Sequence record: PZ386980.1 | Origin: a phage | Direction: 5' to 3' (one strand) | DNA: 64,000 nucleotides | Shown here: positions 1 to 64,000 of the stretch, in pieces | How the letters are laid out: the number at the start of each line of letters is the position of its first letter | Numbering within the stretch: the first letter of the stretch is position 1 | The notes under the pieces: generated by a model | Told to the model about the DNA's origin: nothing | The model's input: the letters and a program-made list of their open reading frames with translations, nothing else | Databases searched by the model: none | Made by a program: the position numbers and the translations under genes

Positions 1-1
1 T

Positions 2-529
2 TCTGAACCAAAATTAATCTATGCTGCTAACATGATGACAGTTTCCACGAAATACGCTAAACGTAACAATAAAACTTTCGGTTGGATTCGTCGTAAACTC
101 TGGGAAATAGAAAAGAATAAAGAATTCTCCCAGGAGACACGAAAGAAAATGTCTGATGCAGTAGCTAATAAAGCAAGACTAACTTGTCCACATTGCGGTA
201 AGTCCGGATTAAGCGGGAATATGAATCGATGGCATTTTGATAACTGCCCGAATCACCCTAATCCTAAAGTTAGACCACCGATGTCTAAAGAACACAGAAA
301 TAATATCTCAAACGGGCTTAAAGCAATCATTCTTGAAGAAACATCCTGCGAATTCTGCGGAATGATAGGCAAGAAATGCGTTATTGCAGCGCATAGAAAT
401 TTCTGCAAGAAAAATCCAAATGGACGCAAGAAAACTGAAAAGACTGGTACTTGCGTCCATTGTGGTAAAGTTACCACTTTCGGAAATTTATCAAGGTGGC
501 ATAATGATAACTGTAAGCACAAACATTAA
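2..529 (+). CDS. Partial CDS (5' end probably outside window): zinc-knuckle repeat / NUMOD3-like DNA-binding protein, possibly the C-terminal region of a homing endonuclease
   Basis: ORF track 32..529; frame stays open upstream to nt 2; three copies of C-x2-C-G-x(8-12)-H-x(2-3)-C with SxE(T/H)RxxxS-like motifs between them; only plus-strand gene in a minus-strand early block. Confidence 0.5.
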   Translation, partial: SEPKLIYAANMMTVSTKYAKRNNKTFGWIRRKLWEIEKNKEFSQETRKKMSDAVANKARLTCPHCGKSGLSGNMNRWHFDNCPNHPNPKVRPPMSKEHRNNISNGLKAIILEETSCEFCGMIGKKCVIAAHRNFCKKNPNGRKKTEKTGTCVHCGKVTTFGNLSRWHNDNCKHKH

Positions 530-2214
530 TTAATAGTGGCAACACTAAATCTACCAACTTTTTCCATTTTAATATGCTGTCCATAATCCTGCGGATCATG
601 GTCTTTATGCGAAATTATGAAGAAGTTGGTATCCTTCAAACCATCTAAAATTTTAGCTACATTTTTAATGCCTTCAGCATCAAATGCACCGTCATACACT
701 TCATCAAGAAATAAACAACTTATTTTAACACCTGAAACTTTTTCAGCAATATCACGCCAAGTAAATAAAAGAGCAATATCAATTCGCGCTTTTTCACCTT
801 GACTGAATGAAGCATAACTAAAATCTTCACGACCACGGGATTTAATTGTCTCATTAAATTCTTCATCTAATGTAAACACATAATCCGCTTCCATTATTTT
901 AAGATAATGGTTAATCTGCTTATTAAATAATGGAATGTACTTTTTAATAATAGCACCTTTAATACCAGAATCTTTGAGCATATCAGTCAAAATTCCTCGG
1001 TGGTATTTTTCCATTACTAAATTAGTTTTTGTCTTAACAATTTTATCAAGTTCTTCTTGAAGCAGTGCTATTTCATCAGCATGGTCAATAAACTCAGAAG
1101 ATGCTTTTTCTATAGCTGCTTTAACTTTTTTAGCTTTATCTACCGTCGTGATTAGAGATTGCTTTTTATTGCGAATATCATTTGCCAACGACTGCTGAGT
1201 TTTAATATTATCTCGGTATTCATCAACAAGAACTTTTAAATTATCACGGTGTGTTGAAAGCTGTTCAAACGAATGCGTACATTCAGAAACTTTATCTTTA
1301 ATTTTAGAAACAACTTTATCACCGGAACTTAATTGTGACAAACAGGTTGGACATAATCCACCTTCGTGATACATATTAATGACTTTATTATACGAGTCAA
1401 TTTTTGATTTAATTAAAACTGCTTCTTGACCGATTTTATTAAACGCATCAGTCGGATCTTCATCCAAAACAATATTAACTAATCTTTCATTAGCTTCTTC
1501 TATTTCCGATTTTAGCGTTCTAGCTTCTTTTGCCAAATCATCATACATATTTTGCAGACGAGTAAGATTGTCACCCGTTAATTTTTTCTGGCGTTCAACG
1601 TTATCATTATATATTTTAATTTGTTGGATAATACTATCTTTTTTAACATCAAGCACTTGGTTCTGCGAATTTAATTCACGTATTAGTGCTTTATTAAGCT
1701 TATCCATTTCAGCTAATGTTCCTACCTCAAGCAGGTCTTCCACAAGCTTTCTTCGTGCAGGGGTCGACAAACCCATGAAAGGGGTATACCCTGCTGTACC
1801 AAGGACAACAATCTGCTTGAAACTGGCATATGACATTCCGATAAGCTGTTCAAATTCTGCTTGGAAATCTTTACTGCTGGCAGATTCATTAAGACGTGTA
1901 CCGTTAACGGTGATTTCGAAAACGTTTGGTTTTTGTCCTCTTTTGATATAGTACTTTTTCTCATCATATTCCATCCACAGTTCAACTAAAAGTTCTTTCT
2001 TATTTGTGCTGTTTATTAATTGACCTTTCTTTACATCACGAAATGGCTTACCAAAAAGCCCAAATGTGATGGCTTCTAACATAGTAGACTTACCACCGCC
2101 ATTTCGTCCAGTAATAAGAGTTTTTTGAACCTTATCTAATTGAATGTCAACTCCATTTTGACCAACTGACATTATATTTTTATATTTTACTCTATTAAGT
2201 TTAAATGATTTCAT
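526..2214 (-). CDS. 46: Recombination endonuclease subunit gp46 (Rad50/SbcC-like ATPase)
   Basis: 562 aa; N-terminal Walker A GRNGGGKST, long central coiled coil; matches recalled T4 gp46; directly downstream of gene 47. Confidence 0.92.
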   Translation of the reverse strand: MKSFKLNRVKYKNIMSVGQNGVDIQLDKVQKTLITGRNGGGKSTMLEAITFGLFGKPFRDVKKGQLINSTNKKELLVELWMEYDEKKYYIKRGQKPNVFEITVNGTRLNESASSKDFQAEFEQLIGMSYASFKQIVVLGTAGYTPFMGLSTPARRKLVEDLLEVGTLAEMDKLNKALIRELNSQNQVLDVKKDSIIQQIKIYNDNVERQKKLTGDNLTRLQNMYDDLAKEARTLKSEIEEANERLVNIVLDEDPTDAFNKIGQEAVLIKSKIDSYNKVINMYHEGGLCPTCLSQLSSGDKVVSKIKDKVSECTHSFEQLSTHRDNLKVLVDEYRDNIKTQQSLANDIRNKKQSLITTVDKAKKVKAAIEKASSEFIDHADEIALLQEELDKIVKTKTNLVMEKYHRGILTDMLKDSGIKGAIIKKYIPLFNKQINHYLKIMEADYVFTLDEEFNETIKSRGREDFSYASFSQGEKARIDIALLFTWRDIAEKVSGVKISCLFLDEVYDGAFDAEGIKNVAKILDGLKDTNFFIISHKDHDPQDYGQHIKMEKVGRFSVATIN

Positions 2215-2229
2215 TTTGTATCCAATTGT

Positions 2230-2550
2230 TCACAATGAAGAAAATTCTTTAACTAAAGCCTGTAATGAAGCCTCTATTGGATATCCATTCTTAACTAACA
2301 TTTTCCTAAACATTACATGTTTAGGACGATTATATGATATCCACAATTCATACAATTTATCTTTATTATCCCAATGATAGCCTTTTCGTCGAGATGCTAT
2401 ATGAGCTTTTCTAATCTCCGGATTTTTCCAACTAGCAGCTACTGAATTTGATATAGCTATTTTATATTCAGGTTTTGATAAAGCAGCACGAACAGCCTTT
2501 TGGTGTTTAATTTTATTTTCTTCGTTATTAAACCATTCCCTTGAAGCCAT
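2230..2550 (-). CDS. HNH homing endonuclease, C-terminal DNA-binding portion (second ORF overlapping the catalytic ORF; possible frameshift or decayed gene)
   Basis: 106-aa ORF overlapping 2457..2550 of the upstream HNH ORF in another frame; basic, NUMOD-like repeats (KIKHQKAVRAALSKPEYKIAISNSVAASWKNPEIRKAH). Confidence 0.45.
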   Translation of the reverse strand: MASREWFNNEENKIKHQKAVRAALSKPEYKIAISNSVAASWKNPEIRKAHIASRRKGYHWDNKDKLYELWISYNRPKHVMFRKMLVKNGYPIEASLQALVKEFSSL

Positions 2551-3083
2551 TGAAATTTTTGTTTTGTTTTAAAATTATTTAATCTTTCTTTATTATCTTT
2601 CCTATTTTTTGCTACTGAAAAATATTTTAATGCCCTTTCTCTAGCAGCATTTCTATTTTGCGGATTTGAATAATACTGTTGAAGCCTTTTTGATATTGTG
2701 TCACTTACATCTTGTTTTATAAAACTATATTCAGCAGCTATTAAATCAACTTCGGCTAAAGATAAATTTTTATATGTTTTTCCTGACATCATTCTATTTA
2801 AAGCATTTAGCATTTTTCCATTTTTACCTTTTGCTAATAAGAAGTGTGCTTTAAAATGATTAAAATGACTTAAATTAACTAAATTCCATGTAGATTTTAA
2901 ATATTCAGGAAATATTGATTTAGGAAGCACGTGGTGTGCTTCCGTTTTACCTGGAGTTTTAACAGTTGAATTCACAGAAATAAAATTAATGTAAGACTTG
3001 GCGTCTTCTTCACTCAACGCTAATTTTTCAACTAATTCCTTTATTAAAAATTCATCATTAATGTCAAGTTTAAAATTCTTCAC
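2457..3083 (-). CDS. Freestanding HNH homing endonuclease (mob-like), N-terminal catalytic portion
   Basis: 208 aa; motif EAHHVLPKS...NLVNLSHFNHFKAH fits HNH (HH...N...N...H); GTG start overlapping TGA stop of the upstream ORF; basic C-terminal half. Confidence 0.6.
   Translation of the reverse strand: MKNFKLDINDEFLIKELVEKLALSEEDAKSYINFISVNSTVKTPGKTEAHHVLPKSIFPEYLKSTWNLVNLSHFNHFKAHFLLAKGKNGKMLNALNRMMSGKTYKNLSLAEVDLIAAEYSFIKQDVSDTISKRLQQYYSNPQNRNAARERALKYFSVAKNRKDNKERLNNFKTKQKFQWLQGNGLITKKIKLNTKRLFVLLYQNLNIK
3048..3067. repeat. Direct repeat copy A (aaattcatcattaatgtcaa) at the 5' end of the HNH ORF
   Basis: 20-nt perfect match to 3251..3270, similarity extends about 16 nt further; gives both ORFs a shared DINDEF N-terminal peptide. 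Confidence 0.8.
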
Positions 3084-3343
3084 AAAAGATTCCTTTTAAT
3101 GTATCTTTTAGACCATTCTATCATATCATCATAATCTAAAAAGTATTCATCAAATTCAGCCATGCAAACAACGCCTTGTGCTGTTTTTGATGTAATATAA
3201 ATTATTCCAACATATCTAGAATCTTCTTCGGTATAATCAATATTTGCTATAAATTCATCATTAATGTCAAATGTCGAAAACTTCACAGTATGCATCCTTA
3301 ATACAAGATACAGCCATATCTCGTAATGATTTAGGTGTGTCAT
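3080..3343 (-). CDS. Hypothetical protein (start uncertain; internal ATG at 3295)
   Basis: ORF track; contains FSTFDINDEF peptide duplicated at the start of the HNH ORF; overlaps neighbours. Confidence 0.4.
   Translation of the reverse strand: MTHLNHYEIWLYLVLRMHTVKFSTFDINDEFIANIDYTEEDSRYVGIIYITSKTAQGVVCMAEFDEYFLDYDDMIEWSKRYIKRNLL
3251..3270. repeat. Direct repeat copy B (aaattcatcattaatgtcaa)
   Basis: Perfect 20-nt match to 3048..3067 on the same strand. Confidence 0.8.
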
Positions 3344-3530
3344 TATCTAAAATGTTGAAGTTAAAAGATACAGCCCAGTCAGTGCAGACCGTAACCTTTT
3401 TAATACAATTATCTTCAACCTCTAACGGTTCAAACCAATATTCAATAATTTCTTTATGCCCAATATCATCTTTTACTTCGCATTCAAAATGCTGACTCAT
3501 CATAACATTTTTAAATTCATCAAAAGTCAT
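3267..3530 (-). CDS. Hypothetical small acidic protein
   Basis: ORF track; ATGA-type overlap with gene 47 stop. Confidence 0.45.
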   Translation of the reverse strand: MTFDEFKNVMMSQHFECEVKDDIGHKEIIEYWFEPLEVEDNCIKKVTVCTDWAVSFNFNILDNDTPKSLRDMAVSCIKDAYCEVFDI

Positions 3531-4546
3531 TGTGTTGCCTCTACATATAACTGATTTGCATATTGAATAAGTGCTTCGCGGTCAGAATCAGTGATGTCTG
3601 GAATTGCATTAATGTATTCTTCCATCAACGTCTGAAGAGATTGAACTTCAACTTCTTCGCTTTCATCTGACTCGACAGAGTTATCAATTTTTGACACAAC
3701 TCGTAATGAATGCACAACTTTTTCTAGTTCAGATTCGAACTTCGTCAGATTTTTGTCTACCTCAGTTACTATAACACGTACTGATAGATTTGTAAAATCT
3801 TTATAGTCAATTTTTCCTTTAAATGGATAATGAATTCTACGATGCCAGGTAGTATTGTTTGGAATAAATTCCATTCGTTCTGTTTCTGTATCAAACATCC
3901 AGAACCCGCGAGGGTCATTCTCGTCACCTGCAGTTAGTGTCCATGGTGTCCCAATATATCTGACGTTTGCAGCCTCAGAAATAGTATGGAAGTGACCAGA
4001 CCACACTTCTTTATAAGTCTTAAGGAAATCAGGTTCAAGACCGTGAGATTTCATTCCTTTATAAAAATAAAATCCATTCAGTTCCCAGTGACCAACACAA
4101 AAAGAAGCAGATGAAGTTTTTATGTGCTCGAGAATTTCACCAGTATTTTCTTCACACATCCAAGGAATTAAATCAATTAAACATCCGTCAAAATCTACTG
4201 TAGTAGGCTTATCATATACTTTAACATTAGGATATTTAGCCAAAAGCTCAGTAGAGGCATTTGGAGTTAAAGTATTTTTAAAGTGCATATCATGGTTTCC
4301 TACAACAGTATGTAGGGTAATACCAGCATCATCAAGCATTTGAACTATTTCACGAGCGAACTCCATAGTTTTATGCGTGATTGCTTTTCGCACATCAAAA
4401 ATATCGCCATATTGAATCCAGGTAGTAATTCCATTTTTCTTAGAATATTCTATTGCTTGTTTAATTCCATCCAACTGAATGGATTGAACCCACTCGTCAT
4501 CGGCTTTAACGCCTAAATGCCAATCACCTAAATTTAAAATTTTCAT
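3527..4546 (-). CDS. 47: Recombination endonuclease subunit gp47 (Mre11-like metallophosphatase)
   Basis: 339 aa; phosphoesterase motifs GDWHLG, YGDIFD, GNHDMH; matches recalled T4 gp47 length and N-terminus. Confidence 0.92.
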   Translation of the reverse strand: MKILNLGDWHLGVKADDEWVQSIQLDGIKQAIEYSKKNGITTWIQYGDIFDVRKAITHKTMEFAREIVQMLDDAGITLHTVVGNHDMHFKNTLTPNASTELLAKYPNVKVYDKPTTVDFDGCLIDLIPWMCEENTGEILEHIKTSSASFCVGHWELNGFYFYKGMKSHGLEPDFLKTYKEVWSGHFHTISEAANVRYIGTPWTLTAGDENDPRGFWMFDTETERMEFIPNNTTWHRRIHYPFKGKIDYKDFTNLSVRVIVTEVDKNLTKFESELEKVVHSLRVVSKIDNSVESDESEEVEVQSLQTLMEEYINAIPDITDSDREALIQYANQLYVEATQ

Positions 4547-4706
4547 ATATCAAGAACCGTCATTGAAATGCAAAATAAAATTATTGAAATAAACCCATCT
4601 GGTGTGCTAAAGAACCCAATCCAACATGCTCTAGTGAATAGATAAAATGCAAGAAAAAGTATCACATATCCAAGAAATATCATTATATCAAACTCCGTAT
4701 AAAGCT

Positions 4707-4725
4707 AAAGGGCCGAAGCCCTTTA
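4707..4725 (-). terminator. GC stem-loop (GGGC-UUCG-GCCC) at the a-gt stop codon
   Basis: aaagggccgaagcccttta; UUCG tetraloop on the transcribed strand; U-run weak. Confidence 0.4.
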
Positions 4726-5925
4726 TTTTGTAATAATGTCAAACTGTTCTTTAAAGCAGAAGCTTGAATCTTGATGCTGATACAAAAATTCATAAGCTTT
4801 TTCGCGTTCGCGGTCATAAAGAGTTCGGTCAGATGACAGTTCTTTAATACGTTCAAATGTTGATTCCATGTCATTTTCATCAAACCAAATGATACCGCTA
4901 TCATGCGAGGTCAAAGGAGTATTATCAACACGGAATTTTAAATTTTCGCCAGTAGATTTCCAAAATACCGGAATTGTTCCACATGCACCAAGCTCGAGAT
5001 GAGTATATTCTAAAGAACGTTGTAGATATTTTTTATCCAACTTACTCAACTGATAACCAAAACCGGATTTACTCATACGTTCAAGCATTTCGCTATTTAC
5101 ATAACGGTCAAGAATTTGCGTTGGCAAATTAGGAGCAATTTTAATTTGGTCTACTTGATGAAGACGATAATACTCGTATGGAATTCCTTTTTCTTTAATA
5201 GGAATGAACGCTGGAGAACGTTCCAGACCTTCCATAATAGTACTTAGTCCTGCAGGTTTAAGATGTTTTTCGTGAAAATCAAACATCTGATAAAAACCTT
5301 TCCATGTAGTCGTACGACCAATCCAACGGTTGATATTCATGTTAATTTCAGAAACATCTTTCCAGTAAGTTGACCGAACCTTCGCAATATCCATAGGAGG
5401 CTGAAAGTTATATACGGTCGGTGCTTCTTCAATATCATCAAACAGAGAAACAGTTTCTGGATACCACTCTTTCATCAGAACTTTATTAAAATCACCATTA
5501 TCAGAATGGCTAAAAATAACATCAGCTCGACGAACAGTTTCTTCTAATCCCAAATTTCGACGCAAAGAAAGAGAAGAATGGTCATGCTGATAAACTACAA
5601 CACGAACAGAAGGTTTAATATTATCAATAATTTTTTTATAGTTATTAATAGTGTCTTCTTCAACCGAAGTAGCAGGAACTGAATTGATAATTAGAATATC
5701 ACAATCATTTACCAGCTTAAGTGTTTTATCGTATTCTTTTGCCAATAAAACCGGAATTGAAAATGATTTATAATCATGCGCGCAATTACGAGTAAATGAT
5801 TTATCTTTAGCATAAACCAAAGTCACTTCATGACCATTTTTAATAAACCAATCACGTTGCTCGAGTGAGAATTTTGTTACACCACAACCTTCAAGACCTC
5901 GAGCCATAAAAATACATACTTTCAT
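4723..5925 (-). CDS. a-gt: DNA alpha-glucosyltransferase
   Basis: 400 aa; matches recalled T4 AGT (MxxCIFMARGLEGCGVTKF...); located between 47 and 55 as in T4. Confidence 0.9.
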   Translation of the reverse strand: MKVCIFMARGLEGCGVTKFSLEQRDWFIKNGHEVTLVYAKDKSFTRNCAHDYKSFSIPVLLAKEYDKTLKLVNDCDILIINSVPATSVEEDTINNYKKIIDNIKPSVRVVVYQHDHSSLSLRRNLGLEETVRRADVIFSHSDNGDFNKVLMKEWYPETVSLFDDIEEAPTVYNFQPPMDIAKVRSTYWKDVSEINMNINRWIGRTTTWKGFYQMFDFHEKHLKPAGLSTIMEGLERSPAFIPIKEKGIPYEYYRLHQVDQIKIAPNLPTQILDRYVNSEMLERMSKSGFGYQLSKLDKKYLQRSLEYTHLELGACGTIPVFWKSTGENLKFRVDNTPLTSHDSGIIWFDENDMESTFERIKELSSDRTLYDREREKAYEFLYQHQDSSFCFKEQFDIITK

Positions 5926-5974
5926 TTAATATCCTCTTTGTTTTGGTTTATTTTACCAAAAATTTATAAAGCAA

Positions 5975-5994
5975 TATAGGAGCCGAAGCTCCTA
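5975..5994 (-). other. Intergenic stem-loop with UUCG tetraloop upstream of a-gt
   Basis: ataggagccgaagctcctat; followed on minus strand by TATAAATT-like sequence. Confidence 0.4.
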
Positions 5995-6168
5995 TCCACA
6001 TAATACGCCATACAGAGGCTCATTAGAACTTTTAAATTTTATACGCTTATATGTTATAGTTCCTTCTGCTTTAGCTTTATCATGAGACTCTTTAAAGCGT
6101 CTCATCATTTCCTCTTTAGAGGAACGAATTTTATTATAATCTATTTCAGAAGTCTGGATGTTCATCTT

Positions 6169-6375
6169 TCATAACTGCCACCATTTTTTGACTTGATAAG
6201 AATCAACCCACACTTTCATATTAGGGTCTGCTCTTACAATAGGAGGATTAACTTCTTTAATTGAACTATCATGGTATTCTTTTTCAGAAATTTTCACACA
6301 AAGATGACCATTCAAAGATTCAGTAAATCCTGCATTAATTTTAAGACGCTTGAATTTTACGTGTGTAAGCATCAA
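6169..6375 (-). CDS. Hypothetical protein
   Basis: ORF track; start overlaps upstream ORF, so boundaries uncertain. Confidence 0.3.
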   Translation of the reverse strand: MMLTHVKFKRLKINAGFTESLNGHLCVKISEKEYHDSSIKEVNPPIVRADPNMKVWVDSYQVKKWWQL

Positions 6376-6658
6376 TCATATCCTCAATCTGCGATCTAGT
6401 AGTCTTCCAAAGAATACTGATAAGTTCATCGTTATATGGCTGTTTTAGAATATCCCGACTTTTCTTGATAGCATATTCGTATTGAGCAAAATTATTATTT
6501 TCAGCCGCAATCTGAGCATGCTTATAAAGACGATTCAGTTCGCGTTTGTTTTTAGACAATAACTTATTTGCTTTTCTTTCTGCTTCAAGACGGTTCTTTT
6601 CTTCAATAGAAGAAATAAGCTTTTCCACTTCATCATTAATTTCGGGTTTATCAGTCAT
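6341..6658 (-). CDS. Hypothetical charged/coiled protein
   Basis: ORF track; tiles with neighbours. Confidence 0.5.
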   Translation of the reverse strand: MTDKPEINDEVEKLISSIEEKNRLEAERKANKLLSKNKRELNRLYKHAQIAAENNNFAQYEYAIKKSRDILKQPYNDELISILWKTTRSQIEDMIDAYTRKIQAS

Positions 6659-6659
6659 A

Positions 6660-6878
6660 TTATTTCTCTAATATAAAATAAAAATCATCATCTGTTAAAT
6701 GATACCGATAGTTTAATTCTACACCATTAGATTTAAAAGCGGTATCATACGGATTTTCTGGATCAATATCAATGTCAAGAGCTAAAACTTCCCTGAGATA
6801 CATTTTAAGTAAATAGGGAATAGCTTCAACTTCAGGTATTTCTTCCAAGAATCCGGAGAGGTTAATCGTTAGCCTCAT
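6660..6878 (-). CDS. Hypothetical acidic protein
   Basis: ORF track; overlaps gene 55 stop. Confidence 0.5.
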
Positions 6879-7419
6879 ATAAAAAATCCAAACTAGGAGA
6901 ATCGTCTACAACACTTTTCTTTTCAGCCCCCGGTGTTCTATAGGTTGATTCTTCGTAATGCGTCATTTTATCATAGATGTCTTGAATAAAAGTTTCATCT
7001 ACTAACGCAACCATATCGTCGTCACGACTGTCATAGACATTGTGAACGAAGTAACTATATTTCTTTGCAACTTCCTTACGTTCTTTTTTAATACGTTGGA
7101 CGAATGCATTAAAACAAGCTTGAGTTATATACGCATGTGGGTTTTTATATTTCGTTTCATCAAAATTGTGAAGCCCCTTAATAGAAGCTTCTATACCATC
7201 TGCAATCATTTCTTGTTTCCAAGACTGGGTGTATCCTGAAAAGTTGAAACGTTTAGATAAGCCTTCTGCAATAAGCATAATGGCTAATCCGATAGTATCA
7301 TTCTGACGAACTACTTTATTTGGGTCTTTATTATTTGCTAATTCTGTTTTCCAATCAATAATAGCTTGTAAAAGCTCTTTATTGTTTACGTAATTATATT
7401 TAGGCTTAGTTTCTGACAT
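6862..7419 (-). CDS. 55: Late-transcription sigma factor gp55
   Basis: 185 aa from ATG at 7419 (track start is GTG two codons upstream); [17 protein letters not shown] matches recalled T4 gp55; GAGGTG Shine-Dalgarno. Confidence 0.9.
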
Positions 7420-7497
7420 TTTCACCTCTTAGCTCAATTCATAGATCTATTATATCATAATATTTGAAGATCTATCTTAAAGCATAGAGGATATCAG

Positions 7498-7767
7498 TTA
7501 TCTAAGTAAACAGTATGCTTGGAACACTTTCTCCATCATCTTTTTAAATTCATGAATATCTATGTAATGACTAGTTAGTTCAGCATGATATAAAAAGTCT
7601 AAAAACTTTTCATGTGTACTAACATATTCACTTTCATTTAATTCAGAAACATGGCTTTCCCAGTATCCAACACCAGTCTTATTTGGGAAAAATGAAATTT
7701 TCATGTATTGGTCAACATAGAAAATGCCATAATTTTCAATAGTAATAGAAATATTAATAAATTTCAT
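7498..7767 (-). CDS. Hypothetical protein
   Basis: ORF track; stop/start overlap with neighbour. Confidence 0.45.
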   Translation of the reverse strand: MKFINISITIENYGIFYVDQYMKISFFPNKTGVGYWESHVSELNESEYVSTHEKFLDFLYHAELTSHYIDIHEFKKMMEKVFQAYCLLR

Positions 7768-7979
7768 ACATTCATCAACTTAGCCGCTTCAAGAGCTGCA
7801 TCTAGTGAATCAAATTGGTCAACGTATTCAATCAATTCGCCGTAATTGGCATATAACCACCATTGGCTAAATTCATACTCAAGGATGAATCCATTTCCTT
7901 CAATTTGAGTTAAACCATTGCCGTTTGTATTTACTTCATATCCGGCAAGACGCAAATCGTTAATAAGAGCTTCGTTCAT
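7764..7979 (-). CDS. Hypothetical acidic protein
   Basis: ORF track. Confidence 0.45.
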   Translation of the reverse strand: MNEALINDLRLAGYEVNTNGNGLTQIEGNGFILEYEFSQWWLYANYGELIEYVDQFDSLDAALEAAKLMNV

Positions 7980-7981
7980 AA

Positions 7982-8308
7982 TTATACCTTAGTAATTTTC
8001 AGGTCTGCAAATTTTTTCTTGCGTTGATTTTTCATGCGACGAATAGTTTTATCGGAAATTTCATGCTTTTGATAAGCTTTAGATTCTACACCAAAAGCTT
8101 TAACATCAAATTCTGACAAGATATATTGAACCAACAATTCACGGACAGTATTGCGTCCAATTTTCTGATCATTCTGTTTCATCGTCTGATGAAGTTCTTT
8201 TTCCCATTTATCCAAAATTTGAGGAGTTACAATATCGCCTTTTTCTAGCAAAGAAACTACTTTATCATATGCATAAGAATTAATGACGTTTTTAATCTGA
8301 ATAGTCAT
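7982..8308 (-). CDS. Hypothetical protein with basic C-terminus
   Basis: ORF track. Confidence 0.5.
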   Translation of the reverse strand: MTIQIKNVINSYAYDKVVSLLEKGDIVTPQILDKWEKELHQTMKQNDQKIGRNTVRELLVQYILSEFDVKAFGVESKAYQKHEISDKTIRRMKNQRKKKFADLKITKV

Positions 8309-8348
8309 ACATTATCCTCAATTACGTTAAAATTTTATTATCCAAAAA

Positions 8349-8360
8349 GGGCCGAAGCCC
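8349..8360 (-). terminator. Stem-loop GGGC-UUCG-GCCC followed by U-run
   Basis: gggccgaagccc directly after the stop of ORF 8361..8561, then UUUUUGG on the transcript. Confidence 0.5.
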
Positions 8361-8561
8361 TTAGCTAAACTTTTTGGCACCCTTCCAGCCTTCATACATC
8401 ATTGCGGCTGATATTAATATTGCTCCTGAGCAACTTGAATATTTGTGATTCCAAAACCAGTTTAGAAAAACTTCGTCATCAATACCTTGGGCTATCATAT
8501 TTTCAAAGAACTGACGACGAGCTTCGGCAATTCGCTGCGATAATTTAGATTCAGGATTCAT
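8361..8561 (-). CDS. Hypothetical protein
   Basis: ORF track. Confidence 0.45.
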   Translation of the reverse strand: MNPESKLSQRIAEARRQFFENMIAQGIDDEVFLNWFWNHKYSSCSGAILISAAMMYEGWKGAKKFS

Positions 8562-8777
8562 TTAAATTTCCCAATTGCCATTTTCATCAATAAATTTAAT
8601 CCAGTCATTTACTGACCACTTAGTTGTATCGCCTTTTGGAGTAACATTTAAAGTGTATAACCCCTGCTTAAAAAGCATTCGTTTAATATTCATATTTTCC
8701 TCAGCTGTAACGATAACATTCGTTTGATTTGCGCTTAGCAACTCGTTGAGATGTATTATAATCAAAATCATCGTCAA
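8562..8777 (-). CDS. Hypothetical protein (start uncertain)
   Basis: ORF track; N-terminal part overlaps upstream ORF. Confidence 0.3.
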   Translation of the reverse strand: MTMILIIIHLNELLSANQTNVIVTAEENMNIKRMLFKQGLYTLNVTPKGDTTKWSVNDWIKFIDENGNWEI

Positions 8778-8994
8778 TGTAAACTGATTTTTTCAACTTT
8801 CTTACTTCACCACGCAGTTGACGATTCAATTCATTCTTAACCTCTGAATCAACACCTCGCATACGTCGCCATTTATCTGAACGAAAAATGTTTTCAACCA
8901 TATCTTTATGACTTACCCCATCAGGAGCTTTACGCTTTCCGAAATAGTCATAATCACGAACTTTCAAGTCTTTACGACGATACGTTTTACCCAT
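8701..8994 (-). CDS. Hypothetical basic protein
   Basis: Track ORF 8701..9039 trimmed to internal Met (MGKTYRRKDL...); Lys/Arg-rich. Confidence 0.4.
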   Translation of the reverse strand: MGKTYRRKDLKVRDYDYFGKRKAPDGVSHKDMVENIFRSDKWRRMRGVDSEVKNELNRQLRGEVRKLKKSVYIDDDFDYNTSQRVAKRKSNECYRYS

Positions 8995-9169
8995 GGAGTT
9001 TAATTTCCTTAGCAACTGAACTAAATACAGCACGATCACAAATCATGTGTTTATGTAACTTAAGTATAAGATAATAAACATCATAACCATTTACGTAAGT
9101 AACACGAACAACATTACCATTAATAAAATAATATTGTCCCTTTTTAATTTCTTTATCAATCATAACCAT
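8987..9169 (-). CDS. Hypothetical protein
   Basis: ORF track; GAGGA Shine-Dalgarno; early promoter about 30 nt upstream. Confidence 0.45.
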   Translation of the reverse strand: MVMIDKEIKKGQYYFINGNVVRVTYVNGYDVYYLILKLHKHMICDRAVFSSVAKEIKLHG

Positions 9170-9196
9170 ATCAATTCCTCAAAGGCAATTCATGTG

Positions 9197-9250
9197 TTAA
9201 TAATACCACAGTTTGAGCTTGTTGTAAACAACTTTGTGAAAATTATTTTA
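9197..9250 (-). promoter_or_regulatory. T4-type early promoter
   Basis: Minus strand: A/T-rich UP region, -35 GTTTAC, ~18 nt spacer, -10 TATTAT. Confidence 0.5.
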
Positions 9251-9310
9251 GGGAATGATAAGAAGGGAACGATAGCTTAGAATGGTAATATACAGAATGT
9301 GAGAAAGAAA

Positions 9311-9324
9311 GGCCCAGAGGGCCC
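9311..9324 (-). terminator. GC stem-loop + U-rich tract after nrdH
   Basis: ggcccagagggccc directly after nrdH stop, followed by UUUCUUUCUC on the transcript. Confidence 0.5.
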
Positions 9325-9327
9325 GTC

Positions 9328-9651
9328 TTAGTCTTCTATGATATCTCTATCATATCCAAGTGAAATGAGAGTTTCTTTGAAGTGTTTAATGTTCTTTTGT
9401 CTAGAATCATTAATGAAAATGACTGGATAACGAATGTTAAGAGATGTGAATCCAGCGCGTTTAGCAAGAGATACAATCAGTGGGCGATCATACTCAATCT
9501 TACCATTATTTGTAAGAACTTTATAGAAAGTAAAAGGAGCATTAAGCTCCTTTAGAAGTTTTGTAACTGATTGACATCCAGGACAACGACCTACTTCATC
9601 TGGAATTCCATAGACTTCAATCTTATTCTTTAAGTTCGAGTTTTGTTCCAC
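9328..9651 (-). CDS. nrdH: Glutaredoxin-like protein NrdH
   Basis: About 107 aa from probable GTG start (AAGGA Shine-Dalgarno); CPGC redox motif; adjacent to nrdG/nrdD; track ORF extends further upstream only for lack of a stop. Confidence 0.75.
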   Translation of the reverse strand: MEQNSNLKNKIEVYGIPDEVGRCPGCQSVTKLLKELNAPFTFYKVLTNNGKIEYDRPLIVSLAKRAGFTSLNIRYPVIFINDSRQKNIKHFKETLISLGYDRDIIED

Positions 9652-9934
9652 GAGAAATAATTCCTTGGTAAGCCCAATAAGGAGGATTAACAGAATCCTC
9701 ACCAGAGTTTTCTTCAGGAAAATAAACCTGGATAACGAAGCCGGATTCATCAAAGGTGAAATAAGTAGTAGGCAGTTCACCTAACAAATCGGCACGAGCG
9801 TTGATTTCTTCGAGGTCTTGTTCACGTCCAGCCCAGAAGCTTGGGTTCAGACTACATTCATAGAAATAATAGTCATTACCGAACATATCAAAACCATTCC
9901 AACTCTCTACTACATACCGCTCAAAACTAATCAT
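9623..9934 (-). CDS. Hypothetical acidic protein
   Basis: ORF track. Confidence 0.5.
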   Translation of the reverse strand: MISFERYVVESWNGFDMFGNDYYFYECSLNPSFWAGREQDLEEINARADLLGELPTTYFTFDESGFVIQVYFPEENSGEDSVNPPYWAYQGIISRGTKLELKE

Positions 9935-9936
9935 AA

Positions 9937-10152
9937 TTAAGCCTTTTTATCAAGAACAGCATTCAGCTTGTTAGTAATTTTATCCAGACGCTTATTGAAC
10001 TCACTAGAAGATAAGCCCTTTTCTGGAGAAATTAAACTAATCACGAAAAATATAGCAATAAAAGGAATAAGGAAAATAGCTCCAACTGCCATAAACAGAA
10101 AGAATGTTACAGTTGTAAGAAAATCAGCTAAACCTTTACGAAATTTATACAT
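9937..10152 (-). CDS. Small membrane protein
   Basis: ORF track; hydrophobic helix LTTVTFFLFMAVGAIFLIPFIAIFFVISLI. Confidence 0.5.
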   Translation of the reverse strand: MYKFRKGLADFLTTVTFFLFMAVGAIFLIPFIAIFFVISLISPEKGLSSSEFNKRLDKITNKLNAVLDKKA

Positions 10153-10267
10153 ATTTTACCCTTAATTGATTAACCAAGCATTGATAAGCACTAAACTATA
10201 TTGCGAATAAAATTCTGGACCAAAATGAAAAATCATATCATTTATAGTATCCATAATGTAATTCAAT

Positions 10268-10738
10268 TTAATCATGTGTCCACACCCCATCGGTATTTGA
10301 CCAAAGTCGCTGATTATCTGATCCTCGCCACAGCTTTTTGGTCGGAAGATTTTTCTCATACTTCCCATCAATAATAACATCAACATATTTAAGCATTTCT
10401 AGTTGTTTAATATCTTCAAACTTATATCCTGTCCACAACCAAATGCTTTTATTGGGATAAAGATTTTTAATAGTTTGAACCACAGAGTGAATCACGTCTC
10501 TGTTATCAGGATAAAGAGGGTCACCTCCGGTTATAGTTAATCCTTCTATATAATCATTATTCAAACATTCAATCAATTGTTCTAGTGTTTCACCAGTGAA
10601 TGGAATACCATTTCTAGCATTCCATGTTGATTTATTATAACACCCTTCGCATTTATGCAAACAACCTGTAACGAAAAGAACGACCCTGCATCCAGGGCCA
10701 TTCACAAAATCACAGGGATAAAATCTATCGTAATTCAT
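10268..10738 (-). CDS. nrdG: Anaerobic ribonucleotide reductase activating protein (radical SAM)
   Basis: 156 aa; C-x3-C-x2-C cluster motif CLHKCEGC; overlaps nrdD stop. Confidence 0.92.
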   Translation of the reverse strand: MNYDRFYPCDFVNGPGCRVVLFVTGCLHKCEGCYNKSTWNARNGIPFTGETLEQLIECLNNDYIEGLTITGGDPLYPDNRDVIHSVVQTIKNLYPNKSIWLWTGYKFEDIKQLEMLKYVDVIIDGKYEKNLPTKKLWRGSDNQRLWSNTDGVWTHD

Positions 10739-12552
10739 TGGTGTTTAACCCTATGCATGATTTCTTTATTTTTACCGAGATTAAATCCGCGCTCGTTCGG
10801 ATTTCCCAAATAACCACATGTTCTTCTTATTGTGTTCATCTTTTTAGGATCAGTTTCTCCACAAATAGAACAAACAAATCCGTTTTCAGTAGGAGTCATT
10901 TCATGGGTACTTCCACATGTAAAACATTTATCTACTGGCATATTAACACCAAAATAATCTAAATGTTGTGCGGCATAATCCCATACAGCCTCAAGACCTT
11001 TTAAGTTATTTTTCATATCAGGAAGTTCAACATAAGAAATGTGACCACCTGTCGCAATGAAATGATATGGCGCTTCACGAGAAATCTTTTCAAACGGAGT
11101 AACATTTTCTTCTACTGAAACGTGGAAACTGTTAGTGTACCAGCCTTTATCAGTAACATCCTTTACACTTCCATATTTTTCTGTATCAAGTTTACAGAAG
11201 CGATAGCAAAGGTTTTCAGCAGGAGTAGAATACAAACTAAAAGCAAACCCAGTTCTTTCAGTCCACTGTTTAAGATGAGCATTCATTTTAGTTAAAATTT
11301 CTTGTCCAATATCACGACCGATAAGAATATTCAATTCGTGAATACCAATGTATCCTAAAGACACTGAACTTCTACCGTTTTTAAATAACTCAATTATATC
11401 GTCATCGGGTTTAAGACGAACCCCGAATGCACCTTCTTGGTAAAGAATAGGAGCAACAGTAGCTTTAACTCCTTTTAAGGAACTAATTCTACACATCAAA
11501 GCTTCAAAACATAAATCCATTCGTTCATTGAACAATTCGATAAATTTCTGTTCATTGAGCTGTGTTCCAATATAAGAATCTAATGCGATACGAGGAAGAT
11601 TCAGTGTTACAACACCGAGATTATTACGTCCATCAAGAATTTCATTGCCAGTCGAATCTTTCCATACGCTCAAGAAACTACGACAACCCATTGGAGAAAC
11701 AGGAACAGATGAACCAGTGATAGCTTTATTGTTCTTAGCTGAAATAATATCAGGATACATCCTTTTGCTTGCACACTCTAAAGCAAGCTGCTTAATATCA
11801 TAGTTCGGATCGTCTTTATAAAGATTAACACCTTCTTCAACAAACATAACAAGCTTAGGGAAAATAGGAGTTATCCCATCACGACCAAGACCTTTAATAC
11901 GATTTTTCAGAATTGCTTTCTGAATCATTCGTTCAGTCCAGTCAGTTCCTGTACCAAATGTAATTGTTACAAAAGGTGTTTGTCCGTTTGAACTAAAGAG
12001 AGTATTTACTTCATATTCATAAGCTTGGAATGCATCGTATACATCTTTTTCTGTTTTAGATTGAGCATAATTTAACGCATCAGCGATTTGCCATTTTTCT
12101 GCATCCTCAATATGTTTTGCATAGGTGCGTTTAACATAAGGAGAAAGTACTTTATCTACATTAGCAAAAGTCGTTCCGCCGTATTGATGGGAAGCAACCT
12201 GTGCAGTAATTTGTGCCATAATTGCAGTAGCAACACCGATTGATTTAGGAGTTTCAATCTGTGCATTACCAAGCTTAAATCCGTTCTCAAGCATTCCTTT
12301 TAAATCTACTAAACAACAATTAGTAAATGGAAGAGCAGGGGAATAATCAATATCATGGAAATGAATAATTCCGCTTTCATGCGCTTTCATAATAAAAGAC
12401 GGGACCATATTTTTGGCAATGTGTTTAGACACAATACCAGCCATAAGGTCCCGTTGAGTTGGAAAAACACGAGAATCTTTATTAGCATTCTCGTTTAAAA
12501 GGTCTTTATTAGTTTTATGAATCAATCCTTCAATTTCTTTTTCAATTGTCAT
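10735..12552 (-). CDS. nrdD: Anaerobic ribonucleoside-triphosphate reductase (class III, glycyl radical)
   Basis: 605 aa continuous ORF; C-terminal zinc ribbon CFTCGS...CSICG and glycyl-radical motif RRTCGYLG; matches recalled T4 NrdD. Confidence 0.95.
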   Translation of the reverse strand: MTIEKEIEGLIHKTNKDLLNENANKDSRVFPTQRDLMAGIVSKHIAKNMVPSFIMKAHESGIIHFHDIDYSPALPFTNCCLVDLKGMLENGFKLGNAQIETPKSIGVATAIMAQITAQVASHQYGGTTFANVDKVLSPYVKRTYAKHIEDAEKWQIADALNYAQSKTEKDVYDAFQAYEYEVNTLFSSNGQTPFVTITFGTGTDWTERMIQKAILKNRIKGLGRDGITPIFPKLVMFVEEGVNLYKDDPNYDIKQLALECASKRMYPDIISAKNNKAITGSSVPVSPMGCRSFLSVWKDSTGNEILDGRNNLGVVTLNLPRIALDSYIGTQLNEQKFIELFNERMDLCFEALMCRISSLKGVKATVAPILYQEGAFGVRLKPDDDIIELFKNGRSSVSLGYIGIHELNILIGRDIGQEILTKMNAHLKQWTERTGFAFSLYSTPAENLCYRFCKLDTEKYGSVKDVTDKGWYTNSFHVSVEENVTPFEKISREAPYHFIATGGHISYVELPDMKNNLKGLEAVWDYAAQHLDYFGVNMPVDKCFTCGSTHEMTPTENGFVCSICGETDPKKMNTIRRTCGYLGNPNERGFNLGKNKEIMHRVKHQ

Positions 12553-13022
12553 TTTAAACTCTTTCTAAGCTGCTTCTTAAATGAAGCTATTAATTGTGTT
12601 TTAGTGTCAGATTCATTATATTCAAATCCTCTTTGAAGCATCTCAGCCATCATTTCCTCTTTTCCTAAACGAGAAAATTCCTTTGATTTATCTCCAACAA
12701 AGTTAGGGTGAATATTATTTTGGGTGTAATCGGATTTTAAATAAGTAAGTAAATTTTCTAACCATTCAAGATAATCAACACCCTGTCCCTTTAAGCCAGA
12801 ACGATTAAATTTATGCTTCATTTGACCTTCTGCGGCATTGCAGAGATTACAAAGCAATCCACGTACCTTTCCTGCTTTTGGTCCATTTAATTCATGGTCA
12901 TGATCAAGATGATTAGCTTGAACATCAGGATTTAGTTCTCGTTGGCAAATTAAACATTTACCATTTTGTGCATCATAAAATTTCTGTTTTTCTTCTTTAT
13001 ATAATTTGCCAGTCAATAACAT
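12549..13022 (-). CDS. 49: Endonuclease VII (Holliday junction resolvase)
   Basis: 157 aa; MLLTGKLYKEEKQKFYDAQNGKCLICQREL...HLDHDHE...CNLCN matches recalled T4 gp49. Confidence 0.93.
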   Translation of the reverse strand: MLLTGKLYKEEKQKFYDAQNGKCLICQRELNPDVQANHLDHDHELNGPKAGKVRGLLCNLCNAAEGQMKHKFNRSGLKGQGVDYLEWLENLLTYLKSDYTQNNIHPNFVGDKSKEFSRLGKEEMMAEMLQRGFEYNESDTKTQLIASFKKQLRKSLK

Positions 13023-13063
13023 AATAAACCCTTACCTTAAATAGATAAGGGTATTTATTATTT

Positions 13064-13567
13064 TCAAGTATTGTAAAACATTTGATTCAATCGCTTATAT
13101 TGCCGAATCTTTTGGTCAGAAAAAGAAATTTGGGTTTCAAGCCATTCAATATATTCTGCCGCAGCTTGCATCAAATTTCCTTCATAGCCATCGTTATTTT
13201 CTTGTGCAGCTAATTTAGCTAATGCGTATGAAATACGTTCACCTTGAAAATCAGCTTTAGGCTTCTGAACAACTTGATTAGTTCTCTCTACAACTTCTTC
13301 AATTTCGCCATTTTCTACTGATTCAGTATTCCACAAGCACCAATACGTAATTGGCTTATCGTAGATGTTAATAATCTTTCCATCAGAAAGTTCAATTTCA
13401 ATAATTCCAGTATCAGGCTCTATATCATCTTCACATTCTTTTGCAAGTTCACGAACTTTAAAGACAGTACCTGCACTAAGTTCCGGCCAGTAATTACACA
13501 GCCCTATATCAGCACGATTAATTCTAAACCACTTATCTACTGTAATCATGTCCCATCTCCATATCAA
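13064..13567 (-). CDS. Hypothetical protein; possible pin (protease inhibitor) homologue
   Basis: 167 aa (161 aa from internal Met); only ORF of that size between 49 and nrdC; identity by position and length only. Confidence 0.4.
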   Translation of the reverse strand: MIWRWDMITVDKWFRINRADIGLCNYWPELSAGTVFKVRELAKECEDDIEPDTGIIEIELSDGKIINIYDKPITYWCLWNTESVENGEIEEVVERTNQVVQKPKADFQGERISYALAKLAAQENNDGYEGNLMQAAAEYIEWLETQISFSDQKIRQYKRLNQMFYNT

Positions 13568-13672
13568 TTAAGTCATTTATCGTCGGTTCATTATATATTG
13601 TTTCTTCATCAGTGTAAACCGGTTCTTCCGGCTCTGGCTCTACAGTTTCCCATCTAGCCGCCCACCAAGGTT

Positions 13673-13993
13673 TTATAGCGTAATCCATTCTCGTACTGTC
13701 TGAGTTACTACACGTTCATGGGGCTCGACTAGTTCAACAGTCGGAACTGCATAATACCAGTCAGAATGATAAGAACCTGACCGAGATTCATTTACCGCTA
13801 CATGTACATTATGTTTTGGACTAAAGTAAACACACTGACGATATTGACATTTACCATCTTGCACCCAGTCTTCTATTTCGACAGGTTTAAGATAATCGGA
13901 AAAATCGAAATCATAGTTTTCCGAAAATGCATCATGGTCTTCAATGATTTCGCTCAGAACTGCATCAACATCTAATTTATTTTCAATAGTCAT
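13673..13993 (-). CDS. Hypothetical acidic protein
   Basis: ORF track. Confidence 0.5.
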   Translation of the reverse strand: MTIENKLDVDAVLSEIIEDHDAFSENYDFDFSDYLKPVEIEDWVQDGKCQYRQCVYFSPKHNVHVAVNESRSGSYHSDWYYAVPTVELVEPHERVVTQTVREWITL

Positions 13994-14176
13994 TTTTCAC
14001 CAATTAATTTCGCAATTTATTAAGTTCTTCATCATCAATCCAGGATTCTAGTCCTGATGGCAGGGCACATTCAATTTCCCAAAGAAGTTCTTCAATTTTC
14101 TGAAGACGATCTAGTTCTTCGGCTGGAATAGTAACCATTGACGGAGCTCGTGATACATTAATATCGTAAATCATAT

Positions 14177-14392
14177 TTACCCCAATTTAACCATACAATC
14201 GCCGTATTTCCACTTAGAAATAGACTTTTCACCATTAGAATAATAAACTTCGAGTTTAGCACGATTATTTTTAATTTGAATAACCTTGGCTGTCATCAAA
14301 GTTCCATACCCATAATAAACTGCAACTTCATCACCTACATATACCGCGCTTCCGCGGTAATCATGAATATAGTCAGTTCCTTCGAGCATCAT
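14177..14392 (-). CDS. Hypothetical protein
   Basis: ORF track; overlaps nrdC stop. Confidence 0.45.
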   Translation of the reverse strand: MMLEGTDYIHDYRGSAVYVGDEVAVYYGYGTLMTAKVIQIKNNRAKLEVYYSNGEKSISKWKYGDCMVKLG

Positions 14393-14652
14393 TTAAAATA
14401 TTCTCGCAGTTGGTCAAATCCACCAATATGACTTCCATCAGGAGCAAATACCTGGGGCATTGTCAAGCCGATTTGAGTATCACGACCTAGTTTAGTCAGA
14501 AGCTCAGCGATTTTCTCATCATCAAAAACACCTTTTTCCGGCATAATGTTGATAAATTCAAACGGCTGTTTCTTCACGGTCAAAAGACGTTTTGCATTAT
14601 CGCAATACACACATTTATGAATGTTGCTATCATAACCATATACTTTAAACAT
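14389..14652 (-). CDS. nrdC: Glutaredoxin (phage thioredoxin)
   Basis: 87 aa; MFKVYGYDSNIHKCVYCDNAKRLL with CVYC active site; matches recalled T4 glutaredoxin. Confidence 0.93.
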   Translation of the reverse strand: MFKVYGYDSNIHKCVYCDNAKRLLTVKKQPFEFINIMPEKGVFDDEKIAELLTKLGRDTQIGLTMPQVFAPDGSHIGGFDQLREYFK

Positions 14653-14653
14653 A

Positions 14654-14896
14654 TTATTCCTTAATTCCTAGTACTTGTTTAAAAGTCTCGTCGTAATCAA
14701 GACTTTGGCCTGTTTGTTCTTTATGTTTGTATATAATATCACTTACTTCTGATAGCATATTTTTATATGAACGAGTTAAAGCAGATTTAAGTACGCTGTA
14801 CCTATCAGGAAATTTACCATGTTCATTATAATAAGCTATTGCTAATTCACGGACTGCCTTTTCAGCAGCCTCCATATATTCTTTACGCTTGGTCAT
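14654..14896 (-). CDS. Hypothetical protein
   Basis: ORF track. Confidence 0.5.
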
Positions 14897-14898
14897 TT

Positions 14899-15288
14899 TT
14901 AATCCAAAATATTATTAGGCATTGGTTGAACACTCACAAGTTCTTTAAAGAACTCAGTAGAGTCAGGCAATTTAACCATTTCCGGAGCATGCTTACTGAA
15001 TTTATGTTTACATTGACGGCATTTATATTCAAGCTCTGGTTTACGCCAGTTAATCAATTGAACTTGTTCAGTACCGCATTCAGGGCAATTAGGAACGTTT
15101 TTAGAAGCTCTTTCACGTCGTTCAACCATAGCCATAATAGCATCCCATGCTGGAGGTTTAAAATCTAAATCGTCGCAGCCGTGAATCTTTCCACGCATTT
15201 CCAAATCGTCTTCTTCACCAGCCATAATAATTTTAATTAGACTAGAATTACTTGAAGCTGCAATGTCTTCTAATAAACGCTTTTTCAT
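14899..15288 (-). CDS. Zinc-ribbon protein
   Basis: 129 aa; CPECG...x16...CRQCKHKF four-Cys ribbon. Confidence 0.55.
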
Positions 15289-16211
15289 TTCAATACCTCA
15301 ATAGCATTACGTAAACCATTTGCTTTGGCGGTTAAAGCCTTAAGAACTTTAGTATGCTCTTCAATCTGTTTTTCAACTTCAATCAAACGGGCACTGAGAT
15401 ATTCGCGTTCTTCTTTCATAGTATCATTTCCATGATTGGATTTTGGTGTAGGTTTAAATTCACTAGGGTCCTTTAATTTAATAACAAATTTAGTTTCAAA
15501 CAGTGAAAGACCATAATTCGTATTATCATCAAAGGATTTGACTACATCCATATCAGATAATAACACGCGCAAATTATAAGCCAAAGAACTAATAGTTTCA
15601 TTGTGTTTATTAGCTTCGCGTGGTTTCATATACGGAAGATTTTTATATATCTCATGCGGAGCGCAAACGATAATTGACAATTCAAATTGTCCATTCTGGG
15701 ACGATGGAGTGAATTTAGCCGTAACCCAGTCTTTTACATTCACATTAATAGTACGGTTATCACCATGACAAAACAGTCTACGAGAATGCTTAAAAAGCAT
15801 ATTCACGTTATTATTGAATTCGTGTGAAAATTCACTAGCAAATTTTTCTTTACTATCTTTAGAAAACCATTCTTCTAAATAAGTTCTTTTCACGTCGTTA
15901 ATAATATTAAATGTAACAACACTAGCATTTGATACATTAGTCTCAATGTAGCTTGGATACATAAATTTTTTAATATTATTAACAGCTATCACAGAAGATA
16001 GTAATCGGGAACGTTTGAACCACTCGAGCAAAGAACCAAGAGAATGTGAATACGCATTTTGTGTATCTTTACAAATATGGTTTTCCCATCCAATATAGTC
16101 TAAAAAATCACGAAGAATATTATTGATTACTTCTCTATGTCCTTTCTGATAATCACGATGTTTAGTAATAAGACTGTCAAAATAATCAATATAATGTTTA
16201 CGAGTTTTCAT
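15285..16211 (-). CDS. Uncharacterised protein, tandem paralog family member 1 (C-terminal coiled coil)
   Basis: 308 aa; N-terminus MKTRKHYIDYF resembles the two downstream paralogs; heptad-rich last ~45 aa. Confidence 0.6.
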   Translation of the reverse strand: MKTRKHYIDYFDSLITKHRDYQKGHREVINNILRDFLDYIGWENHICKDTQNAYSHSLGSLLEWFKRSRLLSSVIAVNNIKKFMYPSYIETNVSNASVVTFNIINDVKRTYLEEWFSKDSKEKFASEFSHEFNNNVNMLFKHSRRLFCHGDNRTINVNVKDWVTAKFTPSSQNGQFELSIIVCAPHEIYKNLPYMKPREANKHNETISSLAYNLRVLLSDMDVVKSFDDNTNYGLSLFETKFVIKLKDPSEFKPTPKSNHGNDTMKEEREYLSARLIEVEKQIEEHTKVLKALTAKANGLRNAIEVLK

Positions 16212-16265
16212 GTTCTTCTCACTTGGTTAATGATTTATACTCCGAGCCATCCTTGGCTTTAAATT

Positions 16266-17267
16266 TTACTTAATTAACTGTAAAGCTTGTTCCAGACGAT
16301 CAAGACGATTAACAGATTCTTCCCAAATCCTTTTAGCCTGCTCATATTCTTTCTGTGCTTTATTAGAAATTTCTAGAACTTCTTTATAAGCTTTTTCTAG
16401 TGCAATAACTTCTGGACGAATTTCTATCGGTTCAGGTGAATCATCAAGATTATCCATTAGTTCCTCAAGGGTAGTTTCTTCTTTAGGAGTATTCACAATT
16501 TCATCACATTTTTGTTGATAAATTTCTTTATCAGTAGGTGAGTACGCGCACTTTACTTCACGAAGACTAATTACAATTTTATATCCTTCCCAACCACCCA
16601 TATTTTTGAAAGGATATGTATGAATACTTTTTACAGTTTCCATACAATCCAAAGCCGTCTCTAATTGATGAGTTATAGTGCTAGCAATTGAGAAAAATTT
16701 ATTAATATTCTTTTGGTTAGCTTCTGGTGTAAAAAATTCGTAATTCACAAAAATAGCTACTTTATTTTTATCAAGCTCATATTCTTTTACGATAATCATA
16801 TCAGAAGCCAAAGGATGAATTTGACGATAATCGCCATAACATAATTTAGAAGCTGATTTTAGAATTTGTCCTTTAAAAAGTCTGAAATTGCTAATCCAAC
16901 GACGAGTAAAAATATTCTTAGGGTCTTCTTTGATATTAAGATGATAAGAATTAACATCACCGAACCAATTGTATCCTATTACACCTTTAGTTCGTTTAAT
17001 TTCTTTCCCAAAATTACCAAGAATATCCCGATTAACCAAATATGAAAGAAGACGAGACCCTTTAAAGATTATCTTAATATCATCTTTATCTACACGGCTA
17101 GAAATTTCACGAACTTCATGAATAAATTTACTGGAAGAAACAATACTTGCATCAATACTGCTGAGCCATTGATTGATAATAGAAAGAACAGCGTTCTGAC
17201 TAGACATGGGTTTAACTTTATCATCAATAACACTATTGAATGATTTGATATATTCGTTACGAGTCAT
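16266..17267 (-). CDS. Uncharacterised protein, tandem paralog family member 2
   Basis: Start moved to ATG at 17267 (GAGGAG Shine-Dalgarno; upstream ATG lies inside the promoter -10); MTRNEYIKSF N-terminus; C-terminal coiled coil. Confidence 0.6.
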   Translation of the reverse strand: MTRNEYIKSFNSVIDDKVKPMSSQNAVLSIINQWLSSIDASIVSSSKFIHEVREISSRVDKDDIKIIFKGSRLLSYLVNRDILGNFGKEIKRTKGVIGYNWFGDVNSYHLNIKEDPKNIFTRRWISNFRLFKGQILKSASKLCYGDYRQIHPLASDMIIVKEYELDKNKVAIFVNYEFFTPEANQKNINKFFSIASTITHQLETALDCMETVKSIHTYPFKNMGGWEGYKIVISLREVKCAYSPTDKEIYQQKCDEIVNTPKEETTLEELMDNLDDSPEPIEIRPEVIALEKAYKEVLEISNKAQKEYEQAKRIWEESVNRLDRLEQALQLIK

Positions 17268-17295
17268 AATAATCTCCTCAGTAGAAAGTAAGAAC

Positions 17296-17330
17296 ATTAT
17301 ACCACATCCTTGTGGTAAAGTAAACTAGTT
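17296..17330 (-). promoter_or_regulatory. T4-type early promoter
   Basis: Minus strand -35 GTTTAC, 17 nt spacer, -10 TATAAT; ~25 nt upstream of ATG 17267. Confidence 0.55.
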
Positions 17331-18350
17331 CAGTGCATTTAATGCATTGTTCAGTTTAGAACGTTGCTTCGTGAGATTTTTGACTTTTTCTTGTGCTTTT
17401 TCTAGCATCTTTTCAGCTTCTAACACTTCATTGGTCGCTTTAACGAGTTCATCATCTACTGCCTTGATAGACTTCTCAATCGCATCCGCGTGCCATTTTT
17501 CAACAGGTTTAAGACTCGGATTTTCAATAGGAAGAAAATTCACTTTATTGAATTTCCATGCATCCTTATTACCTGAACTATACATCCAAAATTTAGGATC
17601 GTTTGATGAGTAATTGGATAAATTTAAATTTAAGTTATCTTGCACTTCCTGCTTCTTCTCTTGCGTGACTTCGTCCTTTCTCAAAAAATCATATTTAAAT
17701 GAAACAATCATATCAAGTTCATATGTTGTTGTGTCTAATTTAAATCGTTCGAAATGCTGTGAAATCTTAGACTGAACAGCGGCAACAACATCCATATACT
17801 TAAATGCTTCTGTCAACTGTGATTTAAGGCATTCACAAATTGAAAGAGAATTTTTTGTATTAGGTTTAAAGCTAATTCGTGCAGTTCTATTATTTTCTTT
17901 TAATGGTCTTACTTCCATCTGAAGAGTATAACCATCAAATTTCAAGTTCTTTAAGTTAATATCAGAACCTTTTAATCGACTAGCAGTTGATAAAATTTGC
18001 TTTAATTGTCTACGGAACAGAGCAATAAATCTCCATTCAATACGATAATGATTTGGATTGAAAAATCCAGATGATAAATCGACCTTACTCTGACCAACAC
18101 CTTGAACAAATAGAGGATTTTTATAATCAATAGTTTTACAGAAATCGGTGAGCTGCTCACGAGCAGTCATTTGTGTAATATATCCCGCTTTACTAAAATG
18201 ACGTAACCATTCACTGCTATTCATATACTTAAAGTGAATGGAACTATTAACTCTATCAGGGTCTAAATTATTTTGGCACAAAAATGTCATAACATCACGA
18301 GTATAGCTGGCATTACGAACCATATCTTCAATTTGAGAACGAGTTTTCAT
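17325..18350 (-). CDS. Uncharacterised protein, tandem paralog family member 3
   Basis: 341 aa; MKTRSQIEDMV N-terminus; C-terminal coiled coil. Confidence 0.6.
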   Translation of the reverse strand: MKTRSQIEDMVRNASYTRDVMTFLCQNNLDPDRVNSSIHFKYMNSSEWLRHFSKAGYITQMTAREQLTDFCKTIDYKNPLFVQGVGQSKVDLSSGFFNPNHYRIEWRFIALFRRQLKQILSTASRLKGSDINLKNLKFDGYTLQMEVRPLKENNRTARISFKPNTKNSLSICECLKSQLTEAFKYMDVVAAVQSKISQHFERFKLDTTTYELDMIVSFKYDFLRKDEVTQEKKQEVQDNLNLNLSNYSSNDPKFWMYSSGNKDAWKFNKVNFLPIENPSLKPVEKWHADAIEKSIKAVDDELVKATNEVLEAEKMLEKAQEKVKNLTKQRSKLNNALNALN

Positions 18351-18358
18351 AGTGTTCC

Positions 18359-19264
18359 TTAAGATTTAAGTAAATCAACAATTTTAATTAATTTTTCACG
18401 CTCAGATTTAGCTTTATTACTCAATCCAGATAGTCTGAAAATTTCATCGTCATACTGTTGAATAGAAATATTCAGCTCTTCAATTTGCTTATTAAAATAA
18501 TCAATTTGCTCAGAATGTTTTTCGTTACTACGAACTGGTACAGGGTTTGTAGGCAATTTAGTTAAACTGGATTCATCCGGGCGATAAATTAAAATGCAAT
18601 TTGAACCAATCGGGCATTTAGCACCAGATGAATATTCTAACGTTCCAGCTTCTTTTAAAACTTCAAAAGCTAAACAGAGATGATGCCCCATATTAACATA
18701 ATCTGTAGAGTGAGCTCTGACGTAATAATCATCTCCACGAGTACTAAATTTAAAGCATTTAAGGTCTTCTGTATTATTAGTTTTAAAAATCATTTGTTTA
18801 TCTAGACCTTTAGCCAATCGAGCACCTAATGCTAATAATCGTCGTTGATTTTCCCACAAATCCGCAATCATTTGATCGAATGACAATTTCGGCATTAGTC
18901 GACCATAAAGGTCATATCCTTTATTATAATTGCGAAGAATTTCACTCGCGTTAATGCGAGACAATGCTCCAATTTTATTAAGGGCTTTCATGATGCGATT
19001 AGATAAACTCATTCCAGACCCATTTGTTCGCTGTAAATGTTTTTCTAATCCAAACCCAATATCAACTTTAAATTTATCTAAAATTTCAGCATGAACATCT
19101 CTGTCAATAACATTCAAATCCAAAGTTGGGTTAAATCTATGAAAAAATTTATCTGGCTCTCCACGACGAAATACAGTCCATTCATTCATCATTTTTTTAT
19201 TAACTAAAGATTTAATTACTGCATTGACATTATTAATTACTACTGACATATTTTTCTCACTCAA
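18359..19264 (-). CDS. Uncharacterised protein, tandem paralog family member 4 (more divergent)
   Basis: 301 aa; similar size and C-terminal coiled coil (EQIDYFNKQIEELNISIQQYDDEIFRL). Confidence 0.55.
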   Translation of the reverse strand: MSEKNMSVVINNVNAVIKSLVNKKMMNEWTVFRRGEPDKFFHRFNPTLDLNVIDRDVHAEILDKFKVDIGFGLEKHLQRTNGSGMSLSNRIMKALNKIGALSRINASEILRNYNKGYDLYGRLMPKLSFDQMIADLWENQRRLLALGARLAKGLDKQMIFKTNNTEDLKCFKFSTRGDDYYVRAHSTDYVNMGHHLCLAFEVLKEAGTLEYSSGAKCPIGSNCILIYRPDESSLTKLPTNPVPVRSNEKHSEQIDYFNKQIEELNISIQQYDDEIFRLSGLSNKAKSEREKLIKIVDLLKS

Positions 19265-19665
19265 TTTTCAATTTTACTAAATACACAGAATATGATGGAA
19301 AAGACTATATAAGCACCGCACACAGATTGAACTAATACCATTCCAAAGAACCAAATAATATTATCAAACAGTGTCTGTTTTACGTCGAAAGGACGTAAAC
19401 TTACAGTAATATTATCACCTTTTTCTATTGAAGAATACATCTCTGGTGAAATATATTCACTAAATCTATAACCGTCTTTGAGTTCATATACAGCAATAAA
19501 CGATAAACTAGACCCCTTTCCTTGAGTTCCTGTAAGGGTATTAACTACAGTAACATCATAATCTTTATAATGCATATAATCATTAATTGCGTAATAACCA
19601 TATGCAACTACTACACATAAACAACATATCAATAAATTCAATCTTTTAATTATCAACTGTTTCAT
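19261..19665 (-). CDS. Membrane protein with N- and C-terminal hydrophobic helices
   Basis: 134 aa; LNLLICCLCVVVAYGYYAI and IIWFFGMVLVQSVCGAYIVFSIIFCVF. Confidence 0.55.
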   Translation of the reverse strand: MKQLIIKRLNLLICCLCVVVAYGYYAINDYMHYKDYDVTVVNTLTGTQGKGSSLSFIAVYELKDGYRFSEYISPEMYSSIEKGDNITVSLRPFDVKQTLFDNIIWFFGMVLVQSVCGAYIVFSIIFCVFSKIEN

Positions 19666-19720
19666 AATAATCTCAATTAAAAGGGCTTAGAACCATTATA
19701 CCATCCTTGGTATAAAGCGG

Positions 19721-20248
19721 TTATGCGAGTACCGTCTTTAACCGTTCTTCAAACTTCCGAAGAGTATTCTGGCGTTCAGCTCTTTGCTTTTTGTAAGTTT
19801 CAATACGCTCTGAAATGAGATTGTATCGTTCATTTACTGTTTCTTTCATAAAATCAGGAATTTCACGAGAAGCTTTAATCTCGTCAAATTTATCAATAAC
19901 AGCTTGCTCTTCAGCAATTAAGTTATCATACATCAAAATATCTTTCTTGATGAACTCAATATCTTCTTGAGTTACACGAGATAACTTAGATGCTTTATCC
20001 TTTTTGTACTGTTCGTTAGTATCACGAGACCAGTGTAATGTACGATTTTTATTCGTATTCTTGTAAATTTCTACAATACCAATCTCATCGATAATAACGA
20101 TCCAATTCCAACGGGATTTGTAAATTTGTCCTCCATCAACAGTGATTTCACCACCGATTGAGACATCATTAAAGAACTTGCTTTGAGCTTCAGATTTAAA
20201 TTTACCATCATTGTAGTTTACCAAGTTGAAAATATCTTTAGCATTCAT
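19721..20248 (-). CDS. Hypothetical protein with charged C-terminal coiled coil
   Basis: 175 aa; GGAGGA Shine-Dalgarno; downstream of early promoter. Confidence 0.55.
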   Translation of the reverse strand: MNAKDIFNLVNYNDGKFKSEAQSKFFNDVSIGGEITVDGGQIYKSRWNWIVIIDEIGIVEIYKNTNKNRTLHWSRDTNEQYKKDKASKLSRVTQEDIEFIKKDILMYDNLIAEEQAVIDKFDEIKASREIPDFMKETVNERYNLISERIETYKKQRAERQNTLRKFEERLKTVLA

Positions 20249-20269
20249 TTTCTGTTCCTCCGTAGTTGA

Positions 20270-20320
20270 TAGTTGTATAGTATCACAGAGGAACAGTCTT
20301 GTAAACCACTAAAAGAAACT
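20270..20320 (-). promoter_or_regulatory. T4-type early promoter with conserved leader
   Basis: -35 GTTTAC, 18 nt spacer, -10 TACTAT, then ACAACTATCAACTAC shared with promoters at 22410, 25980, 37672. Confidence 0.5.
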
Positions 20321-20623
20321 TCTTTCACAATTTTTTCCACTGAACCACGCGCTCACTGCTTTCTTAGTCTCAGGAGCAGTGTTATCCATAAACCATTCAA
20401 AGGCAGCCTTTTTATGATTCTGGAGGGCTTCTCGGGCTTTAATCTGCTCACGGTCTATTAACACTAACATATGAGCCTTTCTTGTCACCAGGGGCTTCTT
20501 ATGATTTTTTGAATATTCCCAATCATTTGTCCATCGCATTGTTGTTGCGAACTGAAATACTGCTTCTTTAATTTTAGTTTCATAAATTTCACGAGCCTTT
20601 GAGTATAACATCATTACCTCCAT
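20309..20623 (-). CDS. Hypothetical protein
   Basis: ORF track (104 aa). Confidence 0.45.
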   Translation of the reverse strand: MEVMMLYSKAREIYETKIKEAVFQFATTMRWTNDWEYSKNHKKPLVTRKAHMLVLIDREQIKAREALQNHKKAAFEWFMDNTAPETKKAVSAWFSGKNCERSFF

Positions 20624-20693
20624 TTACCAGTTTAATTCTAGTCATCTTTTTGATGGCAGTCCATATAATCTATTTCTGAACTGCCTTTTTGTC

Positions 20694-21413
20694 TTAGGAT
20701 TCTTCTAAATGTCTTTTCTGAAAAGTTGATACCATACTACGATACGGTTCATTTGGATATCCGTGTTTTATAGCTTCCTTTGTAAATTTTCTCCATCCAT
20801 ATTTAGTTTCTTTCCAAAGCTCGAATAATTCATCTTCATATTGCCATATAGTTAAATGAGAACGCTTTGCAGCTTTAATTCCATTAATATGCTTTTCTTT
20901 TACTACAGGATTGCTTAGTTTCTTTTTAATAATATTACTAACTTTTCTAACAAAAACTGGGTCCTTATATCGTTGCGAAGTTTTTATTGAAGTGTTTAAT
21001 TTAGCTTCCGGCGTGGATGTGACCTCTTTCATCTTTTTCTTCATATGCTGTATATGATTAGGATTTTTCCATAAATTTATAGAATGCTTTTTGCATTTTA
21101 TCCTAGTTTCATCTGCAACCTTTCCTCCTTCACCCCCGTATGACAGGTTAACACAGTTTTTTCCATATTTCAATTTACCTGCCATGATATATAATATTTC
21201 AGCTTGTACCATTTTATCATAATTATCAAAAACTTCTAAAACCGTTTTTGATAATATGTGGTCATTTGACACTTTTACACGTTCTATATAATTTCCACTA
21301 CCAACATACGAATCATTGATGTTATTAGTTATATGTCGACCATAATAGTATTTCTTAATACCTGTCTTTAAATTTAATATTTCAGTTTTATAGATAGTAA
21401 AATATTTTTTCAT
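20694..21413 (-). CDS. GIY-YIG homing endonuclease (Seg-like)
   Basis: 239 aa; N-terminal FTIYKTE...KKYYYGRH...SYVGSG GIY-YIG motifs; basic C-terminal half; ATGA overlap with upstream AAA ATPase gene. Confidence 0.7.
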   Translation of the reverse strand: MKKYFTIYKTEILNLKTGIKKYYYGRHITNNINDSYVGSGNYIERVKVSNDHILSKTVLEVFDNYDKMVQAEILYIMAGKLKYGKNCVNLSYGGEGGKVADETRIKCKKHSINLWKNPNHIQHMKKKMKEVTSTPEAKLNTSIKTSQRYKDPVFVRKVSNIIKKKLSNPVVKEKHINGIKAAKRSHLTIWQYEDELFELWKETKYGWRKFTKEAIKHGYPNEPYRSMVSTFQKRHLEES

Positions 21414-22378
21414 TTTAATAATACCGTTTCAGCGATTTCTTCCCAACCGTTTTTGTCGGTCATAATAAAGTCAGCAAGATAAAGTGCAGTACGCAGTGAA
21501 ACATTACGTAAACGATTAACATTGACTTTCATCCATGATAATGCTTTATAAGTTTCTTCATCAGAAAGACCGCGCTTTTGCATCATGTCGGTTGAAAGAA
21601 TAACATCTTCAACCCTGACCATAATTTCTTCATTAGTGTGAACACCCAAATCCAAATAAACTGAGCGGGACACTAATGCTTGTAAATGTGGAGCAAGTTT
21701 AGTACCACGGTCTAATTCGCGGTCAATGTCAACGTTTGTGATAAAAACAATCGTTCCTTTAAATTCAAACTCACGCTCAATGCCTTTTTCTTCTAAGTAA
21801 GAAGATGCGGTGCTCCAGCAGACTTTACGGGTCTCTCCAGTGTCCAGAGCAGCTTTCAGAAGATTAAGAATGTCCATATCAGAGAAAACATCCACATCAT
21901 CAATCAAAAGGACAGAATTCTCTTCACGATTATTCCAAAGCTGTTCATAAAGACCAATACCAGAGATTTTACCATTAATGCTTTTATACTCAATGTATCC
22001 AATATCATTTGCTTTATTTAAAGCTTTATCTAAAGAATACGTTTTACCAATACCTGCTGCTCCCGAGATAATTAATGAACGAATGTTTCCGTTAATAATA
22101 CCATTCGTCATCATTCCCATAACATTAAATCTTTTATTAATGCGGGTTTTCATATCTTCATACGATTCTTTAACTTCTTCAACTTTTACACCATCATATG
22201 AAATGTCTGATTTGTAAACCCAAACACCGCGACGCTTACCGTCAATTTCAACAAAAACTTTACCATCTCCTTGTGCATCTACCGGAGCATTATCTGGGAA
22301 CCATTCGCCTAAGAGCTCAAAAGTTCCAGAGATTTCTTTACCGAAGTAGATACCCTTATTGATAGTTACAGTTTTCAT
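21410..22378 (-). CDS. AAA-type P-loop ATPase
   Basis: Start moved to ATG 22378 (GGAG Shine-Dalgarno; track start is TTG inside the promoter); Walker A GAAGIGKTY, Walker B VLLIDDVD. Confidence 0.7.
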   Translation of the reverse strand: MKTVTINKGIYFGKEISGTFELLGEWFPDNAPVDAQGDGKVFVEIDGKRRGVWVYKSDISYDGVKVEEVKESYEDMKTRINKRFNVMGMMTNGIINGNIRSLIISGAAGIGKTYSLDKALNKANDIGYIEYKSINGKISGIGLYEQLWNNREENSVLLIDDVDVFSDMDILNLLKAALDTGETRKVCWSTASSYLEEKGIEREFEFKGTIVFITNVDIDRELDRGTKLAPHLQALVSRSVYLDLGVHTNEEIMVRVEDVILSTDMMQKRGLSDEETYKALSWMKVNVNRLRNVSLRTALYLADFIMTDKNGWEEIAETVLLK

Positions 22379-22409
22379 TTTATTCTCCAAATCTGTATCA
22401 GTTGATAGT

Positions 22410-22465
22410 TGTATAGTACCATAAAGCTTTATGCTTGTAAACAACTTTGTGAAAAATTTTTGAAA
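22410..22465 (-). promoter_or_regulatory. T4-type early promoter (promoter part of a stem-loop/promoter cassette)
   Basis: UP element, -35 GTTTAC, TGg extended -10 TACTAT, conserved ACAACTATCAAC leader; directly downstream of hairpin 22473..22490. Confidence 0.55.
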
Positions 22466-22472
22466 TAAAAAA

Positions 22473-22490
22473 GGGAGCCCGAAGGCTCCC
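22473..22490 (-). terminator. Rho-independent terminator
   Basis: gggagcccgaaggctccc (UUCG loop on transcript) followed by UUUUUUAUUU. Confidence 0.6.
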
Positions 22491-22492
22491 TA

Positions 22493-23506
22493 TCATTTAT
22501 AATAACTTCGATGGTTTTCGAGATACACCTTCTCAAGGAAGTCATCCCAGAAACCCATGTCTACTTTTTGCTGCATACCGTTCTTAGAAGCTTCAGTAGA
22601 TGCTGCTTCTACTTGATCGACCACATCTTCCAAAAACTCTTGAACTGTTTTAAATGGATGTTTACCCAACTTCACGTCGAGAATAAATGGAGCATCTTGG
22701 AGTGGATAAATCAAGTCGCCAGTTTTGTAAATTTCCAATAGTTGAAGTCCACCACGACAAGCATGACTTAGTGCTTTCCAATCAATGCCTTCATTGGCTT
22801 CGGCCTTACGAGCACGTTCACCATATTCAGCATCTAATTTGTTCAGTGACTGCTTAAGCTCAATAAGAGAAAGCGTTGTCTGATATTTACGACCCAACAC
22901 AGTGTAGAACGTTTGCGGGCCTGTTTTCTCGTGATTATGGAACACCCATTCACAGAATTCGTTTTCTGGAAGACGATGCTTAATATCTTCAATTTTAGTG
23001 CGACGTTGTCCTTGTGTTCCATCTTCTCGGTAGACATTCCGTTGATCAGGAATTTGATTAACTACTTTCAATACATCACGTAATGCAGCCAAACGAGAAC
23101 CCTTGACACCGTATTTAGAAGCTTGCTTGCGAACATATCCTAAATAGGATTTCATGTTAGTCGTATAAAAACGAGAACGGTTGTCTTGAATAAACTTCCA
23201 CACATCAGGCAAATCTGATTTAACTACTAGCTCAGGTGGAGTGTGAAGCATATCCAATGCTACGGTTTCACCATCTGCTGCTAATTTAAAGAAATATTTA
23301 AGACTGTATAGTTCATGGTCAATATCATCTTTAGTGTTTTTAGATGATGTGTTGTTAGTGTTTTTACTCATGTGCTCTTTGACATTTCCGATAAGAATAT
23401 CACGAGCAGGAGGAACAAAGATTTCTTTAAAATCTACATCAGATTCTGGGGTAGAAGTTCCATAAAGATGACTACCAAAATAGCTTTTCATTACTGTTTT
23501 CATCAT
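22493..23506 (-). CDS. Predicted nucleotidyltransferase (Pol-beta superfamily) with C-terminal helical domain
   Basis: 337 aa; N-terminal GSHLYGTSTPESDVDF fits the G[SG]x9-13D[hx]D NTase motif. Confidence 0.65.
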   Translation of the reverse strand: MMKTVMKSYFGSHLYGTSTPESDVDFKEIFVPPARDILIGNVKEHMSKNTNNTSSKNTKDDIDHELYSLKYFFKLAADGETVALDMLHTPPELVVKSDLPDVWKFIQDNRSRFYTTNMKSYLGYVRKQASKYGVKGSRLAALRDVLKVVNQIPDQRNVYREDGTQGQRRTKIEDIKHRLPENEFCEWVFHNHEKTGPQTFYTVLGRKYQTTLSLIELKQSLNKLDAEYGERARKAEANEGIDWKALSHACRGGLQLLEIYKTGDLIYPLQDAPFILDVKLGKHPFKTVQEFLEDVVDQVEAASTEASKNGMQQKVDMGFWDDFLEKVYLENHRSYYK

Positions 23507-23964
23507 TCAGCCTTATATTCAATAACAGGACATACTTTAGCTTTACGAGCTTTTAAAAATTCAACGATAATCGATTTCTTGGGTTGAATAGGAGGTAAAC
23601 CTTTATACGCCCTATCAATATTTTCTACGTGTAAAGCATAATCCTTTTTCCATTTATAATCTTTATATTTTTCACGCAAATGTGCAGGAATAACAAATGA
23701 ACCGATAATAAGTAAAACAACCAAAAGCGCAAGTATAAATGCTGATGGAAGCAAAGTCCATAAACTACCGAAAATAAGCCAACGTTGTAGGCTTTCTGCA
23801 CAAATAATTGTTAACCCTACGAGTATAGCACACCCAAAAATAGAAACGAAAAATGTAGGTATGGCAATAGACCAAAAATATGCGCATAGTGTCTTAGGTC
23901 GTTGCCATTCGTCGTTAAACAATTTGAATAATTTATAATGCCAAGAGTTTTCATTAATAATCAT
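23503..23964 (-). CDS. Membrane protein (2-3 predicted TM helices)
   Basis: 153 aa; long hydrophobic stretches. Confidence 0.55.
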   Translation of the reverse strand: MIINENSWHYKLFKLFNDEWQRPKTLCAYFWSIAIPTFFVSIFGCAILVGLTIICAESLQRWLIFGSLWTLLPSAFILALLVVLLIIGSFVIPAHLREKYKDYKWKKDYALHVENIDRAYKGLPPIQPKKSIIVEFLKARKAKVCPVIEYKAE

Positions 23965-23966
23965 AA

Positions 23967-24488
23967 TTATCCTTTCATTGAAGGCGTAACGGTTGTTAAA
24001 TACTTAATCATAGCTTCAGCTTCTGATTTTGATAATGAAATTTCTCCATTGCTTTGACGAATAGAAATAAAATCCGGATGACGGTCACCACCAGCTTTTA
24101 AAACACACATATAAGTATCAACTTCGCCTTCAATATTTGAAATGATTGAAGCAGTTCCACATGAATGCGGTTTTTGATAAATCAATACAGCTTTTCTTCC
24201 ACCATTTGACTGTTCATAGGCTTTTAATACATCAAACAAATCAGTTCTTTTATCAATAGCTAAAATGTTATTTTCATCTTCAATGTTAAATCCTTCGGAT
24301 ACTTCATAAAGCGTTACCCATAAATCACCGATGTCAATAACAGCATTTACTTTTCCACAGCTTTCAAGAGTATGACAAATTTTCTTGATTTCGTCATAAC
24401 TCATTTTAATAATATCATCTCCTTGGCTAAGAAAGATGTCATTTTTAAATTCAACACGAATTAAACCACTTCCACTTGAAATAAACAT
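23967..24488 (-). CDS. Uncharacterised protein, paralog pair member A
   Basis: 173 aa; shares GFNIE... and C-terminal SKSEAEAMIKYLTTVTPSM motif with 24495..25040. Confidence 0.55.
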   Translation of the reverse strand: MFISSGSGLIRVEFKNDIFLSQGDDIIKMSYDEIKKICHTLESCGKVNAVIDIGDLWVTLYEVSEGFNIEDENNILAIDKRTDLFDVLKAYEQSNGGRKAVLIYQKPHSCGTASIISNIEGEVDTYMCVLKAGGDRHPDFISIRQSNGEISLSKSEAEAMIKYLTTVTPSMKG

Positions 24489-24494
24489 ATTTCC

Positions 24495-25040
24495 TCACTT
24501 TGAAATCATAGTTGGAATAACAGAATCAAGATAAGTCTTTAGTGCAATAGCTTCGTCTTTGGTAAATGTAATGATATGTGATCGAAAATCGTCAATTTGA
24601 CGAATAGATACTACATCTCCCTCTTCATAGCATTTTGACACATTTAAAATAGTTTCATCATTCTGATTGCAAGCGTTAGTAATAATAGCATTGCAATTTT
24701 TAAACCATTTTAAACTATGTTTTCTTTCATTAGAATAATAAAAATATTTAATCTTATCTATAAAACTATCCCAATGGATAACTGATAAGCATATTGACTC
24801 GCTTTCAATATTAAATCCTGGGCATGAAGAATAAAAATGAATTTTATGCTCATCATTAATGCTTACAATTTTATCAGTATAAGGATTTTCAATTTTGGTT
24901 AAATGAATGATTTCACTAGGCGTAAAATACAGCATATCGTCTTCTTGTGTCAAACGATACATATTATTTACTTTTTCTATAGCCAATTCACCAAAAAGTG
25001 AACTAACTTCTAATACTAATCGTTTCGCCTCGCTCATCAT
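24495..25040 (-). CDS. Uncharacterised protein, paralog pair member B
   Basis: 181 aa; C-terminal TKDEAIALKTYLDSVIPTM matches the paralog. Confidence 0.55.
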   Translation of the reverse strand: MMSEAKRLVLEVSSLFGELAIEKVNNMYRLTQEDDMLYFTPSEIIHLTKIENPYTDKIVSINDEHKIHFYSSCPGFNIESESICLSVIHWDSFIDKIKYFYYSNERKHSLKWFKNCNAIITNACNQNDETILNVSKCYEEGDVVSIRQIDDFRSHIITFTKDEAIALKTYLDSVIPTMISK

Positions 25041-25169
25041 TACATACTCCTTTGAACCATATCAATAATGTTATTCACCAGATTATAAGTAAACATTGGG
25101 TAATTATATTGAATCATCACATACACAACAAACAAAACTTTCATTCTCTTCTCCTTGGCAGTTGACAAG

Positions 25170-25215
25170 ATTACTATACCATAACCTTGCCAACTTGTAA
25201 ACCATTAAATGGCGT
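25170..25215 (-). promoter_or_regulatory. Possible early promoter
   Basis: -35 GTTTAC with -10 TATAGT-like. Confidence 0.45.
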
Positions 25216-25367
25216 TTTCAATAAAATTCTGAAGCTTTGTGTGAGCATCAACCATGATTTTCATTTCTTCTTTGGCGAAAGCTGTACCTCTTTCCCGAGA
25301 AGAACATTCATAGTCAGAAACTGCATTAGCATATTCTTCGATTAGTTTCATTAAAAACATCTGTTTT

Positions 25368-25562
25368 TCAGTTTTCATTATTCCACCTAATCATTTCAAG
25401 ATATTGAACTAACTTAGCTTTAGATTTATCCAAATCCTTTTTAGCTGCTTCTATACCGTCGTATGAATATCCTTCACAATGCTCAACTGCTAATTGATAT
25501 GAATCTATTTCAATATCACGTGCTAATTTAATGATTTTTTCAAACTGTTCGCGTGTTAGCAT
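25368..25562 (-). CDS. Hypothetical small protein
   Basis: ORF track. Confidence 0.45.
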   Translation of the reverse strand: MLTREQFEKIIKLARDIEIDSYQLAVEHCEGYSYDGIEAAKKDLDKSKAKLVQYLEMIRWNNEN

Positions 25563-25564
25563 AC

Positions 25565-25804
25565 TTACACTCTCGTATTATGATCGATAATTTCATCAAG
25601 AAACATATCTAACGCTTCTATAGCATTATCCACTTTAGTTTCAAAGTCTTTAATGCCTTTATTCGAAATACCCGATGAATACCAAGCAAAGTCAATCAGC
25701 TCTTCATCTGCTTTACGAATTGAAGCCACTAATTCCTTGATTTTATCTGCTTGCTCTATACTAATCATTATTCCACCACATATGACAGAGAGAATATTGC
25801 ACAC
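25565..25804 (-). CDS. Hypothetical small protein
   Basis: ORF track. Confidence 0.45.
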
Positions 25805-25956
25805 GCCATGTGAGTTGCAACTTCATCACACATATTATAACGTTTCTTAAGAAGTTCTACAAGTTCTTCACTAGTAACTTCATCCATGTCGACGAAAAAA
25901 TCACCATTAATGATGACGTAGATATTTCCTTCTTGATTGAGTGCTTCAATTTTCAT
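25768..25956 (-). CDS. Hypothetical small acidic protein
   Basis: Track ORF trimmed to first ATG with GAGGAG Shine-Dalgarno. Confidence 0.4.
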
Positions 25957-25979
25957 GATGTTCTCCTCTTTATCTGATA

Positions 25980-26030
25980 GTTGTATAGTATCACAGCTCA
26001 AACGGAAAGTAAACCGGTAAAATGAAAAAA
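25980..26030 (-). promoter_or_regulatory. T4-type early promoter (promoter part of a stem-loop/promoter cassette)
   Basis: -35 GGTTTAC, -10 TACTAT, conserved ACAACTATCA leader; directly downstream of hairpin 26031..26046. Confidence 0.5.
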
Positions 26031-26046
26031 GTCTCCCGAAGGAGAC
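26031..26046 (-). terminator. Rho-independent terminator
   Basis: gtctcccgaaggagac followed by UUUUUUCAUUUU. Confidence 0.6.
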
Positions 26047-26051
26047 TAATG

Positions 26052-26438
26052 TTATTCGAGGGAAAGAAGATACTTACTCTGGTAAAACATTCCAGTAATA
26101 TCATCTATCGTGCTTTGAATGGCTGGAGGCATTTCTTTATAAATGCTGTTAGATTGGTCTAGTATGCGATCAATCATTTTAATTGTGTCGGTAGGAAGTT
26201 TACTGGCATCTGGAATTGAAGGTGTGTATTTTCTACCAGAATACCCCAAATATTGCTCACCAAATTTATCAATCAAATCTGGCAACTCGGAGAAAATAAA
26301 ATCGTATGCTTTGTGTCTAGCATAACTTTTAGTTTCAAAATGTGCAGAATGAAAATAAGCTTGTGCAGCCATTAATAAACCTAAGTATTCATCTGCCTTT
26401 GAAGGTTTTCCACTTTGTGAAAAGTCGCTGAATTTCAT
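26052..26438 (-). CDS. Hypothetical protein upstream of rI (rI.-1 position)
   Basis: 128 aa; overlaps rI stop. Confidence 0.5.
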
Positions 26439-26728
26439 TCAGTCTCCAATTTAATGTTCATAATTCTAGCGTATGATTGTGCCATCTCCGCGCCTCGTTC
26501 TATACATTCAAAATCAGAAGAGCACGGGTCATTTTTATAGGTCGTTCTCATAAAACTATAGAACTGTTCAGATGATTCTACGCTTTTATTTTCAAAAAGC
26601 ATATAAACATGTCTAATACCAGATTCCATAAATTTATCAAAATGAGGATCGACATTCGCTTCAATTGGTGGAGATAAAGCAAATGACAATCCTAGCATGG
26701 CAAAAAGTGCCGTTGCTTTTAAGGCCAT
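26435..26728 (-). CDS. rI: Lysis-inhibition regulator rI
   Basis: 97 aa; MALKATALFAMLGLSF signal anchor; matches recalled T4 RI; sits just before tk. Confidence 0.85.
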   Translation of the reverse strand: MALKATALFAMLGLSFALSPPIEANVDPHFDKFMESGIRHVYMLFENKSVESSEQFYSFMRTTYKNDPCSSDFECIERGAEMAQSYARIMNIKLETE

Positions 26729-26740
26729 AAAGGCCTCCTA

Positions 26741-26953
26741 TCATTTTTGTCCTGTATTTACTTTATGCCGATGCACGGCCTTAACTTTATCAAGGTATTT
26801 TTCAAAATTTCGCAATCTAGTATAGTCTGCCGGAGATTGGTTGAGTGATACTTCTCGACGCAAAGCTGAAATGATATTTCCAACTTCCCTACGAATTTCA
26901 TCTAATTGAAGCACAGTAAGATTGCGAAGTTGCTTTTCAGTTAATTGTAGCAT
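26741..26953 (-). CDS. Hypothetical protein
   Basis: ORF track (70 aa). Confidence 0.5.
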
Positions 26954-26995
26954 ATATACCCCTTTAGTTAGATAAACCTATTTATAACTTTTGCA

Positions 26996-27577
26996 CTAAC
27001 CGAGCTTTTTAGTTAATTCATTCCAATGTTTTCTACACAAAGAAACATAAATTTCATCACCAATACAGATTTGATTACCTTCTTTAACTGGTGTTCCATC
27101 TTCCATTAATCGAGCTGTCATAATCGCTTTTTTGCCGCAATGACAAACTGCCTTTAGTTCAATAAGTTTATCTGCAATCGCTAAAAGTTCTTTAGAACCT
27201 TCAAACAATTTTCCAGCGAAATCAGTCCTTAATCCATAAGCCATAACAGGAACATTATATGTATCAACAATTCGGCTCAATTGATGCACTTGTTCAGTTT
27301 TTAAAAACTGAGCTTCATCTACAAATACACAATGAATATCTTTTTGTGCTTCAGCCCATTTATAGAACTCGAAAATATCCATATCATCTGTAATAATATT
27401 CGCTTCCTGTTTAATTCCAATGCGAGAAACAACTTCACAGACAGAATCGCGAGTATCAATAGCAGGCTTAAGAACTAATACACTCATTCCACGTTCTTTA
27501 TAATTATGTGCAGCAGTCAAAAGAGAAGCAGATTTTCCAGCATTCATTGCTGCATAAGTAAAAATTAAACTCGCCAT
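26996..27577 (-). CDS. tk: Thymidine kinase
   Basis: 193 aa; P-loop AAMNAGKS, C-terminal Cys cluster CHCGKKA...C; matches recalled T4 Tk. Confidence 0.93.
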   Translation of the reverse strand: MASLIFTYAAMNAGKSASLLTAAHNYKERGMSVLVLKPAIDTRDSVCEVVSRIGIKQEANIITDDMDIFEFYKWAEAQKDIHCVFVDEAQFLKTEQVHQLSRIVDTYNVPVMAYGLRTDFAGKLFEGSKELLAIADKLIELKAVCHCGKKAIMTARLMEDGTPVKEGNQICIGDEIYVSLCRKHWNELTKKLG

Positions 27578-27586
27578 ATCACCTTC

Positions 27587-27772
27587 TTAAAGCGTATTCA
27601 CATAAGCTATTAATTCATTTTCTTTCTTATCAAACCGATCAGCAAATTCTTCCTGCTGTTCAGGAGATAGCGGGCCGTATTCATCATAAAAGGTGTTTGC
27701 TTCTGTATGCTCATCTAGAAGTTCATGGATAAGCTCAAACAATTTATCTTTTTGTTCTTTACTCAGACTCAT
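27587..27772 (-). CDS. Hypothetical small acidic protein
   Basis: ORF track. Confidence 0.5.
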   Translation of the reverse strand: MSLSKEQKDKLFELIHELLDEHTEANTFYDEYGPLSPEQQEEFADRFDKKENELIAYVNTL

Positions 27773-27942
27773 ATATTAATTTCCAGGAGTTTTAAAATAA
27801 TTCGCTTTTGCTTAAATATTTCCATAGTTAAATGACTAGTATCTTTTTGACCGATTCCAATGGCAAAACCTTTATTAACAGCGAGTTCAATTAAATTATC
27901 AAGCTCACGTAACACTTCGTATTGTAACTCAAAACTATTCAT
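27769..27942 (-). CDS. Hypothetical small protein (57 aa, below track cutoff)
   Basis: Hand-translated MNSFELQYEVLRELDNLIELAVNKGF...; ATGA overlaps at both ends. Confidence 0.45.
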   Translation of the reverse strand: MNSFELQYEVLRELDNLIELAVNKGFAIGIGQKDTSHLTMEIFKQKRIILKLLEINI

Positions 27943-28166
27943 TTTGGTTTACCTTCTTTAACGAAATCAGGATAAGGATAAAATCCTGAATAAAATCCTT
28001 CACCTTTATGATTGATGCATCCTTTATTAGAACAATAGCACCAATAATCGAAATCACAAGCCATTTCATCATTACATAAAGCAAAAACAACCGGCCACTT
28101 ACACTTTTCACAATGGGCATTTTTAAGAATACTAGTTTGGCTCATAACCATGTCACCTTCAAGCAA
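27939..28166 (-). CDS. Cys-rich small protein (probable zinc binding)
   Basis: 75 aa; HCEKCKW...C...C..C.CSNKGC. Confidence 0.5.
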   Translation of the reverse strand: MLEGDMVMSQTSILKNAHCEKCKWPVVFALCNDEMACDFDYWCYCSNKGCINHKGEGFYSGFYPYPDFVKEGKPK

Positions 28167-28369
28167 TATTCTTCTACATGCTGTTTACGACCTTTCTTAT
28201 CAATAAAGGTATATTCAACGAATGTTCCAATGTAGTCTTTATCTACATCATGTGGACTATTAATTGGGCATTTAGTACGACAAATGCGTTCCCATTGACG
28301 AATAATTACTGCTTTGTTTTTAGGATCAAATGGATGTGGGTAATGTACTTTCATAATAATGGTTCCCAA
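28142..28369 (-). CDS. Hypothetical small protein
   Basis: ORF track. Confidence 0.45.
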   Translation of the reverse strand: MGTIIMKVHYPHPFDPKNKAVIIRQWERICRTKCPINSPHDVDKDYIGTFVEYTFIDKKGRKQHVEEYCLKVTWL

Positions 28370-28818
28370 TCAACAATCACAATTTCTAATTTAGAGGAAT
28401 ATGTATCTAAAATCCCCTCAATAATATCCCAGTTCCCTTTACCTATGCCTGCACCAATCCTAGGCATATAGATTGTAGGTTTAATCAGTTTATTTTCACC
28501 AAACTCATTTAATTCTAACATACAATTCATTAAAGCGGAATACTCAAAATTTGGCCCTGGTTGAAATTGAGTATAAAGATTAAAGCAGTAAGCTTTATGA
28601 GTCCTAAAGTATTTTTCATAAACTGAATAAGAACCAAGTTTAGTTACATCACCCCATTCAGTCTGTAATTTATCAGCTTCCAAAATTTTAGGAAAAGCTT
28701 TAGTTAATTGACCTGCGACTCCAGCTTTCATCGTATGAAAACAATTGCATCCATGCGCAATATTTTTACCTTCAGCGAAAAGGGCGACAATATCGCCCTT
28801 GATATATTTTACAATCAT
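28351..28818 (-). CDS. Macro-domain-like protein (putative ADP-ribose binding/hydrolysing)
   Basis: 155 aa; IKGDIVALFAEGKNIAHGCNCFHTMKAGVAGQL resembles the GDIT...NAAN...GGGVdgAI pattern of macro domains; by eye only. Confidence 0.45.
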   Translation of the reverse strand: MIVKYIKGDIVALFAEGKNIAHGCNCFHTMKAGVAGQLTKAFPKILEADKLQTEWGDVTKLGSYSVYEKYFRTHKAYCFNLYTQFQPGPNFEYSALMNCMLELNEFGENKLIKPTIYMPRIGAGIGKGNWDIIEGILDTYSSKLEIVIVDWEPLL

Positions 28819-29156
28819 CTAGTACTCAATCCTCGATTATAAGAATCTACCAAACGGTCAACCATTGAATGACAAGCGGCTTTATCTTTCTCCTCCGCAA
28901 CTGAACATTCTAAAGTATTCCACTTTTTAGCATATCGTTTTAATAATGTATCGTTTTTGTATCTGCTTGATTTATCTCTTTCTCCGTCTTTGTATGCATA
29001 TATTAATTTCTGTGCAAATTCAGCTTGGCATGCTTTATTTTTCCCACAATAATCTGCCGCAGTGCGGTTTACATACTCTCTAATTTCAGTATATGATGTA
29101 TCTGCTAACGCAGAAAATGAAATTAATCCTATACATAAAACCAAAATTTTAGTCAT
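28815..29156 (-). CDS. Secreted Cys-containing small protein
   Basis: 113 aa; signal peptide MTKILVLCIGLISFSALA. Confidence 0.5.
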   Translation of the reverse strand: MTKILVLCIGLISFSALADTSYTEIREYVNRTAADYCGKNKACQAEFAQKLIYAYKDGERDKSSRYKNDTLLKRYAKKWNTLECSVAEEKDKAACHSMVDRLVDSYNRGLSTR

Positions 29157-29694
29157 TTACTATTTCCAAAAGTTTATTATTTTTAAGGTAATTAGCCTTT
29201 TCTAGGACTTCAGAAGCATATTTAGAACCTGCTTTAACATTCCATCCCGAATTATAAGAGGATATTGCTTTTCTTATATCGCCCTTATGTATATTTAACC
29301 AATAAGAAAGTTCAATGTACGCCCAGGAAGCTGAATTGGACCGTTTATTCAACATTCTTTTTATTTCAGCATCGGTCATATTATAACCAAGTTCCTTAAC
29401 TCTTGCTCGCATAGTAGGCAAATAATTTTGGAACATTCCATAAGCGTGATGCTTTGGTTTAGATTTTAAATTAACTCCGCCAGAGCTTTCTTGCCATAAA
29501 ATAGCAGCCATTATATGACCTAATCCACTCTTGTGGATGTTTTTGTGTGTTTTATATTTTCCATCCTTAGAAAATTGTTCCCCGAATTGATACGCGTAAC
29601 GCATGTTATCGAGTTGGACATTACTGAAAGTATGCTCGGAGCTATGTGCCATCATTGAAATGGCCAATAGACCAGCGAGTAGTGCTTTTCTCAT
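29149..29694 (-). CDS. Secreted lytic-transglycosylase-like protein
   Basis: 181 aa; signal peptide MRKALLAGLLAISMMAHS; SLT-type motifs WQESSGG and AYGMFQ. Confidence 0.6.
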   Translation of the reverse strand: MRKALLAGLLAISMMAHSSEHTFSNVQLDNMRYAYQFGEQFSKDGKYKTHKNIHKSGLGHIMAAILWQESSGGVNLKSKPKHHAYGMFQNYLPTMRARVKELGYNMTDAEIKRMLNKRSNSASWAYIELSYWLNIHKGDIRKAISSYNSGWNVKAGSKYASEVLEKANYLKNNKLLEIVND

Positions 29695-29701
29695 GCTTAC
29701 C

Positions 29702-30163
29702 TCATTGAGTTTTAATTACTGCTTTAGAAGCCTTTCCTGGTAAACGACGACTGTTAATAATTGCCATCCTACATTGGAGTGACGGGTCTTTGAACTTCTC
29801 ATTAGGTTTACAAACCGTAAATCCAAGCCAAAGATTTCCATCTGTGATTTCTAAACGTCCAGGACGATATTCAACCCCATCAATAAAATCCTCGTCAATG
29901 TCAGGACGCGGAGGCATACTCAGAAATTCATTAACTTCTAAAACATGGTCTTTTATTTTATGGAATAATTCAAAAACGTATGTCTCATCAATCTCCCGTT
30001 GAATTGCGCGATCAAGAAGATGCTGAGAATATTTTAGATGAAACGATGAGACCCCTGCTGCTTTTGATGCCTCACGAATCTCATTGTTAATTTGACGAAA
30101 CTCCGACTCAAAGTGACGACGAAGCTTATTTCGACGGATAAAAACTTCTGTATTGATAGTCAT
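29702..30163 (-). CDS. regB: Endoribonuclease RegB
   Basis: 153 aa; same length and position (after tk block, before denV) as T4 RegB; early promoter directly upstream. Confidence 0.8.
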   Translation of the reverse strand: MTINTEVFIRRNKLRRHFESEFRQINNEIREASKAAGVSSFHLKYSQHLLDRAIQREIDETYVFELFHKIKDHVLEVNEFLSMPPRPDIDEDFIDGVEYRPGRLEITDGNLWLGFTVCKPNEKFKDPSLQCRMAIINSRRLPGKASKAVIKTQ

Positions 30164-30188
30164 GTTATTCTCCTCTTAACTGATAGAA

Positions 30189-30236
30189 AAATTATACCAC
30201 AGTCAAGAGGAAAAGTAAACAGTTATTCTTTAAATC
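30189..30236 (-). promoter_or_regulatory. T4-type early promoter
   Basis: -35 GTTTAC, 18 nt spacer, -10 TATAAT; ~28 nt upstream of regB ATG. Confidence 0.55.
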
Positions 30237-30543
30237 TAATCAATTTATTCATAGACTTTGAAACTTCTGCACGAACCTCATGTAAGTTTTTAAGCTGTTC
30301 AAGACGCTGCGTATAGTAAGCAATTTCATCTTCTTCGAGACAGTCCTGTGAATCTTCTTTAAGATAACGCGCATAGTCCTGGAAAGCTTTACGGACTACT
30401 TCCTGGAAGTCATCAAGACTTTGAATTTTCTTAGGAGCGGCAGATACACGACGAGGTGCAGTATAATACTCATAACCAAACCCTGCGCTTAATTGAGCCA
30501 TTAGTATTTTTCCTCTGGTTGGAACACTGCGCGACAAGCCCAC
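30223..30543 (-). CDS. Hypothetical protein
   Basis: ORF track; probable start at internal Met. Confidence 0.45.
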
Positions 30544-30818
30544 ATACTAGCTTCTTTGAGTTTAGACTTGGCCTTTTGAATGCAGTCAATAGAATTCATA
30601 GCTTCATCTAACTTAGAGTCTGACACTTCTTCATTTCCACCTAATGTGCTGTAGATTTCAATATACTCGTCTTCTAAAGCCTTTAAAATAAGTCCTAAAC
30701 GAACTTCAGCGTCTTTGATAGCATTCACTTTACCGATTTTCTCTTCAGTATGCGGCTTATAACCTTTAATGTCTTCAATCATATTTGACTTCCTCACCAG
30801 TACATAAATCATATTCAA
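30501..30818 (-). CDS. Hypothetical small protein; speculative Acb2 (vs.4)-like cyclic-nucleotide sponge
   Basis: 94 aa from internal Met; position after regB as for T4 vs.4; no motif-level support. Confidence 0.3.
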
Positions 30819-30996
30819 CTAAACGAATAGGTTCATGAATGCCATATCCTTGAACAGAAATTTCTGTCGTAGGATAAATTCCATCAATATCACCCATATT
30901 CCAGGCTTCATTAAATTGCTGTTCGCCTGAATTACTAAACCACTCGGCGAAAGCATTTAGCACATCTTTAGAACCTTCAATAATTATCTTTGCCAT
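30775..30996 (-). CDS. Hypothetical small acidic protein
   Basis: ORF track. Confidence 0.45.
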   Translation of the reverse strand: MAKIIIEGSKDVLNAFAEWFSNSGEQQFNEAWNMGDIDGIYPTTEISVQGYGIHEPIRLVEYDLCTGEEVKYD

Positions 30997-31358
30997 TACA
31001 AACTCTCAGTAAAGGTACGAGCGATAACGTCGCGCTGCTGTTCCGGAGTCAGAGAGTTAAAGCGAACTGCATAACCGGATACACGGATGGTCAGCTGCGG
31101 ATATTTTTCCGGATGCTTAACTGCATCTTCCAGAGTTTCACGACGCAGAACGTTAACGTTCAGGTGTTGACCACCTTCAATTTTAACTGTAGGTTGTGTT
31201 TCAATTTCAATTTCACGGGCATGCAAACCGTAGAAAATTTCTGGGTCTACAAAAGAGTCCTCTTTAAAGGTTTTAGAGACAATAATTCGTGCTTGAATAC
31301 CATCTTCAAAATAAATAGTACCTTTATGTGTGCCTTCAAGAATTTGATATGCTTTCAT
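30996..31358 (-). CDS. Autonomous glycyl-radical cofactor (GrcA/YfiD-like)
   Basis: 120 aa; C-terminal ~60 aa essentially the E. coli GrcA sequence as recalled, incl. RVSGYAVRF glycine-radical motif. Confidence 0.85.
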
Positions 31359-31365
31359 ATAAACC

Positions 31366-31695
31366 TCAATTAGAAAATAAATTTATCCAAGATTGTTCTT
31401 TAATTAAAAATGGCTCAGAATCATATGCCATTAAACTTTGGGTGATTAGTCCTTTAAAAGGTCCATCAATAAATTCCATGGTAAAATATGGAATTTTATT
31501 CATTAACTGCGCGTTAGGAGCAGTGCACAAAACTCTGCATCCTTTGAATACGCCTTTTTGTAATTTGTATTGCTTGGGATAAAATTCGCTCAAAATGTTA
31601 TTATTTGCCAAAATTTCAAAATGATTCACCAATTTATTTTTAATAGTTTTTGGCGAAAAATAAAGATATTCGAAAAGCTGTGTGTCTGTCATCAT
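31366..31695 (-). CDS. Hypothetical protein
   Basis: ORF track (109 aa). Confidence 0.5.
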
Positions 31696-32282
31696 TGCAT
31701 TCCAATCACAAAAAATTGAGGACGAACTGTTTCACCTGTTTCAGCATTATAGCTTCGACAACAGTGTTGTACCGTTTTAATATGGATATTGTAAATCTTA
31801 TCCATATCAGGAGCTTTAATAGGTTCGTCAATTATGTACAAGATACGAGAAAGCGATAACCCACGGAATTTATGACCTTCATTACCGATAAAACTACGGA
31901 CAGAATCAGTAAATAAACGGAATCGAATATCATCGCTAGAATAACGAGAAAATTCTTTTTCAATGTTGCCAGCAGAAATTTTAGCGTAAGCTGAAGTATT
32001 AGAAAGAACAATAACTGTTCCGCCATCATACAGCCAATTAGCAGCAAAGTTAGTCACAGCAATTGATTTACCGGATTGACGTCCACCATCTATACGAAGT
32101 GTGCAGTACTGTTTGAGCACATCTTCCATTGGTGGAAGATAATCATTCTTACAAATTTCTTCTACTCTAGCATCAGAATGGTGTGTAAAAGCATTCATCA
32201 GGGATAGATAAGGACCAGTTAAAAATGTTCTCATTTTATTCTCTCTAAGTTTGGGCCATTCCGTGGCGCATGAATTGTCCAT
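31692..32282 (-). CDS. Small P-loop NTPase
   Basis: Walker A GGRQSGKS and Walker B ILYIIDE. Confidence 0.55.
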   Translation of the reverse strand: MDNSCATEWPKLRENKMRTFLTGPYLSLMNAFTHHSDARVEEICKNDYLPPMEDVLKQYCTLRIDGGRQSGKSIAVTNFAANWLYDGGTVIVLSNTSAYAKISAGNIEKEFSRYSSDDIRFRLFTDSVRSFIGNEGHKFRGLSLSRILYIIDEPIKAPDMDKIYNIHIKTVQHCCRSYNAETGETVRPQFFVIGMQ

Positions 32283-32375
32283 TTCTGTATTTACCCATTA
32301 CCGCACTTGGGCTCGACCTTATCACAGGTTGGCGGGAATCCCTCATAGAATCATGAGGTCCAGGTTGTTCCCATA

Positions 32376-32849
32376 TTATTTGAACGATTTAACGTACTGA
32401 ATAGAACCCTTACTATTCACAAAGGCAATTTTACCATTTTTATTATACATGGTAGCAGTACGCTGATAACCATAGGTTTGTTTACCAGATTGATAACCAA
32501 CTAATGCAAAATTATCTTCACCCATTTTATTCTGTTTAGCGCGAATGCGTTCATGACCATGTGCCATAAGAACCTTAGCATCACCAGTTGCAATGGATCG
32601 ACGAGTTTTTTCATCTTCAACTGCATTAACAAAGTCGTCAAATGAATCAAATTTAGCATGAGATTTATTATACAATTTTCCATCTACTGCATAATTATAT
32701 CCCTGTACATCCATCTCAACTTCTGTACCATCATCCAATACAGCAGTAATTTTTTGACCTTTTTTAAATTTCAAAAGATCAGTAAAAGATTCAGCAATAA
32801 TTTGAGAATTAATAGCTGCTTCAGTGATAAATTCTTGATATGTTTTCAT
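32376..32849 (-). CDS. Internal (head-packaged) protein with capsid-targeting sequence
   Basis: 157 aa; N-terminus MKTYQEFITEA matches the T4 internal-protein targeting pattern; lies upstream of denV rather than between denV and e. Confidence 0.7.
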   Translation of the reverse strand: MKTYQEFITEAAINSQIIAESFTDLLKFKKGQKITAVLDDGTEVEMDVQGYNYAVDGKLYNKSHAKFDSFDDFVNAVEDEKTRRSIATGDAKVLMAHGHERIRAKQNKMGEDNFALVGYQSGKQTYGYQRTATMYNKNGKIAFVNSKGSIQYVKSFK

Positions 32850-32858
32850 GGGTTTCCT

Positions 32859-33275
32859 TTAAATGTAAATATTTTTACCGTAATACTTATACCAATGTGG
32901 TTTCATTAAAATTTTTTCATCAAGTCGTTGTTGACTCAATTTAATAGCTGATTTGCATGGATTATAATCATTTTTCCATTCTATTGGAATATCGCTGATG
33001 TCAGGAACTTCAGTATCTTTTATACTGAACCCGCGTTTTAAGCATTCCGTTATAATGTCTAATTGACGCTTTCGCAAAAATTCTAACTTATCGTAAAAGA
33101 ACGTAACATGACCAGAACCTAAAATAAACTCGGAAGATATTTTAAAATCTTTAACGCGCTTACCGTTTGCCACATGCTTACGAACTATACCAAAAACACG
33201 CGGCAATTCACGGTATTCTGCGATTAAATGTTGATCAGCAAGTTCAGATACTAAAGTCAAATTAATACGAGTCAT
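32859..33275 (-). CDS. denV: Endonuclease V (pyrimidine-dimer DNA glycosylase)
   Basis: 138 aa; [29 protein letters not shown] matches recalled T4 DenV. Confidence 0.93.
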
Positions 33276-33297
33276 TTTATCCCTCCAAGTAACTGTG

Positions 33298-34303
<1,006 letters not shown>

Positions 34304-34322
<19 letters not shown>

Positions 34323-34792
34323 TCAGTGATAAAGTTATTTAAATTTTGAGTATATTTCTTTTCATCAAAAATCTTTTGTTGTCTGCGTAGCCGCCATGGC
34401 ATTTCAATGAACGTGTACCATATCCCAGATAATATTGCTGCAGTAAAAATATTAACAAGTATGGTTAAAAGAATCCAATCTCCTATTCTGTCCATTGGAT
34501 TTTTTATAAAAAAGTAAAATACGAATGATGTCACAGGAAGACTAATAATATACCACAGAATCATAATTTTATCTGTGAACCAATCAGCGTTCGTTAACTT
34601 AGCGCGACCATTATGAATACACACGAATTTATCATCTGTTATAATAGATGGCTTAGCTGCTTGATATCCCATTCTAAACTCCCTAATCAACAAATTTTTC
34701 ATATCTTCGGAACAACCATTCCAGTCAACTCTATCAACTGAAATGCCATCATCCCCATCATCTAAATCATACCAGCGAGTTTTTAAAATCAT
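34304..34792 (-). CDS. Membrane protein, CRK-tail family member
   Basis: 162 aa; two hydrophobic helices; ends FITECRKLK. Confidence 0.55.
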
Positions 34793-35163
34793 TTAATTTT
34801 CCTACAATCACTCACAAACTCTTCCATTGATTCTTTTTCAATATAAGACATGTAGCTATTATATTCCTTTAATTGTATTTTGTAATCTTTTTTTCTTTGC
34901 CAATTTATTTTAAAATTATCATAATGAAAATATAACATGGTACCAAAGAATGAAAATAATGAAATCGCTATAGTATAATGAAGTTCACTCCAAACTTCTA
35001 TTATATCTATTATACCGCTGACGTTACTACGGATGTTTAAAATAAGACAGTCAATTAACAATCCAAAAAGACTACCCGCAAGAGCTGCAGCCAACGCTAC
35101 AGCAAAAATTAAAAATGACTCAGGAAGAGAATATTTGACTTTATTTAGTTTTGGCTTTTGCAT
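34789..35163 (-). CDS. Membrane protein, CRK-tail family member
   Basis: 124 aa; two hydrophobic helices; ends FVSDCRKIK. Confidence 0.55.
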   Translation of the reverse strand: MQKPKLNKVKYSLPESFLIFAVALAAALAGSLFGLLIDCLILNIRSNVSGIIDIIEVWSELHYTIAISLFSFFGTMLYFHYDNFKINWQRKKDYKIQLKEYNSYMSYIEKESMEEFVSDCRKIK

Positions 35164-35558
35164 CGCGATTCCTTAACAAATTTCATAATTTCATCAAATT
35201 CATGCGCAGCAAGTTTAAGCTGATGTTCCTTTTTAATCTTTTTACACTGAGCTTTCCAATCACGTACACGTTTACGATAGTGTCTTCCTTGATACCAATA
35301 TCCTATCCAATTTATAGGTACTAATAAAAGCGGAACTACCAACGGAAGAATTAGTGTTGCTCCAAATATTGCACCAGATTCAATATCAGTCATAACGTCT
35401 ATAACCATTCCAGCAATCACCAGAATCACAAATGATACAACTACCACAGGACCTATTAACACATCAGTAGAAATTATCTGACGCTTTAATTCATACTTCA
35501 ACGGTTTACTTGGAAGGTATAGTGATGGTTTTGACATATTCTCTACATTCCTTAACAA
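35145..35558 (-). CDS. Membrane protein, CRK-tail family member
   Basis: 137 aa; two hydrophobic helices; ends KFVKESRCKSQN. Confidence 0.55.
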   Translation of the reverse strand: MLRNVENMSKPSLYLPSKPLKYELKRQIISTDVLIGPVVVVSFVILVIAGMVIDVMTDIESGAIFGATLILPLVVPLLLVPINWIGYWYQGRHYRKRVRDWKAQCKKIKKEHQLKLAAHEFDEIMKFVKESRCKSQN

Positions 35559-36114
35559 ATTTTTCTAATAATAAATCGCTTTCAAAATTGGGATTTTCTA
35601 CGAATTTATCAAAAAGATCATCGACAATAGTTAAGATATTCTTTTTACTAAGAATACGTTTATTTTCATATTTTGTTTCAGAGTCAACTATAAGAGTAAA
35701 GAAATATTTCTTGCCCTGAAATTTTACAGTAGTATCAATATAGAATAAATTTGACTTTTGTAAATTACGTTTAAACCATGCATCACTTAAACTATAAACG
35801 CCAAGATAATCATAATCGTCGTTTAAATAACAGACCGTCCATTCAGGAGAAACAAAATCAGTAAATTCAACGTCAAAATCGCATGTTAATAAATGAATTG
35901 ATTCAATACTGTTAATAAGTATTCCAGGACGTATTAAAGACTTTTTACCTCTAAAAAATCTTCCAGAAAGACTTTCAACAGTTTCATATGAAGAACCCCA
36001 ATAATAATTACGTCCTTCTGCCATACGTTTAAGAGCATTTAATAATTGGTCTGGAACATCAACCTGTCTTTGGAACTCTTCAAACATTGAATTGAAATCA
36101 CTTTGCATTTTCAT
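35506..36114 (-). CDS. Hypothetical soluble protein with related C-terminal motif
   Basis: 202 aa; C-terminal region EKFVKECREYVK. Confidence 0.5.
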   Translation of the reverse strand: MKMQSDFNSMFEEFQRQVDVPDQLLNALKRMAEGRNYYWGSSYETVESLSGRFFRGKKSLIRPGILINSIESIHLLTCDFDVEFTDFVSPEWTVCYLNDDYDYLGVYSLSDAWFKRNLQKSNLFYIDTTVKFQGKKYFFTLIVDSETKYENKRILSKKNILTIVDDLFDKFVENPNFESDLLLEKFVKECREYVKTITIPSK

Positions 36115-36134
36115 TCCTACTTACTCCAAGTAAT

Positions 36135-36150
36135 AGGGGCCGAAGCCCCT
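36135..36150 (-). terminator. Stem-loop GGGGC-UUCG-GCCCC after PspA-like gene
   Basis: aggggccgaagcccct directly after stop; no clear U-run. Confidence 0.4.
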
Positions 36151-36155
36151 TATCA

Positions 36156-36749
36156 TTATTTCAGAGAATTAATATATTCCTGAACATCGGCAGAGGTAGT
36201 TTCAACCCCAGAAATATTACCATTAAAGGTTTCAACTCGAGCAAGAGTATCTTCAATATCAACCTTAGTCAGTGCTGCAATTTCAACTACATCATCAGCA
36301 GTACTAATTCCAAGGGCATTCGCGGCGCGAGTTTCACGGATATATTCCAATTTAACTGCAAGTTCTTGGCGAGCATCATCTAACTCAACTACTTTCTTGG
36401 CAATTTCAATTCGCATTTCAGCATAACCATCAGCTTTAGTAGTCAACTGCTCAGCTGTTCGACGATATAGTAAACCAAGTTTAGCATGCATTGTTACATC
36501 TTGACCTTCCGAAAGGAGCTTGCGAATTTCACGCTCTTTTGATTCGGCCTGCTTATTCTTTTCGACAATAAGTTCACGAATACGCTTTTCTTCATTAATA
36601 GATTTAACAGAAGCAGTTTTTAGATCTTTAATTTTATCAAGCAATTTTGCTGCTGCGGCAGTATACTGCTCTTCAACAGATAGATTTTTAGCCATAGCAG
36701 AACCAAGTTTAGTGCGAATAAACTCAACAATTTTCTTCAGTGTGTTCAT
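36156..36749 (-). CDS. PspA/IM30-like coiled-coil protein (tentative)
   Basis: 197 aa, almost entirely heptad-like charged helix; pattern resembles phage-shock protein A; by eye only. Confidence 0.4.
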
Positions 36750-36792
36750 AGTATTTCCTTAGGTTGATTAGAAATTAAAATCTGCAGAAGAA

Positions 36793-37326
36793 TTATATCA
36801 TGCTACTTAAGAGATGTAAACTATTTTTAATTTTACAAATTCGTTCAGCTTCTTCAACAGCGGCAGTGATAATGCTTTTAGCTATAGGAGTACTAATATT
36901 AGTAGCTTTTACACTTAACACGATTTCTTTATCTTTACCAGGCCAACCCCACGATTTTTCACCATGAGTGCCTTTAATTACAGCAGACACCTCAAGTGAG
37001 CATCCATTATCGCATGTTTTTACATTAACAACCCAAGTGTCACTTTTCTCAACCGGTTTATCCCAGTAAATATTAAGAATACGTGGGACATCAAATTTAG
37101 CAGGGCAAATCTTAACCGTAAGACCTTCGCTTTCTAGCCAATTAATAAGAGGGCGTTCATACATGCGGCGATGTGGGCTTTGAACTCGACAAGCTTTGTA
37201 CCCATTGCTTGCGGCTTCACTAAGCTCTTCTAATACATGCTTTTGCATTATTGATAAGATACCATCAAAAGATTTTTCGGAAGTTTCATTCAGTTCGGTA
37301 TAAAGAGACATAACAGTTTTCCTCAA
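36793..37326 (-). CDS. Hypothetical protein
   Basis: ORF track (177 aa). Confidence 0.5.
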   Translation of the reverse strand: MRKTVMSLYTELNETSEKSFDGILSIMQKHVLEELSEAASNGYKACRVQSPHRRMYERPLINWLESEGLTVKICPAKFDVPRILNIYWDKPVEKSDTWVVNVKTCDNGCSLEVSAVIKGTHGEKSWGWPGKDKEIVLSVKATNISTPIAKSIITAAVEEAERICKIKNSLHLLSSMI

Positions 37327-37367
37327 ATTATAGGCTCATAATATCTCAATCATGAGCCTATGTAAAC

Positions 37368-37631
37368 TTATTTCATATTATTGAAATATTCTTCTGCGAT
37401 TTCGTCGTTATCATGGTAAACTTTAGAAGACAGTTTAACATAACCTTCAGCAGTGAACATGTTAATCACAACCTTTACAGTATACCACTGACCATCTTCA
37501 TTACCCATTACTGCGTAAGTTTCAAACATCGGATGATCAGGACCGATAACTTTAATATCATTCACTGTACGACCAAAATCTTCTGAAACACATTTCATAA
37601 AGAAGTTGAACAGTTCACCGTAATTATCCAT
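37368..37631 (-). CDS. Hypothetical small protein
   Basis: Trimmed to first ATG (GGAGAA Shine-Dalgarno); downstream of early promoter. Confidence 0.5.
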   Translation of the reverse strand: MDNYGELFNFFMKCVSEDFGRTVNDIKVIGPDHPMFETYAVMGNEDGQWYTVKVVINMFTAEGYVKLSSKVYHDNDEIAEEYFNNMK

Positions 37632-37671
37632 TTCATTCTCCAAGTTGTTTTCTGTATCAGTAGTTGATAGT

Positions 37672-37730
37672 TGTATAGTACCATAGAAGAACAGGGATGT
37701 AAACAGTTTTGTGAAAAAATTTTTAAAAAG
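37672..37730 (-). promoter_or_regulatory. T4-type early promoter with conserved leader
   Basis: UP element, -35 GTTTAC, -10 TACTAT, ACAACTATCAACTAC leader. Confidence 0.55.
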
Positions 37731-37833
37731 TTTTGGGGAATTCTAGGGCAGGGAGGGGAAATCAAAGGATAGGATAATATATTATAAAGGGTAGAAACTA
37801 AATGATGTCTAGAGAGGCCTGGAAAGGCCTAGA

Positions 37834-37868
37834 TACCAAAAAGCCCCAACCTTTCGGCTAGGGCTAAG
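37834..37868. repeat. 35-nt direct repeat, copy 1 (hairpin-forming) just 3' of ip gene
   Basis: taccaaaaagccccaacctttcggctagggctaag; 32/35 identical to 38393..38427. Confidence 0.75.
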
Positions 37869-37872
37869 AATG

Positions 37873-38346
37873 TTATTTGATTTGTTTAGCAGACCAAATG
37901 CGGTCTTTAATAATTTTTTGAATGTCTTCAACATACTCAAGAGAGTGAGCATGTGGGTTATCTTTGAAACTATAAGCACGAGCTAGTTTTTGGCCTTCAG
38001 TTTTGATTACTAAAAGCTCTTTAAGGATAGCTTCATATTTGGAGATAATTCCTTTAACAATATTTTTCTCTTGTGCGACTTTAGGATCTGCTTTAGGAGC
38101 AGGTTTACCCGAAGCCTTTGCAAAAGCAGCGCCAGTAGCAACTAAACTTTTCCAGGCCATACTAACTGCATTTCCCGTAAATCCTTCCGCTTTCATGTCG
38201 CGTGCGAACTGGAATCGCGATTCATCAGAAGCATCTTTGTAAGAATATTTACCCGCTGCAATGGCTGCTTTTGCGACAGCTTGAATTTCGGTGCTAGATG
38301 CTTCATTTAACACCGCTTCATTTAAAAATTGAGTATATGATTTCAT
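37873..38346 (-). CDS. Internal (head-packaged) protein with capsid-targeting sequence
   Basis: 157 aa; N-terminus MKSYTQFLNEA; Ala/Lys-rich; flanked by direct repeats; TATAAATA late promoter upstream. Confidence 0.7.
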   Translation of the reverse strand: MKSYTQFLNEAVLNEASSTEIQAVAKAAIAAGKYSYKDASDESRFQFARDMKAEGFTGNAVSMAWKSLVATGAAFAKASGKPAPKADPKVAQEKNIVKGIISKYEAILKELLVIKTEGQKLARAYSFKDNPHAHSLEYVEDIQKIIKDRIWSAKQIK

Positions 38347-38386
38347 CTTATTTCCTGTTTTAATTCGTGGATTTAATATACTACTA

Positions 38387-38394
38387 TATTTATA
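38387..38394 (-). promoter_or_regulatory. Late promoter TATAAATA for ip gene
   Basis: Exact TATAAATA on minus strand ~40 nt upstream of start. Confidence 0.5.
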
Positions 38395-38427
38395 CCAAAA
38401 AGCCCCAACCTTTCGGTCGGGGCTAAG
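38393..38427. repeat. 35-nt direct repeat, copy 2, 5' of ip gene
   Basis: taccaaaaagccccaacctttcggtcggggctaag. Confidence 0.75.
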
Positions 38428-38439
38428 CCTTGCGGCAAC

Positions 38440-38730
38440 CTTGTCGGGGTTCCACCTGCTAAGGCAAGTGTTTGTACGAAACGCCGGGATTCGAACCCGG
38501 TTATCAAGCAGTTGACGCTACTCAATATTTTTAAAAGGCCATATCTCGACCATATCCGAACGTTCCGTCAAAAACGCTACTCGGCTTACGGCAAAGATAT
38601 TTCCTCGAATCGATAATTCGGTGCGCCGTTTCTGCTGTGATATAAGGGGCATTAACAAAACATAAAGATTTATTAATGCCAGTCCTTAAACAGGGAACAT
38701 CAGTCCGACGACTTACCGGTAGCGACCCGG
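38440..38730 (-). ncRNA. Candidate stable RNA region (tRNA-like T-arm, several hairpins)
   Basis: Non-coding, GC-richer than surroundings; CCGGGTTCGAATCCCGG T-arm-like element at 38482..38500 without a full cloverleaf; position resembles T4 species 1/2 RNA genes. Confidence 0.25.
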
Positions 38731-38734
38731 TTTC

Positions 38735-39085
38735 TTAATATTCTTTTAAAGCATCAATTTGTTCACGGCGTTTACGCCATAAATCAATTGCTTCATAAGC
38801 AGATTCAGCATTTCGAATTAGCCGACATTTATGTAAAGACTTATGATTTTGATATTGTGTAGATAACGGAATTTTATCTAAAAGGTCTTTACGTTCAAAA
38901 TATTCGTAACCATCTAAACCAAATGAACGATTTTTGAGAAATTGCCAATGACCAAATTCGTTTTCGACATAAACATAATCTGCATGCTGATAAAGCAAAT
39001 TAATTACACGTTCAGAAATAACAGTATCATTATGATTAAAATAGAATGTTAAATCATGAACTACTAAATAAACATTGCCTTTCAT
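38735..39085 (-). CDS. Hypothetical protein between stable-RNA region and tRNA-Arg
   Basis: Trimmed to first ATG (track TTG start would overlap tRNA-Arg); 116 aa. Confidence 0.4.
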   Translation of the reverse strand: MKGNVYLVVHDLTFYFNHNDTVISERVINLLYQHADYVYVENEFGHWQFLKNRSFGLDGYEYFERKDLLDKIPLSTQYQNHKSLHKCRLIRNAESAYEAIDLWRKRREQIDALKEY

Positions 39086-39103
39086 ATTTTCCTCACTTAT
39101 AAT

Positions 39104-39180
<77 letters not shown>

Positions 39181-39184
39181 TATT

Positions 39185-39259
39185 TGGCGGACATGCATGG
39201 ATTCGAACCATGGACCAATTGATTAACAGTCAACTGCTCTACCACTGAGCTACACATCC
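39185..39259 (-). tRNA. tRNA-Asn (anticodon GTT)
   Basis: Manual cloverleaf: anticodon loop CTGTTAA, T-arm CATGG-TTCGAAT-CCATG, encoded CCA; acceptor stem has two G-U pairs. Confidence 0.7.
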
Positions 39260-39263
39260 AAAT

Positions 39264-39350
39264 TGGTGGGGAGTGATGGAGTCGAACCACCCGAGTCGCA
39301 ATGACAATGAATTTACAGTCCACACCGCTACCTCTACGGGATAACTCCCC
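39264..39350 (-). tRNA. tRNA-Tyr (anticodon GTA), class II with long variable arm
   Basis: 87 nt; perfect 7-bp acceptor stem GGGGAGT/ACTCCCC, anticodon loop CTGTAAA, 15-nt variable arm, encoded CCA. Confidence 0.7.
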
Positions 39351-39362
39351 TAATTCATAATT

Positions 39363-39437
39363 TGGTGGCCCTGGGTGGAATTGAACCACCATCTGGCGAT
39401 TATGAGTCGCTTGCTTGAACCTTCCAGCTACAGGGCC
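39363..39437 (-). tRNA. tRNA with CAT anticodon (Met, or Ile if lysidine-modified)
   Basis: Acceptor GGCCCTG/CAGGGCC, anticodon loop CTCATAA, T-loop TTCAATT, encoded CCA. Confidence 0.75.
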
Positions 39438-39438
39438 T

Positions 39439-39514
39439 TGGTGCTGATTGACGGAATCGAACCGCCGACCTTCTCATTACAAGTGAGTTGCTCTACCTAC
39501 TGAGCTAAATCAGC
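39439..39514 (-). tRNA. tRNA-Thr (anticodon TGT)
   Basis: Acceptor GCTGATT/AATCAGC, anticodon loop CTTGTAA, T-loop TTCGATT, encoded CCA. Confidence 0.85.
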
Positions 39515-39519
39515 AAAAC

Positions 39520-39609
39520 TGGCGGAGGTGATAGGATTCGAACCTATGAATCGCCGGAGCGACTGCCGGTTTTCAAGACCGGTGCATTCAACCACTCTGC
39601 CACACCTCC
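39520..39609 (-). tRNA. tRNA-Ser (anticodon TGA), class II
   Basis: 90 nt; anticodon arm CCGGT-CTTGAAA-ACCGG, long variable arm, T-loop TTCGAAT, encoded CCA. Confidence 0.85.
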
Positions 39610-39615
39610 AAATAT

Positions 39616-40266
39616 TTATATATTGTTAATTTGATTTAGAATTCTTTTTGCTTGAGTATGACTTACGCCAATATGCTTAGCATATTTAGATAATTCACCA
39701 CGCTTAGAAAAATCATATAATTTAGAAATTTCTATTCTTCTTTTTCTTTCATCCGCAGAAACTTTTGCTTCGTTTGCTTTTGCTATTTTACGTTTAGCTT
39801 CTTGAGAATGAGTTTTACCAGCAAAGCCATTCTTCATTAATCCATTTGAAGACCATCCTTTTAATTTTCCGTTAGAATGTGCCTTTTTAACACCCAATGA
39901 AATTAATTCGCGCTGCTGATCTGTCATAGGATAATTATTTATATGATCCCATCCACCTTCACCGCCAAGTTTTAAATTATACACATCTGGTCTATTTAAA
40001 AACTCTTCTGTAACAATATTTTTCTCGGCTTCAAGCATAGATTCTTTATCATCAAAATACTCTAATATTTCTTTAGAAAAATTTTCTATACCATATTTAT
40101 CTTGGGCTCTTTTTAATAATTTACCAGAACCCATATATCCATCATCTAAATTTTCGGTAGAATGCACACCAATATAAATTTTATTATTAATTTTATTTGT
40201 TATTTTATAAAGATAAAAATGCATATCAGTCCCTAATAAAGAACTGAGCGTCTCACGACGAGTCAT
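39616..40266 (-). CDS. segB: GIY-YIG homing endonuclease (SegB-like) inside the tRNA cluster
   Basis: 216 aa; FYLYKIT...KIYIGVHS...GYMGSG GIY-YIG motifs, basic C-terminal half; sits between tRNA-Gly and tRNA-Ser. Confidence 0.7.
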   Translation of the reverse strand: MTRRETLSSLLGTDMHFYLYKITNKINNKIYIGVHSTENLDDGYMGSGKLLKRAQDKYGIENFSKEILEYFDDKESMLEAEKNIVTEEFLNRPDVYNLKLGGEGGWDHINNYPMTDQQRELISLGVKKAHSNGKLKGWSSNGLMKNGFAGKTHSQEAKRKIAKANEAKVSADERKRRIEISKLYDFSKRGELSKYAKHIGVSHTQAKRILNQINNI

Positions 40267-40270
40267 AAAT

Positions 40271-40344
<74 letters not shown>

Positions 40345-40349
40345 AAATT

Positions 40350-40436
40350 TGGTGCGAGAAGTGGGACTCGAACCCACAAGGAAATCATTCCGCAGCATTT
40401 TAAGTGCTGTGCCTTTACCAATTTGACCATTCTCGC
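40350..40436 (-). tRNA. tRNA-Leu (anticodon TAA), class II
   Basis: 87 nt; anticodon arm CAGCA-CTTAAAA-TGCTG, long variable arm, encoded CCA. Confidence 0.85.
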
Positions 40437-40437
40437 G

Positions 40438-40510
40438 CTGGGAATAAAGGACTCGAACCTTTGCATCCTGGAATCAAAATCCAGTGCCTTACCAACTTGG
40501 CTAATTCCCA
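40438..40510 (-). tRNA. tRNA-Gln (anticodon TTG); 3' CCA not encoded
   Basis: Acceptor TGGGAAT/ATTCCCA, anticodon arm CTGGA-TTTTGAT-TCCAG, T-loop TTCGAGT; only 2 nt separate it from tRNA-Leu. Confidence 0.8.
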
Positions 40511-40607
40511 ATTATTAACAAAGGCTCTCAAGCAAGAACCCTTGATGATAGAGGGTATTAATCAGTGCGGTATGAGTTAATAATAACAAATAATTCTTAA
40601 AGCATAT

Positions 40608-40895
40608 TTACCATTTATGATAATACATATTTACGATGCACTCAAGACCCAAAGGATTCTTGAAAATATCATATTCAAGAGGACCTTTTTCTGTTTCAAT
40701 AAAGAAATCAAAATTTACTGTATTAAATTTATGGTCTTCCTTCACTAATTTAACTTGAGAAGATGAACGGTCAATGTAAACTTTTTCAACTTCAAAACAT
40801 GTTAAAATACCATAATCATCAATCAAGGCTTTAGCTGCTTCTTGATCATATTTATATCCATTTTCAATGGATGATACTTTTGCATAAAGAATCAT
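40608..40895 (-). CDS. Hypothetical protein
   Basis: ORF track (95 aa). Confidence 0.5.
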   Translation of the reverse strand: MILYAKVSSIENGYKYDQEAAKALIDDYGILTCFEVEKVYIDRSSSQVKLVKEDHKFNTVNFDFFIETEKGPLEYDIFKNPLGLECIVNMYYHKW

Positions 40896-40898
40896 TAT

Positions 40899-41318
40899 TT
40901 ACCCTTCATCAACAATAGTATGAGTGTGGGCATTTACAATTTGCCACCAATCAAAGCGATTAGAACCATACATTGGTTTGTTCTCATTTTCTTTGATAAT
41001 GTCACGGAGTTCATCTTCGGTAGCGGCTTTCGCGATTAAATCAGCATATCCACCGCGAGGATAATAATTATCACCTGCAAAAAGTAAAAAGTTTGGTTTA
41101 ATGTTATTGAACTCTTCAAGAGTAATAACTGTTCCACCAGGTTGAACAATATCTACATAACTATATCCTAATTTTTGAGCAGCATCTACTGCTTCAAGCA
41201 GGGTATCATGAGCCCATCCAATTTGGCAATCTGGCTTTTCAGATGGATTAGCCTGATAATCTGCATATACTTTATACATTCTACTCACCTTTAGAAATTT
41301 TATCCATAACGATAGCAA
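40899..41318 (-). CDS. Hypothetical protein (start probably at an internal Met)
   Basis: ORF track (139 aa); N-terminus overlaps upstream ORF. Confidence 0.5.
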   Translation of the reverse strand: MLSLWIKFLKVSRMYKVYADYQANPSEKPDCQIGWAHDTLLEAVDAAQKLGYSYVDIVQPGGTVITLEEFNNIKPNFLLFAGDNYYPRGGYADLIAKAATEDELRDIIKENENKPMYGSNRFDWWQIVNAHTHTIVDEG

Positions 41319-41466
41319 TTAAACCAATTAAAAATGCTACTACAAGTGAAAATACATTTTCTGCTGTAGTTAATAATCCGCATATAAATCCAACAAACAT
41401 TGAAAAACTAAAAGCGGAAGCAGAAATTGCAATAGCAACATTTCGAATTAATTCACAACGTTTCAT
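41281..41466 (-). CDS. Small membrane protein
   Basis: 61 aa, two hydrophobic helices; early promoter directly upstream. Confidence 0.45.
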   Translation of the reverse strand: MKRCELIRNVAIAISASAFSFSMFVGFICGLLTTAENVFSLVVAFLIGLIAIVMDKISKGE

Positions 41467-41492
41467 TTTATTCTCCTCAGTAGTTGATAGGG

Positions 41493-41550
41493 TAATAGTA
41501 TCACAACTAAAACCCTATGTAAACAACTTTGTGAAATTATTTTAAATCTT
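41493..41550 (-). promoter_or_regulatory. T4-type early promoter
   Basis: UP element, -35 GTTTAC, -10 TACTAT. Confidence 0.5.
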
Positions 41551-41794
41551 CTAATCGTTTCTTCATCTTAGAACCATTTTTAGCGATTTCTCCTGCGTCA
41601 GAGCATAATGCTAAAAGTGCTTTAACTTTAGTTTGGTCTCCTTTAAAAGACGAAGGATCGACTGCAGCAGCAAGTTCTTTAATACGAGAGAAAAGACGCT
41701 CAGCTTCAGCTAAAGCCATTCCAAGCTTTACTTCCATACCATGAGAAGATTCAGTGATAATAGTTTCTGTAGCAAACTCTTTATAAGTTTTCAT
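41537..41794 (-). CDS. ipI: Internal protein I-like (capsid-targeted, candidate anti-restriction)
   Basis: 85 aa; N-terminus MKTYKEFATE; position between tRNA cluster and 57B as for T4 ipI. Confidence 0.7.
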   Translation of the reverse strand: MKTYKEFATETIITESSHGMEVKLGMALAEAERLFSRIKELAAAVDPSSFKGDQTKVKALLALCSDAGEIAKNGSKMKKRLEDLK

Positions 41795-41821
41795 TTTATT
41801 TTTCCTAATTAATTTTGATGA

Positions 41822-42564
<743 letters not shown>

Positions 42565-42565
<1 letters not shown>

Positions 42566-43290
42566 TATAGTACCTTTAGTGTATTTTTAATTTTAGAAAA
42601 AAGTTCTTCAAGAGAACCATCGTTTGTAATTACTAAATCACCATCACGAATTGGCAATCCAGCTTCTGTAATATGTGTATCATTGGATTTTTGACCAGGA
42701 CGAACTACATGAATTACTGTAGCACCCATCGCCCTAGCCGCATCCATTTCATGATCTTGACGAGTATCAGAAACGATATAATAATCATAACCTGAGTTAA
42801 ATTTATCAAGATAATCTAAAGCAAATAATTTTACCCAGTACATGCGGTCGAAGTTATTAACAATCAAATCCGTACCTAGGGCTTGCATCAGACGACGGAC
42901 TGACCATTGATCTTCAATATTATTTATAACGTCAATAATCTTGTTAAATGCTACGGAATTAACTGATTCTTTTCCTTCGTCATCAAAAACAAACACACCT
43001 TTAATTGGGCTTTTACCATTAAGATAGCAAAATGCTTGTTCCATAATCGTGATTACTTCTAATTTAGTCAGATTTAAATTAGTCTCACGATCATAGTCAA
43101 TTCCTTCAAACTCTTTACGGGTTAAGCAAGGATAGTCAGTGTTTGCCGCAAATACTCCCCATGCATAAGCCAATGCATCCTTAATAGGACCAGCAAGTTG
43201 GTATTTAACTGCAGAATAATTGCTCATGATAAAATCAGCAGTAGTATCTTTTCCACTACGCTTTACACCGCTTAAAAAGATTAGTTTCAT
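42565..43290 (-). CDS. 1: Deoxynucleoside monophosphate kinase gp1
   Basis: 241 aa from ATG 43290 (GAGGAG Shine-Dalgarno; track start is an upstream TTG); P-loop GVKRSGKDT; matches recalled T4 gp1. Confidence 0.9.
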
Positions 43291-43339
43291 GTGTTTCTCC
43301 TCAAATTTAATTAAGATTATAACACACAAAACTGAAGCA

Positions 43340-43870
43340 TTAAACTTCCGCTATAATTTTTCCATCTTTTTCTACTTGAAAATAGGTGTAAGGAATCGTT
43401 GCAGTACATACTAAAGCCGGGTCTGAATCTTCTGTGTAGCTAAATTCTACTTCAGATAGGTCAGAAACCCAAGGCTTATAAAAATTTATTGACATCACTA
43501 TTTCAGTTTTGCTATTATCTAAGATGTAAAGCGTAATGTACTCAGGACCTGTTTTTTGGGCAGTATTTTCACCTGTAAGATAGTTGCTAGTTCCTAGCAT
43601 CCATTCATACATTCCTATCCACGACTTAAGTTCTTCATCAACTATAAATCTCACAATGAGTGGATCATACTCAAATGTAACACCTGGACGTTGTGCTCGG
43701 CCCAGTCCAAACGGCCCAGTCACGGTATCAGTAACAGGTATTCTAATTCCTGGAATAGGAACTGACTGAGCATTTAAAGTAAAAGCAGATGTAGTATTAC
43801 TATGTGGTATTGATACTACAAAGTTAGTTGTATTTGCTTGGTTAAAAATTTGTTGCAGAGCTTGCGACAT
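43340..43870 (-). CDS. 3: Tail completion / sheath stabiliser protein gp3
   Basis: 176 aa from internal Met (recalled T4 gp3 length); track ORF continues 27 codons upstream to 43951; start not certain. Confidence 0.75.
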   Translation of the reverse strand: MSQALQQIFNQANTTNFVVSIPHSNTTSAFTLNAQSVPIPGIRIPVTDTVTGPFGLGRAQRPGVTFEYDPLIVRFIVDEELKSWIGMYEWMLGTSNYLTGENTAQKTGPEYITLYILDNSKTEIVMSINFYKPWVSDLSEVEFSYTEDSDPALVCTATIPYTYFQVEKDGKIIAEV

Positions 43871-43976
43871 ATATTCCTCATAATGCTTTATAACTGTTGG
43901 TGGTATAATGGGTCTAAGTCCCTTCCATTCAATTTCATTTAGAACAAACAACAGAAAAGAATGGAAGATAATAGAA

Positions 43977-44801
43977 TTAGATATTTGACCAGACTTTGTT
44001 TGCAGAGAAACGTTTTCCTTTTGAAACGAACTGCTGAAGTGGCATTAACACAACGTTCGCCCAGTCTTTCGGGGCGATTTCAACAAGGCTACCCATAATA
44101 TTACCGGGTATATATGCCTTAATCATTTGATCTGCACCCCTAAATCCTTTCACTTGACTCCAATCAATTTTTAATTTCGTTTTATTAGTAATAGTAGGTG
44201 TATTTGCATATTGCTTTAAAAGCTCTTCTAGGAATTGCTGACGAGCTTTAGGTGGAATATAGTGCAAGTTTAATCCGTACATTAAATTATGCTTACCTAA
44301 ACCAAGGTAAATTATCAAAGGAAATTTATCCCAGTAAGGAAGAGTTTCCTTGTGTTTAGCATCATAAGCAAAAGCATATATTCGCCCCGGCTGCGGGCGA
44401 ACAACTTTATGTCCTTTTACTTGCTTAATAGTTTCGGCAAACCATTTTCTGGTTTTATTATTAATTGCTGCACCTTCATTACGAATTTTATCGCGCAATG
44501 TTTGTCTGAATGAATTTATCATAAGCAGTTGTCTTTCTTGCTTATTGAGCTTATTCATTGGTTTTGATTCAAGCTTTTGAATCTTTTCAGCCGTTTTAAT
44601 TCCTGAAGCATATTTTGACATTGCTGAAGTAAACGTAGAGTATTTGATTCCTCTTTCTTCAGCAAATTGCTTTCCTGTCATTCCTTTTGCTTTGGCCTTT
44701 TTATATTCAAGACCTATCTGAATCCATTTCTTTTCGTTTAATGATTGCTTAACCTTTGGAACTTGGGGTGTGCTTTCATTAATTATTTGAAAAATAGCCA
44801 T
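43977..44801 (-). CDS. 2: DNA end-protector protein gp2
   Basis: 274 aa; [11 protein letters not shown]...; TAATG overlap with gene 4. Confidence 0.85.
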
Positions 44802-45253
44802 TATGCCCCCTTAAAGCCAAGAGCTCGTAATCCATCTTCTGTTAGAATTCTAAATTTTATTCCACGCTTTTCAGCTAAAGATTGTGCTGCTTTCCATTTG
44901 TCAGTGTTCACAGACCAGGTATAAATTTCATTCATAAATCTTTTCTTCGCTGCAGTTGTTAGATGTGCTGGTTTAACTGGTGGTTGTGTTTCTTTTTTAG
45001 GTTTTATTTCAATAAAAAATTCTTGTCCAGAAGAATCTTTCATCCAAATATCCATGAAGTATCTACGTTTTTTCCCTTCGGCATTACAAAAATAAGGAAT
45101 TACTGCTGTTTCACTACCCCATGCAATAATTTCTGGATTTTTATCTAACCATTCAAAAAAGAATTTTTCCCAATTTGATCTATACGTAATTTTTTTAGGG
45201 TCACCTCTATATTTTGATATATTTTTAGGAACCCATTTTCCAGAATATGCCAT
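44801..45253 (-). CDS. 4: Head completion protein gp4
   Basis: 150 aa; first gene of the minus-strand 4-2-3 late unit; late promoter upstream. Confidence 0.85.
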
Positions 45254-45264
45254 TGGATTCTCCT

Positions 45265-45272
45265 TATAAATA
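45265..45272 (+). promoter_or_regulatory. Late promoter TATAAATA for gene 53
   Basis: Exact TATAAATA ~28 nt upstream of gene 53 ATG. Confidence 0.55.
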
Positions 45273-45279
45273 GATAATA

Positions 45280-45287
45280 TATTTATA
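45280..45287 (-). promoter_or_regulatory. Late promoter TATAAATA for gene 4 (divergent)
   Basis: Exact TATAAATA on minus strand ~27 nt upstream of gene 4 ATG. Confidence 0.55.
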
Positions 45288-45300
45288 AACAGGAGGGCCC

Positions 45301-45891
45301 ATGCTCTTTACATTTTTTGATCCGATTGAATATGCGGCCAAAACGGTGAATAAAAACGCGCCGACTATTCCTATGACAGATATTTTTAGAAACTATAAAG
45401 ACTATTTCAAACGTGCTCTTGCGGGATACCGCTTACGTACTTATTATATTAAAGGTTCACCACGCCCGGAAGAATTAGCAAATACTATATATGGAAATCC
45501 GCAGTTGTATTGGGTTTTATTGATGTGTAATGATAATTATGACCCGTATTATGGATGGATTACTTCACAAGAAGCTGCTTATCAAGCATCTATACAAAAA
45601 TACAAAAACGTAGGTGGAGACCAAATAGTATATCATGTGAATGAAAACGGTGAAAAATTTTATAATTTAGTATCATACGATGATAATCCATATGTTTGGT
45701 ATGATAAAGGCGATAAAGCTAAAAAATATCCTCAATATGAAGGAGCGCTTGCTGCGGTCGATACGTATGAAGCTGCTGTTCTTGAAAATGAAAAACTTCG
45801 TCAAATAAAAATAATAGCAAAATCAGACATCAATTCATTTATGAACGACCTTATACGTATAATGGAGAAATCTTATGGAAATGATAAGTAA
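45301..45891 (+). CDS. 53: Baseplate wedge protein gp53
   Basis: 196 aa; MLFTFFDPIEYAAKTVNKNAPTIPMTDIF matches recalled T4 gp53. Confidence 0.9.
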   Translation: MLFTFFDPIEYAAKTVNKNAPTIPMTDIFRNYKDYFKRALAGYRLRTYYIKGSPRPEELANTIYGNPQLYWVLLMCNDNYDPYYGWITSQEAAYQASIQKYKNVGGDQIVYHVNENGEKFYNLVSYDDNPYVWYDKGDKAKKYPQYEGALAAVDTYEAAVLENEKLRQIKIIAKSDINSFMNDLIRIMEKSYGNDK

Positions 45892-47602
45892 TAACCTTAA
45901 TTGGTTTGTTGGTGTTGTTGAAGATAGAATGGACCCATTAAAATTAGGTCGTGTTCGTGTTCGTGTGGTTGGTCTGCATCCACCTCAAAGAGCACAAGGT
46001 GATGTAATGGGTATTCCAACTGAAAAATTACCATGGATGTCAGTTATTCAACCTATAACTTCTGCAGCAATGTCTGGAATTGGAGGCTCCGTTACTGGAC
46101 CGGTAGAAGGAACTAGAGTTTATGGTCATTTTTTAGACAAATGGAAAACCAACGGAATTGTCCTTGGCACGTATGGTGGAATAGTTCGCGAAAAACCGAA
46201 TAGACTTGAAGGATTTTCTGATCCAACTGGACAATATCCTAGACGTTTAGGAAATGATACTAACGTACTAAACCAAGGCGGTGATGTAGGATATGATTCC
46301 TCTTCTAATGTTATTCAAGATAGTAACTTAGACACTGCAATAAATCCTGATGATAGACCACTATCAGAGATTCCAACTGATGATAATCCAAACATGTCAA
46401 TGGCTGAAATGCTTCGCCGTGATGAAGGATTAAGACTAAAAGTTTATTGGGATACTGAAGGATATCCGACAATTGGTATTGGTCATCTTATCATGAAGCA
46501 GCCAGTTCGTGATATGGCTCAAATTAATAAAGTTTTATCAAAACAAGTTGGTCGTGAAATTACAGGAAATCCAGGTTCTATTACAATGGAAGAAGCGACG
46601 ACTTTATTTGAGCGTGATTTGGCTGATATGCAACGTGACATTAAATCACATTCTAAAGTAGGACCAGTCTGGCAAGCTGTCAACCGTTCTCGTCAAATGG
46701 CATTAGAAAATATGGCATTTCAGATGGGTGTTGGCGGTGTAGCTAAATTTAACACAATGTTAACTGCTATGTTAGCAGGAGATTGGGAAAAAGCATATAA
46801 AGCCGGTCGTGATTCATTGTGGTATCAACAAACAAAAGGCCGTGCATCCCGTGTTACCATGATTATTCTTACGGGGAATTTGGAATCATATGGTGTTGAA
46901 GTGAAAACTCCAGCTAGGTCTTTATCGGCAATGGCTGCGACTGTAGCTAAATCTTCTGACCCTGCTGACCCTCCTATTCCAAATGACTCGAGAATTTTAT
47001 TCAAAGAACCAGTTTCTTCATATAAAGGCGAATATCCGTATGTTCACACAATGGAAACTGAAAGCGGTCATATTCAGGAATTTGATGATACCCCTGGGCA
47101 AGAACGATACAGATTAGTTCATCCAACTGGAACTTATGAAGAAGTATCACCGTCAGGAAGAAGAACAAGAAAAACTGTTGATAATTTGTATGATATAACA
47201 AATGCTGATGGTAATTTTTTGGTAGCCGGCGATAAAAAGACTAACGTCGGTGGATCAGAAATTTATTACAACATGGATAATCGTCTTCACCAAATAGATG
47301 GAAGCAATACGATATTTGTGCGTGGAGATGAAACTAAGACAGTTGAAGGTAATGGAACTATCCTAGTTAAAGGTAATGTTACTATTGTAGTTGAAGGTAA
47401 TGCTGACATTACAGTTAAAGGAGATGCTACCACTTTAGTTGAAGGAAATCAAACTAATACAGTAAATGGAAATCTTTCTTGGAAAGTTGCTGGGACAGTT
47501 GATTGGGACGTTGGTGGTGATTGGACAGAAAAAATGGCATCTATGAGTTCTATTTCATCTGGTCAATACACAATTGATGGATCGAGGATTGACATTGGCT
47601 AA
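45875..47602 (+). CDS. 5: Baseplate hub / tail lysozyme (cell-puncturing device) gp5
   Basis: 575 aa; OB-fold N-terminus, central lysozyme domain (MAEMLRRDEGLRLKVYWDTEGYPTIGIGH), C-terminal VxGxxxxx beta-helix repeats. Confidence 0.95.
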   Translation: MEMISNNLNWFVGVVEDRMDPLKLGRVRVRVVGLHPPQRAQGDVMGIPTEKLPWMSVIQPITSAAMSGIGGSVTGPVEGTRVYGHFLDKWKTNGIVLGTYGGIVREKPNRLEGFSDPTGQYPRRLGNDTNVLNQGGDVGYDSSSNVIQDSNLDTAINPDDRPLSEIPTDDNPNMSMAEMLRRDEGLRLKVYWDTEGYPTIGIGHLIMKQPVRDMAQINKVLSKQVGREITGNPGSITMEEATTLFERDLADMQRDIKSHSKVGPVWQAVNRSRQMALENMAFQMGVGGVAKFNTMLTAMLAGDWEKAYKAGRDSLWYQQTKGRASRVTMIILTGNLESYGVEVKTPARSLSAMAATVAKSSDPADPPIPNDSRILFKEPVSSYKGEYPYVHTMETESGHIQEFDDTPGQERYRLVHPTGTYEEVSPSGRRTRKTVDNLYDITNADGNFLVAGDKKTNVGGSEIYYNMDNRLHQIDGSNTIFVRGDETKTVEGNGTILVKGNVTIVVEGNADITVKGDATTLVEGNQTNTVNGNLSWKVAGTVDWDVGGDWTEKMASMSSISSGQYTIDGSRIDIG

Positions 47603-47636
47603 TATACTTCCAATGAGCGCTGATTTAGGAGAATCC

Positions 47637-48131
47637 ATGGAAGGTTCTTCTATCGACGTCACCTTTACCGCTCAATTAGAAACGGGTGAAACGTTAGTAT
47701 CTATAAATATAACTAGTTACGAAGAAACTCCTGGGGTTTTAGTAGAAGAAAATCGCTTATATGGAACATATGAATCTGTATTTGGTTTCGGAAATGACGC
47801 GTTGAAATATCGTTTAGGCGATGAATTTAAAACTGCTGCTTCATGGGAAGAACTTCCTACTGATTCTGATACTCAGTTGTATTTGTGGAAAGCTCCTCAA
47901 AATCTCCAGAAGACATTCACTTACGAAGTAACATTAATATATGACTACCAAGAACAAAGTGAATCTGGAGGTTCTGGCAGTAATTCTAGGTCATCTTCTG
48001 ATGCTACTGAACCAACCGATCCTCCAGCTCCAATAAGAAAAACTCTTGTTAAAAATTACACAAAAACTATAGTTGGAAATTGGAGCCGTTGGGCTAATAA
48101 ATTGAGAAGCTACGTATATGAGAGGCAATAA
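47637..48131 (+). CDS. 5.1: gp5.1-like protein
   Basis: Track ORF 47574..48131 trimmed to ATG after gene 5 stop with GGAG Shine-Dalgarno; Ser/Gly-rich. Confidence 0.55.
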
Positions 48132-48424
48132 TGTCAGGATTAAGTTATGATAAATGTGTTACTGCTGGTCATGAAGCGTGGCCTCCAACAGTTGTGAATG
48201 CTACACAAAGTAAAGTATTCACTGGAGGAATTGCTGTTCTAGTAGCAGGCGATCCAATTACAGAACATACAGAAATTAAAAAGCCATATGAAACACATGG
48301 CGGAGTGACACAACCCAGAACTTCTAAGGTATATGTCACTGGAAAGAAAGCTGTTCAAATGGCTGATCCAATATCATGCGGTGATACTGTGGCTCAGGCA
48401 TCATCTAAAGTATTCATTAAATAG
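48131..48424 (+). CDS. 5.4: PAAR-repeat spike-tip protein gp5.4
   Basis: 97 aa; position after 5/5.1; small beta-rich PAAR-like protein. Confidence 0.8.
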
Positions 48425-48432
48425 GATTTAAA

Positions 48433-50415
48433 ATGGCAAATACCCCTGTAAATTATCAATTAACAAGAACAGCAAATGCTATTCCCGAGATATTCGTCGG
48501 GGGTACGTTTGCTGAAATAAAACAAAACCTCATTGAATGGCTTAATGGCCAAAATGAATTTTTGGATTATGATTTTGAAGGCTCAAGATTAAACGTTCTG
48601 TGTGACCTTTTAGCTTATAATACATTATACATTCAGCAGTTTGGTAATGCTGCTGTGTATGAAAGCTTTATGCGTACTGCTAACTTACGAAGTTCAGTTG
48701 TTCAAGCTGCACAAGATAACGGATATTTACCTACTTCAAAATCCGCTGCGCAGACCGAAATTATGTTAACATGCACCGACGCATTGAATAGGAATTACAT
48801 TACAATTCCTCGCGGAACTCGCTTTTTAGCATATGCAAAAGATACTTCTGTTAATCCATACAACTTCGTTTCTACCGAAGACGTTATTGCTATTCGTGAT
48901 AAAAATAACCAATATTTTCCGCGTTTAAAATTGGCCCAGGGACGTATAGTAAGAACTGAAATCATTTATGATAAATTAACACCTATTATCATTTATGATA
49001 AAAATATTGATAGAAACCAGGTTAAATTATATGTTGATGGAGCGGAATGGATTAACTGGACGAGAAAGTCAATGGTTCATGCTGGTTCAACATCAACGAT
49101 TTACTATATGCGTGAAACTATTGATGGAAACACTGAATTCTATTTTGGCGAAGGTGAAATTTCTGTTAATGCTTCTGAAGGAGCTTTGACCGCTAATTAT
49201 ATCGGAGGTCTTAAACCTACCCAGAACTCTACGATTGTTATTGAGTACATCAGTACTAACGGTGCAGATGCGAATGGCGCAGTCGGATTTTCATATGCAG
49301 ATACATTAACAAATATAACTGTCATCAATATTAATGAAAATCCAAACGACGACCCAGATTTTGTCGGAGCAGATGGCGGCGGTGATCCAGAAGATATTGA
49401 ACGTATTCGTGAATTGGGTACTATTAAGCGTGAAACTCAGCAGCGATGTGTAACTGCGACAGATTATGATACATTTGTCTCAGAAAGATTTGGTTCTATT
49501 ATTCAAGCCGTTCAGACTTTCACTGATTCTACTAAACCTGGTTATGCATTTATTGCTGCTAAACCTAAATCAGGATTGTATTTAACTACTGTGCAGCGTG
49601 AAGATATTAAAAATTATCTCAAAGATTATAATTTAGCACCTATTACACCATCAATTATTTCTCCTAATTATCTTTTTATTAAGACTAATTTAAAAGTCAC
49701 ATATGCTTTAAATAAGCTGCAAGAATCTGAACAGTGGCTTGAAGGTCAAATAATTGATAAAATTGACCGCTATTATACTGAAGATGTAGAAATTTTTAAC
49801 TCATCTTTCGCTAAGTCTAAGATGTTAACTTATGTAGATGATGCAGATCATTCTATCATTGGTTCATCAGCGACAATTCAAATTGTTCGTGAAGTACAAA
49901 ACTTCTATAAAACGCCTGAAGCAGGTATTAAATACAATAATCAAATAAAAGATCGTTCTATGGAATCTAATACGTTTTCATTTAATTCTGGACGAAAGGT
50001 TGTAAATCCTGATACTGGTTTAGAAGAAGATGTATTATACGATGTTCGTATAGTATCAACTGACAGAGATTCTAAAGGAATTGGTAAAGTTATTATCGGT
50101 CCATTTGCTCCTGGCGATGTTACAGAAAATGAAAACATTCAGCCGTATACAGGCAACGATTTTAACAAATTAATAAACTCCACCGGACGCGACAAATACT
50201 ATGTTATCGGTGAAATAAACTATCCAGCCGATACAATTTATTGGAATATCGCTAAAATTAATTTAACATCTGAAAAATTTGAAGTTCAGACTATTGAATT
50301 ATATTCTGACCCAACCGATGATGTTATCTTTACTCGCGATGGTTCACTGATTGTATTTGAAAATGACTTACGTCCACAATACTTAACTATCGATTTGGAG
50401 CCTATATCACAATGA
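48433..50415 (+). CDS. 6: Baseplate wedge protein gp6
   Basis: 660 aa; size and synteny. Confidence 0.93.
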   Translation: MANTPVNYQLTRTANAIPEIFVGGTFAEIKQNLIEWLNGQNEFLDYDFEGSRLNVLCDLLAYNTLYIQQFGNAAVYESFMRTANLRSSVVQAAQDNGYLPTSKSAAQTEIMLTCTDALNRNYITIPRGTRFLAYAKDTSVNPYNFVSTEDVIAIRDKNNQYFPRLKLAQGRIVRTEIIYDKLTPIIIYDKNIDRNQVKLYVDGAEWINWTRKSMVHAGSTSTIYYMRETIDGNTEFYFGEGEISVNASEGALTANYIGGLKPTQNSTIVIEYISTNGADANGAVGFSYADTLTNITVININENPNDDPDFVGADGGGDPEDIERIRELGTIKRETQQRCVTATDYDTFVSERFGSIIQAVQTFTDSTKPGYAFIAAKPKSGLYLTTVQREDIKNYLKDYNLAPITPSIISPNYLFIKTNLKVTYALNKLQESEQWLEGQIIDKIDRYYTEDVEIFNSSFAKSKMLTYVDDADHSIIGSSATIQIVREVQNFYKTPEAGIKYNNQIKDRSMESNTFSFNSGRKVVNPDTGLEEDVLYDVRIVSTDRDSKGIGKVIIGPFAPGDVTENENIQPYTGNDFNKLINSTGRDKYYVIGEINYPADTIYWNIAKINLTSEKFEVQTIELYSDPTDDVIFTRDGSLIVFENDLRPQYLTIDLEPISQ

Positions 50416-53400
50416 CAGTAAAAGCACCTTCAGTCACTAGTCTCAGAATTTCCAAGTTATCCGCAAATCAGGTGCAAGTACGCTGGGATGACGTTGGTGC
50501 TAATTTCTACTACTTTGTAGAAATCGCTGAGACAAAATCAAACTCGGGAGAAAATCTCCCGAGTAATCAATATCGTTGGATTAATTTAGGATATACAGCA
50601 AATAATAGTTTCTTTTTTGATGATGCTGATCCATTGACATCATACATTATCAGAGTAGCTACAGCTGCGCAAGATTTTGAGCAGTCTGATTGGATTTATA
50701 CAGAAGAGTTTGAAACTTTTGCTACAAATGCTTATACATTTCAAAACATGATTGAAATGCAATTAGCTAATAAATTCATTCAGGAAAAGTTCACTCTTAA
50801 TAATTCTAATTATGTCAATTTCAATAATGACACAATAATGGCTGCGTTGATGAATGAATCATTTCAGTTTAGCCCATCGTATGCTGATGTCTCATCAATC
50901 AGTAATTTTATTATTGGTGAAAACGAGTATCATGAAATACAAGGTTCTATTCAGCAAGTATGTAAGGATATTAACCGAGTTTATTTGATGGAATCAGAAG
51001 GGATTCTATATCTTTTTGAGCGTTATCAACCCGTAGTTAAAGTATCAAATGATAAAGGACAAACTTGGAAAGCTGTAAAGCTCTTCAATGACCGTGTAGG
51101 ATATCCTTTATCTAAGACTGTATATTACCAATCTGCAAACACAACATACGTTCTAGGATACGACAAGATTTTCTATGGTCGCAAATCTACTGATGTTAGA
51201 TGGTCAGCAGATGATGTCAGATTCAGTTCGCAGGATATAACATTTGCTAAATTAGGAGACCAACTTCATTTAGGATTCGATGTTGAAATCTTCGCTACTT
51301 ATGCGACTTTACCAGCGAATGTATATCGTATAGCTGAAGCCATTACTTGTACGGATGATTATATCTATGTTGTTGCCAGAGATAAAGTTAGATATATAAA
51401 AACGAGTAATGCACCTATAGATTCTGACCCATTATCACCAACATACTCGGAAAGACTTTTTGAACCTGATACAATGACTATAACTGGAAATCCTAAAGCT
51501 GTATGCTATAAAATGGATTCTATTGGTGATAAAGTTTTTGCTCTTATTATTGGTGAAGTTGAAACATTAAATGCTAATCCTAGAACATCAAAAATAATTG
51601 ATTCCGCTGATAAAGGAATATATGTTTTAAATCAAGACACAAAAACATGGAAAAGAGTTTTCGGTAATACCGAAGAAGAAAGAAGACGTATTCAACCTGG
51701 ATACGCAAACATGTCAACTGATGGTAAATTAGTTTCTCTGTCTTCGAGTAATTTTAAATTTTTAAGTGATAACGTTGTTAATGACCCTGAAACTGCTGTA
51801 AAATACCAGTTAATCGGTGCTGTTAAATATGAATTTCCTCGCGAATGGTTAGCTGATAAACATTATCATATGATGGCGTTTATAGCGGATGAAAAATCTG
51901 ATTGGGAGACTTTTACTCCTCAACCGATGAAATACTACGCAGAACCGTTCTTTAATTGGTCTAAAAAATCTAACACTCGTTGTTGGATAAACAACTCTGA
52001 TAAAGCTGTTGTAGTTTATGCAGATTTGAAATACACCAAAGTTATTGAAAATATTCCAGAAACGTCACCAGATAGATTAGTGCATGAATACTGGGATGAT
52101 GGCGATTGCACTATAGTAATGCCAAATGTTAAATTCACCGGATTTAAAAAATACGCATCAGGAATGCTTTTCTACAAATCTTCTGGCGAAATAATTTCTT
52201 ATTATGATTTTAACTATCGTGTGAGAGATACAGTAGAAATTATTTGGAAACCAACTGAAGTATTTTTAAAAGCATTTTTACAAAACCAAGAGCGCGAAAC
52301 TCCTTGGTCACCAGAAGAAGAACGTGGATTAGCTGACCCTGATTTAAGACCATTAATTGGCACAATGATGCCTGATTCTTATTTGTTACAAGATTCTAAT
52401 TTTGAGGCATTTTGTGAAGCATATATTCAATATCTTTCTGACGGATATGGAACTCAGTATAACAATTTACGAAATTTAATTCGTAACCAATATCCGCGAG
52501 AAGAGCATGCGTGGGAATATTTATGGTCAGAAATATATAAAAGAAACATTTATTTAAATGCTGACAAACGCGATGCTGTTGCAAGATTTTTTGAATCACG
52601 TAGCTATGATTTTTATTCTACTAAAGGAATTGAAGCATCATATAAATTTCTTTTTAAAGTTCTTTATAATGAAGAAGTTGAAATTGAAATTGAATCGGGA
52701 GCAGGTACTGAATATGATGTAATCATTCAATCTGATTCTCTTACAGAAGATTTAGTAGGACAAACGATTTATACAGCTACAGGAAGATGTAATGTTACTT
52801 ATATAGAAAGAAGCTATTCTAATGGTAAATTGCAATGGACCGTGACTATTCATAATCTTTTGGGGCGGTTAATAGCAGGACAAGAAGTTAAAGCAGAAAG
52901 ACTTCCAGGTTTTGAAGGCGAAATTATTCGCGGGGTTAAAGGAAAGGATTTGCTTCAAAATAATATAGACTATATTAATAGAAGTCGATCATATTATGTA
53001 ATGAAAATTAAATCCAATTTACCTTCTTCTCGTTGGAAATCTGACGTTATTCGTTTTGTTCATCCAGTAGGATTTGGATTTATAGCAATTACACTTTTAA
53101 CGATGTTTATTAATGTTGGTTTAACTCTTAAACACACAGAGACTATAATTAATAAATACAAAAACTATAAATGGGATTCTGGATTGCCTACTGAATATGC
53201 TGATAGAGTAGCTAAATTGACTCCAACTGGTGAAATTGAGCATGATTCGGTAACAGGCGAAGCAATTTATGAGCCTGGCCCAATGGCTGGTGTAGAATAT
53301 CCTCTTCCTGATGACTATAATGCTGAAAATAACAATTCAATATTTCAAGGTCAATTGCCATCTGAACGACGTAAATTAATGAGTCCTTTATTTGATGCAT

Positions 53401-53510
53401 CTGGAACAACATTTGCGCAATTTAGAGATTTAGTTAATAAACGTCTAAAAGACAATATAGGAAATCCAAGAGACCCTGAAAATCCAACACAGGTTAAAAT
53501 AGATGAATGA
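50412..53510 (+). CDS. 7: Baseplate wedge initiator gp7
   Basis: 1032 aa; size and synteny. Confidence 0.93.
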   Translation: MTVKAPSVTSLRISKLSANQVQVRWDDVGANFYYFVEIAETKSNSGENLPSNQYRWINLGYTANNSFFFDDADPLTSYIIRVATAAQDFEQSDWIYTEEFETFATNAYTFQNMIEMQLANKFIQEKFTLNNSNYVNFNNDTIMAALMNESFQFSPSYADVSSISNFIIGENEYHEIQGSIQQVCKDINRVYLMESEGILYLFERYQPVVKVSNDKGQTWKAVKLFNDRVGYPLSKTVYYQSANTTYVLGYDKIFYGRKSTDVRWSADDVRFSSQDITFAKLGDQLHLGFDVEIFATYATLPANVYRIAEAITCTDDYIYVVARDKVRYIKTSNAPIDSDPLSPTYSERLFEPDTMTITGNPKAVCYKMDSIGDKVFALIIGEVETLNANPRTSKIIDSADKGIYVLNQDTKTWKRVFGNTEEERRRIQPGYANMSTDGKLVSLSSSNFKFLSDNVVNDPETAVKYQLIGAVKYEFPREWLADKHYHMMAFIADEKSDWETFTPQPMKYYAEPFFNWSKKSNTRCWINNSDKAVVVYADLKYTKVIENIPETSPDRLVHEYWDDGDCTIVMPNVKFTGFKKYASGMLFYKSSGEIISYYDFNYRVRDTVEIIWKPTEVFLKAFLQNQERETPWSPEEERGLADPDLRPLIGTMMPDSYLLQDSNFEAFCEAYIQYLSDGYGTQYNNLRNLIRNQYPREEHAWEYLWSEIYKRNIYLNADKRDAVARFFESRSYDFYSTKGIEASYKFLFKVLYNEEVEIEIESGAGTEYDVIIQSDSLTEDLVGQTIYTATGRCNVTYIERSYSNGKLQWTVTIHNLLGRLIAGQEVKAERLPGFEGEIIRGVKGKDLLQNNIDYINRSRSYYVMKIKSNLPSSRWKSDVIRFVHPVGFGFIAITLLTMFINVGLTLKHTETIINKYKNYKWDSGLPTEYADRVAKLTPTGEIEHDSVTGEAIYEPGPMAGVEYPLPDDYNAENNNSIFQGQLPSERRKLMSPLFDASGTTFAQFRDLVNKRLKDNIGNPRDPENPTQVKIDE

Positions 53511-54507
53511 TTCAAGTGTTATCTATCGTGCGATAGTTACTTCAAAATTTAGAACAGAAAAAATGTTGAATTTTTATAATTCAATTGGAAGTGGTCCGGA
53601 TAAAAACACTATCTTTATCACATTTGGAAGATCAGAACCGTGGTCATCAAATGAAAATGAGGTGGGCTTTGCCCCACCTTATCCTACCGATTCTGTATTA
53701 GGTGTAACTGACATGTGGACTCATATGATGGGAACAGTAAAAGTTCTTCCATCTATGCTTGATGCAGTTATTCCTCGTCGAGATTGGGGAGATACTAGAT
53801 ATCCGGATCCATACACATTTAGAATTAACGATATTGTAGTGTGCAACTCAGCTCCTTACAACGCTACTGAATCAGGCGCGGGATGGTTAGTGTATCGCTG
53901 TTTAGATGTTCCTGATACTGGAATGTGCTCAATAGCATCTTTAACTAATAAGGATGAATGCCTTAAATTAGGTGGAAAATGGACTCCTTCTGCTAGGTCA
54001 ATGACTCCTCCTGAAGGCCGAGGAGATGCTGAAGGAACAATTGAACCCGGCGATGGATATGTATGGGAATATCTTTTTGAGATTCCGCCTGATGTATCTA
54101 TAAATAGATGCACGAATGAGTATATTGTAGTTCCTTGGCCTGAGGAATTAAAAGAAGACCCGACTAGATGGGGGTATGAAGATAATCTCACTTGGCAGCA
54201 AGATGATTTTGGGTTAATTTATCGTGTTAAAGCTAATACAATTCGTTTTAAAGCATATTTAGATTCAGTTTATTTTCCTGAAGCTGCATTGCCGGGAAAT
54301 AAAGGATTTAGACAAATATCGATAATTACAAATCCTCTTGAAGCTAAAGTTCATCCAAATGATCCAAACGTTAAAGCTGAAAAGGATTATTATGATCCTG
54401 AAGATTTAATGAGGCATTCGGGTGAAATGATTTATATGGAAAATAGGCCACCTATTATTATGGCAATGGATCAGACAGAAGAAATCAATATTCTGTTTAC
54501 ATTTTAA
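53503..54507 (+). CDS. 8: Baseplate wedge protein gp8
   Basis: 334 aa; size and synteny. Confidence 0.93.
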   Translation: MNDSSVIYRAIVTSKFRTEKMLNFYNSIGSGPDKNTIFITFGRSEPWSSNENEVGFAPPYPTDSVLGVTDMWTHMMGTVKVLPSMLDAVIPRRDWGDTRYPDPYTFRINDIVVCNSAPYNATESGAGWLVYRCLDVPDTGMCSIASLTNKDECLKLGGKWTPSARSMTPPEGRGDAEGTIEPGDGYVWEYLFEIPPDVSINRCTNEYIVVPWPEELKEDPTRWGYEDNLTWQQDDFGLIYRVKANTIRFKAYLDSVYFPEAALPGNKGFRQISIITNPLEAKVHPNDPNVKAEKDYYDPEDLMRHSGEMIYMENRPPIIMAMDQTEEINILFTF

Positions 54508-54512
54508 ATTAA

Positions 54513-54535
54513 GGGAGCCCATGGGCTCCCTTTTT
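54513..54535 (+). terminator. Rho-independent terminator after gene 8
   Basis: gggagcccatgggctccc (perfect 7-bp stem) followed by TTTTT. Confidence 0.65.
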
Positions 54536-54538
54536 CTT

Positions 54539-54546
54539 TATAAATA
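54539..54546 (+). promoter_or_regulatory. Late promoter TATAAATA for gene 9
   Basis: Exact TATAAATA ~25 nt upstream of gene 9 ATG. Confidence 0.6.
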
Positions 54547-54570
54547 CTATAAACTCATAAGGAAACCGCT

Positions 54571-55437
54571 ATGTTCATTCAAGAACCAAAGAAATTGATT
54601 GATACCGGCGAAATTGGTAACGCTTCTACTGGTGATATCTTATTCGACGGTGGTAATAAAATTAATAGTGATTTTAACGCAATTTATAACGCGTTTGGCG
54701 ATCAACGTAAAATGGCAGTAGCAAATGGCACTGGAGCTGATGGTCAAATTATCCATGCTACTGGATATTATCAAAAACACTCTATCGCGGAGTACGCAAC
54801 TCCAGTAAAAGTTGGCACTAGACATGATATTGATACTTCTACCGTAGGTGTTAAAGTTATCATTGAAAGAGGCGAACTTGGCGACTGCGTTGAATTTATT
54901 AACTCGAATGGATCAATATCAGTTACTAATCCTTTAACGATTCAAGCTATTGATTCAATTAAAGGCGTTTCAGGTAATTTAGTAGTAACTAGTCCATATA
55001 GTAAAGTTACTTTACGTTGTATTTCATCTGATAATTCTACGTCAGTTTGGAATTATTCTATTGAAAGTATGTTTGGGCAAAAGGAATCACCAGCTGAAGG
55101 TACATGGAATATTTCTACATCTGGATCAGTTGACATTCCACTATTTCATCGCACTGAATACAATATGGCTAAATTGCTAGTTACGTGCCAATCAGTAGAT
55201 GGAAGAAAAATTAAAACAGCAGAAATAAATATTCTTGTGGATACTGTTAATTCAGAGGTCATTTCTTCTGAATATGCTGTCATGCGAGTTGGGAATGAAA
55301 CCGAAGAAGACGAAATCGCTAATATTGCATTTAGTATTAAAGAAAATTACGTAACGGCGACTATAAGTTCTTCAACTGTCGGTATGAGAGCAGCAGTTAA
55401 AGTTATCGCTACGCAGAAAATCGGGGTGGCTCAATAA
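54571..55437 (+). CDS. 9: Baseplate protein gp9 (long-tail-fibre socket)
   Basis: 288 aa; MFIQEPKKLIDTGEIGNASTGDILFDGGNKINSDFNAIYNAFGD matches recalled T4 gp9. Confidence 0.93.
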   Translation: MFIQEPKKLIDTGEIGNASTGDILFDGGNKINSDFNAIYNAFGDQRKMAVANGTGADGQIIHATGYYQKHSIAEYATPVKVGTRHDIDTSTVGVKVIIERGELGDCVEFINSNGSISVTNPLTIQAIDSIKGVSGNLVVTSPYSKVTLRCISSDNSTSVWNYSIESMFGQKESPAEGTWNISTSGSVDIPLFHRTEYNMAKLLVTCQSVDGRKIKTAEINILVDTVNSEVISSEYAVMRVGNETEEDEIANIAFSIKENYVTATISSSTVGMRAAVKVIATQKIGVAQ

Positions 55438-57242
55438 TGAAACAAAATATTAATATCGGTAATGTTGTAGATGATGGTACAGGTGACTACCTGCGTAAAG
55501 GTGGTATAAAAATAAATGAAAACTTTGATGAGCTTTATTATGAACTCGGTGATGGTAATGTTCCATATTCAGCCGGTGCTTGGAAAACTTATAATGCTTC
55601 ATCTGGGCAAACATTAAAAGCTGAATGGGGAAAATCATACACTATTAATACTTCGTCTGGAAGAGTAACACTGCAACTTCCTAAAGGAACTGTTAATGAT
55701 TATAATAAAGTAATTAGAGCTAGGGATGTATTTGCAACATGGAATGTTAATCCAGTTACTTTAGTAGCCGCTTCTGGTGATACTATCAAAGGATCATCGT
55801 CATCGGTTGAAATTAACGTTCAATTTAGTGATTTAGAGCTAGTTTATTGCGCTCCGGGCCGTTGGGAATATGTCAAAAATAAACAAATTGACAAAATTAT
55901 TAGTTCAGACATTAGCAATGTAGCTCGTAAAGAATTTTTAGTCGAAGTTCAAGGACAAACAGACTTTTTAGATATTTTCCGTGGAACTAGTTATAATGTT
56001 AATAACATCAGAGTAAAACACCGCGGTAATGAATTGTATTACGGCGATGTTTTTAGCGAAAACAGTGACTTTGGCTCTCCAGGGGAAAATGAAGGAGAAT
56101 TGGTTCCTCTTGATGGATTTAATATTAGATTAAGACAGCCTTGTAATGTTGGTGACACTGTTCAAATTGAAACATTTATGGATGGTGTATCGCAGTGGAG
56201 AAGTTCATACACAAGACGTCAAATAAAAATATTAGATTCAAAATTAACATCAAAAACTTCTTTGGAAGGAAGTATTTACGTTACTGATTTATCGGCAATG
56301 AAATCAATTCCATTCTCCGCATTTGGATTAATTCCAGGAGAACCTATTAATCCTAATTCTCTTGAAGTTCGTTTTAATGGAATTTTACAACAACAAGCTG
56401 GAACAGCCGGATATCCTCTGTTTTTATGTGAAGGTGCTAATTCAGATACGCAAGAAGGATGTATATCTCTTGGCGGTGAATGGAAAGAATCAAACACAGA
56501 TTATTCTATAGAATATGAAGATGGAAAACCGATCAGTCTTTTATTTGATAGAAAATTTGAATCAGGCGATATAATCGTTATAACGTGGTTCAATAATGAT
56601 TTAGGAACTCTTTTGGAAAAAGATGACATTATTGAATTAACTGATGAACGCTATGTTAGCAAAGGATCATCTACTGAAGTTACTGGTGATGTAGCCTTAA
56701 CTGATTTTGATAAAATCGGTTGGCCAAATGTTGAAAAAGTTGATTCTTATACTAGAACGTATAATTCAATATCATCTATTTTCGATAGCATTTATCCCAT
56801 TGGTTCAATTTATGAAAATGCTATAAACCCAAATAATCCAGTAACTTATATGGGATTTGGTTCATGGAAATTATTTGGTAAAGGGCAGGTTTTAGTAGGA
56901 TGGAATGATGATGTCACAGATCCAAACTTTGCATTAAACAATAATGATTTAGATTCTAGCGGAAATCCTTCACATACCGCCGGTGGAACAGTTGGTACAA
57001 CATCAGTAACGCTTGAAAACGCAAATCTTCCTGCGACTAAAACTGATGAAAGAGTTTTAATTGAAGACGAAAATGGATCAGTTATTATTGGAGGATGTCA
57101 ATATGACCCAGACGAAACTGGTCCTATATATACAAAATATCGTGAAGACTACGCAACAACAAACTCTTCACATACTCCTCCTGCTAATATTAGTAATATT
57201 CAACCGTCTATTACTGTATACCGTTGGATAAGGATTGCATAA
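55437..57242 (+). CDS. 10: Baseplate wedge protein gp10
   Basis: 601 aa; size and synteny. Confidence 0.93.
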
Positions 57243-57901
57243 TGAGTTTACTTAATAATAAAGCGGGAGTTATTTCCCGCTTAGCAGATTTTCTTGGTTT
57301 TAGAACTAAGAAAAATGATATTTCGGTTATGAATAATCAGCCAGTAGGTGCTGTAACAATTTCACAAATAGCAAAAGGTTTTTATGACCCAAATGTAGAA
57401 TCTGCTATCAATGATGTTAGAAATATGGCAGAGCAACAGGTTGGAGCTGTATTAGTTAATATAAGTGGCGTATCTCCTACTGGCGTGCAGCAAACAGACT
57501 ATTGGTCATTTGAAGGAACTGTTACTGATACTTCAGCCAAACCAGGTGACCCAGTTATTGTTAATATGTTTGGCATTCCTGTTAAAGCTACTAATGGAAT
57601 GACTTCAATCGAATTTACCAGTGCCGTTAGAACAGCTCTGCAGGAAATGGTTGCAAAATTTATTGCAATTGATTCATTTGAAGACCATCCTACCATAGGA
57701 AATAAAATACAAGTTAAGTATTTAGATAACCAAGAACATATCTTAGAACAATACTCTGATAAAGGAATTACTTTCAAACAAGAAATAATTTCTCCTTCTA
57801 AACCTGGATACGGAACTTGGCAATTATTAGGTGCGCAAACTGTCACGCTAGATAGTCACACACAACCTACGGTATTTTATTATTTTGAGAGAATAGCATG
57901 A
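57242..57901 (+). CDS. 11: Baseplate wedge protein gp11 (short-tail-fibre attachment)
   Basis: 219 aa from ATG 57242 (TAATG overlap with gene 10 stop); [21 protein letters not shown] matches recalled T4 gp11. Confidence 0.9.
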
Positions 57902-59454
57902 GTAACAATACATATCAGCACGTATCAAATGAATCAAAATATGTTAAATTCGATCCAGTAGGATCGAATTTTCCTGACACTGTCACGACAGTGCAGTCTG
58001 CATTATCAAAAATAAGTAATATCGGCGTAAATGGTATTCCTGATGCAACTATGGAAGTTAAAGGAATAGCAATGATTGCGTCAGAGCAAGAGGTTTTAGA
58101 TGGAACTAATAATTCTAAAATCGTTACACCAGCTACATTAGCAACAAGATTATTGTATCCAAATGCTACTGAAACTAAGTATGGTTTAACGCGCTATTCA
58201 ACAAATGAAGAAACATTAGAAGGCTCAGATAATAATTCATCAATAACGCCGCAAAAACTGAAATACCATACTGACGATGTGTTCCAAAATAGATATTCGT
58301 CTGAGTCATCAAACGGGGTTATTAAAATATCATCTACACCTGCAGCTTTAGCTGGAGTTGATGATACTACGGCAATGACTCCATTAAAAACGCAAAAACT
58401 TGCAATAAAATTAATTTCACAAATAGCTCCTTCCGAAGATACTGCATCAGAATCTGTGAGAGGTGTAGTTCAATTATCTACTGTTGCGCAAACTCGTCAA
58501 GGAACTCTCCGCGAAGGATATGCAATTTCTCCGTATACCTTTATGAATTCTGTTGCAACACAAGAATATAAGGGTGTTATACGTTTAGGAACACAATCGG
58601 AAATTAACAGTAATTTGGGAGATGTTGCAGTAACGGGTGAAACGCTAAATGGTCGAGGAGCTACTGGTTCTATGCGTGGAGTAGTTAAATTAACGACGCA
58701 AGCCGGTATTGCCCCTGAAGGTGATAGCTCTGGTGCATTAGCATGGAACGCAGATGTAATTAATACTCGTGGTGGACAAACTATTAATGGTTCTTTAAAT
58801 TTAGACCATCTTACAGCAAACGGAATTTGGTCGCGCGGCGGAATGTGGAAAAATGGCGATCAACCTGTTGCCACTGAAAGATACGCGTCCGAAAGGGTTC
58901 CAGTTGGAACTATTATGATGTTTGCTGGAGATTCAGCACCTCCGGGTTGGATTATGTGCCACGGCGGAACCGTGTCAGGAGATCAATATCCTGATTATAG
59001 AAACACAGTTGGAACGAGATTTGGTGGCGATTGGAATAATCCTGGCATTCCTGATATGCGAGGTCTTTTTGTTAGAGGAGCGGGCACCGGCGGTCATATT
59101 TTAAATCAACGAGGACAAGATGGTTATGGGAAGGATAGACTTGGTGTAGGATGTGATGGAATGCATGTTGGTGGTGTTCAAGCACAACAAATATCATACC
59201 ATAAACATGCTGGTGCCTGGGGGGAAAATGGAAATAACAGAGGTTATGCACCGTTTGGCGCATCTAATGGCAATGGATATTTGGGCAATGGTAAAAGCGC
59301 CGACTGGGACAACCATTTGTTCTTTACTAATGACGGATTTGAAATGGGTGGTCCTCGTGACTCGTTCGGCACGTTAAATCGCGAAGGATTAATTGGTTAT
59401 GAAACTAGACCATGGAATATATCATTAAACTATATTATTAAAATTCATTACTAA
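57898..59454 (+). CDS. 12: Short tail fibre gp12
   Basis: 518 aa (recalled T4 gp12 is 527 aa); position after gene 11. Confidence 0.9.
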
Positions 59455-59463
59455 GGATTACAA

Positions 59464-60921
59464 ATGATTGAATTAAAAGAGTTACCTTTTGTTGATAGCG
59501 TTCCTGGCGAAGGTCAGGAACGTATTTCATGGATTAAAAATGGTGAAGAAATACTAGGAGCTAGTACTAAGTATGGAAACGATGGATCAATGAATAGACC
59601 AACTGTTTCCGTGTTTAAAAACGTCGAAGTTCTTGATGAAAATGTGGGAATTCTTAAAACTGCTGTTGAAACATCACAGGAAGATATTAAAACAATTCAA
59701 GGCATTTTAGATGTATCAGGAGATATAGAAGCGCTATCACAAATCAGCGTTAATAAAAATGACATATCAAATTTAAAAACGCTTACGAGTGAACATACTG
59801 ATATATTAAATGGTACAAATACTACGGTTGATAATATTCTTTCTGATATTGGTCCATTTAATTCGCAAGCAAATTCAGTTTATAGAACGATTAGAAATGA
59901 TTTGTTATGGATTAAAAGGGAATTAGGACAATATGCTGGGCAAGATATTAATGGTCTTCCTGTTGTAGGAAATAGCAGCACGGGGATGAAGCACCGTATC
60001 ATTAATAATACAGATGCTATAACTTCCCAAGGAATACGTCTAAGTGATTTGGAAGAAAAATTTATTGAATCTGATGTAGGTTCACTGACAATTGAAGTTG
60101 GAAATCTTAGACAAGAACTTGGACAAAGACCATCTTCATTTAGTGAAAGCATATATTCACGTATGCATAATTTAGATCAATCGCAGATTAATCTTAGTTC
60201 CGAAATTAAATCTATCAAAACTTCTATTGGATATCCAGGAAATACTTCAATAATCACAGATGTCAATGTCAATAGTCAAGAAATTTCAGCTTTAAATGAT
60301 GAACTAAATAAAAGTGGCGGCGTTAAACAGCGATTAACTGTTATTGAAACATCGATTGGTTCAGATGATATTCCTTCTAGTATTAAAGGTCAAATTAAAG
60401 ATAATACCACTTCTATTGAATCTTTAAATGGAATTGTAGGTGAAAACACCTCGTCCGGTTTAAGAGCTAACGTTTCATGGCTAAATCAGATAGTTGGAAC
60501 TGATTCTAGCGGAGGTCAGCCTTCTCCTCCTGGGTCTCTTTTAAATAGGGTTTCAACTGTTGAAACCTCTGTTAATAGACTTAACAATGATGTTCAAAAC
60601 TTACAGGTTGAAATTGGTAATAACAATTCCGGAATTAAAGGGCAAGTTGTAACACTAAATAAATTAGTAAATGGAACAAATCCGAATGGTTCAACTGTCG
60701 AAGAACGCGGATTGACTAATTCAATAAAAGCTAATGAGACTAACATTTCTTCAATTAATCAAGAGATTCGTAGTATTAAAGGTAATGTGTCCTCATTACA
60801 GAGGGATGTCCAGACTTTACAAGAAGCTGGTTATATTCCTGAAGCTCCAAAAGATGGTCAAGCTTACGTTCGTAAAGACGGCGAATGGGTATTGCTTTCT
60901 ACCTTTTTATCACCAGCATAA
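59464..60921 (+). CDS. wac: Fibritin (whisker antigen control) with C-terminal foldon
   Basis: 485 aa; coiled-coil body; C-terminal [27 protein letters not shown] foldon; N-terminal and central parts diverge from T4 as recalled. Confidence 0.92.
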
Positions 60922-60924
60922 CAT

Positions 60925-60939
60925 GGGGCCGCAAGGCCC
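60925..60939 (+). terminator. Stem-loop (GGGCC-GCAA-GGCCC) after wac
   Basis: GNRA-loop hairpin immediately after wac stop; weak T-run. Confidence 0.4.
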
Positions 60940-60952
60940 TAAAGGATTTTAA

Positions 60953-62654
<1,702 letters not shown>

Positions 62655-62695
62655 TAAATATTATAAACTAATTAAAGCCCAGATTAGGAGAAATC

Positions 62696-64000
<1,305 letters not shown>

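Follow-up and report, generated by a model that had tools for sequence, protein, structure and literature searches.

Early promoter cassettes with stem-loops in the accessory region of a T4-like phage and their probable part in gene shuffling

Introduction

In front of nrdC.10, in a 64,000-nt stretch of phage DNA (sequence record PZ386980.1; the whole stretch is called the window here), a GC-rich hairpin with a UUCG loop is followed by an early promoter whose start region returns in front of other genes. Why should a hairpin, a promoter and the first bases of a leader recur together, and do such units mark the places at which accessory genes come and go? Host sigma70 RNA polymerase fires T4 early promoters immediately after infection. 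The primary alignments of these promoters are reportedly those of Liebig & Ruger (1989) and of Wilkens & Ruger. In a later review, Hinton (2010) mentions 'additional regions of consensus' in them (PMC2988021), and a dRNA-seq preprint gives the T4 early -10 motif as TGTG(A/G)TA(C/T)(A/T)AT, with a preference for A at +1 (bioRxiv 10.1101/2024.04.04.588121). Promoter-early stem-loop (PeSL) cassettes were defined by Arbiol et al. (2010) in RB49/phi1 (PMC2839356). Comeau et al. (2014) extended them to PST/T4 and nt-1/KVP40 and gave the T4/PST consensus TTTACW-N17-TAYWAT (PMC4122927).

Results

Source of the DNA

A megablast search with window positions 19000-27000 returned 100% identity to Enterobacteria phages RB51 and RB68 (Tequatrovirus) and about 97% identity to T4, T6, RB14 and RB32. 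Subtracting 32145 from an RB51 coordinate gives the window coordinate. The gene order is gene 46, nrdC, tk, regB, e and the tRNA cluster, followed by baseplate genes. Up to about 45300, the minus strand encodes nearly all of the genes; it also carries all cassette features of the window, and the cassettes sit in the nrdC-tk-e-tRNA accessory region of RB51. For genome-wide counts, the complete RB51 genome was put together from the window and three further pieces. An 865-nt stretch between genes 46 and 46.1 (about 2215-3079) holds no annotated feature in the RefSeq record, which skips the locus tags RB51ORF059 and 060 there; a pair of 45-nt direct repeats (family D5; 3040-3084 and 3243-3287) lies close to it.

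The cassette in front of nrdC.10

The focal cassette spans 22376-22491. Its parts are listed below in the direction of transcription; the hairpin was found by folding, the discriminator and the start by promoter geometry, and the other elements were read from the letters.

22472-22491, minus strand: terminator-like hairpin AGGGAGCC-UUCG-GGCUCCCU at the end of the nrdC.11 unit
22462-22471, minus strand: U-run after the hairpin
22443-22471, minus strand: A/T-rich, UP-element-like tract TTTTTTATTTCAAAAATTTTTCACAAAGTT (A/T conservation at -40 to -56 is family-wide)
22437-22442, minus strand: -35 GTTTAC of the nrdC.10 early promoter
22413-22421, minus strand: extended -10, TGG (22419-22421) and TACTAT (22413-22418)
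22407-22412, minus strand: discriminator ACAACT
22406, minus strand: predicted +1 A, start of the leader; the block is 22399-22412
22401-22408, minus strand: conserved core CTATCAAC
22376-22398, minus strand: G-poor, unstructured 5' UTR (MFE -3.3, z -0.65)
22378-22388, minus strand: SD GGAGAATAAAA, which fits the consensus of strong RegB sites (PMC3014915)
22376-22378, minus strand: nrdC.10 ATG

After the -10, the order is thus ACAACT, ATCAAC, the SD GGAGAATAAAA and the nrdC.10 start codon. The hairpin folds at -17.7 kcal/mol with a z of -4.93, a value reached by 0 of 200 shuffles.

A family of early promoters

We named each site by the G of GTTTAC and searched for GTTTAC-N18-TAnnnT, which corresponds to a 17-bp spacer counted from TTTACA. 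The window holds 15 such sites, all on the minus strand, where 0.83 were expected, and none of 100 shuffles reached 15. The preliminary description had placed early promoters at about 20270, 22410, 25980 and 37672 and a variant at 41493. We find all of them, with the G at 20306, 22442, 26014, 37704 and 41524; they share GTTTAC and the -10 TACTAT, and a sixth copy, at 41855, had been missed. Four window sites carry TACTAT-ACAACTATCA and two carry the variant TACTAT-TACCyyATCAA. Two sites lie directly 3' of a GC hairpin with a cUUCGg loop and a U-run, just as had been described (22472-22491 and 26030-26047). The other cassettes and hairpins of the window are as follows.

20246-20340, minus strand: nrdC.8 cassette (-35 20301-20306, -10 TACTAT 20277-20282, exact ACAACTATCAACTAC 20262-20276, ATG 20248)
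25954-26047, minus strand: mobD.5 cassette (-35 26009-26014, -10 TACTAT 25985-25990, ACAACTATCAGA, ATG 25956)
26030-26047, minus strand: mobD.5 hairpin AGUCUCC-UUCG-GGAGACU with U-run (fold, -10.8 kcal/mol)
37629-37750, minus strand: e.8 cassette (A/T tract, -35 37699-37704, -10 TACTAT 37675-37680, exact 15-mer 37660-37674, ATG 37631)
41464-41570, minus strand: tRNA.4 cassette, variant (-35 41519-41524, -10 TACTAT 41495-41500, TACCCTATCAACTAC)
41792-41900, minus strand: Ip5 cassette, variant (-35 41850-41855, -10 TACTAT, TACCTCATCAAA)
30158-30265, minus strand: regB early promoter, bracketing stem over the SD (-23.1 kcal/mol, z -4.95); one endpoint of the T6 deletion
33270-33375, minus strand: denV early promoter, bracketing stem; other endpoint of the T6 deletion and site of ipII+ipIII in T4
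36749-36865, minus strand: e.6 early promoter; one edge of the e.7 / RB32ORF130c / RB14ncORF134c replacement slot
37305-37410, minus strand: RB32ORF130c early promoter, 13-bp bracketing stem; second edge of that slot
25140-25245, minus strand: mobD.2 early promoter (TATAGT, cTTGTCAAC), bracketing stem (-21.6 kcal/mol, z -4.43)
17265-17370, minus strand: nrdC.4 early promoter, hairpin within the spacer (CCACAaggaTGTGG; sequence and fold)
37842-37865, minus strand: GAAA-loop terminator-like hairpin in copy 1 of the 36-nt repeat flanking RB32ORF132c (fold)
38401-38424, minus strand: GAAA-loop terminator-like hairpin in copy 2 of that repeat (fold)

The whole RB51 genome has 33 sites, all on the early-gene strand, and the opposite strand has none. 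These 33 promoters share an A/T-rich UP region (-40 to -56), an invariant -35 and a -10 of the form TAyTAT. An extended -10 is usual, with T at -15 in 28/33 and G at -14 in 30/33, and the start region has T at -1 in 24/33 and A at +1 in 24/33. A moderately conserved block covers about -3 to +7. In an unbiased repeat search, the cassettes emerged as the two largest direct-repeat families of the window (D1 and D2). Of 12 cassettes in the window, nine are also present in T4, where 68 nt show 0-5 mismatches. In -35/-10 spacing, in TGn and UP element and in orthology to T4 early intergenic sites, the sites agree with T4-type early promoters; their promoter activity and +1 position are predicted from this geometry. 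A generic sigma70 consensus scan was uninformative because the DNA is AT-rich (101 matches vs 88 expected), and the T4 records NC_000866.4 and AF158101.6 carry no annotated promoter features.

The RegB strong-site consensus GGAGRAYARAA is matched by GGAGAATAAAA in the focal cassette (22378-22388) and again in the 41524 cassette, and partially in the 37704, 20306 and 26014 cassettes. The cassette ribosome-binding sites are of the type targeted by the RegB nuclease and are putative cleavage sites.

Stem-loops upstream of and around the promoters

A stem-loop accompanies 21/33 RB51 promoters. This bears out the stem-loop component of the preliminary description, although its forms are more varied than noted there: six are upstream terminators, 12 are bracketing stems and three are hairpins inside the spacer. 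The upstream terminators lie 13-32 nt 5' of the -35, and four of them have cUUCGg loops. Both UUCG hairpins of the window (22472-22491 and 26030-26047) reach z values of about -4.5 to -4.9. The pattern of an intrinsic terminator, in which a transcription unit ends with a GC-rich hairpin and a U-run, is found at 22472-22491, 26030-26047, 37842-37865 and 38401-38424. Terminator action of the cassette hairpins is predicted from these GC-rich stems, their UUCG or GAAA loops and the U-runs.

In a bracketing stem, the -35/-10 spacer forms the 5' arm, and the 3' arm is part of the discriminator, leader or SD of that same promoter, so that the stem encloses the -10 and the start site. In the nrdC.8 cassette, for example, the spacer sequence CTGTTCCTC pairs with the SD sequence GAGGAACAG (-18.8 kcal/mol, z -4.33). 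The Ip5 cassette has a 13-bp stem around the -10 (-17.2 kcal/mol, z -4.65), and the spacer of the tRNA.4 cassette contains ATAGGGT, complementary to ACCCTAT. No promoter among the 33 combines an upstream terminator with a bracketing stem. The bracketing stems are unfit for one covariation alignment because their registers differ between paralogues; we used instead a permutation test with mismatched spacer/leader pairs. Spacer-leader self-duplexes average -11.0 kcal/mol, compared with -8.1 kcal/mol for mismatched pairs (permutation p = 5e-5). In 12 promoters, against 1.65 expected, the self-duplex energy is below the fifth percentile for mismatched pairs.

Read-through RNA across six of these cassettes is predicted to fold strongly, at -17 to -23 kcal/mol with z from -3.6 to -4.95, over the following regions.

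30158-30222, minus strand: regB cassette
20243-20308, minus strand: nrdC.8 cassette
33270-33332, minus strand: denV cassette
25140-25204, minus strand: mobD.2 cassette
41790-41857, minus strand: Ip5 cassette
37305-37369, minus strand: ORF130c cassette

Those type-A cassettes that have upstream or distant hairpins instead show no such read-through fold. The bracketing stems are kept in all orthologues compared; with only 0-5 differences between the orthologues, compensatory changes are uninformative. The tRNA.4 promoter (41524) has a different spacer in T6 and EH2, with 12 mismatches that all lie inside the spacer. In that spacer, ATAGGGTA is still complementary to TACCCTAT, although the offset has shifted; the stem is thus retained even where the sequences no longer align.

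According to the folding predictions, a transcript from a cassette's own promoter would carry the 3' arm only and would thus have a free ribosome-binding site. If this is true, the stems that cover ribosome-binding sites would silence read-through RNA and confine genes such as regB, nrdC.8 and denV to the immediate-early window. The frequency of bracketing stems in a T-even genome and their exclusivity with upstream terminators may be less appreciated.

The block at the start site

The preliminary description stated that the promoters share their first ~15 transcribed nucleotides. The sequence is indeed shared, but part of it should not be transcribed, and the full identity is rare. The exact 15-mer ACAACTATCAACTAC occurs in the window at 20262-20276 and 37660-37674 only, with near-copies at 22398-22412 (2 mismatches) and 25970-25984 (3 mismatches). 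Allowing up to 3 mismatches gives 8 matches, where 2.5 were expected and where none of 100 shuffles reached 8. A -10 of TACTAT puts the start at the seventh base downstream, the A of CTATC, and ACAACT is therefore assigned to the untranscribed discriminator. By this geometry, about 6 nt of the 15-mer precede the predicted start, which leaves about 9 nt (AUCAACUAC) that would be transcribed.

Genome-wide, the core CTATCAAC stands in a fixed register, predicted -2 to +6, exactly in 9/33 RB51 promoters and with up to two mismatches in 14/33. It is tied to the -10 variant TACTAT, in that 10/12 such promoters have the block. Eight of the 33 promoters have a ACAACTATC-type leader and four the TACCyyATCAA type, so the absence of the leader elsewhere in the genome is not borne out. 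The ACAACTATC-type copies outside the window include the promoters of motA, frd.3, RB51ncORF048c and RB51ncORF272c. The block reaches other genera too: RB69 (Mosigvirus) and STML-198 (Gelderlandvirus) both have CTATCAA(C/A) in this register, following different discriminators and between different flanking bases. In RB69, T is at -1 in 9/9 promoters and G is absent from -4 to +6. In RB51, G makes up 7.4% of the positions from -4 to +7, compared with 18.7% of the genome (p = 8e-10). Among IMG/VR contigs of T4 size, a single contig can hold as many as six exact copies of the 18-mer TACTATACAACTATCAAC.

We consider that the shared leader consists of two layers. The first is the 8-nt core, seen in a fixed register across genera; the most likely constraint on it is start-site choice together with promoter escape. 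The second, the identities of 15-45 nt, reflects copying or gene conversion among paralogous cassettes, as judged from sequence comparison. RB51 promoters 52451, 25490 and 166051, and other groups, share spacers and ribosome-binding sites, and promoters 54587 and 166564 are identical at 35/37 nt from the -10 to the ATG. The promoters of rnlA (RB51 136621) and alt.-3 (121344), 15 kb apart, are identical from the -35 to about +25, including a long bracketing stem. Here a whole cassette seems to have been duplicated or gene-converted recently. Both the CTATCAAC core in its fixed register and the G-depletion may also be less appreciated.

Alternatively, the entire shared leader might be a functionless passenger of recent cassette duplication or gene conversion, with a similarity that will decay. 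Copying of this sort is suggested by the sub-families that share even the 17-nt spacer, presumably unconstrained, and the context of the RBS and ATG, and by the close linkage of the block to a single -10 variant (TACTAT, 10/12). However, how alike two promoters are in the start block hardly correlates with how alike their spacers are (r = 0.11), and in 343 pairs with unrelated spacers the block identity still amounts to 0.41, compared with 0.27 expected at random. The conserved register of CTATCAA(C/A) between different flanks in RB69 and STML-198 and the strong, family-wide G-depletion also speak against a mere passenger. This account is possible but somewhat improbable.

The block might instead act in the RNA, as a 5' leader element that binds S1 or enhances translation, determines 5'-end stability or co-determines RegB cleavage. 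The predicted transcribed part, AUCAACUAC onwards, is G-free and unstructured, and it lies 10-25 nt upstream of GGAG sites that match the strong RegB consensus. Yet about 40% of the conserved 15-mer is upstream of the predicted start, the distance from block to SD ranges from 3 to 27 nt among copies, and the published RegB/S1 determinants are 3' of GGA, not 5' (PMC3014915). In addition, a role of this kind finds no Rfam family match: a scan of 17000-46000 returned tRNAs only at gathering score. We therefore hold a role in the RNA to be quite unlikely. A structured RNA element was ruled out by the folds of the leader RNAs, which are unstructured (MFE 0 to -3.3 kcal/mol).

Very unlikely, in our judgement, is that the block is an operator for a putative phage factor, serving shut-off or the Alt-dependent stimulation of a subclass of early promoters. 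Its overlap with the start site would be a classical operator position, reviews call the mechanism of early-promoter shut-off unknown, and the Alt determinants map outside the -35, TGn and -10 (PMC2988021, PMC3014915). Shut-off is general, however, and the block is present in only about a third to half of the early promoters; moreover, it is without dyad symmetry and there is no candidate protein.

Indels and crossovers at the cassettes

We determined breakpoints from chained BLAST alignments of 14300-45400 against T4, RB14, T6, QOTSP and EH2. They fall at 8/12 cassette junctions and at 18/59 other gene junctions (one-sided Fisher p = 0.022), a test of moderate significance only, based on five relatives. 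Promoters and indels both favour intergenic sites, for which the comparison controls only at the level of gene junctions.

Individual cases, in which pairs of cassettes bound indels between relatives as the preliminary description had led us to look for, are more detailed. T6 (NC_054907.1) is without window positions 30222-33316, from vs.3 to denV, a promoter-to-promoter deletion of 3.1 kb. The T6 junction is a hybrid promoter: as far as TGTTTACTTT it is identical to the flank of the denV promoter, and from this sequence onwards to the regB promoter. The crossover is inside the 10-nt TGTTTACTTT, which the denV and regB early promoters have in common. The slot of e.7 / RB32ORF130c / RB14ncORF134c has both its edges within promoters, at 36821 and 37367. 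In T4, ipII and ipIII sit inside the denV cassette. The 57B-tRNA.4 slot lies between the two variant cassettes and holds Ip5 in RB51, ipI in T4 and both in RB14.

The focal slot, nrdC.11|nrdC.10, has four gene contents in different phages. It is empty in RB51 and T4; QOTSP and EH2 each have a single additional ORF there. The slot of phage F1 contains two ORFs, with a type-A promoter on one side and a type-B promoter on the other, and the homology of F1 to RB51 stops directly after ACAACTATCAA. STML-198 has a different cargo. The slot genes of STML-198 (NC_027344.1, 1180-1520) include an annotated RNA polymerase ADP-ribosylase (gp155), and a 'half' copy of the type-A -10 and leader, lacking the -35, stands before gp154, followed by a type-B-like promoter.

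The claim that the cassettes delimit the accessory modules holds in part: the enrichment is there (8/12 vs 18/59), but the claim is too strong, since many indels lie elsewhere. The homing-endonuclease insertions (seg-like and others), the mobD replacement, the tk.1 region, the changes in the tRNA cluster and a 4.5-kb deletion in EH2 are not bound by cassettes. Among the homing-endonuclease indels are the seg-like RB32ORF093c and ORF142 (20694-21413 and 39616-40224); mobD of T4 replaces ORF096c/097c (23508-24469). As these indels are without cassette borders, homing endonucleases give the region a second route of plasticity, one that does not depend on the cassettes. RB32ORF132c is bounded not by promoter cassettes but by a 36-nt direct repeat (37833-37868 and 38392-38427, 92% identical), whose copies mark exactly where ORF132c is exchanged for RB14ncORF136c in RB14. 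A '34 bp imperfect direct repeat' is noted in the RB51 record. The natural junctions described here may be less appreciated, too.

The position of the crossover varies: it is inside the -35 in T6, right after CTATCAA in F1, near the SD in the denV cassette and in distant hairpin repeats at ORF132c. No recombinase is annotated in the region. T4 is known to delete and amplify DNA at homologies of 2-10 bp (PMC9391042). General or short-homology recombination is best supported because the crossovers vary, no recombinase is nearby and T4 uses such short homologies. Dedicated site-specific recombination at integron attC-like sites, which was raised by Arbiol et al. (2010), who detected mini-circles (PMC2839356), and which the cassette-plus-gene layout recalls, is extremely improbable given crossover points that differ case by case, a region without annotated recombinase and the known T4 recombination at 2-10 bp, and we rejected the attC-like site on the first two grounds.

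Discussion

Our data indicate that the cassettes are very probably sigma70-type T4 early promoters of the Tequatrovirus RB51, orthologous to those of T4 and combined with stem-loops, and that they shuffle accessory genes by recombination. The PeSL reading of the preliminary description is upheld by the stem-loops at 21/33 promoters, the enrichment of breakpoints, the T6 junction and the slot variants.

A cassette is ordered as follows. A stem-loop, either an upstream terminator or a bracketing stem, is combined with the A/T-rich UP-like tract, the -35 GTTTAC(A/T), a 17-bp spacer, TGn and the -10 TAyTAT. Downstream come the start block built around CTATCAAC, with T at -1 and A at +1, then a leader that is unstructured and poor in G, the GGAG RBS and the start codon of the accessory gene. 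Immediately after infection, the host sigma70 polymerase would transcribe from the cassettes, and the stem-loops would shield each unit against transcription from upstream. The short conserved blocks common to the cassettes are the -35, the -10 plus CTATCAAC, and GGAGAATAAAATG. With such shared blocks, the very active homologous recombination of T4 could cross over between non-allelic cassettes, which would delete, insert or swap the genes between them.

It is conceivable, though doubtful on balance, that T-even early promoters carry two uncharacterised layers in addition, namely a start-site block that tunes start and escape or is the cis target of shut-off or Alt stimulation, and stems that cover the ribosome-binding sites.

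The cassettes and their proposed shuffling role are already published, and the reading in the preliminary description is correct. Since both the class of element and the role proposed for it are in the literature, our analysis adds little as discovery. Useful increments are the promoter-to-promoter deletion in T6, the nrdC.11|nrdC.10 slot with its four states, and the statistics of the start block and the bracketing stems. The cassettes matter because they supply accessory early genes in T4-like phages with both a promoter and insulation and offer a simple route for gene exchange between phages. Their cargo includes counter-defence genes, nrdC.5 against Dsr1 and ipIII and the Ip genes against host restriction (PMC9391042, PMC4122927). 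An exact cassette anatomy should help the annotation of transcription units in hundreds of Tequatrovirus genomes, the prediction of cargo-gene locations and the engineering of these phages.

Among known systems, the T4 early promoters (PMC2988021) have the same UP tract, -35 GTTTAC, 17-bp spacer, TGn, -10 TA(C/T)(A/T)AT and +1 A, and on the counter-clockwise strand they likewise precede early genes that are nonessential; the window sites are their orthologues. Nothing essential differs, except that RB51 is a separate isolate. Like the PeSLs, the RB51 cassettes combine an early promoter with a stem-loop, and crossovers occur at different points from the A/T tract to the ATG. In the published PeSLs of PST/T4, the stem-loop is just 5' of the promoter, whereas in RB51 this arrangement is the minority (6/33) and bracketing stems are commoner (12/33). 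Some RB49 PeSL classes have bracketing stems, like these 12.

The RBS-sequestering hairpins of T4 gene e and I-TevI (PMC3014915) are similar in that the promoter is in the 5' part of the hairpin and the 3' arm is over the RBS. Transcripts initiated upstream are therefore predicted to be untranslatable, and those from the cassette's own promoter translatable. In gene e and I-TevI, late promoters delay expression; in RB51, the internal promoter is early and, as predicted from folding, would limit translation to the immediate-early window. Integron cassettes and morons also place a single accessory gene with its own expression signals between resident genes. Integrons need an integrase and attC, whereas no recombinase is evident for the RB51 cassettes. 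Morons are not thought to move via their regulatory sequences, whereas in RB51 the promoter itself supplies the homology.

Follow-up and report, generated by a model that had tools for sequence, protein, structure and literature searches.

What do two similar soluble proteins and a small membrane protein do side by side in a T4-like phage, at the place where T4 itself carries mobD? The question arises from a 64,000-nucleotide stretch of phage DNA (PZ386980.1; here called the window) that is 100% identical to phages RB51 and RB68. The ORF listing gives three adjacent ORFs, which in transcription order belong to the run mobD.2-mobD.1-ORF097c-ORF096c-nrdC.11, with an early-promoter-like site at its head and a terminator-like hairpin at its end (Table 1). 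The first-pass annotation had the paralogs following the membrane protein. Since all three genes lie on the minus strand, the order is the reverse, and the membrane gene comes after the paralogs in transcription. At the far end of the run, the nrdC.11 start and the ORF096c stop overlap (ATGA).

The alignment offset places the transcription start expected from the promoter-like site at T4 ~57953 and, judged from this alignment, the putative promoter is positionally equivalent to Pe57954/Pe57.9; both names denote T4 early promoters (PMC6024815). The T4 interval from nrdC.11 to mobD.3 is deletable (PMC9825161). A Pfam search with the mobD.2 product gave no match.

Table 1. Features of the locus, in order of transcription (window coordinates)
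Feature	Position	Strand	Basis or remark
Early-promoter-like site, sigma-70 type, TTTACA-17-TATAGT with TG	25173..25201	-	Promoter scan, 10/12 matches; upstream of mobD.2
mobD.2, 34 aa, first gene of the transcription unit	25040..25144	-	RB51 annotation
mobD.1 ortholog, 181 aa, acidic soluble protein, predicted PUR/Whirly-fold N-domain and y05I_C C-domain	24495..25040	-	
MobD.1 C-terminal hallmark motif FTKDEAIALKTYLDSVIPTM, residues 159-178	24507..24566	-	Sequence reading
RB32ORF097c, 173 aa, divergent mobD.1 paralog sharing both domains	23967..24488	-	Missing from T4
ORF097c C-terminal hallmark motif LSKSEAEAMIKYLTTVTPSM, residues 152-171	23976..24035	-	Sequence reading, alignment
RB32ORF096c, 153 aa, predicted two-transmembrane hairpin protein	23503..23964	-	Missing from T4
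962-bp cassette: ORF097c from codon 7 on, plus ORF096c	23508..24469		blastn break points, junction alignments
nrdC.11, RlaP-family nucleotidyltransferase, last gene of the unit	22493..23506	-	Annotation, Pfam, PHROG
Intrinsic-terminator-like hairpin, 8 pairs (6 G-C), then T run	22472..22491	-	Directly after nrdC.11

Relationship of MobD.1 and ORF097c

The two soluble proteins had been called homologous on the strength of a shared GFNIE and a C-terminal peptide, and pairwise alignment bore this out. BLASTP aligned them with E=1e-10 and 26% identity over 175 columns, nearly the full length of both, in an alignment that covers GFNIE as well as the C-terminal peptide. ORF097c and MobD.1 scored 115.2 and 130 bits, respectively, with PF24449 (T4_y05I_N; gathering cut-off, 24.9 bits) and 78.1 and 76.8 bits with PF24448 (T4_y05I_C; cut-off, 27 bits), and both matched phrog_1502. 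Taken together, these results put the similarity well beyond chance. The 64-kb window has no further copy of y05I, as T4 MobD.1 is called in UniProt style, and the whole family drew no more than 27 hits in a set of 1.84 billion representative proteins; on this sequence evidence, the two proteins belong, as divergent members, to one small family that occurs only in T4-like phages. The paralogy is already in GenBank, where the ORF097c record is annotated "similar to mobD.1."

As to origin, the proposal of duplication followed by divergence holds insofar as the proteins are paralogs, but the event was not a recent one. In a neighbor-joining tree, the ORF097c clade lies outside the clade that unites the MobD.1 proteins of Tequatrovirus, Mosigvirus, and Dhakavirus. 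On this branching, ORF097c is an old or fast-evolving paralog or else an acquired homolog, and not the product of a recent tandem duplication. Conservation in the family is highest in the C-terminal hallmark motif (helix and tail), and the terminal YLxxV(I/T)P(T/S)M of this motif is conserved across 17 diverse members. Comparisons of locus genes with appreciable divergence gave dN/dS values of 0.09-0.19. Copy number varies recurrently: besides the two full-length copies found here, there are a chimeric single copy and, in two loci (L022 and L024), two tandem C-only copies. In 13 stretches, a 1572-aa repeat protein also matched the C-domain profile; we attribute this to its repeats and regard it as a false positive.

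A literature search on y05I returned only unrelated papers, and in the literature searched, mobD.1 is mentioned only as a flank of mobD, in a homing-endonuclease review (PMC2988022).

Comparison with T4 at the mobD site

Comparison with the T4 interval showed ~94% identity in both flanks (window 22401-23507 and 24470-25400). Between sharp break points at 23507/23508 and 24469/24470, with collinear, highly similar genes on either side, blastn showed that T4 has 808 bp carrying mobD in place of the 962 bp from 23508 to 24469. The loss of collinearity that the first-pass annotation had claimed where T4 has mobD is thus real, but it does not extend to mobD.1. The window's mobD.1 ORF is the direct ortholog of T4 MobD.1, equal in length and position and with ~94% nucleotide identity, whereas ORF097c is only 26-28% identical to that protein. 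Because mobD.1 is collinear, the replacement is limited to ORF097c and the membrane gene. Edgell and colleagues placed the mobD insertion site in the interval from nrdC.11 to mobD.1 (PMC2988022), and the RB51 cassette is the alternative content of this site.

Which of the two states came first? The view that the content here had been replaced relative to T4 has the polarity the wrong way round. The RB51 layout is found in ~450 of 505 related records (~90%), with ORF097c at ≥90% identity in ~434 records, and mobD is found in 47 of the 505. Furthermore, junction alignment showed that T4 retains the ORF097c ribosome-binding site and first six codons (MFISSG) upstream of mobD. Since the RB51 layout is the commoner one and T4 keeps this remnant, T4 appears to have lost the cassette, with no gain in RB51, and on the sequence evidence T4 is the derived state. 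T4 lacks ORF097c and ORF096c because mobD occupies their place. This free-standing HNH homing-endonuclease gene has no homology to either of them and is preceded by a 23-codon leader ORF, which begins with the ORF097c ribosome-binding site and six codons. The site is a clean example of a homing-endonuclease gene that displaced two residents and kept the translation start of the first. Since GenBank and Pfam already contain these genes, the resemblance between them, and models of the family, the gain to the catalogue is small. T4 is atypical here, however, and RB51-type phages are therefore preferable for studying the module proposed below.

A y05I_C gene precedes the membrane gene in 31 of 72 loci

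We examined 72 IMG/VR loci selected for the presence of the membrane gene. A y05I_C ORF was present in 31 of them, and in all 31 it directly precedes the membrane gene, ending within ~30 nt of its start. The same adjacency occurs in named Mosigvirus, Dhakavirus, Jiaodavirus, Gelderlandvirus, and Karamvirus phages and in an unclassified Yersinia phage. The other 41 loci, including those of Aeromonas phages, had no recognizable y05I_C neighbor. The upstream ORFs in those 41 are heterogeneous; one 136-aa family has a C terminus that faintly resembles the motif.

NrdC.11 lies downstream in nearly all y05I_C loci. Several genera keep the C-domain only, and stand-alone C-domain proteins of 68-87 aa exist. 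The conserved adjacency supports a link, as read from gene order, between the membrane protein and a soluble partner, and the conserved pair (C-domain protein, then membrane protein) gives an orphan family a concrete candidate partner. In T4, where the membrane protein is missing, MobD.1 is still intact; this member of the pair, at least, may therefore act on its own. In T2 (LC348380), mobD.1, ORF097c, and ORF096c are all frameshifted, which could partly reflect sequencing artifacts; in a second T2 record (MH751506), the membrane gene alone was checked, and it matched residues 28-153 only.

ORF096c itself has two hydrophobic stretches, at about residues 29-57 and 64-95, and is predicted to have both ends in the cytoplasm, with a basic tail and a periplasmic loop of only ~6 unconserved residues. 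Its conserved elements are MxINxxSWH / LCxYFW at the N terminus and KA(R/K)KxKxCP at the C terminus, and all of its invariant residues fall in predicted cytoplasmic segments or where the first helix meets the cytoplasm. Conservation of the gene extends across phage genera that differ in hosts and receptors. Its dN/dS is 0.14-0.18. Searches of Pfam, NCBIfam, and PADLOC, including known superinfection-exclusion and defense families, gave no significant match. A reading as a holin was rejected, there being no match to a holin family and the gene run being headed by an early promoter rather than belonging to a lysis cassette. A weak HMM match of the window ORF at 35145-35558 to the ORF096c profile was likewise rejected (hhalign probability, 5%).

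Predicted fold and charge of the y05I proteins

AlphaFold2 (AF2) modeled the N-domain with a pLDDT of ~90 as two consecutive strand-strand-strand-strand-helix repeats in one domain, a fold of the PUR/Whirly or PC4-like type I. The C-domain was modeled as five strands plus one helix, with a pLDDT of 45-58 for ORF097c and 60-83 for MobD.1, and the motif FTKxEAxALxxYLxxVIPTM lies in its helix and tail. When repeat I was compared with the C-domain by hhalign, the two aligned in register with P=5e-4 at a probability of only 30%, and HMM cross-hits agreed. We infer that the C-domain may be a third repeat, which would give the modeled proteins a Pur-alpha-like three-repeat layout.

The top structural neighbors are the nucleic-acid binders Pur-alpha, MRP1/2, PBF-2, and StWhy2; other neighbors, SsgA-like proteins and a type VII secretion chaperone, have no nucleic-acid-binding annotation. 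At the sequence level, neither ORF097c nor MobD.1 matched the Pfam PUR or Whirly families (no PUR hit at E up to 1), and neither had a match among the sequences of solved structures. The NCBIfam search also gave no match, and PADLOC returned only a 15-bit hit to MobD.1 (E=0.002). The N-domain is strongly acidic, with an average net charge of -10 (range, -20 to -5). Ten of its columns are at least 80% Asp/Glu, several of them on strands, and none is at least 80% Lys/Arg.

Interpretation

What might these proteins do? That they bind single-stranded DNA or RNA as regulators (transcription or RNA factors) like Pur-alpha, Whirly, and MRP1/2, independently of the membrane protein and perhaps serving NrdC.11 in RNA metabolism, is suggested by their top structural neighbors and by the Pfam label of the y05I family, "putative transcription factor." The phage protein ChmC shows that a phage Whirly fold can bind RNA (PMC11077065), NrdC.11, downstream in nearly all y05I_C loci, matches RlaP, and T4 MobD.1 persists without the membrane gene. 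The Pfam label, however, derives from the fold alone, and conserved acidity speaks against it: ten acidic columns, an average charge of -10, and no conserved Lys/Arg column are not what such a binder would lead one to expect, the PUR and Whirly families gave no sequence match, and the same fold occurs in the SsgA-like and secretion chaperone proteins. Adjacency to the membrane gene is also left unexplained, and we consider this reading unlikely. The strong acidity of the family instead leads us to propose the fold as a protein-binding or nucleic-acid-mimicking module rather than a classical single-strand binder. Proteins of acidic net charge can, strictly speaking, still bind nucleic acid.

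A nucleic-acid-binding scaffold whose negative charge is strong and conserved would also suit stand-alone decoys, acidic mimics that neutralize a host DNA- or RNA-binding protein of defense or housekeeping, with the tandem copies a product of an arms race and the membrane gene a mere neighbor. The recurrent change in copy number, the early expression implied by promoter context, and the nonessential nature of the genes (PMC9825161) are consistent with this. Conservation peaks, however, in the C-terminal helix and tail and not in the acidic N-domain, several genera keep the C-domain alone, and the strict adjacency of the membrane gene (31/31 loci) is unaccounted for; we think such free-standing decoys quite improbable. 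The idea originally put forward is that the membrane protein and its soluble partners act in superinfection exclusion or at the envelope by blocking entry of related phages. T4 Imm, also a small membrane protein, counts in its favor, as do the small size and predicted inner-membrane location of ORF096c, its early transcription (by promoter context), and its place in an accessory region. The genes are dispensable in the laboratory (PMC9825161) and decayed in T2. Against this, the databases searched returned no known exclusion protein, the soluble partners read as cytoplasmic, without a signal peptide, and the predicted topology leaves a tiny, unconserved loop outside and the invariant residues inside. 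Conservation of ORF096c across genera with different hosts and receptors means that an intracellular target fits better. On these predictions, the exclusion or envelope idea is mildly disfavored, and as the full explanation of the locus we rate it very unlikely.

The explanation that we favor, with a confidence somewhat short of even, is that of a y05I family locus, partly replaced by mobD in T4, whose acidic proteins dimerize and work with the membrane protein. The C-terminal repeat would join ORF097c and MobD.1 into homo- or heterodimers, and the conserved C-domain would mediate their joint work with the cotranscribed two-helix membrane protein, the y05I proteins probably docking on the conserved, basic cytoplasmic segments of ORF096c. 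The module may provide a nonessential early accessory function. More specifically, and more doubtfully, the y05I_C protein and the two-helix membrane protein could be a conserved early module of T-even-like phages, in which a Pur-alpha-like three-repeat scaffold became acidic and now docks at the membrane to bind proteins or mimic nucleic acid. If so, the module may counter host defense or control a membrane-associated step, and it would have been overlooked because T4 lost it to mobD and T2 has frameshifted remnants.

Comparison with known systems

Pur-alpha offers a parallel in layout: its repeats I and II form one domain and its third repeat forms the dimer, and the y05I models may have a similar three-repeat arrangement. 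The two differ in that sequence identity is 5-12% and that the y05I proteins are strongly acidic, with no conserved basic residue in the N-domain and a five-stranded C-repeat. Comparison with Whirly/PBF-2 p24, the trypanosome proteins MRP1/2, and phage ChmC likewise brings out differences. In MRP1/2, RNA is recognized mostly at its phosphate backbone through a beta-sheet, and in the Whirly-fold protein ChmC, mutation of Lys or Arg residues abolishes RNA binding (PMC11077065); in the y05I N-domain, no basic column is conserved. The likeness to SsgA-like proteins and DUF4176 type VII secretion chaperones, for which PDB titles give non-nucleic-acid roles, is one of fold only, with no sequence relationship detected and a different biology. 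The predicted topology of ORF096c resembles that of class II holins, which also have two helices, both ends in the cytoplasm, and a basic tail.

Gene content and family of the paralog pair

Positions 22400-26800 match Enterobacteria phages RB51 and RB68 at 100% identity, and at least 80% of this segment is covered in 431 phage records. The three ORFs singled out in the first-pass annotation, a membrane protein gene and a tandem paralog pair, were all present in an ORF listing at the positions tabulated below. Because of the RB51 record's remark on RB32ORF097c, the paralogy was already on record from the RB51 annotators.

Features of the nrdC.11-tk region and neighboring genes
Feature	Coordinates	Strand	Source	Remark
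RB32ORF093c	20694-21413	-	RB51 annotation	239 aa
Terminator-like hairpin	22491-22472	-	Sequence scan
nrdC.11	22493-23506	-	RB51 annotation
RB32ORF096c (ORF096c)	23503-23964	-	RB51 annotation	"similar to RB69ORF104c and 44RRORF212c"
RB32ORF097c (ORF097c)	23967-24488	-	RB51 annotation	"similar to mobD.1"
mobD.1	24495-25040	-	RB51 annotation
Strong sigma-70-type site (predicted)	25201-25173	-	Sequence scan
mobD.2a, mobD.3, mobD.4	25205-25768	-		Pfam DUF7438, E 4e-15 to 1e-17
mobD.2, then more small mobD.x genes, rI.-1, rI, tk		-	RB51 annotation

The genes of the locus are tightly packed, with spacers of 2 to 6 nt or overlapping stop and start codons. The expected transcription start projects, by the coordinate offset from T4 blastn, to T4 position ~57953, matching the T4 early promoter Pe57954/Pe57.9 (PMC6024815). 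The DUF7438 genes form a second array of three tandem paralogs adjoining the MobD.1/ORF097c pair, with four copies in some relatives (L084, a metagenomic contig).

MobD.1 and ORF097c align end to end (BLASTP E = 1e-10, 26% identity, 175 columns), and the shared GFNIE motif and C-terminal peptide that had drawn attention to the pair both lie inside this alignment. Both proteins match the Pfam N-domain PF24449 (T4_y05I_N) and C-domain PF24448 (T4_y05I_C; y05I_C) far above the gathering scores, both match phrog_1502, and an HMM scan of all ORFs found them to be the only family copies in the 64-kb window. The family is small, with 27 matches among 1.84 billion representative proteins in a profile search, the convincing ones coming from T4-like phages. 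The proposed duplication and divergence held as regards homology. In a neighbor-joining tree, the ORF097c clade, which takes in a 58%-identical variant, lies outside the clade uniting MobD.1 of Tequatrovirus, Mosigvirus, and Dhakavirus, which argues against recent local duplication. ORF097c may be a paralog that is ancient or rapidly evolving, or it may be a homolog gained by acquisition; this reading is tentative because the tree is distance based and midpoint rooted. Pairwise ortholog dN/dS is 0.09 to 0.19 for ORF097c, in comparisons with appreciable divergence, and 0.14 to 0.18 for ORF096c, and both are therefore kept as protein-coding genes.

The C-domain is modeled as five strands and one helix (pLDDT 45-58 in ORF097c and 60-83 in MobD.1), and in these models the C-terminal peptide corresponds to the last strand, helix, and tail. 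This peptide, with the consensus FTKxEAxALxxYLxSVIPTM, is the best-conserved part of the whole family. The C-domain is also encoded by itself, as proteins of 68 to 87 aa, in phages of Jiaodavirus, Karamvirus, and Gelderlandvirus and in Serratia phage X20 and Yersinia phage fHe-Yen9-01. In Mosigvirus and Dhakavirus, genes close to mobD.1 (L005, 1909-2115; L007, 2739-2936) specify 65-68-aa proteins of Pfam DUF7189; these show weak cross-matches with y05I repeat I (ORF097c residues 16-42) and one stand-alone y05I_C protein, and they may be single-repeat relatives of the family. The y05I_C profile also hit a large metagenomic repeat protein of 1572 aa, P0058, at 13 places (summed E = 2e-16); these hits are probably artefacts of the protein's Cys-containing repeats of roughly 50 aa, and P0058 was rejected as a member.

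The T4 arrangement is derived

In the same interval, T4 has nrdC.11, mobD (an HNH homing endonuclease gene), and mobD.1. By blastn, T4 is collinear, at ~94% identity, with 22401-23507 and 24470-25400, and the 962 bp between them (23508-24469) correspond to 808 unrelated T4 bases bearing mobD. The suggestion in the first-pass annotation that the locus content was replaced relative to T4 thus applies to this segment but not to mobD.1, which is simply the T4 ortholog, nor in direction, since mobD displaced the cassette.

One break point lies at the nrdC.11 start codon. At the other, T4 retains 27 identical bases, from the ribosome-binding site of ORF097c through its ATG and initial six codons (MFISSG), and then diverges; in T4 these codons open a 23-codon ORF with a stop overlapping the mobD start codon. 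This arrangement lies at about 7205-7278, minus strand, of the T4 locus (L003), and it suggests that mobD translation in T4 is coupled to the start signal of the displaced ORF097c. Only 47 of the 505 records matching the T4 flanks carry mobD; the remainder span ~1250 bp, the size expected of the RB51 cassette, and ORF097c is found at ≥90% identity in about 434 records. The start remnant and these counts show that T4 represents a derived, minority state in which mobD displaced ORF097c and ORF096c. The published mobD insertion site, nrdC.11/mobD.1, agrees with this comparison; the MobD cleavage target is listed there as unknown (PMC2988022).

Between nrdC.9 and nrdC.10, where T4 has no gene, RB51 carries RB32ORF093c, whose annotation notes similarity to seg site-specific intron-like DNA endonucleases; within 4 kb, RB51 and T4 thus have different homing-endonuclease genes. 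Another small cassette difference from T4 lies downstream of tk (27769-28166), where RB51 is missing tk.1 and contains two additional small ORFs, RB32ORF110c and 111c, between tk.2 and tk.3.

y05I_C genes are paired with the membrane gene

The two hydrophobic helices of ORF096c (about residues 29-57 and 64-95) are joined by a ~6-residue loop and followed by a basic C-tail of 60 residues; the positive-inside rule predicts that both ends are cytoplasmic. The protein falls in phrog_944 ("membrane protein") but has no significant Pfam match. Its homologs were found in 919 records, which come from phages of Escherichia, Klebsiella, Enterobacter, Salmonella, Yersinia, Serratia, and Aeromonas. In an alignment of eight lineages the helices are variable, and the invariant residues (M1, I3, N4, S7, W8, H9, P23, L26, C27, Y29, F30, W31, A139, K141, K143, C145, and P146) all fall either in parts predicted to be cytoplasmic or where the first helix meets the cytoplasm.

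A y05I_C ORF, full-length or stand-alone, lies directly upstream of the membrane gene in named Mosigvirus, Dhakavirus, Jiaodavirus, Gelderlandvirus, and Karamvirus phages and likewise in an unclassified Yersinia phage. Among 72 IMG/VR loci retrieved via the membrane protein, 31 contain such an ORF, and in every case (31/31) the ORF ends no more than about 30 nt from the membrane gene start; the other 41 are more distant, with unrelated upstream ORFs. Mosigvirus and Dhakavirus have one full-length copy, versus two in the RB51 window. Loci L022 and L024 (2545-3001) carry two tandem stand-alone y05I_C genes followed by the membrane gene, the second copy being much more divergent, an independent doubling at the same position. 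In metagenomic contigs L084-L086, a single gene (product P0011) combining the MobD.1 N-half with the ORF097c C-half precedes the membrane gene. In another chimera, P0053, the N-terminus of MobD.1 is fused to the C-terminus of NrdC.11; each of the two resembles the product of a recombinational deletion inside this locus.

In T2 (LC348380, 2437-3978), frameshifts spread each of mobD.1, the ORF097c-like gene, and ORF096c over two or three reading frames, which fits joint decay of one unit, although sequencing error may account for part of this. In a second T2 record (MH751506), where the membrane gene alone was compared, the membrane protein is matched from residue 28 only.

Possible function and relation to known systems

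We tentatively propose that MobD.1 and ORF097c dimerize via their C-terminal repeats, perhaps as MobD.1-ORF097c heterodimers; that the dimers display acidic PUR-like N-domains; and that the conserved C-domain cooperates with ORF096c at its cytoplasmic face. The three would then make up a non-essential early accessory module, the likeliest of the readings considered here but quite possible rather than probable. T4 is viable after loss of the nrdC.11-mobD.3 interval (PMC9825161). The intact MobD.1 of T4, which has no membrane gene beside it, counts against strict dependence on that gene. The soluble proteins might instead serve as a stand-alone acidic decoy, which their charge would suit; given the recurrent pairing with the membrane gene, we rate this as rather improbable. 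Superinfection exclusion, suggested in the first-pass annotation from a membrane protein with duplicated soluble partners, we judge very unlikely.

Pfam labels the y05I family "putative transcription factor," and a true nucleic-acid-binding regulator is a further, unlikely, alternative. The pI is 4.9 for ORF097c and 5.2 for MobD.1. Across 38 family members, the N-domain has a mean net charge of -10 (range, -20 to -5), ten columns in which Asp/Glu reach 80% or more, and no column in which Lys/Arg do so; the whole protein has a single conserved basic column, K161, which lies in the C-terminal helix. The phage Whirly-fold protein ChmC loses RNA binding on mutation of Lys or Arg (PMC11077065), whereas the y05I N-domain has no conserved basic column and thus lacks a defining functional feature of nucleic-acid-binding members. 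We would take the label as a statement about fold and no more.

Public records already contain the genes, their paralogy, and the family models, and the known insertion of mobD explains the difference from T4. To these our analysis adds the polarity of the mobD event, a fold assignment with its charge caveat, an interpretation of the C-terminal motif, and the conserved pairing of a y05I_C gene with the membrane gene.

Follow-up and report, generated by a model that had tools for sequence, protein, structure and literature searches.

Gene Identity and Genomic Neighborhood

Which enzyme is encoded by the small open reading frame (ORF) between the thymidine kinase gene and regB of this phage, and against what is it directed? 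A preliminary description of the window, i.e., the whole stretch of 64,000 nucleotides analyzed here (PZ386980.1), had reported an ORF at 28351–28818 in the tk-regB interval and had assigned it by eye to the macrodomains as a candidate ADP-ribose-processing enzyme. Position and interval were both correct: the ORF runs from ATG to TGA on the minus strand, comprises 155 codons, begins with the N-terminal sequence quoted in that description, and lies between the genes for thymidine kinase (26996–27577; Pfam TK, E 6e-61) and RegB (29702–30163; Pfam REGB_T4, E 8e-69). It is tightly packed, with its start codon overlapping the stop codon of vs, the gene for the valyl-tRNA synthetase modifier (28815–29156, minus strand), and its stop codon overlapping the start of tk.3 (DUF7202; 28142–28354, minus strand), in both cases within an ATGA. 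Further genes in the neighborhood are vs.1 (SLT transglycosylase), regB, and a gene for a phage zinc-binding small protein, and neither an ADP-ribosyltransferase gene nor darT was found among the neighbors vs, vs.1, regB, tk.3, and the gene for the zinc-binding protein.

Comparison at the nucleotide level revealed that the 1.4 kb surrounding the ORF match the Tequatrovirus phages RB51 and RB68 with 100% identity and many other T-even phages with 97–99%. The counterpart in RB51 is RB51ORF119, gene tk.4, annotated in GenBank with the product "phosphatase; Tk.4; contains A1pp phosphatase motif", and in other phage records tk.4 is labeled "macro domain protein". Compared to T4, 14 codons of tk.4 in the window differ, 12 of them synonymously, which indicates a real gene under purifying selection. 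Altogether, the ORF list, the annotation of RB51, the Pfam match, the identity to T4, and the AlphaFold2 model described below identify the 155-aa ORF at 28351–28818 as a real gene, tk.4, which encodes a stand-alone macrodomain.

Fold and Classification of Tk.4

A search against Pfam detected the Macro domain (PF01661) with 25 bits, above the gathering cutoff of 22 (E 1.9e-5), residues 22–132 being aligned to profile positions 2–113 of 118. Using the single sequence against the sequences of the PDB, we obtained matches to BT1257 (E 2e-8), Poa1p, OARD1/TARG1, SCO6735 (5E3B), and DarG. With a profile of 45 family sequences, the E-values were 8e-19 for BT1257, 6e-15 for TARG1, 1.5e-14 for SCO6735, 2.5e-14 for Poa1p, and 2e-13 to 2e-11 for DarG, while the macrodomains of coronaviruses and alphaviruses reached merely c. 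5e-3. Expressed in bits, the profile scored 71 with BT1257, 59 with TARG1, 57 each with SCO6735 and Poa1p, and 54 with DarG of Mycobacterium tuberculosis (Mtb), values so near one another that the placement into a subclass rests mainly on motifs.

The same alignment of 45 sequences served as input for an AlphaFold2 model (mean pLDDT 96.2, pTM 0.91), which displayed the three-layer α/β/α macro fold. In a Foldseek search of the PDB with this model, the top matches were TARG1 (E 6e-10), Poa1p (E 2e-9), BT1257, and DarG. Profile and predicted fold thus both confirm that Tk.4 is a genuine macrodomain, so that the assignment made by eye has held up. Its nearest neighbors in structure as well as in sequence are found in the ALC1-like class (TARG1/DarG/SCO6735/Poa1p), well ahead of MacroD, viral, PARG, and other macrodomains, and Tk.4 belongs to this class. 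Based on its conserved loops, the protein is predicted to bind ADP-ribose.

Active Site

For the analysis of single residues, conservation was counted in 120 cluster representatives of Tk.4 homologs (35–99% identity), and the sequences of DarG, TARG1, BT1257, and SCO6735, recovered from HMMER alignments, were aligned to Tk.4 using MAFFT and hhalign. A MAFFT alignment of seven sequences misaligned BT1257 near the Gln discussed below, a position that the HMMER and hhalign alignments resolve. The first conserved segment, H-G-C-N-C (codons 22–26; 28741–28755, minus strand), contains H22 and N25, which correspond to H24 and N27 of SCO6735, N25 also corresponding to N22 of DarG (hhalign); H22 occurs in 115 of the 120 homologs, N25 and C26 in 119 each. 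It is followed by the 'GxG' substrate loop, M-K-A-G-V-A (codons 30–35; 28714–28731, minus strand), located by protein and DNA alignments with T4, in which G33 and A35 are invariant among the homologs. In the segment N-L-Y-T-Q (codons 80–84; 28567–28581, minus strand), HMMER, MAFFT, and hhalign place Q84 where DarG and TARG1 have their catalytic Lys. Q84, present in 120/120 homologs, aligns with K80 of DarG, K84 of TARG1, K78 of phiKZ AdfM, and Q85 of SCO6735, so that N80-L-Y-T-Q84 of Tk.4 stands opposite N-F-P-T-K80 (DarG), Y-L-I-T-K84 (TARG1), M-F-P-T-K78 (phiKZ), and N-M-I-G-Q85 (SCO6735). Finally, the phosphate-binding loop P-R-I-G-A-G-I-G-K-G-N-W (codons 119–130; 28429–28464, minus strand) harbors P119, I121, G122, and G124, each found in 120/120 homologs, and W130, found in 117. 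According to the alignments, G122 and G124 are equivalent to G126 and G128 of SCO6735, and G126 of Tk.4, a position with Ala or Gly in all 120 homologs, takes the place of the catalytic D125 of TARG1.

As read from these alignments, the catalytic Lys of DarG, TARG1, and phiKZ AdfM is replaced by an invariant Gln in Tk.4, and together with the conserved Asn (N25) this constitutes a Gln-type active site. This feature of the T-even Tk.4 is the point added by the present analysis; the missing Lys of T-even AdfM goes unmentioned in the T4 preprint (bioRxiv 10.1101/2025.11.20.689424) and in the phiKZ paper (PMC13309987).

SCO6735 of Streptomyces coelicolor, a solved relative with the same residues, removes the thymidine-linked ADP-ribose made by DarT from ssDNA at a higher rate than DarG or TARG1 do, and it relieves the toxicity of DarT (PMC9411070). 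Its mutants Q85A and Q85E are inactive, N27S is nearly inactive, and G128E has reduced activity. In the mechanism proposed for SCO6735, Asn27 holds Gln85, which orients the distal ribose by a hydrogen bond to the ring oxygen, and the chemistry is left to an activated water molecule; DarG, in contrast, depends on Lys80 and Asn22, and TARG1 on Lys84 and Asp125 (PMC9411070). Since Tk.4 carries Q84 in place of the Lys, together with N25, a mechanism of the SCO6735 type appears likelier than the Lys-dependent mechanism of DarG and TARG1. The Gln-type site also predicts which mutants of Tk.4 should be catalytically dead, namely Q84A and N25A.

Orthology to T4 AdfM and Proposed Function

The protein of the window is the ortholog of T4 Tk.4/AdfM, with 153 of 155 residues identical (98.7%) and with the gene order vs, tk.4, tk.3 as well as the overlapping start and stop codons common to both. 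In T4, transposon mapping on a DarTG2-expressing host identified tk.4 as the one significantly depleted gene, and a clean tk.4 knockout rendered the phage sensitive to DarTG2 (bioRxiv 10.1101/2025.11.20.689424). The gene was renamed adfM, for anti-DarT factor Macrodomain, in this 2025 preprint, whose authors, with genetics as their basis, state that removal of ADP-ribose from DNA by the enzyme "seems likely" (bioRxiv 10.1101/2025.11.20.689424). Removal of DarT-type ADP-ribose from DNA had been among the roles suggested in the preliminary description, and it is supported by the orthology to T4 tk.4 and agrees with the knockout genetics. For its other two suggestions, i.e., degradation of Thoeris or other ADP-ribose signals and regulation of the phage's own ADP-ribosyltransferases, nothing was found here in support. 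The novelty it implied did not stand either, as the A1pp (macro) match of tk.4 orthologs has been in print since 2006 (PMC1524935) and is part of the GenBank annotation. With tk.4 and its macro (A1pp) domain already on record, and with the anti-DarTG2 role in T4 reported in late 2025, our analysis adds little as a discovery; its value lies in the detail of the active site and in the K31/A32 loop allele.

In our reading, to which we assign a probability of roughly three in four, Tk.4/AdfM is an early ALC1-like macrodomain that counters DarTG2 by hydrolyzing thymidine-ADP-ribose in ssDNA, using Gln catalysis of the SCO6735 type. Host DarT2 would attach ADP-ribose to thymidines in single-stranded phage DNA, and Tk.4, made early, would hydrolyze the thymidine-linked ADP-ribose, whereupon replication would be restored. 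Here, Q84, held by N25, would position the substrate and water would carry out the reaction, as in SCO6735. That Tk.4 itself performs this hydrolysis is suggested by analogy to its relatives. For tk.4 of T4, the RNA is assigned to the early class and the protein to the middle class (PMC9697503 supplement), a timing that fits a factor acting during phage DNA replication.

The phenotype of the T4 knockout is equally compatible with binding and with hydrolysis, and Tk.4 might act mainly by mimicking an antitoxin, i.e., by binding and inhibiting DarT2, and less by hydrolysis of modified DNA. The catalytically dead variants of SCO6735 (Q85A), DarG (K80A), and TARG1 (K84A) inhibit DarT in vitro, SCO6735 most strongly (PMC9411070), and the anti-DarT factors AdfA and AdfB were described as small non-enzymatic proteins (PMC11825919). 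However, the catalytic residues of SCO6735 (Asn, Gln, and two loop Gly) are kept in 119–120 of the 120 homologs, a degree of conservation that points to selection for catalysis, and with its 155 aa Tk.4 has no counterpart of the C-terminal DarT-binding domain of DarG. Toxin binding as the main function is unlikely in our view.

The similarity to Poa1p, as well as homologs in other phages that occasionally adjoin genes for Nampt, PRPP synthetase, Rnl1, or PNKP, would also suit a main substrate of another kind, namely a small derivative of ADP-ribose (for instance ADP-ribose-1''-phosphate, O-acetyl-ADP-ribose, or a defense signal), which would make Tk.4 a metabolic or signal-clearing 'phosphatase'. 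Yet Poa1p, described as an Appr-1''-p phosphatase, has a Ser at the position of the invariant Gln, and the sole known phenotype of T4 tk.4 is specific for DarTG2. In addition, the label 'phosphatase' was carried over from the name of the A1pp domain rather than derived from an assay, and was rejected as a tested function. Taken together, a small-molecule substrate as the main one seems rather improbable.

T-even phages encode several ADP-ribosyltransferases, and Tk.4 could reverse ADP-ribosylation of protein or RNA, thereby tuning Alt, ModA, and ModB or countering other ART-based defenses. Alt, ModA, and ModB of T4, however, modify arginine, and ALC1-like macrodomains are not known to cleave arginine-linked ADP-ribose. 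Though SCO6735 and TARG1 strip ADP-ribose from proteins, too (auto-modified PARP1 E988Q; PMC9411070), the T4 screen reported no tk.4 phenotype besides sensitivity to DarTG2, and we regard this role as very improbable.

The K31/A32 Loop Allele of RB51 and RB68

One point against hydrolysis of DNA-linked ADP-ribose as the function of the window protein is that the DarTG2 phenotype was established with the other allele, that of T4, and that the differences of the RB51-type protein hit the substrate loop. G31K and S32A are the sole amino acid differences between RB51 and T4, and both are located in the GxG loop lining the ADP-ribose cleft, which reads K31-A32-G33 in RB51 and G31-S32-G33 in T4. At the DNA level, they lie inside a patch of 7 codons with dense nucleotide change, while the sequence from codon 80 to the stop is identical to T4. 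Residue 31 is Gly in 103 and Lys in 5 of the 120 homologs, and the first Gly of the GxG loop is kept in all characterized relatives (TARG1, DarG, SCO6735, BT1257, and phiKZ gp104). The RB51/RB68 allele could therefore be weakened or re-specialized and act unlike T4 AdfM. On the other hand, the K31 allele is common, with intact ORFs in many phages (122 member sequences in its cluster, represented by P0001, and 37 phage records with at least 99% identity), every residue of the catalytic site is intact, and the model is confident throughout the loop (pLDDT 94–95). A loss or shift of function has, in our estimation, a low probability, and the RB51 allele is presumably as active as that of T4. As a natural variant of the loop, K31/A32 could serve to probe specificity.

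Expression Signals

A scan for promoters and terminators between 27500 and 30700 resulted in 12 sites compared to 13.0 expected from shuffled sequences and was thus not above chance. Of the sigma-70-like sites, TTTACT-17-TATAAT with its upstream TG (30191–30219, minus strand; a match to the consensus only) scored best and is located just upstream of regB, and no minus-strand terminator-like site between regB and tk.4 was detected in the scan. This site is a possible candidate for an early promoter of the run regB-vs.1-vs-tk.4. The scan gives no grounds for a promoter dedicated to tk.4, as the single plausible sigma-70-like site is that upstream of regB. Within the tk.4 mRNA, codons 7–13 (28780–28800) can form a hairpin of 9 bp, which reads as terminator-like on the opposite strand; folding of this hairpin near the tk.4 start was not significant (z = −1.27).

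Distribution

Using tblastn, homologs of Tk.4 were identified in 2,813 of 50,697 phage records (c. 5.5%), mainly in phages of Escherichia, Klebsiella, Salmonella, Pseudomonas, Vibrio, and Acinetobacter. With a family this widespread in phage genomes, the mechanism of Tk.4 bears on the breadth of phage evasion of DNA ADP-ribosylation defenses. One sequence labeled as a Bacilli MAG (P0070) was rejected as a bacterial homolog, since its contig is a fragment of a T4-like phage with genes for Rnl1, helicase, PNKP, and dCMP deaminase; it therefore has no bearing on a cellular origin.

Comparison with Known Macrodomains

SCO6735 (PDB 5E3B) displays the same Asn/Gln arrangement as N25/Q84 of Tk.4 and forms, with BT1257 of Bacteroides (PDB 2FG1/2AFC), the Gln-type subclass of ALC1-like macrodomains; both have the motifs H-x-C-N and P-R-I-G-x-G-x-(A/G)-G in common with it. 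Nevertheless, their identity to Tk.4 is just c. 21–29%, and both harbor an insertion of 5–6 residues right after the Gln (the 'mobile loop'), which Tk.4 does not possess. This short mobile loop and the missing equivalents of the DNA contacts K34 and K89 of SCO6735 speak against an SCO6735-type reading; in the alignment, K34 corresponds to A32 (S32 in T4), and K89 falls in the loop segment absent from Tk.4. RB51 Tk.4 has a Lys at the adjoining residue 31, and also K127. Members of the Tk.4 family come overwhelmingly from phage genomes, whereas SCO6735 and BT1257 are proteins of cellular organisms. Tk.4 is best read as an ALC1-like macrodomain of the Gln type with a short loop.

DarG (Thermus aquaticus, 5M31/5M3E; M. 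tuberculosis, 5M3I), for which sequences were obtained via phiKZ gp104 and the PDB search, carries K80 where Tk.4 has Q84, and Tk.4 has neither the C-terminal DarT-binding domain nor an adjoining darT gene. The NCBIfam model for DarG (NF048014) scored 25.1 bits, compared to a cutoff of 250, over model positions 2–146 of 338, and the DarG model of PADLOC scored 29.7 bits (E 1e-7), with the macro part alone being covered (positions 2–145 of 329). Based on the missing Lys, C-terminal domain, and darT gene and on the score under the cutoff, an identification of Tk.4 as DarG was rejected. A tblastn search of plasmids for neighbors of DarG resulted in 28 weak macro or SLOG-fused matches, with no annotated DarG among them. 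Human TARG1/OARD1, together with yeast Poa1p at the top of the Foldseek matches, also reverses the thymidine modification by DarT (PMC8501950; PMC9411070), but its dyad K84/D125 is Q84/G126 in Tk.4.

The chimallivirus AdfM, gp104 of phiKZ, removes thymidine-linked ADP-ribose in vitro (residues N23 and K78; PMC13309987). Like T4 Tk.4, it bears the name AdfM and is a phage macrodomain countering DarTG2, but it is of the DarG-like Lys type, with the motif F-P-T-K and an E-value of 9e-25 to Mtb DarG. BLASTP of Tk.4 against phiKZ gp104 was barely able to detect any similarity (E 0.018 over 23 residues), and on the basis of this value and the missing Lys, membership of Tk.4 in the sequence family of phiKZ AdfM was rejected. 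Judged by their sequences, two different macrodomain lineages carry the name AdfM, and the Gln-type site separates that of Tk.4 from DarG and phiKZ AdfM. More tentatively, and as a possibility to which we give somewhat less than even odds, the T-even AdfM may be a Gln-type, SCO6735-like hydrolase of thymidine-ADP-ribose that stands mechanistically and evolutionarily apart from DarG and the chimallivirus AdfM, with the K31/A32 allele reflecting arms-race diversification. If this is true, the K31/A32 allele may mean an altered DNA-sequence preference or an altered interaction with DarT2 variants, and phages would have enlisted macrodomains of two distinct lineages to counter DarT2.

Sequence differences and inverted repeat within tk.4

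Comparison of the macrodomain gene tk.4 (28351-28818, minus strand) between RB51 and T4 at the nucleotide and protein level revealed dense nucleotide differences in seven consecutive codons (codons 29-35, window 28714-28734). The only two amino acid changes between both Tk.4 proteins, G31K and S32A, are located inside this patch, and from codon 80 to the stop codon no differences were found between RB51 and T4. Judged from these sequence comparisons, codons 29-35 resemble a short mosaic or gene-conversion tract within the substrate loop, i.e., the GxG loop lining the predicted ADP-ribose cleft (residues 30-35).

Further upstream in the gene, codons 7-13 (window 28780-28800) harbor a perfect inverted repeat (AAGGGCGA...TCGCCCTT), which folds into a 9-bp mRNA hairpin and displays a terminator-like score on the strand opposite to tk.4. 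Since its folding energy was ordinary (z = -1.27), this hairpin is probably incidental.

Genes near tk.4

On one side of tk.4, the gene vs.1 (29149-29694, minus strand), annotated in RB51 as "hypothetical protein", revealed a match to the SLT lytic transglycosylase domain with a score just above the cutoff (25.1 vs. 21.3 bits) and a signal-peptide-like N-terminus (MRKALLAGLLAISMMAHS). The SLT match of vs.1 has been on record since 2006 (PMC1524935).

On the other side, the set of small minus-strand genes from tk to tk.4 (27587-28354) is unlike that of T4: while T4 harbors tk.1, tk.2, and tk.3, RB51 possesses tk.2 (DUF7438), RB32ORF110c (no family), RB32ORF111c (Cys-rich, Phage_zn_bind PF23895), and tk.3 (DUF7202). 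The interval, which adjoins an anti-defence gene, represents a hot spot for small accessory genes.

In the T4 "wild" record KJ477684.1 (2545-3169 of the extracted region), no CDS is annotated at the expected tk site between Tk.1 and rI.1, and the label "Tk.2" is assigned to both tk.3 and tk.2; these oddities are annotation inconsistencies and not biology.

Gene neighborhoods of Tk.4 homologs

A Tk.4-like macrodomain gene was located beside genes for nicotinamide phosphoribosyltransferase or ribose-phosphate pyrophosphokinase in Acinetobacter phage KissB and Vibrio phages Achelous and Quinn, and this adjacency suggests a tie, in some lineages, to NAD+ salvage and ADP-ribose metabolism. Another homolog, P0070, is encoded on contig JBOFGC010000414.1 (1-8397), labelled as a Bacilli MAG; this contig is evidently a fragment of a T4-like phage. 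The genes neighboring P0070 encode DUF4326, T4-type RNA ligase 1, a Dda/PIF1-like helicase, PNKP, dCMP deaminase, and a T4 spanin. The P0070 macrodomain gene lies among RNA-repair genes and does not adjoin vs as tk.4 of RB51 and T4 does.

Follow-up and report, generated by a model that had tools for sequence, protein, structure and literature searches.

We found that the open reading frame (ORF) at positions 32376 to 32849 of the window, by which we mean the whole 64,000-nucleotide stretch of phage DNA analysed here, is Ip4, an ordinary gene that has already been named, annotated and surveyed. There is nothing undiscovered in this ORF, as it corresponds to RB51ORF129 and to the phage K3 protein Ip4 (UniProt Q38388). 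The initial annotation had taken it for an internal-protein gene from its sequence; this observation is correct, and the underlying match is far from what chance would give. The best explanation of the features described below, and one that we consider probable, is that Ip4 is an interchangeable internal protein of T-even phages which is packaged into the head, injected with the DNA and likely to act against host restriction.

Positions 25000-49999 of the window are 100% identical to Enterobacteria phage RB51 (FJ839693 / NC_012635, positions 57145-82144) and likewise to phage RB68, and phage Ac3 is 100% identical over 2.8 kb around Ip4. Given the match to RB51, the window is a segment of a Tequatrovirus genome for which public annotation exists. 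The existence, name and position of Ip4 are accordingly not new and will not surprise specialists, and the suggestion that it acts against restriction is the current working hypothesis of the field and has been partly tested already. The features discussed in the following sections are listed in Table 1.

Table 1. Features of the window in the neighbourhood of Ip4 and at the other two ip-like loci, in order of position
Feature	Position	Strand	Evidence or remark
Conserved GC-rich, apparently structured element, about 124 nt, directly after the Ip4 stop codon	32253..32376	minus	3' cassette junction; 5' flank of vs.8
Ip4 CDS (RB51ORF129), precursor of 157 aa	32376..32849	minus	ORF list, RB51 annotation, Pfam, PHROG
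Linker, codons 11-20, with a second possible protease site at its end (I-A-E20, then S)	32790..32819	minus	conservation of E20
Capsid-targeting sequence MKTYQEFITE, codons 1-10, ending in the gp21 motif I-T-E and followed by Ala	32820..32849	minus	match to T4 IPII/IPIII
Ribosome-binding leader AAAAATATTTACATTTAAAGGAAACCC, overlapping the last denV codons	32850..32877	minus	alignment with T4 ipII leader; 5' cassette junction
denV (endonuclease V)	32859..33275	minus	Pfam Pyr_excise, RB51 annotation
e-denV intergenic region, 59 bp; site of ipIII and ipII in T4, empty here	33276..33334	none	no ORF
e (lysozyme), first gene of a probable late transcript e-denV-Ip4	33335..33829	minus	Pfam Phage_lysozyme, annotation
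T4-type late promoter TATAAATA upstream of e; nearest exact one upstream of Ip4	33856..33863	minus	promoter search
RB32ORF132c-like ORF with CTS-like start MKSYTQFLNE, then A	37873..38346	minus	CTS scan; PHROG 2280, unknown function
Exact late promoter TATAAATA, about 40 nt upstream of the 37873 ORF	38387..38394	minus	promoter search
Ip5, 85 aa, at the T4 ipI locus between 57B and tRNA.4	41537..41794	minus	annotation; PHROG 3499 "internal head protein"

Identity, leader and distribution of Ip4

The ORF opens with ATG and encodes a protein whose N-terminus is MKTYQEFITEAAINS; the RB51 record labels it Ip4 ("internal virion protein; similar to T2, RB70 Ip4"). It is matched end to end by the Pfam family PF24183 (DUF7412; residues 1-157 against a profile of 158 positions, 318.7 bits with a cut-off of 27) and by PHROG 3155, which is described as an "internal virion protein" (E = 1.2e-101). 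Its sole structural neighbour among predicted viral structures (BFVD) is the same phage K3 protein, Q38388. The Ip4 proteins of T2, K3, RB70, RB14 and AR1, all members of DUF7412 / PHROG 3155, amount to one protein with that of RB51 (98-100% identity) and have its leader and its hypervariable locus adjoining e in common with it. T2 has no denV, so that its Ip4 gene comes straight after e, while RB51 has denV between e and Ip4. The mature protein is computed to be mildly basic (pI about 9.1) and to have a mass of about 15-16 kDa, or 16.5 kDa after the first cut.

Homologues of Ip4 were found by tblastn in 471 phage records. Identity reaches at least 95% in T2, RB14, RB3, AR1 and several hundred other phages of Escherichia, Shigella and Yersinia, and is about 68-72% in T4-like phages of Klebsiella and Salmonella. 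An exhaustive HMMER search with the mature domain against 1.84 billion representatives returned only five clusters (at the 50% clustering level), at least three of which bear a CTS-type leader, and yielded no bacterial or other non-phage relatives that would hint at a function. PADLOC gave no matches, and literature searches on Ip4, IpIV or DUF7412 found nothing functional; one preprint uses T2 ipIV merely as a control locus.

The initial annotation had read the start of the ORF, MKTYQEFITEA, as the capsid-targeting pattern of T4 internal proteins, and this reading is borne out: the protein has 10 of its first 11 residues in common with T4 IPII and IPIII (MKTYQEFIAEA), the I-x-E prohead-protease site included. 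At the DNA level, the ribosome-binding leader and CTS codons of Ip4 align with those of T4 ipII, T4 ipIII and T2 Ip4. The processing site that it had proposed to look for is likewise present, as the motif I-T-E10 followed by A, at which cleavage is predicted. Among 14 clusters of the Ip4 family, M1, K2, F7 and E10 are invariant, and distant relatives (37-42% identity) bear a variant leader, MNF(E/K)(Q/D)FLNES, in the form MNFEQFLNES or MNFKDFLNES. Since the leader is kept while the body of the protein diverges, with these four residues retained and a diverged version present even in the distant relatives, it is under selection. E20 is also invariant, with I, L or M at position -2 in 14 of 14 family members, and the motif [ILM]-x-E20 before S or A is conserved; this second motif suggests that Ip4 may be cleaved further. 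A motif of the same kind, I-T-E and then A, occurs in the sequence of T4 IPI at residues 17-19. IPI is cut at this site.

An AlphaFold2 model of Ip4 computed from 14 sequences is of moderate quality (pLDDT 74, pTM 0.68). It places both cleavage motifs on an N-terminal helix, which is followed by a mixed alpha/beta body, and the alignment of the 14 clusters has about 60 invariant positions in the core. Profile and single-sequence searches gave no PDB match to Ip4, and IPI* (PDB 2JUB) was not among the structural matches; nor did we find similarity in sequence or fold to the characterised inhibitors IPI*, Ip2 and Ip3. As judged from the model, the fold is an orphan like those of other internal proteins and offers no clue to mechanism.

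A separate observation concerns a metagenomic contig from a distant T4-like phage (L007, 2794 bp), in which four neighbouring ORFs, distributed over both strands, all have CTS-like leaders (MNFEQFLNES, MNFQRFLNEA, MSFKKYLDEQ and MKFSEFLNES); one of the four is a relative of Ip4 in DUF7412. To judge from these leaders, the contig is a dense island of ip genes.

Two further ip-like genes had been proposed in the window, at 37873 and 41537. A six-frame scan of the 64 kb for CTS-like starts returned exactly these two ORFs and Ip4, and the same three are the top tblastn matches to the T4 CTS 11-mer. The gene at 41537 is Ip5, which also occurs in T6, T2 and PP01. The ORF at 37873 encodes 157 aa and carries no label other than 'hypothetical' in 40 of 40 records sampled across the ranking. 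Relatives with as little as 35-40% identity retain both its start and, at an invariant E15, a second [LM]-x-E motif. Terminator-like direct repeats of 36 nt bracket it (37833-37868 and 38392-38427), and the corresponding site in T4 holds one copy of this repeat. The ORF makes a good candidate for an unannotated internal protein, probably carried on an inserted cassette with a duplicated terminator. Elsewhere in the same part of the window, a homing-endonuclease gene of segB type (GIY-YIG; 39616-40266, minus strand) lies inside the cluster of tRNA genes (39107-40510), which, unlike that of T4, includes tRNAs for Asn and Tyr and lacks one for Pro.

Gene order between e and vs.8

In the direction of transcription the T4 order is e-ipIII-ipII-denV-vs.8 and that of RB51 is e-denV-Ip4-vs.8, with the Ip4 start codon 9 nt past the denV stop codon. 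The initial annotation had described the interval between denV and e as empty here and occupied by ipII and ipIII in T4, which is what we found; it had also placed Ip4 upstream of denV and regarded the ip locus as rearranged. The first of these two descriptions holds in plus-strand coordinates only: e, denV and Ip4 are all encoded on the minus strand, so that it fails in the direction in which they are transcribed, where Ip4 comes after denV. The second stands in so far as the position differs from that in T4, the two gene orders having been compared and found not to be identical. What occupies the position is, however, a non-homologous ip gene within the same e-vs.8 interval, ipII and ipIII are absent, and the layout is widespread.

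No homologue of the mature parts of T4 IPI, IPII or IPIII was found in the 64 kb window (all E > 0.1), and by BLASTP the similarity of Ip4 to IPII and IPIII ends after the leader. We had considered Ip4 as a displaced copy of ipII or ipIII and rejected this, as beyond the leader there is no similarity to either. The RB51 layout is at least as common as that of T4, since Ip4 is found in 471 phage records and IpIII in 261, and 414 records are colinear with the whole 2.8 kb segment vs.8-Ip4-denV-e-nudE. BASEL phage Bas42 has e-denV-Ip4 as RB51 does. Other arrangements of the interval are e-Ip4-vs.8 in T2, e-Ip4-IpIII in Klebsiella phage SmallBear, and e-Ip4 followed by another ip gene in Salmonella phage Melville. 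A distant metagenomic relative of Ip4 (37% identity) is preceded by a gene whose match to Pyr_excise, the denV family, is weak.

Both junctions of Ip4 have counterparts in T4. On the 5' side, the 25 nt ahead of the RB51 Ip4 start codon (AAAAATATTTACATTTAAAGGAAAC) match the leader of T4 ipII and overlap the final codons of denV. In T2, by contrast, Ip4 is preceded by sequence of the T4 e-ipIII intergenic region. On the 3' side, a GC-rich block stands immediately behind the Ip4 stop codon, and T4 has a block of about 97% identity to it just past the stop codon of denV. Because the 5' and 3' junctions are shared, the interval appears to behave as an array in which non-homologous ip genes and denV are exchanged. 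The difference between RB51 and T4 is thus, as read from these alignments, the replacement of cassettes within one hypervariable interval rather than a rearrangement of the same genes. Ip4 would have come to adjoin denV by a swap of non-homologous ip cassettes between e and vs.8, in which the ribosome-binding leader together with the CTS codons may have served as the 5' exchange arm and the conserved GC-rich element as the 3' arm.

The overlap at the 5' junction can also be seen in the denV product, which ends in ...GKNIYI in RB51 and in ...GKAIYA in T4 (the latter translated from the T4 DNA end GGTAAGGCGATTTATGCATAA). The last codons of RB51 denV (32859-32877) consist of ip-type ribosome-binding leader sequence, which marks the recombination joint within denV.

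The GC-rich element at the 3' junction

The element that follows Ip4 has a GC content of about 50%, compared with roughly 35% for the genome. It is present in 1002 phage records, mostly unannotated, at a length of about 124-145 nt. Further copies lie in T4 (L002, 3820-3943), T2 (L003, 3474-3597), L010 (59-202 and 596-729), L012 (542-685) and L013 (567-689). Helices that show compensatory changes flank an invariant core, CCTGTRATAAGGTCGAGCC...GCGGTAA. With a covariance model that we built, one copy was detected in the window (121 bits) and 34 copies in 35 loci.

The proportion of paired cells is 88.6%, compared with 83.1 +/- 0.5% in shuffled alignments, and the covariation score is 0.181, compared with 0.094 (in both cases 0 of 500 shuffles reach the observed value); these figures need to be interpreted cautiously, as the alignment was fitted to the structural model and they therefore lean toward structure. 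In slid controls, 22-41% of cells are paired. One pair occurs as A-U, U-A, U-G and C-G, and the closing stem of the 5' hairpin shows the compensating forms GGGAA/UUCCC, GGGAG/CUCCC, AAAGG/CCUUU, AAAGC/GCUUU, AAAGA/UCUUU and GGGG/CCCC. No Rfam family corresponds to the element; the only alignment obtained, to sroH, is non-significant (E = 8.9).

In T4-like phages the element follows the final gene of the e-ip-denV block and lies just ahead of vs.8. Two Klebsiella phages have a copy between a pair of ip genes, and one of the two, K65, has an ip gene with a copy on either side; a diverged copy occurs in a Vequintavirus near tRNA genes. The element may serve as an arm for recombination, function as an RNA, or do both.

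The T4 annotation treats the element as the first 39 codons of vs.8. We considered whether it could be the true 5' end of that gene and rejected this, as the extended reading frame meets a TAG codon in RB51 and is disrupted in other phages by indels (6, 8 and 12 nt), and the base pairs co-vary. In RB51 and most of its relatives vs.8 starts with MRTFLTG or MKFLTP, downstream of the element. T4 vs.8 (219 aa) thus appears to be over-extended at its 5' end, through the element (window 32234-32282; L002 3790-3913).

Predicted pathway and role of Ip4

Immediately upstream of Ip4 we found no exact late promoter but only variants with one mismatch, and no terminator-like site on the minus strand lies between the late promoter upstream of e and the end of Ip4. 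Ip4 would therefore be read within an e-denV-Ip4 transcript, late from the TATAAATA promoter; early read-through is also possible. T4 ipII and ipIII likewise have no exact TATAAATA of their own in the equivalent region.

From the leader, the cleavage motifs, the promoter and the basic mature protein we infer the standard pathway of T4 internal proteins, namely targeting to the core, trimming by gp21, retention in the head and injection. The 10-residue N-terminal CTS would bring the precursor into the scaffolding core of the prohead, where the gp21 prohead protease would cut after Glu10 (I-T-E before A) and possibly also after Glu20 (I-A-E before S). The mature, mildly basic protein would remain in the head with the DNA and enter the host together with it. 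Packaging, processing and injection along these lines are highly likely; our literature searches found no proteomics that place Ip4 in virions or show its cleavage. In a new host, Ip4 would then act ahead of all phage gene expression. Phage P1 provides a parallel in its Dar proteins (DarA/DarB), which are packed in the head, injected with the DNA and shield it from restriction before gene expression, although P1 is an unrelated phage and the Dar proteins are much larger and act against type I restriction.

As to what Ip4 does there, the activity that best fits its relatives would be to bind and inhibit a type IV restriction enzyme of the host, a defence nuclease directed against glucosyl-hydroxymethylcytosine DNA. 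By analogy with these relatives, Ip4 is most likely an injected, stoichiometric inhibitor of some modification-dependent nuclease. The anti-restriction role is put forward with less assurance than packaging and injection, and taken by itself we give it even chances. The initial annotation had described internal proteins as hypervariable candidate anti-restriction factors, each perhaps directed at a different nuclease, and published work agrees with this: T4 Ip1, Ip2 and Ip3 are each specific to a single GmrSD type IV enzyme, which they inhibit without cross-protection (PMC12373910), and another internal protein, Bas37_0260, encoded at the ipI locus, inhibits McrBC (bioRxiv 10.1101/2025.11.20.689424). 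IPIII is active in the cytoplasm even without its CTS (PMC9391042). For Ip4 itself, a screen of ip4-10 with representatives of 15 GmrSD groups gave no reproducible inhibition (PMC12373910, Nature Communications). The same study found T2, which encodes Ip4, to be restricted nonetheless by the GmrSD enzymes of ECOR17 and ECOR21 (PMC12373910). Both results weigh against a quick assignment.

T4 IPII and IPIII (Ip2 and Ip3) resemble Ip4 in their near-identical CTS and cleavage motif, their similar ribosome-binding leader DNA, their place in the e-vs.8 interval, their basic mature proteins and their status as non-essential accessories. They differ from it in that the mature sequences are unrelated, and in that Ip2 and Ip3 have GmrSD targets while Ip4 has none assigned. 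T4 IPI* (PDB 2JUB), the inhibitor of the GmrSD of strain CT596, is comparable as a small, injected protein that is processed by the prohead protease and encoded at a polymorphic ip locus. Bas37_0260 also bears a CTS, has only this leader in common with the T4 proteins, and shows that internal proteins can target type IV enzymes beyond GmrSD; unlike Ip4, it is encoded at the ipI locus.

Ip4 could instead be a bulk protein of the core or associated with the DNA, which would fill the scaffolding core, neutralise the charge of the DNA and replace the missing IPII and IPIII, with no specific target in the host. Its basic mature form (pI about 9.1, as for T4 IPII and IPIII), the lack of an IPII or IPIII homologue in the RB51 window and the failure of the GmrSD screen to assign a target to Ip4 are all consistent with such a role. 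We consider it unlikely, however, as a folded-looking core with some 60 positions invariant across 14 clusters points to a surface for a specific interaction and not to a generic polycation, and all three T4 internal proteins once given this role proved to be specific inhibitors. That all internal proteins whose targets are known block type IV enzymes, be they GmrSD variants or McrBC, argues in turn against an injected Ip4 directed at another kind of defence, such as an abortive-infection or toxin-antitoxin system or a sensor of incoming DNA ends, or at a function of a competing phage. This alternative would accommodate the negative screen on the main GmrSD clusters and the orphan fold, and also the extension of the family to T4-like phages of Klebsiella and Salmonella, from which it follows that the target is probably widespread in enterobacteria; we nevertheless regard it as distinctly unlikely.

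The possibility that RB51 Ip4 is not packaged at all, its CTS-like start being a relic of recombination and the protein an ordinary early cytoplasmic accessory, is very improbable. The gene does stand fused 9 nt behind the early gene denV and is without a dedicated late promoter, but T4 ipII and ipIII, which are classic virion proteins, have no exact TATAAATA of their own either, and the leader is conserved in every member of the family, including distant members in which it has diverged.

The reading that we prefer, of Ip4 as a packaged and injected internal protein that likely acts against restriction, can be joined with the evidence on its surroundings into a broader one. The e-vs.8 interval would be a recombining array of cassettes made up of ip genes and denV, the 3' arm of about 124-145 nt would itself be a functional RNA, and Ip4 would inhibit a widespread enterobacterial defence not yet paired with any phage inhibitor. 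Taken as a whole this broader reading is tentative, and we hold it to be possible rather than probable. The RNA of the 3' arm may, for example, stabilise ip transcripts or direct their processing, or may regulate the vs.8-regB operon from its 5' side.

No phage molecule reaches the host cytoplasm before the internal proteins, and those characterised so far each disable a different type IV enzyme. Few of them are as widespread as Ip4, which is found in T4-like phages of E. coli, Shigella, Yersinia, Klebsiella and Salmonella. Identifying its target would probably bring to light a common defence system or else a novel mechanism of inhibition, and bears on the prediction of host range for therapeutic T4-like phages.

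Follow-up and report, generated by a model that had tools for sequence, protein, structure and literature searches.

A shared C-terminal helix in the e.2–e.5 proteins of T4-type phages and its possible link to the PspA/Vipp1-like protein e.6

Why do several small phage proteins built on unrelated scaffolds end in nearly the same short peptide? The question is raised by a 64,000-nucleotide stretch of phage DNA (sequence record PZ386980.1; hereafter the window) that shows 100% nucleotide identity to phages RB51 and RB68 (Tequatrovirus) and about 91% to T4. The open reading frames (ORFs) concerned are the annotated genes e.2, e.3, e.4, and e.5 of RB51/RB68, which lie on the minus strand and are functionally uncharacterised. 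They match their T4 namesakes over the full length, keep their position between e.6 and nudE/e, and correspond to PHROG families 2203 (e.2), 2330 (e.3), 2604 (e.4), and 2607 (e.5), with E-values of 1e-63 to 1e-108; an old T4 record, GenBank L13089, names e.2 to e.5 msp7 to msp4. Descriptions among the significant PHROG matches are limited to 'membrane protein' (e.2) and 'unknown function', and a marginal match of e.2 to an O-acetyltransferase family (phrog_3333, E = 0.0072) was disregarded. Databases list these proteins as four unrelated families (five with e.6) and record neither their common tail nor a tie to the neighbouring gene e.6.

The genes form a compact chain. On the minus strand, e.6 (36156..36749, 197 aa) is followed by e.5 (35506..36114, 202 aa), e.4 (35145..35537, 130 aa), e.3 (34789..35163, 124 aa), e.2 (34304..34792, 162 aa), and nudE (33867..34307), a Nudix hydrolase gene that is the final translationally coupled member of the chain and stands outside the tail-bearing family. 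Overlaps measure 32 nt for e.5/e.4, 19 nt for e.4/e.3, and 4 nt (ATGA) for both e.3/e.2 and e.2/nudE. The original prediction of three overlapping ORFs of 162, 124, and 137 aa was accurate as to the ORFs and their overlap, but the third protein is most likely 130 aa long. Its start is placed at the ATG at 35537, in preference to the TTG of the 137-aa version, because the N-terminus MSKP[ST]LY.PSKP is kept in Mosigvirus and databases annotate the ATG. A promoter-like site of the sigma-70 type (T4 early) upstream of e.6 (36792..36820, minus strand) matches 11 of 12 consensus positions, falls where L13089 annotates -35/-10 signals, and probably drives e.6, e.5, e.4, e.3, e.2, and nudE. Between e.6 and e.5 lies a GC-rich hairpin with a UUCG loop (36135..36150, minus strand); because the coding strand has no T-run, a strong terminator is improbable, and a stability or attenuation element is more likely.

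Each of the three membrane proteins had been expected to contain two hydrophobic helices, and they do. These are clear in e.2 and e.4 (Kyte-Doolittle values of 2.0–2.9), and the second helix of e.3 scores lower (1.37 for a 19-residue stretch, 1.83 for 15 residues) yet is hydrophobic in all homologues. In order, e.2 comprises an acidic cytoplasmic N-terminal domain (aa 1–75), a transmembrane hairpin (aa 76–96, nt 34505–34567, and aa 103–129, nt 34406–34486), a basic juxtamembrane stretch, and the tail. The N-terminus of e.3, MQKPKL, precedes a hairpin at about aa 17–41 (nt 35041–35115) and aa 62–80 (nt 34924–34980) and a 44-aa cytoplasmic C-terminal region, whereas e.4 starts with MSKPSLYLPSKP and continues with a hairpin at aa 26–46 (nt 35400–35462) and aa 55–80 (nt 35298–35375) and a basic cytoplasmic C-terminal region of 50 aa. 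For e.3 and e.4, charge distribution indicates an N-in/C-in orientation, with which that of e.2 is also consistent; the tails are therefore cytoplasmic, as proposed. Several GenBank records attach a sulfurtransferase/rhodanese label to e.3 and e.4, which was rejected, as searches against Pfam and NCBIfam showed no such domain in them and the proteins are of the two-helix membrane type. The remaining protein, e.5, is soluble and of alpha/beta type. Its AF2 model is of modest quality (pLDDT 63, pTM 0.65), and a Foldseek comparison of this model with the PDB gave noise only. Pfam accession PF26876 is attached to e.5 homologues.

Across these different scaffolds, all four proteins have the motif F-[IV]-x-[ED]-[CS]-R close to or at their C-terminal end, which bears out the claim of a common tail on the membrane ORFs and a related motif in the 202-aa soluble one. 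The tails read FITECRKLK in e.2 (34307..34333), where the same DNA also provides the Shine-Dalgarno sequence AGGAAA and overlaps nudE by ATGA; FVSDCRKIK in e.3 (34792..34818); and FVKESRCKSQN in e.4 (35148..35180), in which position +4 is Ser, replaced by Ile or Val in other genera. In e.5, the motif FVKECREYVK (35530..35559) lies seven residues before the stop on a C-terminal helix (aa 181–196), modelled with moderate confidence, and the ATG of e.4 falls inside its Tyr-Val codons.

The similarity of the tails is significant, as the original prediction required. In all six frames of the window, F[IV].[ED]CR occurs three times, always in these tails. When 200 sequences were simulated with a second-order Markov model trained on the window, 0.10 occurrences were expected, with a maximum of 1. 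When the motif is relaxed to allow Cys or Ser, five occurrences are found, four of them in these tails, against 0.39 expected. Among ORFs of at least 50 aa in the window, only e.2, e.3, and e.5 have [FW][IV]..C[RK] no further than 15 residues from their end, and none of the other ORFs of the 64-kb sequence has the tail. For comparison between phages, an FIxECR-tail family was defined here by Φ-[EN]-x-[FW]-[IV]-x-x-[C/S/I/V/M]-[RK] at most 17 residues before the stop. All four proteins belong to it, e.4 by the relaxed form only (Ser at +4).

Conservation in homologues acts on the peptide. The wider motif Φ-[EN]-x-F-[IV]-x-E-C-[RK] reaches at least ten genera and describes an amphipathic helix, with hydrophobic positions at i, i+3, i+4, and i+7 and a hydrophobic moment of 0.38–0.52 at 100 degrees versus about 0.2 at 160 degrees. 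Positions outside the search pattern are kept as well: of 59 tails, 52 have L, I, V, M, or A at position -3, 41 have E or N at -2, and 40 have E at +3. In an alignment of the e.2 family, with about 32% identity overall, conservation is highest in two invariant blocks, one being the N-terminal domain and the other the tail residues F154, I155, E157, C158, and R159. The codons vary beneath the conserved residues. Across 66 distinct combinations of tail and codon string, the Phe is encoded by TTT (53) or TTC (11), the Cys by TGT (26) or TGC (24), and the Arg by AGA (17), CGT (15), AGG (11), CGA (10), or CGC (5). The tail motif is thus real and under selection at the level of the peptide. In the e.4 lineage, the conserved Cys gives way to Ser, Ile, Val, or Met, and chemistry specific to Cys is therefore not universal; metal binding, disulfide formation, and sulfur transfer were rejected on these replacements together with the missing sulfurtransferase domain.

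The gene at the upstream side of the array may offer a clue to the role of the tail. e.6 is a divergent homologue of the PspA/IM30/Vipp1 family (ESCRT-III superfamily), an assignment based on its AF2 fold and its family profile. The model shows an N-terminal amphipathic helix, a long alpha1-alpha2/3 hairpin, and further helices, and the best nine Foldseek matches in the PDB are all Vipp1 or PspA. Against the PDB, the broader e.6-family profile (A5) retrieves Vipp1 at E = 1.8e-4, collinear from the first residue (1–146 on 1–147), with about eight more entries for Vipp1 or PspA around 1e-3 and one for E. coli PspA at 0.15; a narrower profile (A3) reaches Vipp1/PspA with E-values of only about 1–3, and hhalign of e.6 against the single E. 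coli PspA sequence gave no match. The Pfam family PspA_IM30 (PF04012) is matched by 4 of 31 e.6-family representatives (best E-value 8.9e-10), one of which (P0125, 35.1 bits) exceeds the gathering score of 33.9, and RB51 e.6 itself has no match to it at E <= 1, so the link of e.6 to the Pfam family is transitive. P0125, the sole representative whose contig was read, lies on a contig of T4-like phage type. The e.6 family is compact, with 45 representatives among 1.84 billion proteins, and shares with PspA/IM30/Vipp1 the N-terminal amphipathic helix, the long hairpin, and a size of about 200 aa. The literature searched discusses neither a function for e.2–e.6 nor any phage PspA homologue.

The tail is confined to genes immediately downstream of e.6, within a wider family whose members were found only with e.6 as anchor. 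In 40 IMG/VR loci, the strict tail is carried by 0 of 464 same-strand ORFs upstream of e.6 versus 116 of 529 downstream, and the first downstream ORF, almost always an e.5 homologue, is tail-bearing in 36 loci. The window conforms, with e.2–e.5 on the strand of e.6 and on its downstream side. While e.3, e.4, and e.5 proper are confined by tblastn to Tequatrovirus and Mosigvirus, and the relatives retrieved in a homologue search with e.3 were all at least 69% identical, tail-bearing genes also follow e.6 in Kanagawa-, Jiaoda-, Karam-, Moon-, Tulane-, and Ishigurovirus. Some of the proteins are related beyond the tail: HHalign gives an e.3-like family of Dhakavirus a 98% probability against e.3 and 91%, over the full length, against e.4. 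Values for e.3 are 82% against a fifth tail-bearing member present in Mosigvirus and 84% against the C-terminal half of e.2, the latter through the tail only. An e.6 homologue (about 32% identity) that lacks any recognisable tail-bearing neighbour is present in Pseudotevenvirus and in Pectobacterium phage POP12. Genomes of the T4 type are strongly syntenic, so the adjacency of tail and e.6 could reflect common descent. The tail was also considered as a mimic of the conserved C-terminus of e.6 (..EYINSLK), which is suggestive by eye; this was rejected, as a position-specific scoring matrix built from 105 tails scores e.6 C-termini no better than other ORFs (median -16.7 versus a null of -19.5), with the best match never at the C-terminus.

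A conserved cytoplasmic tail on unrelated scaffolds makes a common interaction partner, as originally suggested, the most economical reading. In its fuller form, the tail would be a cytoplasmic docking helix for one partner, most plausibly e.6, with e.2–e.4 as membrane anchors; we regard this as about evenly balanced between true and false, the relation of tail to e.6 being one of synteny only. Weighing against it are the tail-less neighbourhoods of e.6 in Pseudotevenvirus and POP12, the lack of a match between e.2–e.4 and the PspB, PspC, or LiaI families, the exchange of the Cys in the e.4 lineage, the absence of a phenotype when these genes are knocked down in laboratory T4 infection, and the frameshifted e.2 of T4 itself. 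The proteins e.2, e.3, and e.4, inner-membrane hairpins with both termini in the cytoplasm, form with soluble e.5 a family of accessory early proteins of T4-type phages that is defined by the C-terminal amphipathic helix. Their tail helices may gather all members onto the same cytoplasmic protein, e.6 being the likeliest; the membrane members could then anchor or recruit e.6 by analogy with LiaI for LiaH or PspB/PspC for PspA, and e.5 might serve as a soluble regulator or competitor at the same site. Such a module would help to preserve or remodel the host inner membrane early in infection. Among the three roles guessed at for the array (superinfection exclusion, lysis timing, and envelope signalling), the last comes closest. 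The original prediction had not seen that the array is part of a much larger family tied to an upstream PspA/Vipp1 homologue.

Cellular systems of this kind offer a precedent: small membrane proteins with cytoplasmic parts recruit a co-transcribed partner of the PspA/IM30 family to the membrane (PMC7619361, PMC11237479). Like LiaI-LiaH of Bacillus subtilis and PspB/PspC-PspA of Escherichia coli, the e.6 array combines a PspA-family gene with small inner-membrane proteins, and those that follow the PspA-like gene carry cytoplasmic C-terminal helices. In small size, membrane hairpin, cytoplasmic tail, and adjacency to a PspA-family gene, e.2–e.4 have the features of putative PspA partners, which would bind e.6. 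Unlike the Lia and Psp systems, the array is phage-encoded, has several paralogous anchors and soluble members bearing one peptide motif, and lacks a regulator of the PspF or LiaRS type. Models of PspB, PspC, and LiaI/LiaF-TM in Pfam and NCBIfam gave no match to e.2–e.4 at E <= 1, so these proteins are not filed as members and the analogy would be one of function only. Only in principle, and not in sequence, the tail also resembles short C-terminal helical docking motifs such as the MIM helices of ESCRT-III, which bind MIT domains, and the XB peptide of SspB, which binds ClpX: in each case an amphipathic end helix of 9–12 residues sits on otherwise unrelated proteins.

What might such a module do? 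PspA-family proteins are host defences against membrane damage, including damage by phage proteins. A tentative extension, which we consider rather less probable than its negation, is that T4-type phages own a Psp-like membrane-maintenance module in which e.6 and an expandable set of adaptors (e.2, e.3, e.4, and the e.5 family), joined through the shared C-terminal helix, reseal or remodel the host inner membrane. It might be used after genome injection or under superinfection. If true, this would open the classical 'sealing' of T-even-infected cells, and their resistance to lysis from without, to study at the molecular level; a phage-encoded PspA type that brings membrane adaptors of its own would give viruses a new means of managing the host envelope, and would be a compact, genetically tractable system for the recruitment of ESCRT-III-like polymers to membranes. 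More immediately, the shared motif and the PspA/Vipp1-type link turn e.2–e.6, conserved T4 genes of unknown function, into a testable module.

Among the alternatives, self-association survives best, although it is on the unlikely side. The tails could bind each other or dock into e.5, giving a hetero-oligomeric membrane complex to which e.6 is merely a neighbour. Most genomes encode three to six tail-bearing proteins, the e.5 family with the motif in its terminal helix is the most regularly present member, and helices of this amphipathic type commonly bundle. In Tulanevirus, however, the loci read hold a single tail-bearing protein, located directly after e.6, so hetero-bundling is not a universal role, and homo-oligomerisation may occur instead.

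Lower in probability are three further readings, each of which we hold to be quite doubtful. One is that the array acts in superinfection exclusion or lysis timing, the tail touching the relevant machinery. The T4 proteins Imm, Sp, and RI are small, early, inner-membrane proteins that are non-essential in the laboratory; e.2–e.4 resemble them in early expression, size, location, and laboratory non-essentiality, without homology. The array adjoins the lysozyme gene e, and shielding of the membrane from a secondary phage would suit a PspA-like partner. Against this, e.2–e.5 show no similarity to known exclusion, holin, or antiholin families: none of them proved homologous to Imm, Sp, holins, or defence-related families, and PADLOC gave 0 matches. 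CRISPRi knock-down of T4 e.2–e.8 in laboratory infection had no fitness effect (PMC11879866 supplement), though such an assay would not reveal exclusion. e.2–e.5 are dispensable in the laboratory.

Equally doubtful is the tail as a targeting or turnover tag, read by a protease or sorting factor such as ClpXP, FtsH, Lon, or the T4 prohead protease and conferring a shared lifetime or location. The motif lies exposed at the C-terminus ahead of basic residues, and its F-I-x-E resembles the capsid-targeting/cleavage sequence MKTYQEFI[AT]E of nearby internal proteins, for example Ip4 (32376–32849). The T4 prohead protease cleaves with [L/I]-x-E specificity. Yet Tequatrovirus e.3 has Asp in place of the Glu, other genera have Q, N, Y, K, L, or G, and the Glu is kept in no more than three genera; its variability makes the tail a poor fit to a Glu-specific protease. 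Moreover, the e.5 motif is internal by 7–17 residues, and e.2–e.4 are early membrane proteins rather than head components. The capsid-targeting likeness was accordingly set aside as an explanation and retained as a low-probability rival.

The third reading, equally improbable, treats the tail mainly as a relic of tandem duplication, kept as a recombination linker: the repeated 3' end would let cassettes duplicate, drop out, or swap with frame and translational coupling preserved, and the peptide itself would have no specific function. Copy number of the array does differ among phages, e.5 and e.4 have 16 identical nucleotides in this region and e.2 and e.3 about 20, and in RB32 a deletion of e.2 falls exactly inside the shared tail DNA. 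Nevertheless, nucleotides diverge freely between genera while the amino acids stay, with five Arg codons and both codons for Cys and Phe in use; the flanking residues at -3, -2, and +3 are kept; the tail is among the best conserved parts of e.2; and in Mosigvirus the motif persists on non-adjacent genes, with eight unrelated genes between them. That the likeness is instead a nucleotide-level artefact of translational coupling, each tail encoding a Shine-Dalgarno sequence and the next start (AGGA or AAGGAA stands 5–11 nt ahead of the next ATG in every tail of the window), is effectively refuted and carries almost no probability; the original prediction had named such an overlap as a refuting condition, and it does not apply. 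The Arg is often CGN amid varied Arg and Cys codons, between 11 and 46 nt separate the Phe codon from the ATG that follows, the Shine-Dalgarno sequence coincides with differing motif positions (K-E in e.4 and e.5, R-K in e.2 and e.3, E-E in Dhakavirus), the motif is absent from other overlapping gene junctions of the same loci, and the fifth Mosigvirus member, which uses other codons, stops ahead of the next start without overlapping its neighbour.

Nearly identical tail DNA is also a site of crossover, through which whole genes are gained, lost, or fused in frame; the tail illustrates how one short coding repeat can be a protein-interaction motif and, at the DNA level, a place where genes come and go with the frame preserved. 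In UFV10, e.4 and e.2 are fused in frame (e.4::e.2). In RB32, recombination inside about 22 nt of common tail DNA removed e.2 and joined the resulting hybrid, FVSDCR-KLK*, to nudE.

Over the region tested, the window matches Enterobacteria phages RB51 and RB68 (Tequatrovirus) at 100% identity, and its minus strand carries the annotated genes e.5 (35506-36114), e.4 (35145-35537), e.3 (34789-35163) and e.2 (34304-34792). Their products share a C-terminal tail, Φ-[EN]-x-F-[IV]-x-E-C-[RK], whose positions are numbered from the Phe (position 0); e.3 has Asp for the Glu, and e.4 has Ser for the Cys. All four tails read exactly as the original prediction gave them, and in e.5 the motif, FVKECREYVK, is followed by seven residues. 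The overlapping ORFs claimed there are borne out by coordinates and sequence, with overlaps of 32, 19, 4 and 4 nt along the e.5-e.4-e.3-e.2-nudE chain. The e.4 ORF stands, but its predicted length of 137 aa probably does not; the ATG at 35537 (130 aa) is most probably the start because the resulting N-terminus, MSKP[ST]LY.PSKP, is kept in Mosigvirus. The genes downstream of e.2 are nudE, e (lysozyme) and denV; those upstream of e.5 are e.6 (36156-36749, minus strand), an RB69-like ORF and e.8. A promoter-like early site (36792-36820) precedes e.6, and the interval between e.6 and e.5 holds a GC hairpin that lacks a T-run; this arrangement is consistent with a single early transcript running from e.6 through e.5 and the array.

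The genes themselves are known (msp4-msp7, for e.5 to e.2, in the old T4 GenBank record), and what appears to be new is the motif that unites them, together with the family and the PspA-like neighbour described below. PHROGs assigns e.2, e.3, e.4 and e.5 each to its own family, all four of unknown function, and no significant match to e.2-e.5 was found in Pfam, NCBIfam or PADLOC. A recent Pfam family covering e.5 apparently exists, since e.5 homologues in the protein collection (P0095-P0108) are tagged PF26876.1 while the Pfam search of e.5 matched nothing. Domain searches give no support to the names used in several GenBank/PGAP records: 'sulfurtransferase' for e.3 or e.4, 'phosphoserine phosphatase' for e.5 and 'site-specific RNA endonuclease' for T6 e.5.

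In six-frame translation of the 64-kb window, F[IV].[ED]CR occurs three times, always in the tails of e.2, e.3 and e.5; 200 sequences simulated under a second-order Markov model fitted to the window gave an expectation of 0.10 and a maximum of 1. The tail is a helical, cytoplasmic C-terminal motif that is maintained at the level of the peptide. Hydrophobic positions -3, 0, +1 and +4 share one helix face (hydrophobic moment 0.38-0.52), and in the AF2 model of e.5 the motif falls within the terminal helix 181-196. Two membrane helices had been proposed for each of the other proteins; hydropathy agrees for e.2 and e.4, whereas in e.3 the first helix is strong and the second is weak by hydropathy, though evolutionarily conserved. 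Lys and Arg are frequent on both flanks of the hairpins and rare in the loop (0-1 in e.3 and e.4), which indicates a predicted N-in/C-in topology with cytoplasmic tails.

Within the window, the coding sequence of every tail also contains the next gene's ribosome-binding site. Overlap with the next gene's start can nevertheless be dismissed as the cause of the motif, given the codon diversity, the variable spacing and a member that lies clear of the next gene. The 66 distinct tail/codon-string combinations use five codons for Arg (AGA, AGG, CGA, CGT and CGC), TGT and TGC in equal measure for Cys, and both TTT and TTC for Phe; the Phe codon lies 11-46 nt from the next ATG. The fifth Mosigvirus member (101 aa, ending FIKECRGK) uses other codons and stops before the next gene begins, and the overlapping neighbour genes examined at the same loci do not carry such a tail. 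Conservation at the protein level holds in homologues: Mosigvirus and Dhakavirus proteins only 30-50% identical to those of RB51 retain tails ending FIKECRK, FITECRNLR, FIEECRK or FVKEIRCKSLNS, or running on from FIMECREYVK, and the invariant columns of e.2 comprise its N-terminal domain and the tail F, I, E, C and R. Three positions that the search pattern left free are conserved too: of 59 tails, 52 have a hydrophobic residue at -3, 41 have E or N at -2 and 40 have E at +3.

Only Tequatrovirus and Mosigvirus have e.3, e.4 and e.5 proper; e.2 extends to Dhakavirus, and e.6 is much wider (1,107 phage records). Tails also occur downstream of e.6 in Kanagawavirus, Jiaodavirus, Karamvirus, Moonvirus, Tulanevirus and Ishigurovirus, on membrane and soluble proteins alike (FIKYCRERVQK, FVKEVRRK, WIRSCRK, FIDDCRRARK, FISKCRTKR, FVDYCRRTAPKRE, FIKKCRGMVK). 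At 40 IMG/VR loci, [FW][IV]..C[RK] lies near the end of none of 464 same-strand ORFs upstream of e.6 and of 116 of 529 downstream, counts that are not independent because many of the loci are related. The first ORF downstream of e.6 carries the tail at 36 of these loci; the four exceptions are two frameshifted e.5 genes and two F[IV]xYC[IV] variants. An iterative search unites nearly all first-downstream proteins with e.5, which points to e.6-e.5 as a conserved pair with a variable array behind it. In the single-tail genomes of Tulanevirus, the sole tail protein is still paired with e.6, and no recognisable tails follow e.6 in Pseudotevenvirus and phage POP12, whose e.6 is about 32% identical. 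The tail is common to membrane-anchored and soluble proteins and restricted to an operon headed by a PspA-like gene.

Public records call e.6 'hypothetical' or 'host specificity protein'. It is a divergent homologue of PspA/IM30/Vipp1 (ESCRT-III superfamily), a relationship of which no mention was found in the available literature. Its AF2 model (pLDDT 75) comprises an N-terminal helix, a long hairpin (25-80, 86-145) and further helices. An exhaustive HMM search of 1.84 billion proteins yielded only 45 family representatives; 4 of 31 full-length ones match Pfam PspA_IM30 (best 8.9e-10, one above the gathering score). A broadened family profile matches Vipp1 at E = 1.8e-4, with residues 1 to about 146 in collinear alignment, and eight more Vipp1/PspA entries near 1e-3. 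The contig was read for a single representative, P0125, the bridging and most PspA-like member; it is a T4-like phage contig of 156 kb (L071, GC 50%) that comes from a food metagenome. There (5001-7293, plus strand) P0125 is followed by three paralogous proteins, two with an N-terminal membrane helix, whose ends (..ILANARERR.., ..IVHRARLEL.., ..FITRQRMMR..) may, by eye only, be a distant tail variant.

Recruitment of PspA-family proteins typically falls to small membrane proteins encoded with them: PspA relies on PspB/C and LiaH on LiaI (PMC7619361, PMC11237479), and the array in the window likewise adjoins a PspA-like gene. We infer that one common partner, for which e.6 is the best candidate, binds the tail as a docking helix; a common partner is a reasonable but unproven reading. 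On this model, anchoring or activating e.6 at the inner membrane would be the task of the membrane members, with e.5 as a soluble regulator. Alternatively, the tails may dock on e.5, self-associate, or serve as a targeting or turnover tag.

The motif is carried by at least two unrelated scaffolds, since e.5, modelled as a distinct soluble alpha/beta protein, is unlike the membrane members. Paralogy of e.2, e.3 and e.4 is partly supported by profile-profile comparison. Besides its match to e.3 (98% probability), the Dhakavirus e.3-like family aligns with e.4 over its full length (91%); the similarity of e.3 to the fifth Mosigvirus member starts at the second membrane helix and runs through the tail (82%), and e.3 and e.4 share an M-x-K-P-x-L N-terminus. 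Links of e.2 to other members run through the juxtamembrane region and tail only (84-91%). The cytoplasmic N-terminal domain of e.2 (residues 1-75), which matched no known family, is conserved in Tequatro-, Mosig- and Dhakavirus, where W7, D11, D12, G16, I17, V22, D23, W24 and C27 do not vary.

The shared tail DNA is also a crossover site. RB32/T2-type phages have no e.2 because of recombination inside about 22 nt that the tails of e.3 and e.2 have in common (RB32 locus, about 1500-1600; window, 34307-34333 and 34792-34818), which left a hybrid tail, FVSDCR-KLK, joined directly to nudE. UFV10 carries an in-frame e.4::e.2 chimera (1501-1821 of its locus, minus strand; 106 aa) that keeps one hairpin and one tail, and T4 a frameshifted e.2 (1680-1988, minus strand; 102 aa) whose tail now lies in a different frame. 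RB32 e.3 (1571-1867, minus strand) is truncated by a poly-A frameshift (11 A against 7 A), possibly a sequencing error. Fitness was unaffected when T4 e.2-e.8 were knocked down by CRISPRi (PMC11879866 supplement), and together with the gene losses this makes the module accessory under laboratory conditions.

Dhaka-, Mosig-, Kanagawa-, Karam- and Moonvirus have, between e.2 and the e.3-like gene, a second tandem array that the RB51 window lacks (comparison loci L013, L015 and L018, about 3030-4310, plus strand; L006, 6249-6554, minus strand; also L022, L024 and L027). It comprises 3-5 small soluble ORFs (65-100 aa), each with W-[VFYIL]-[STPQ]-S-S-x-x-C at its very end (e.g., GAWVSSSQMC, GGWVSSSSEC, GFWFTSSMSC, KIWYPSSC). 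Elsewhere in the window, two near-identical terminator-like hairpins (37842-37865 and 38401-38424, minus strand; AGCCC..GAAAGGTTGGGGCT, then TTTTTGGTAT) bracket an ORF at 37873-38346 that the RB51 record describes as 'flanked by 34 bp imperfect direct repeat'. Its 157-aa product starts MKSYTQFLNEA, resembling a capsid-targeting sequence, and Ip4 (32376-32849) starts MKTYQEFITEA; with its flanking hairpins, the ORF looks like a mobile internal-protein cassette.
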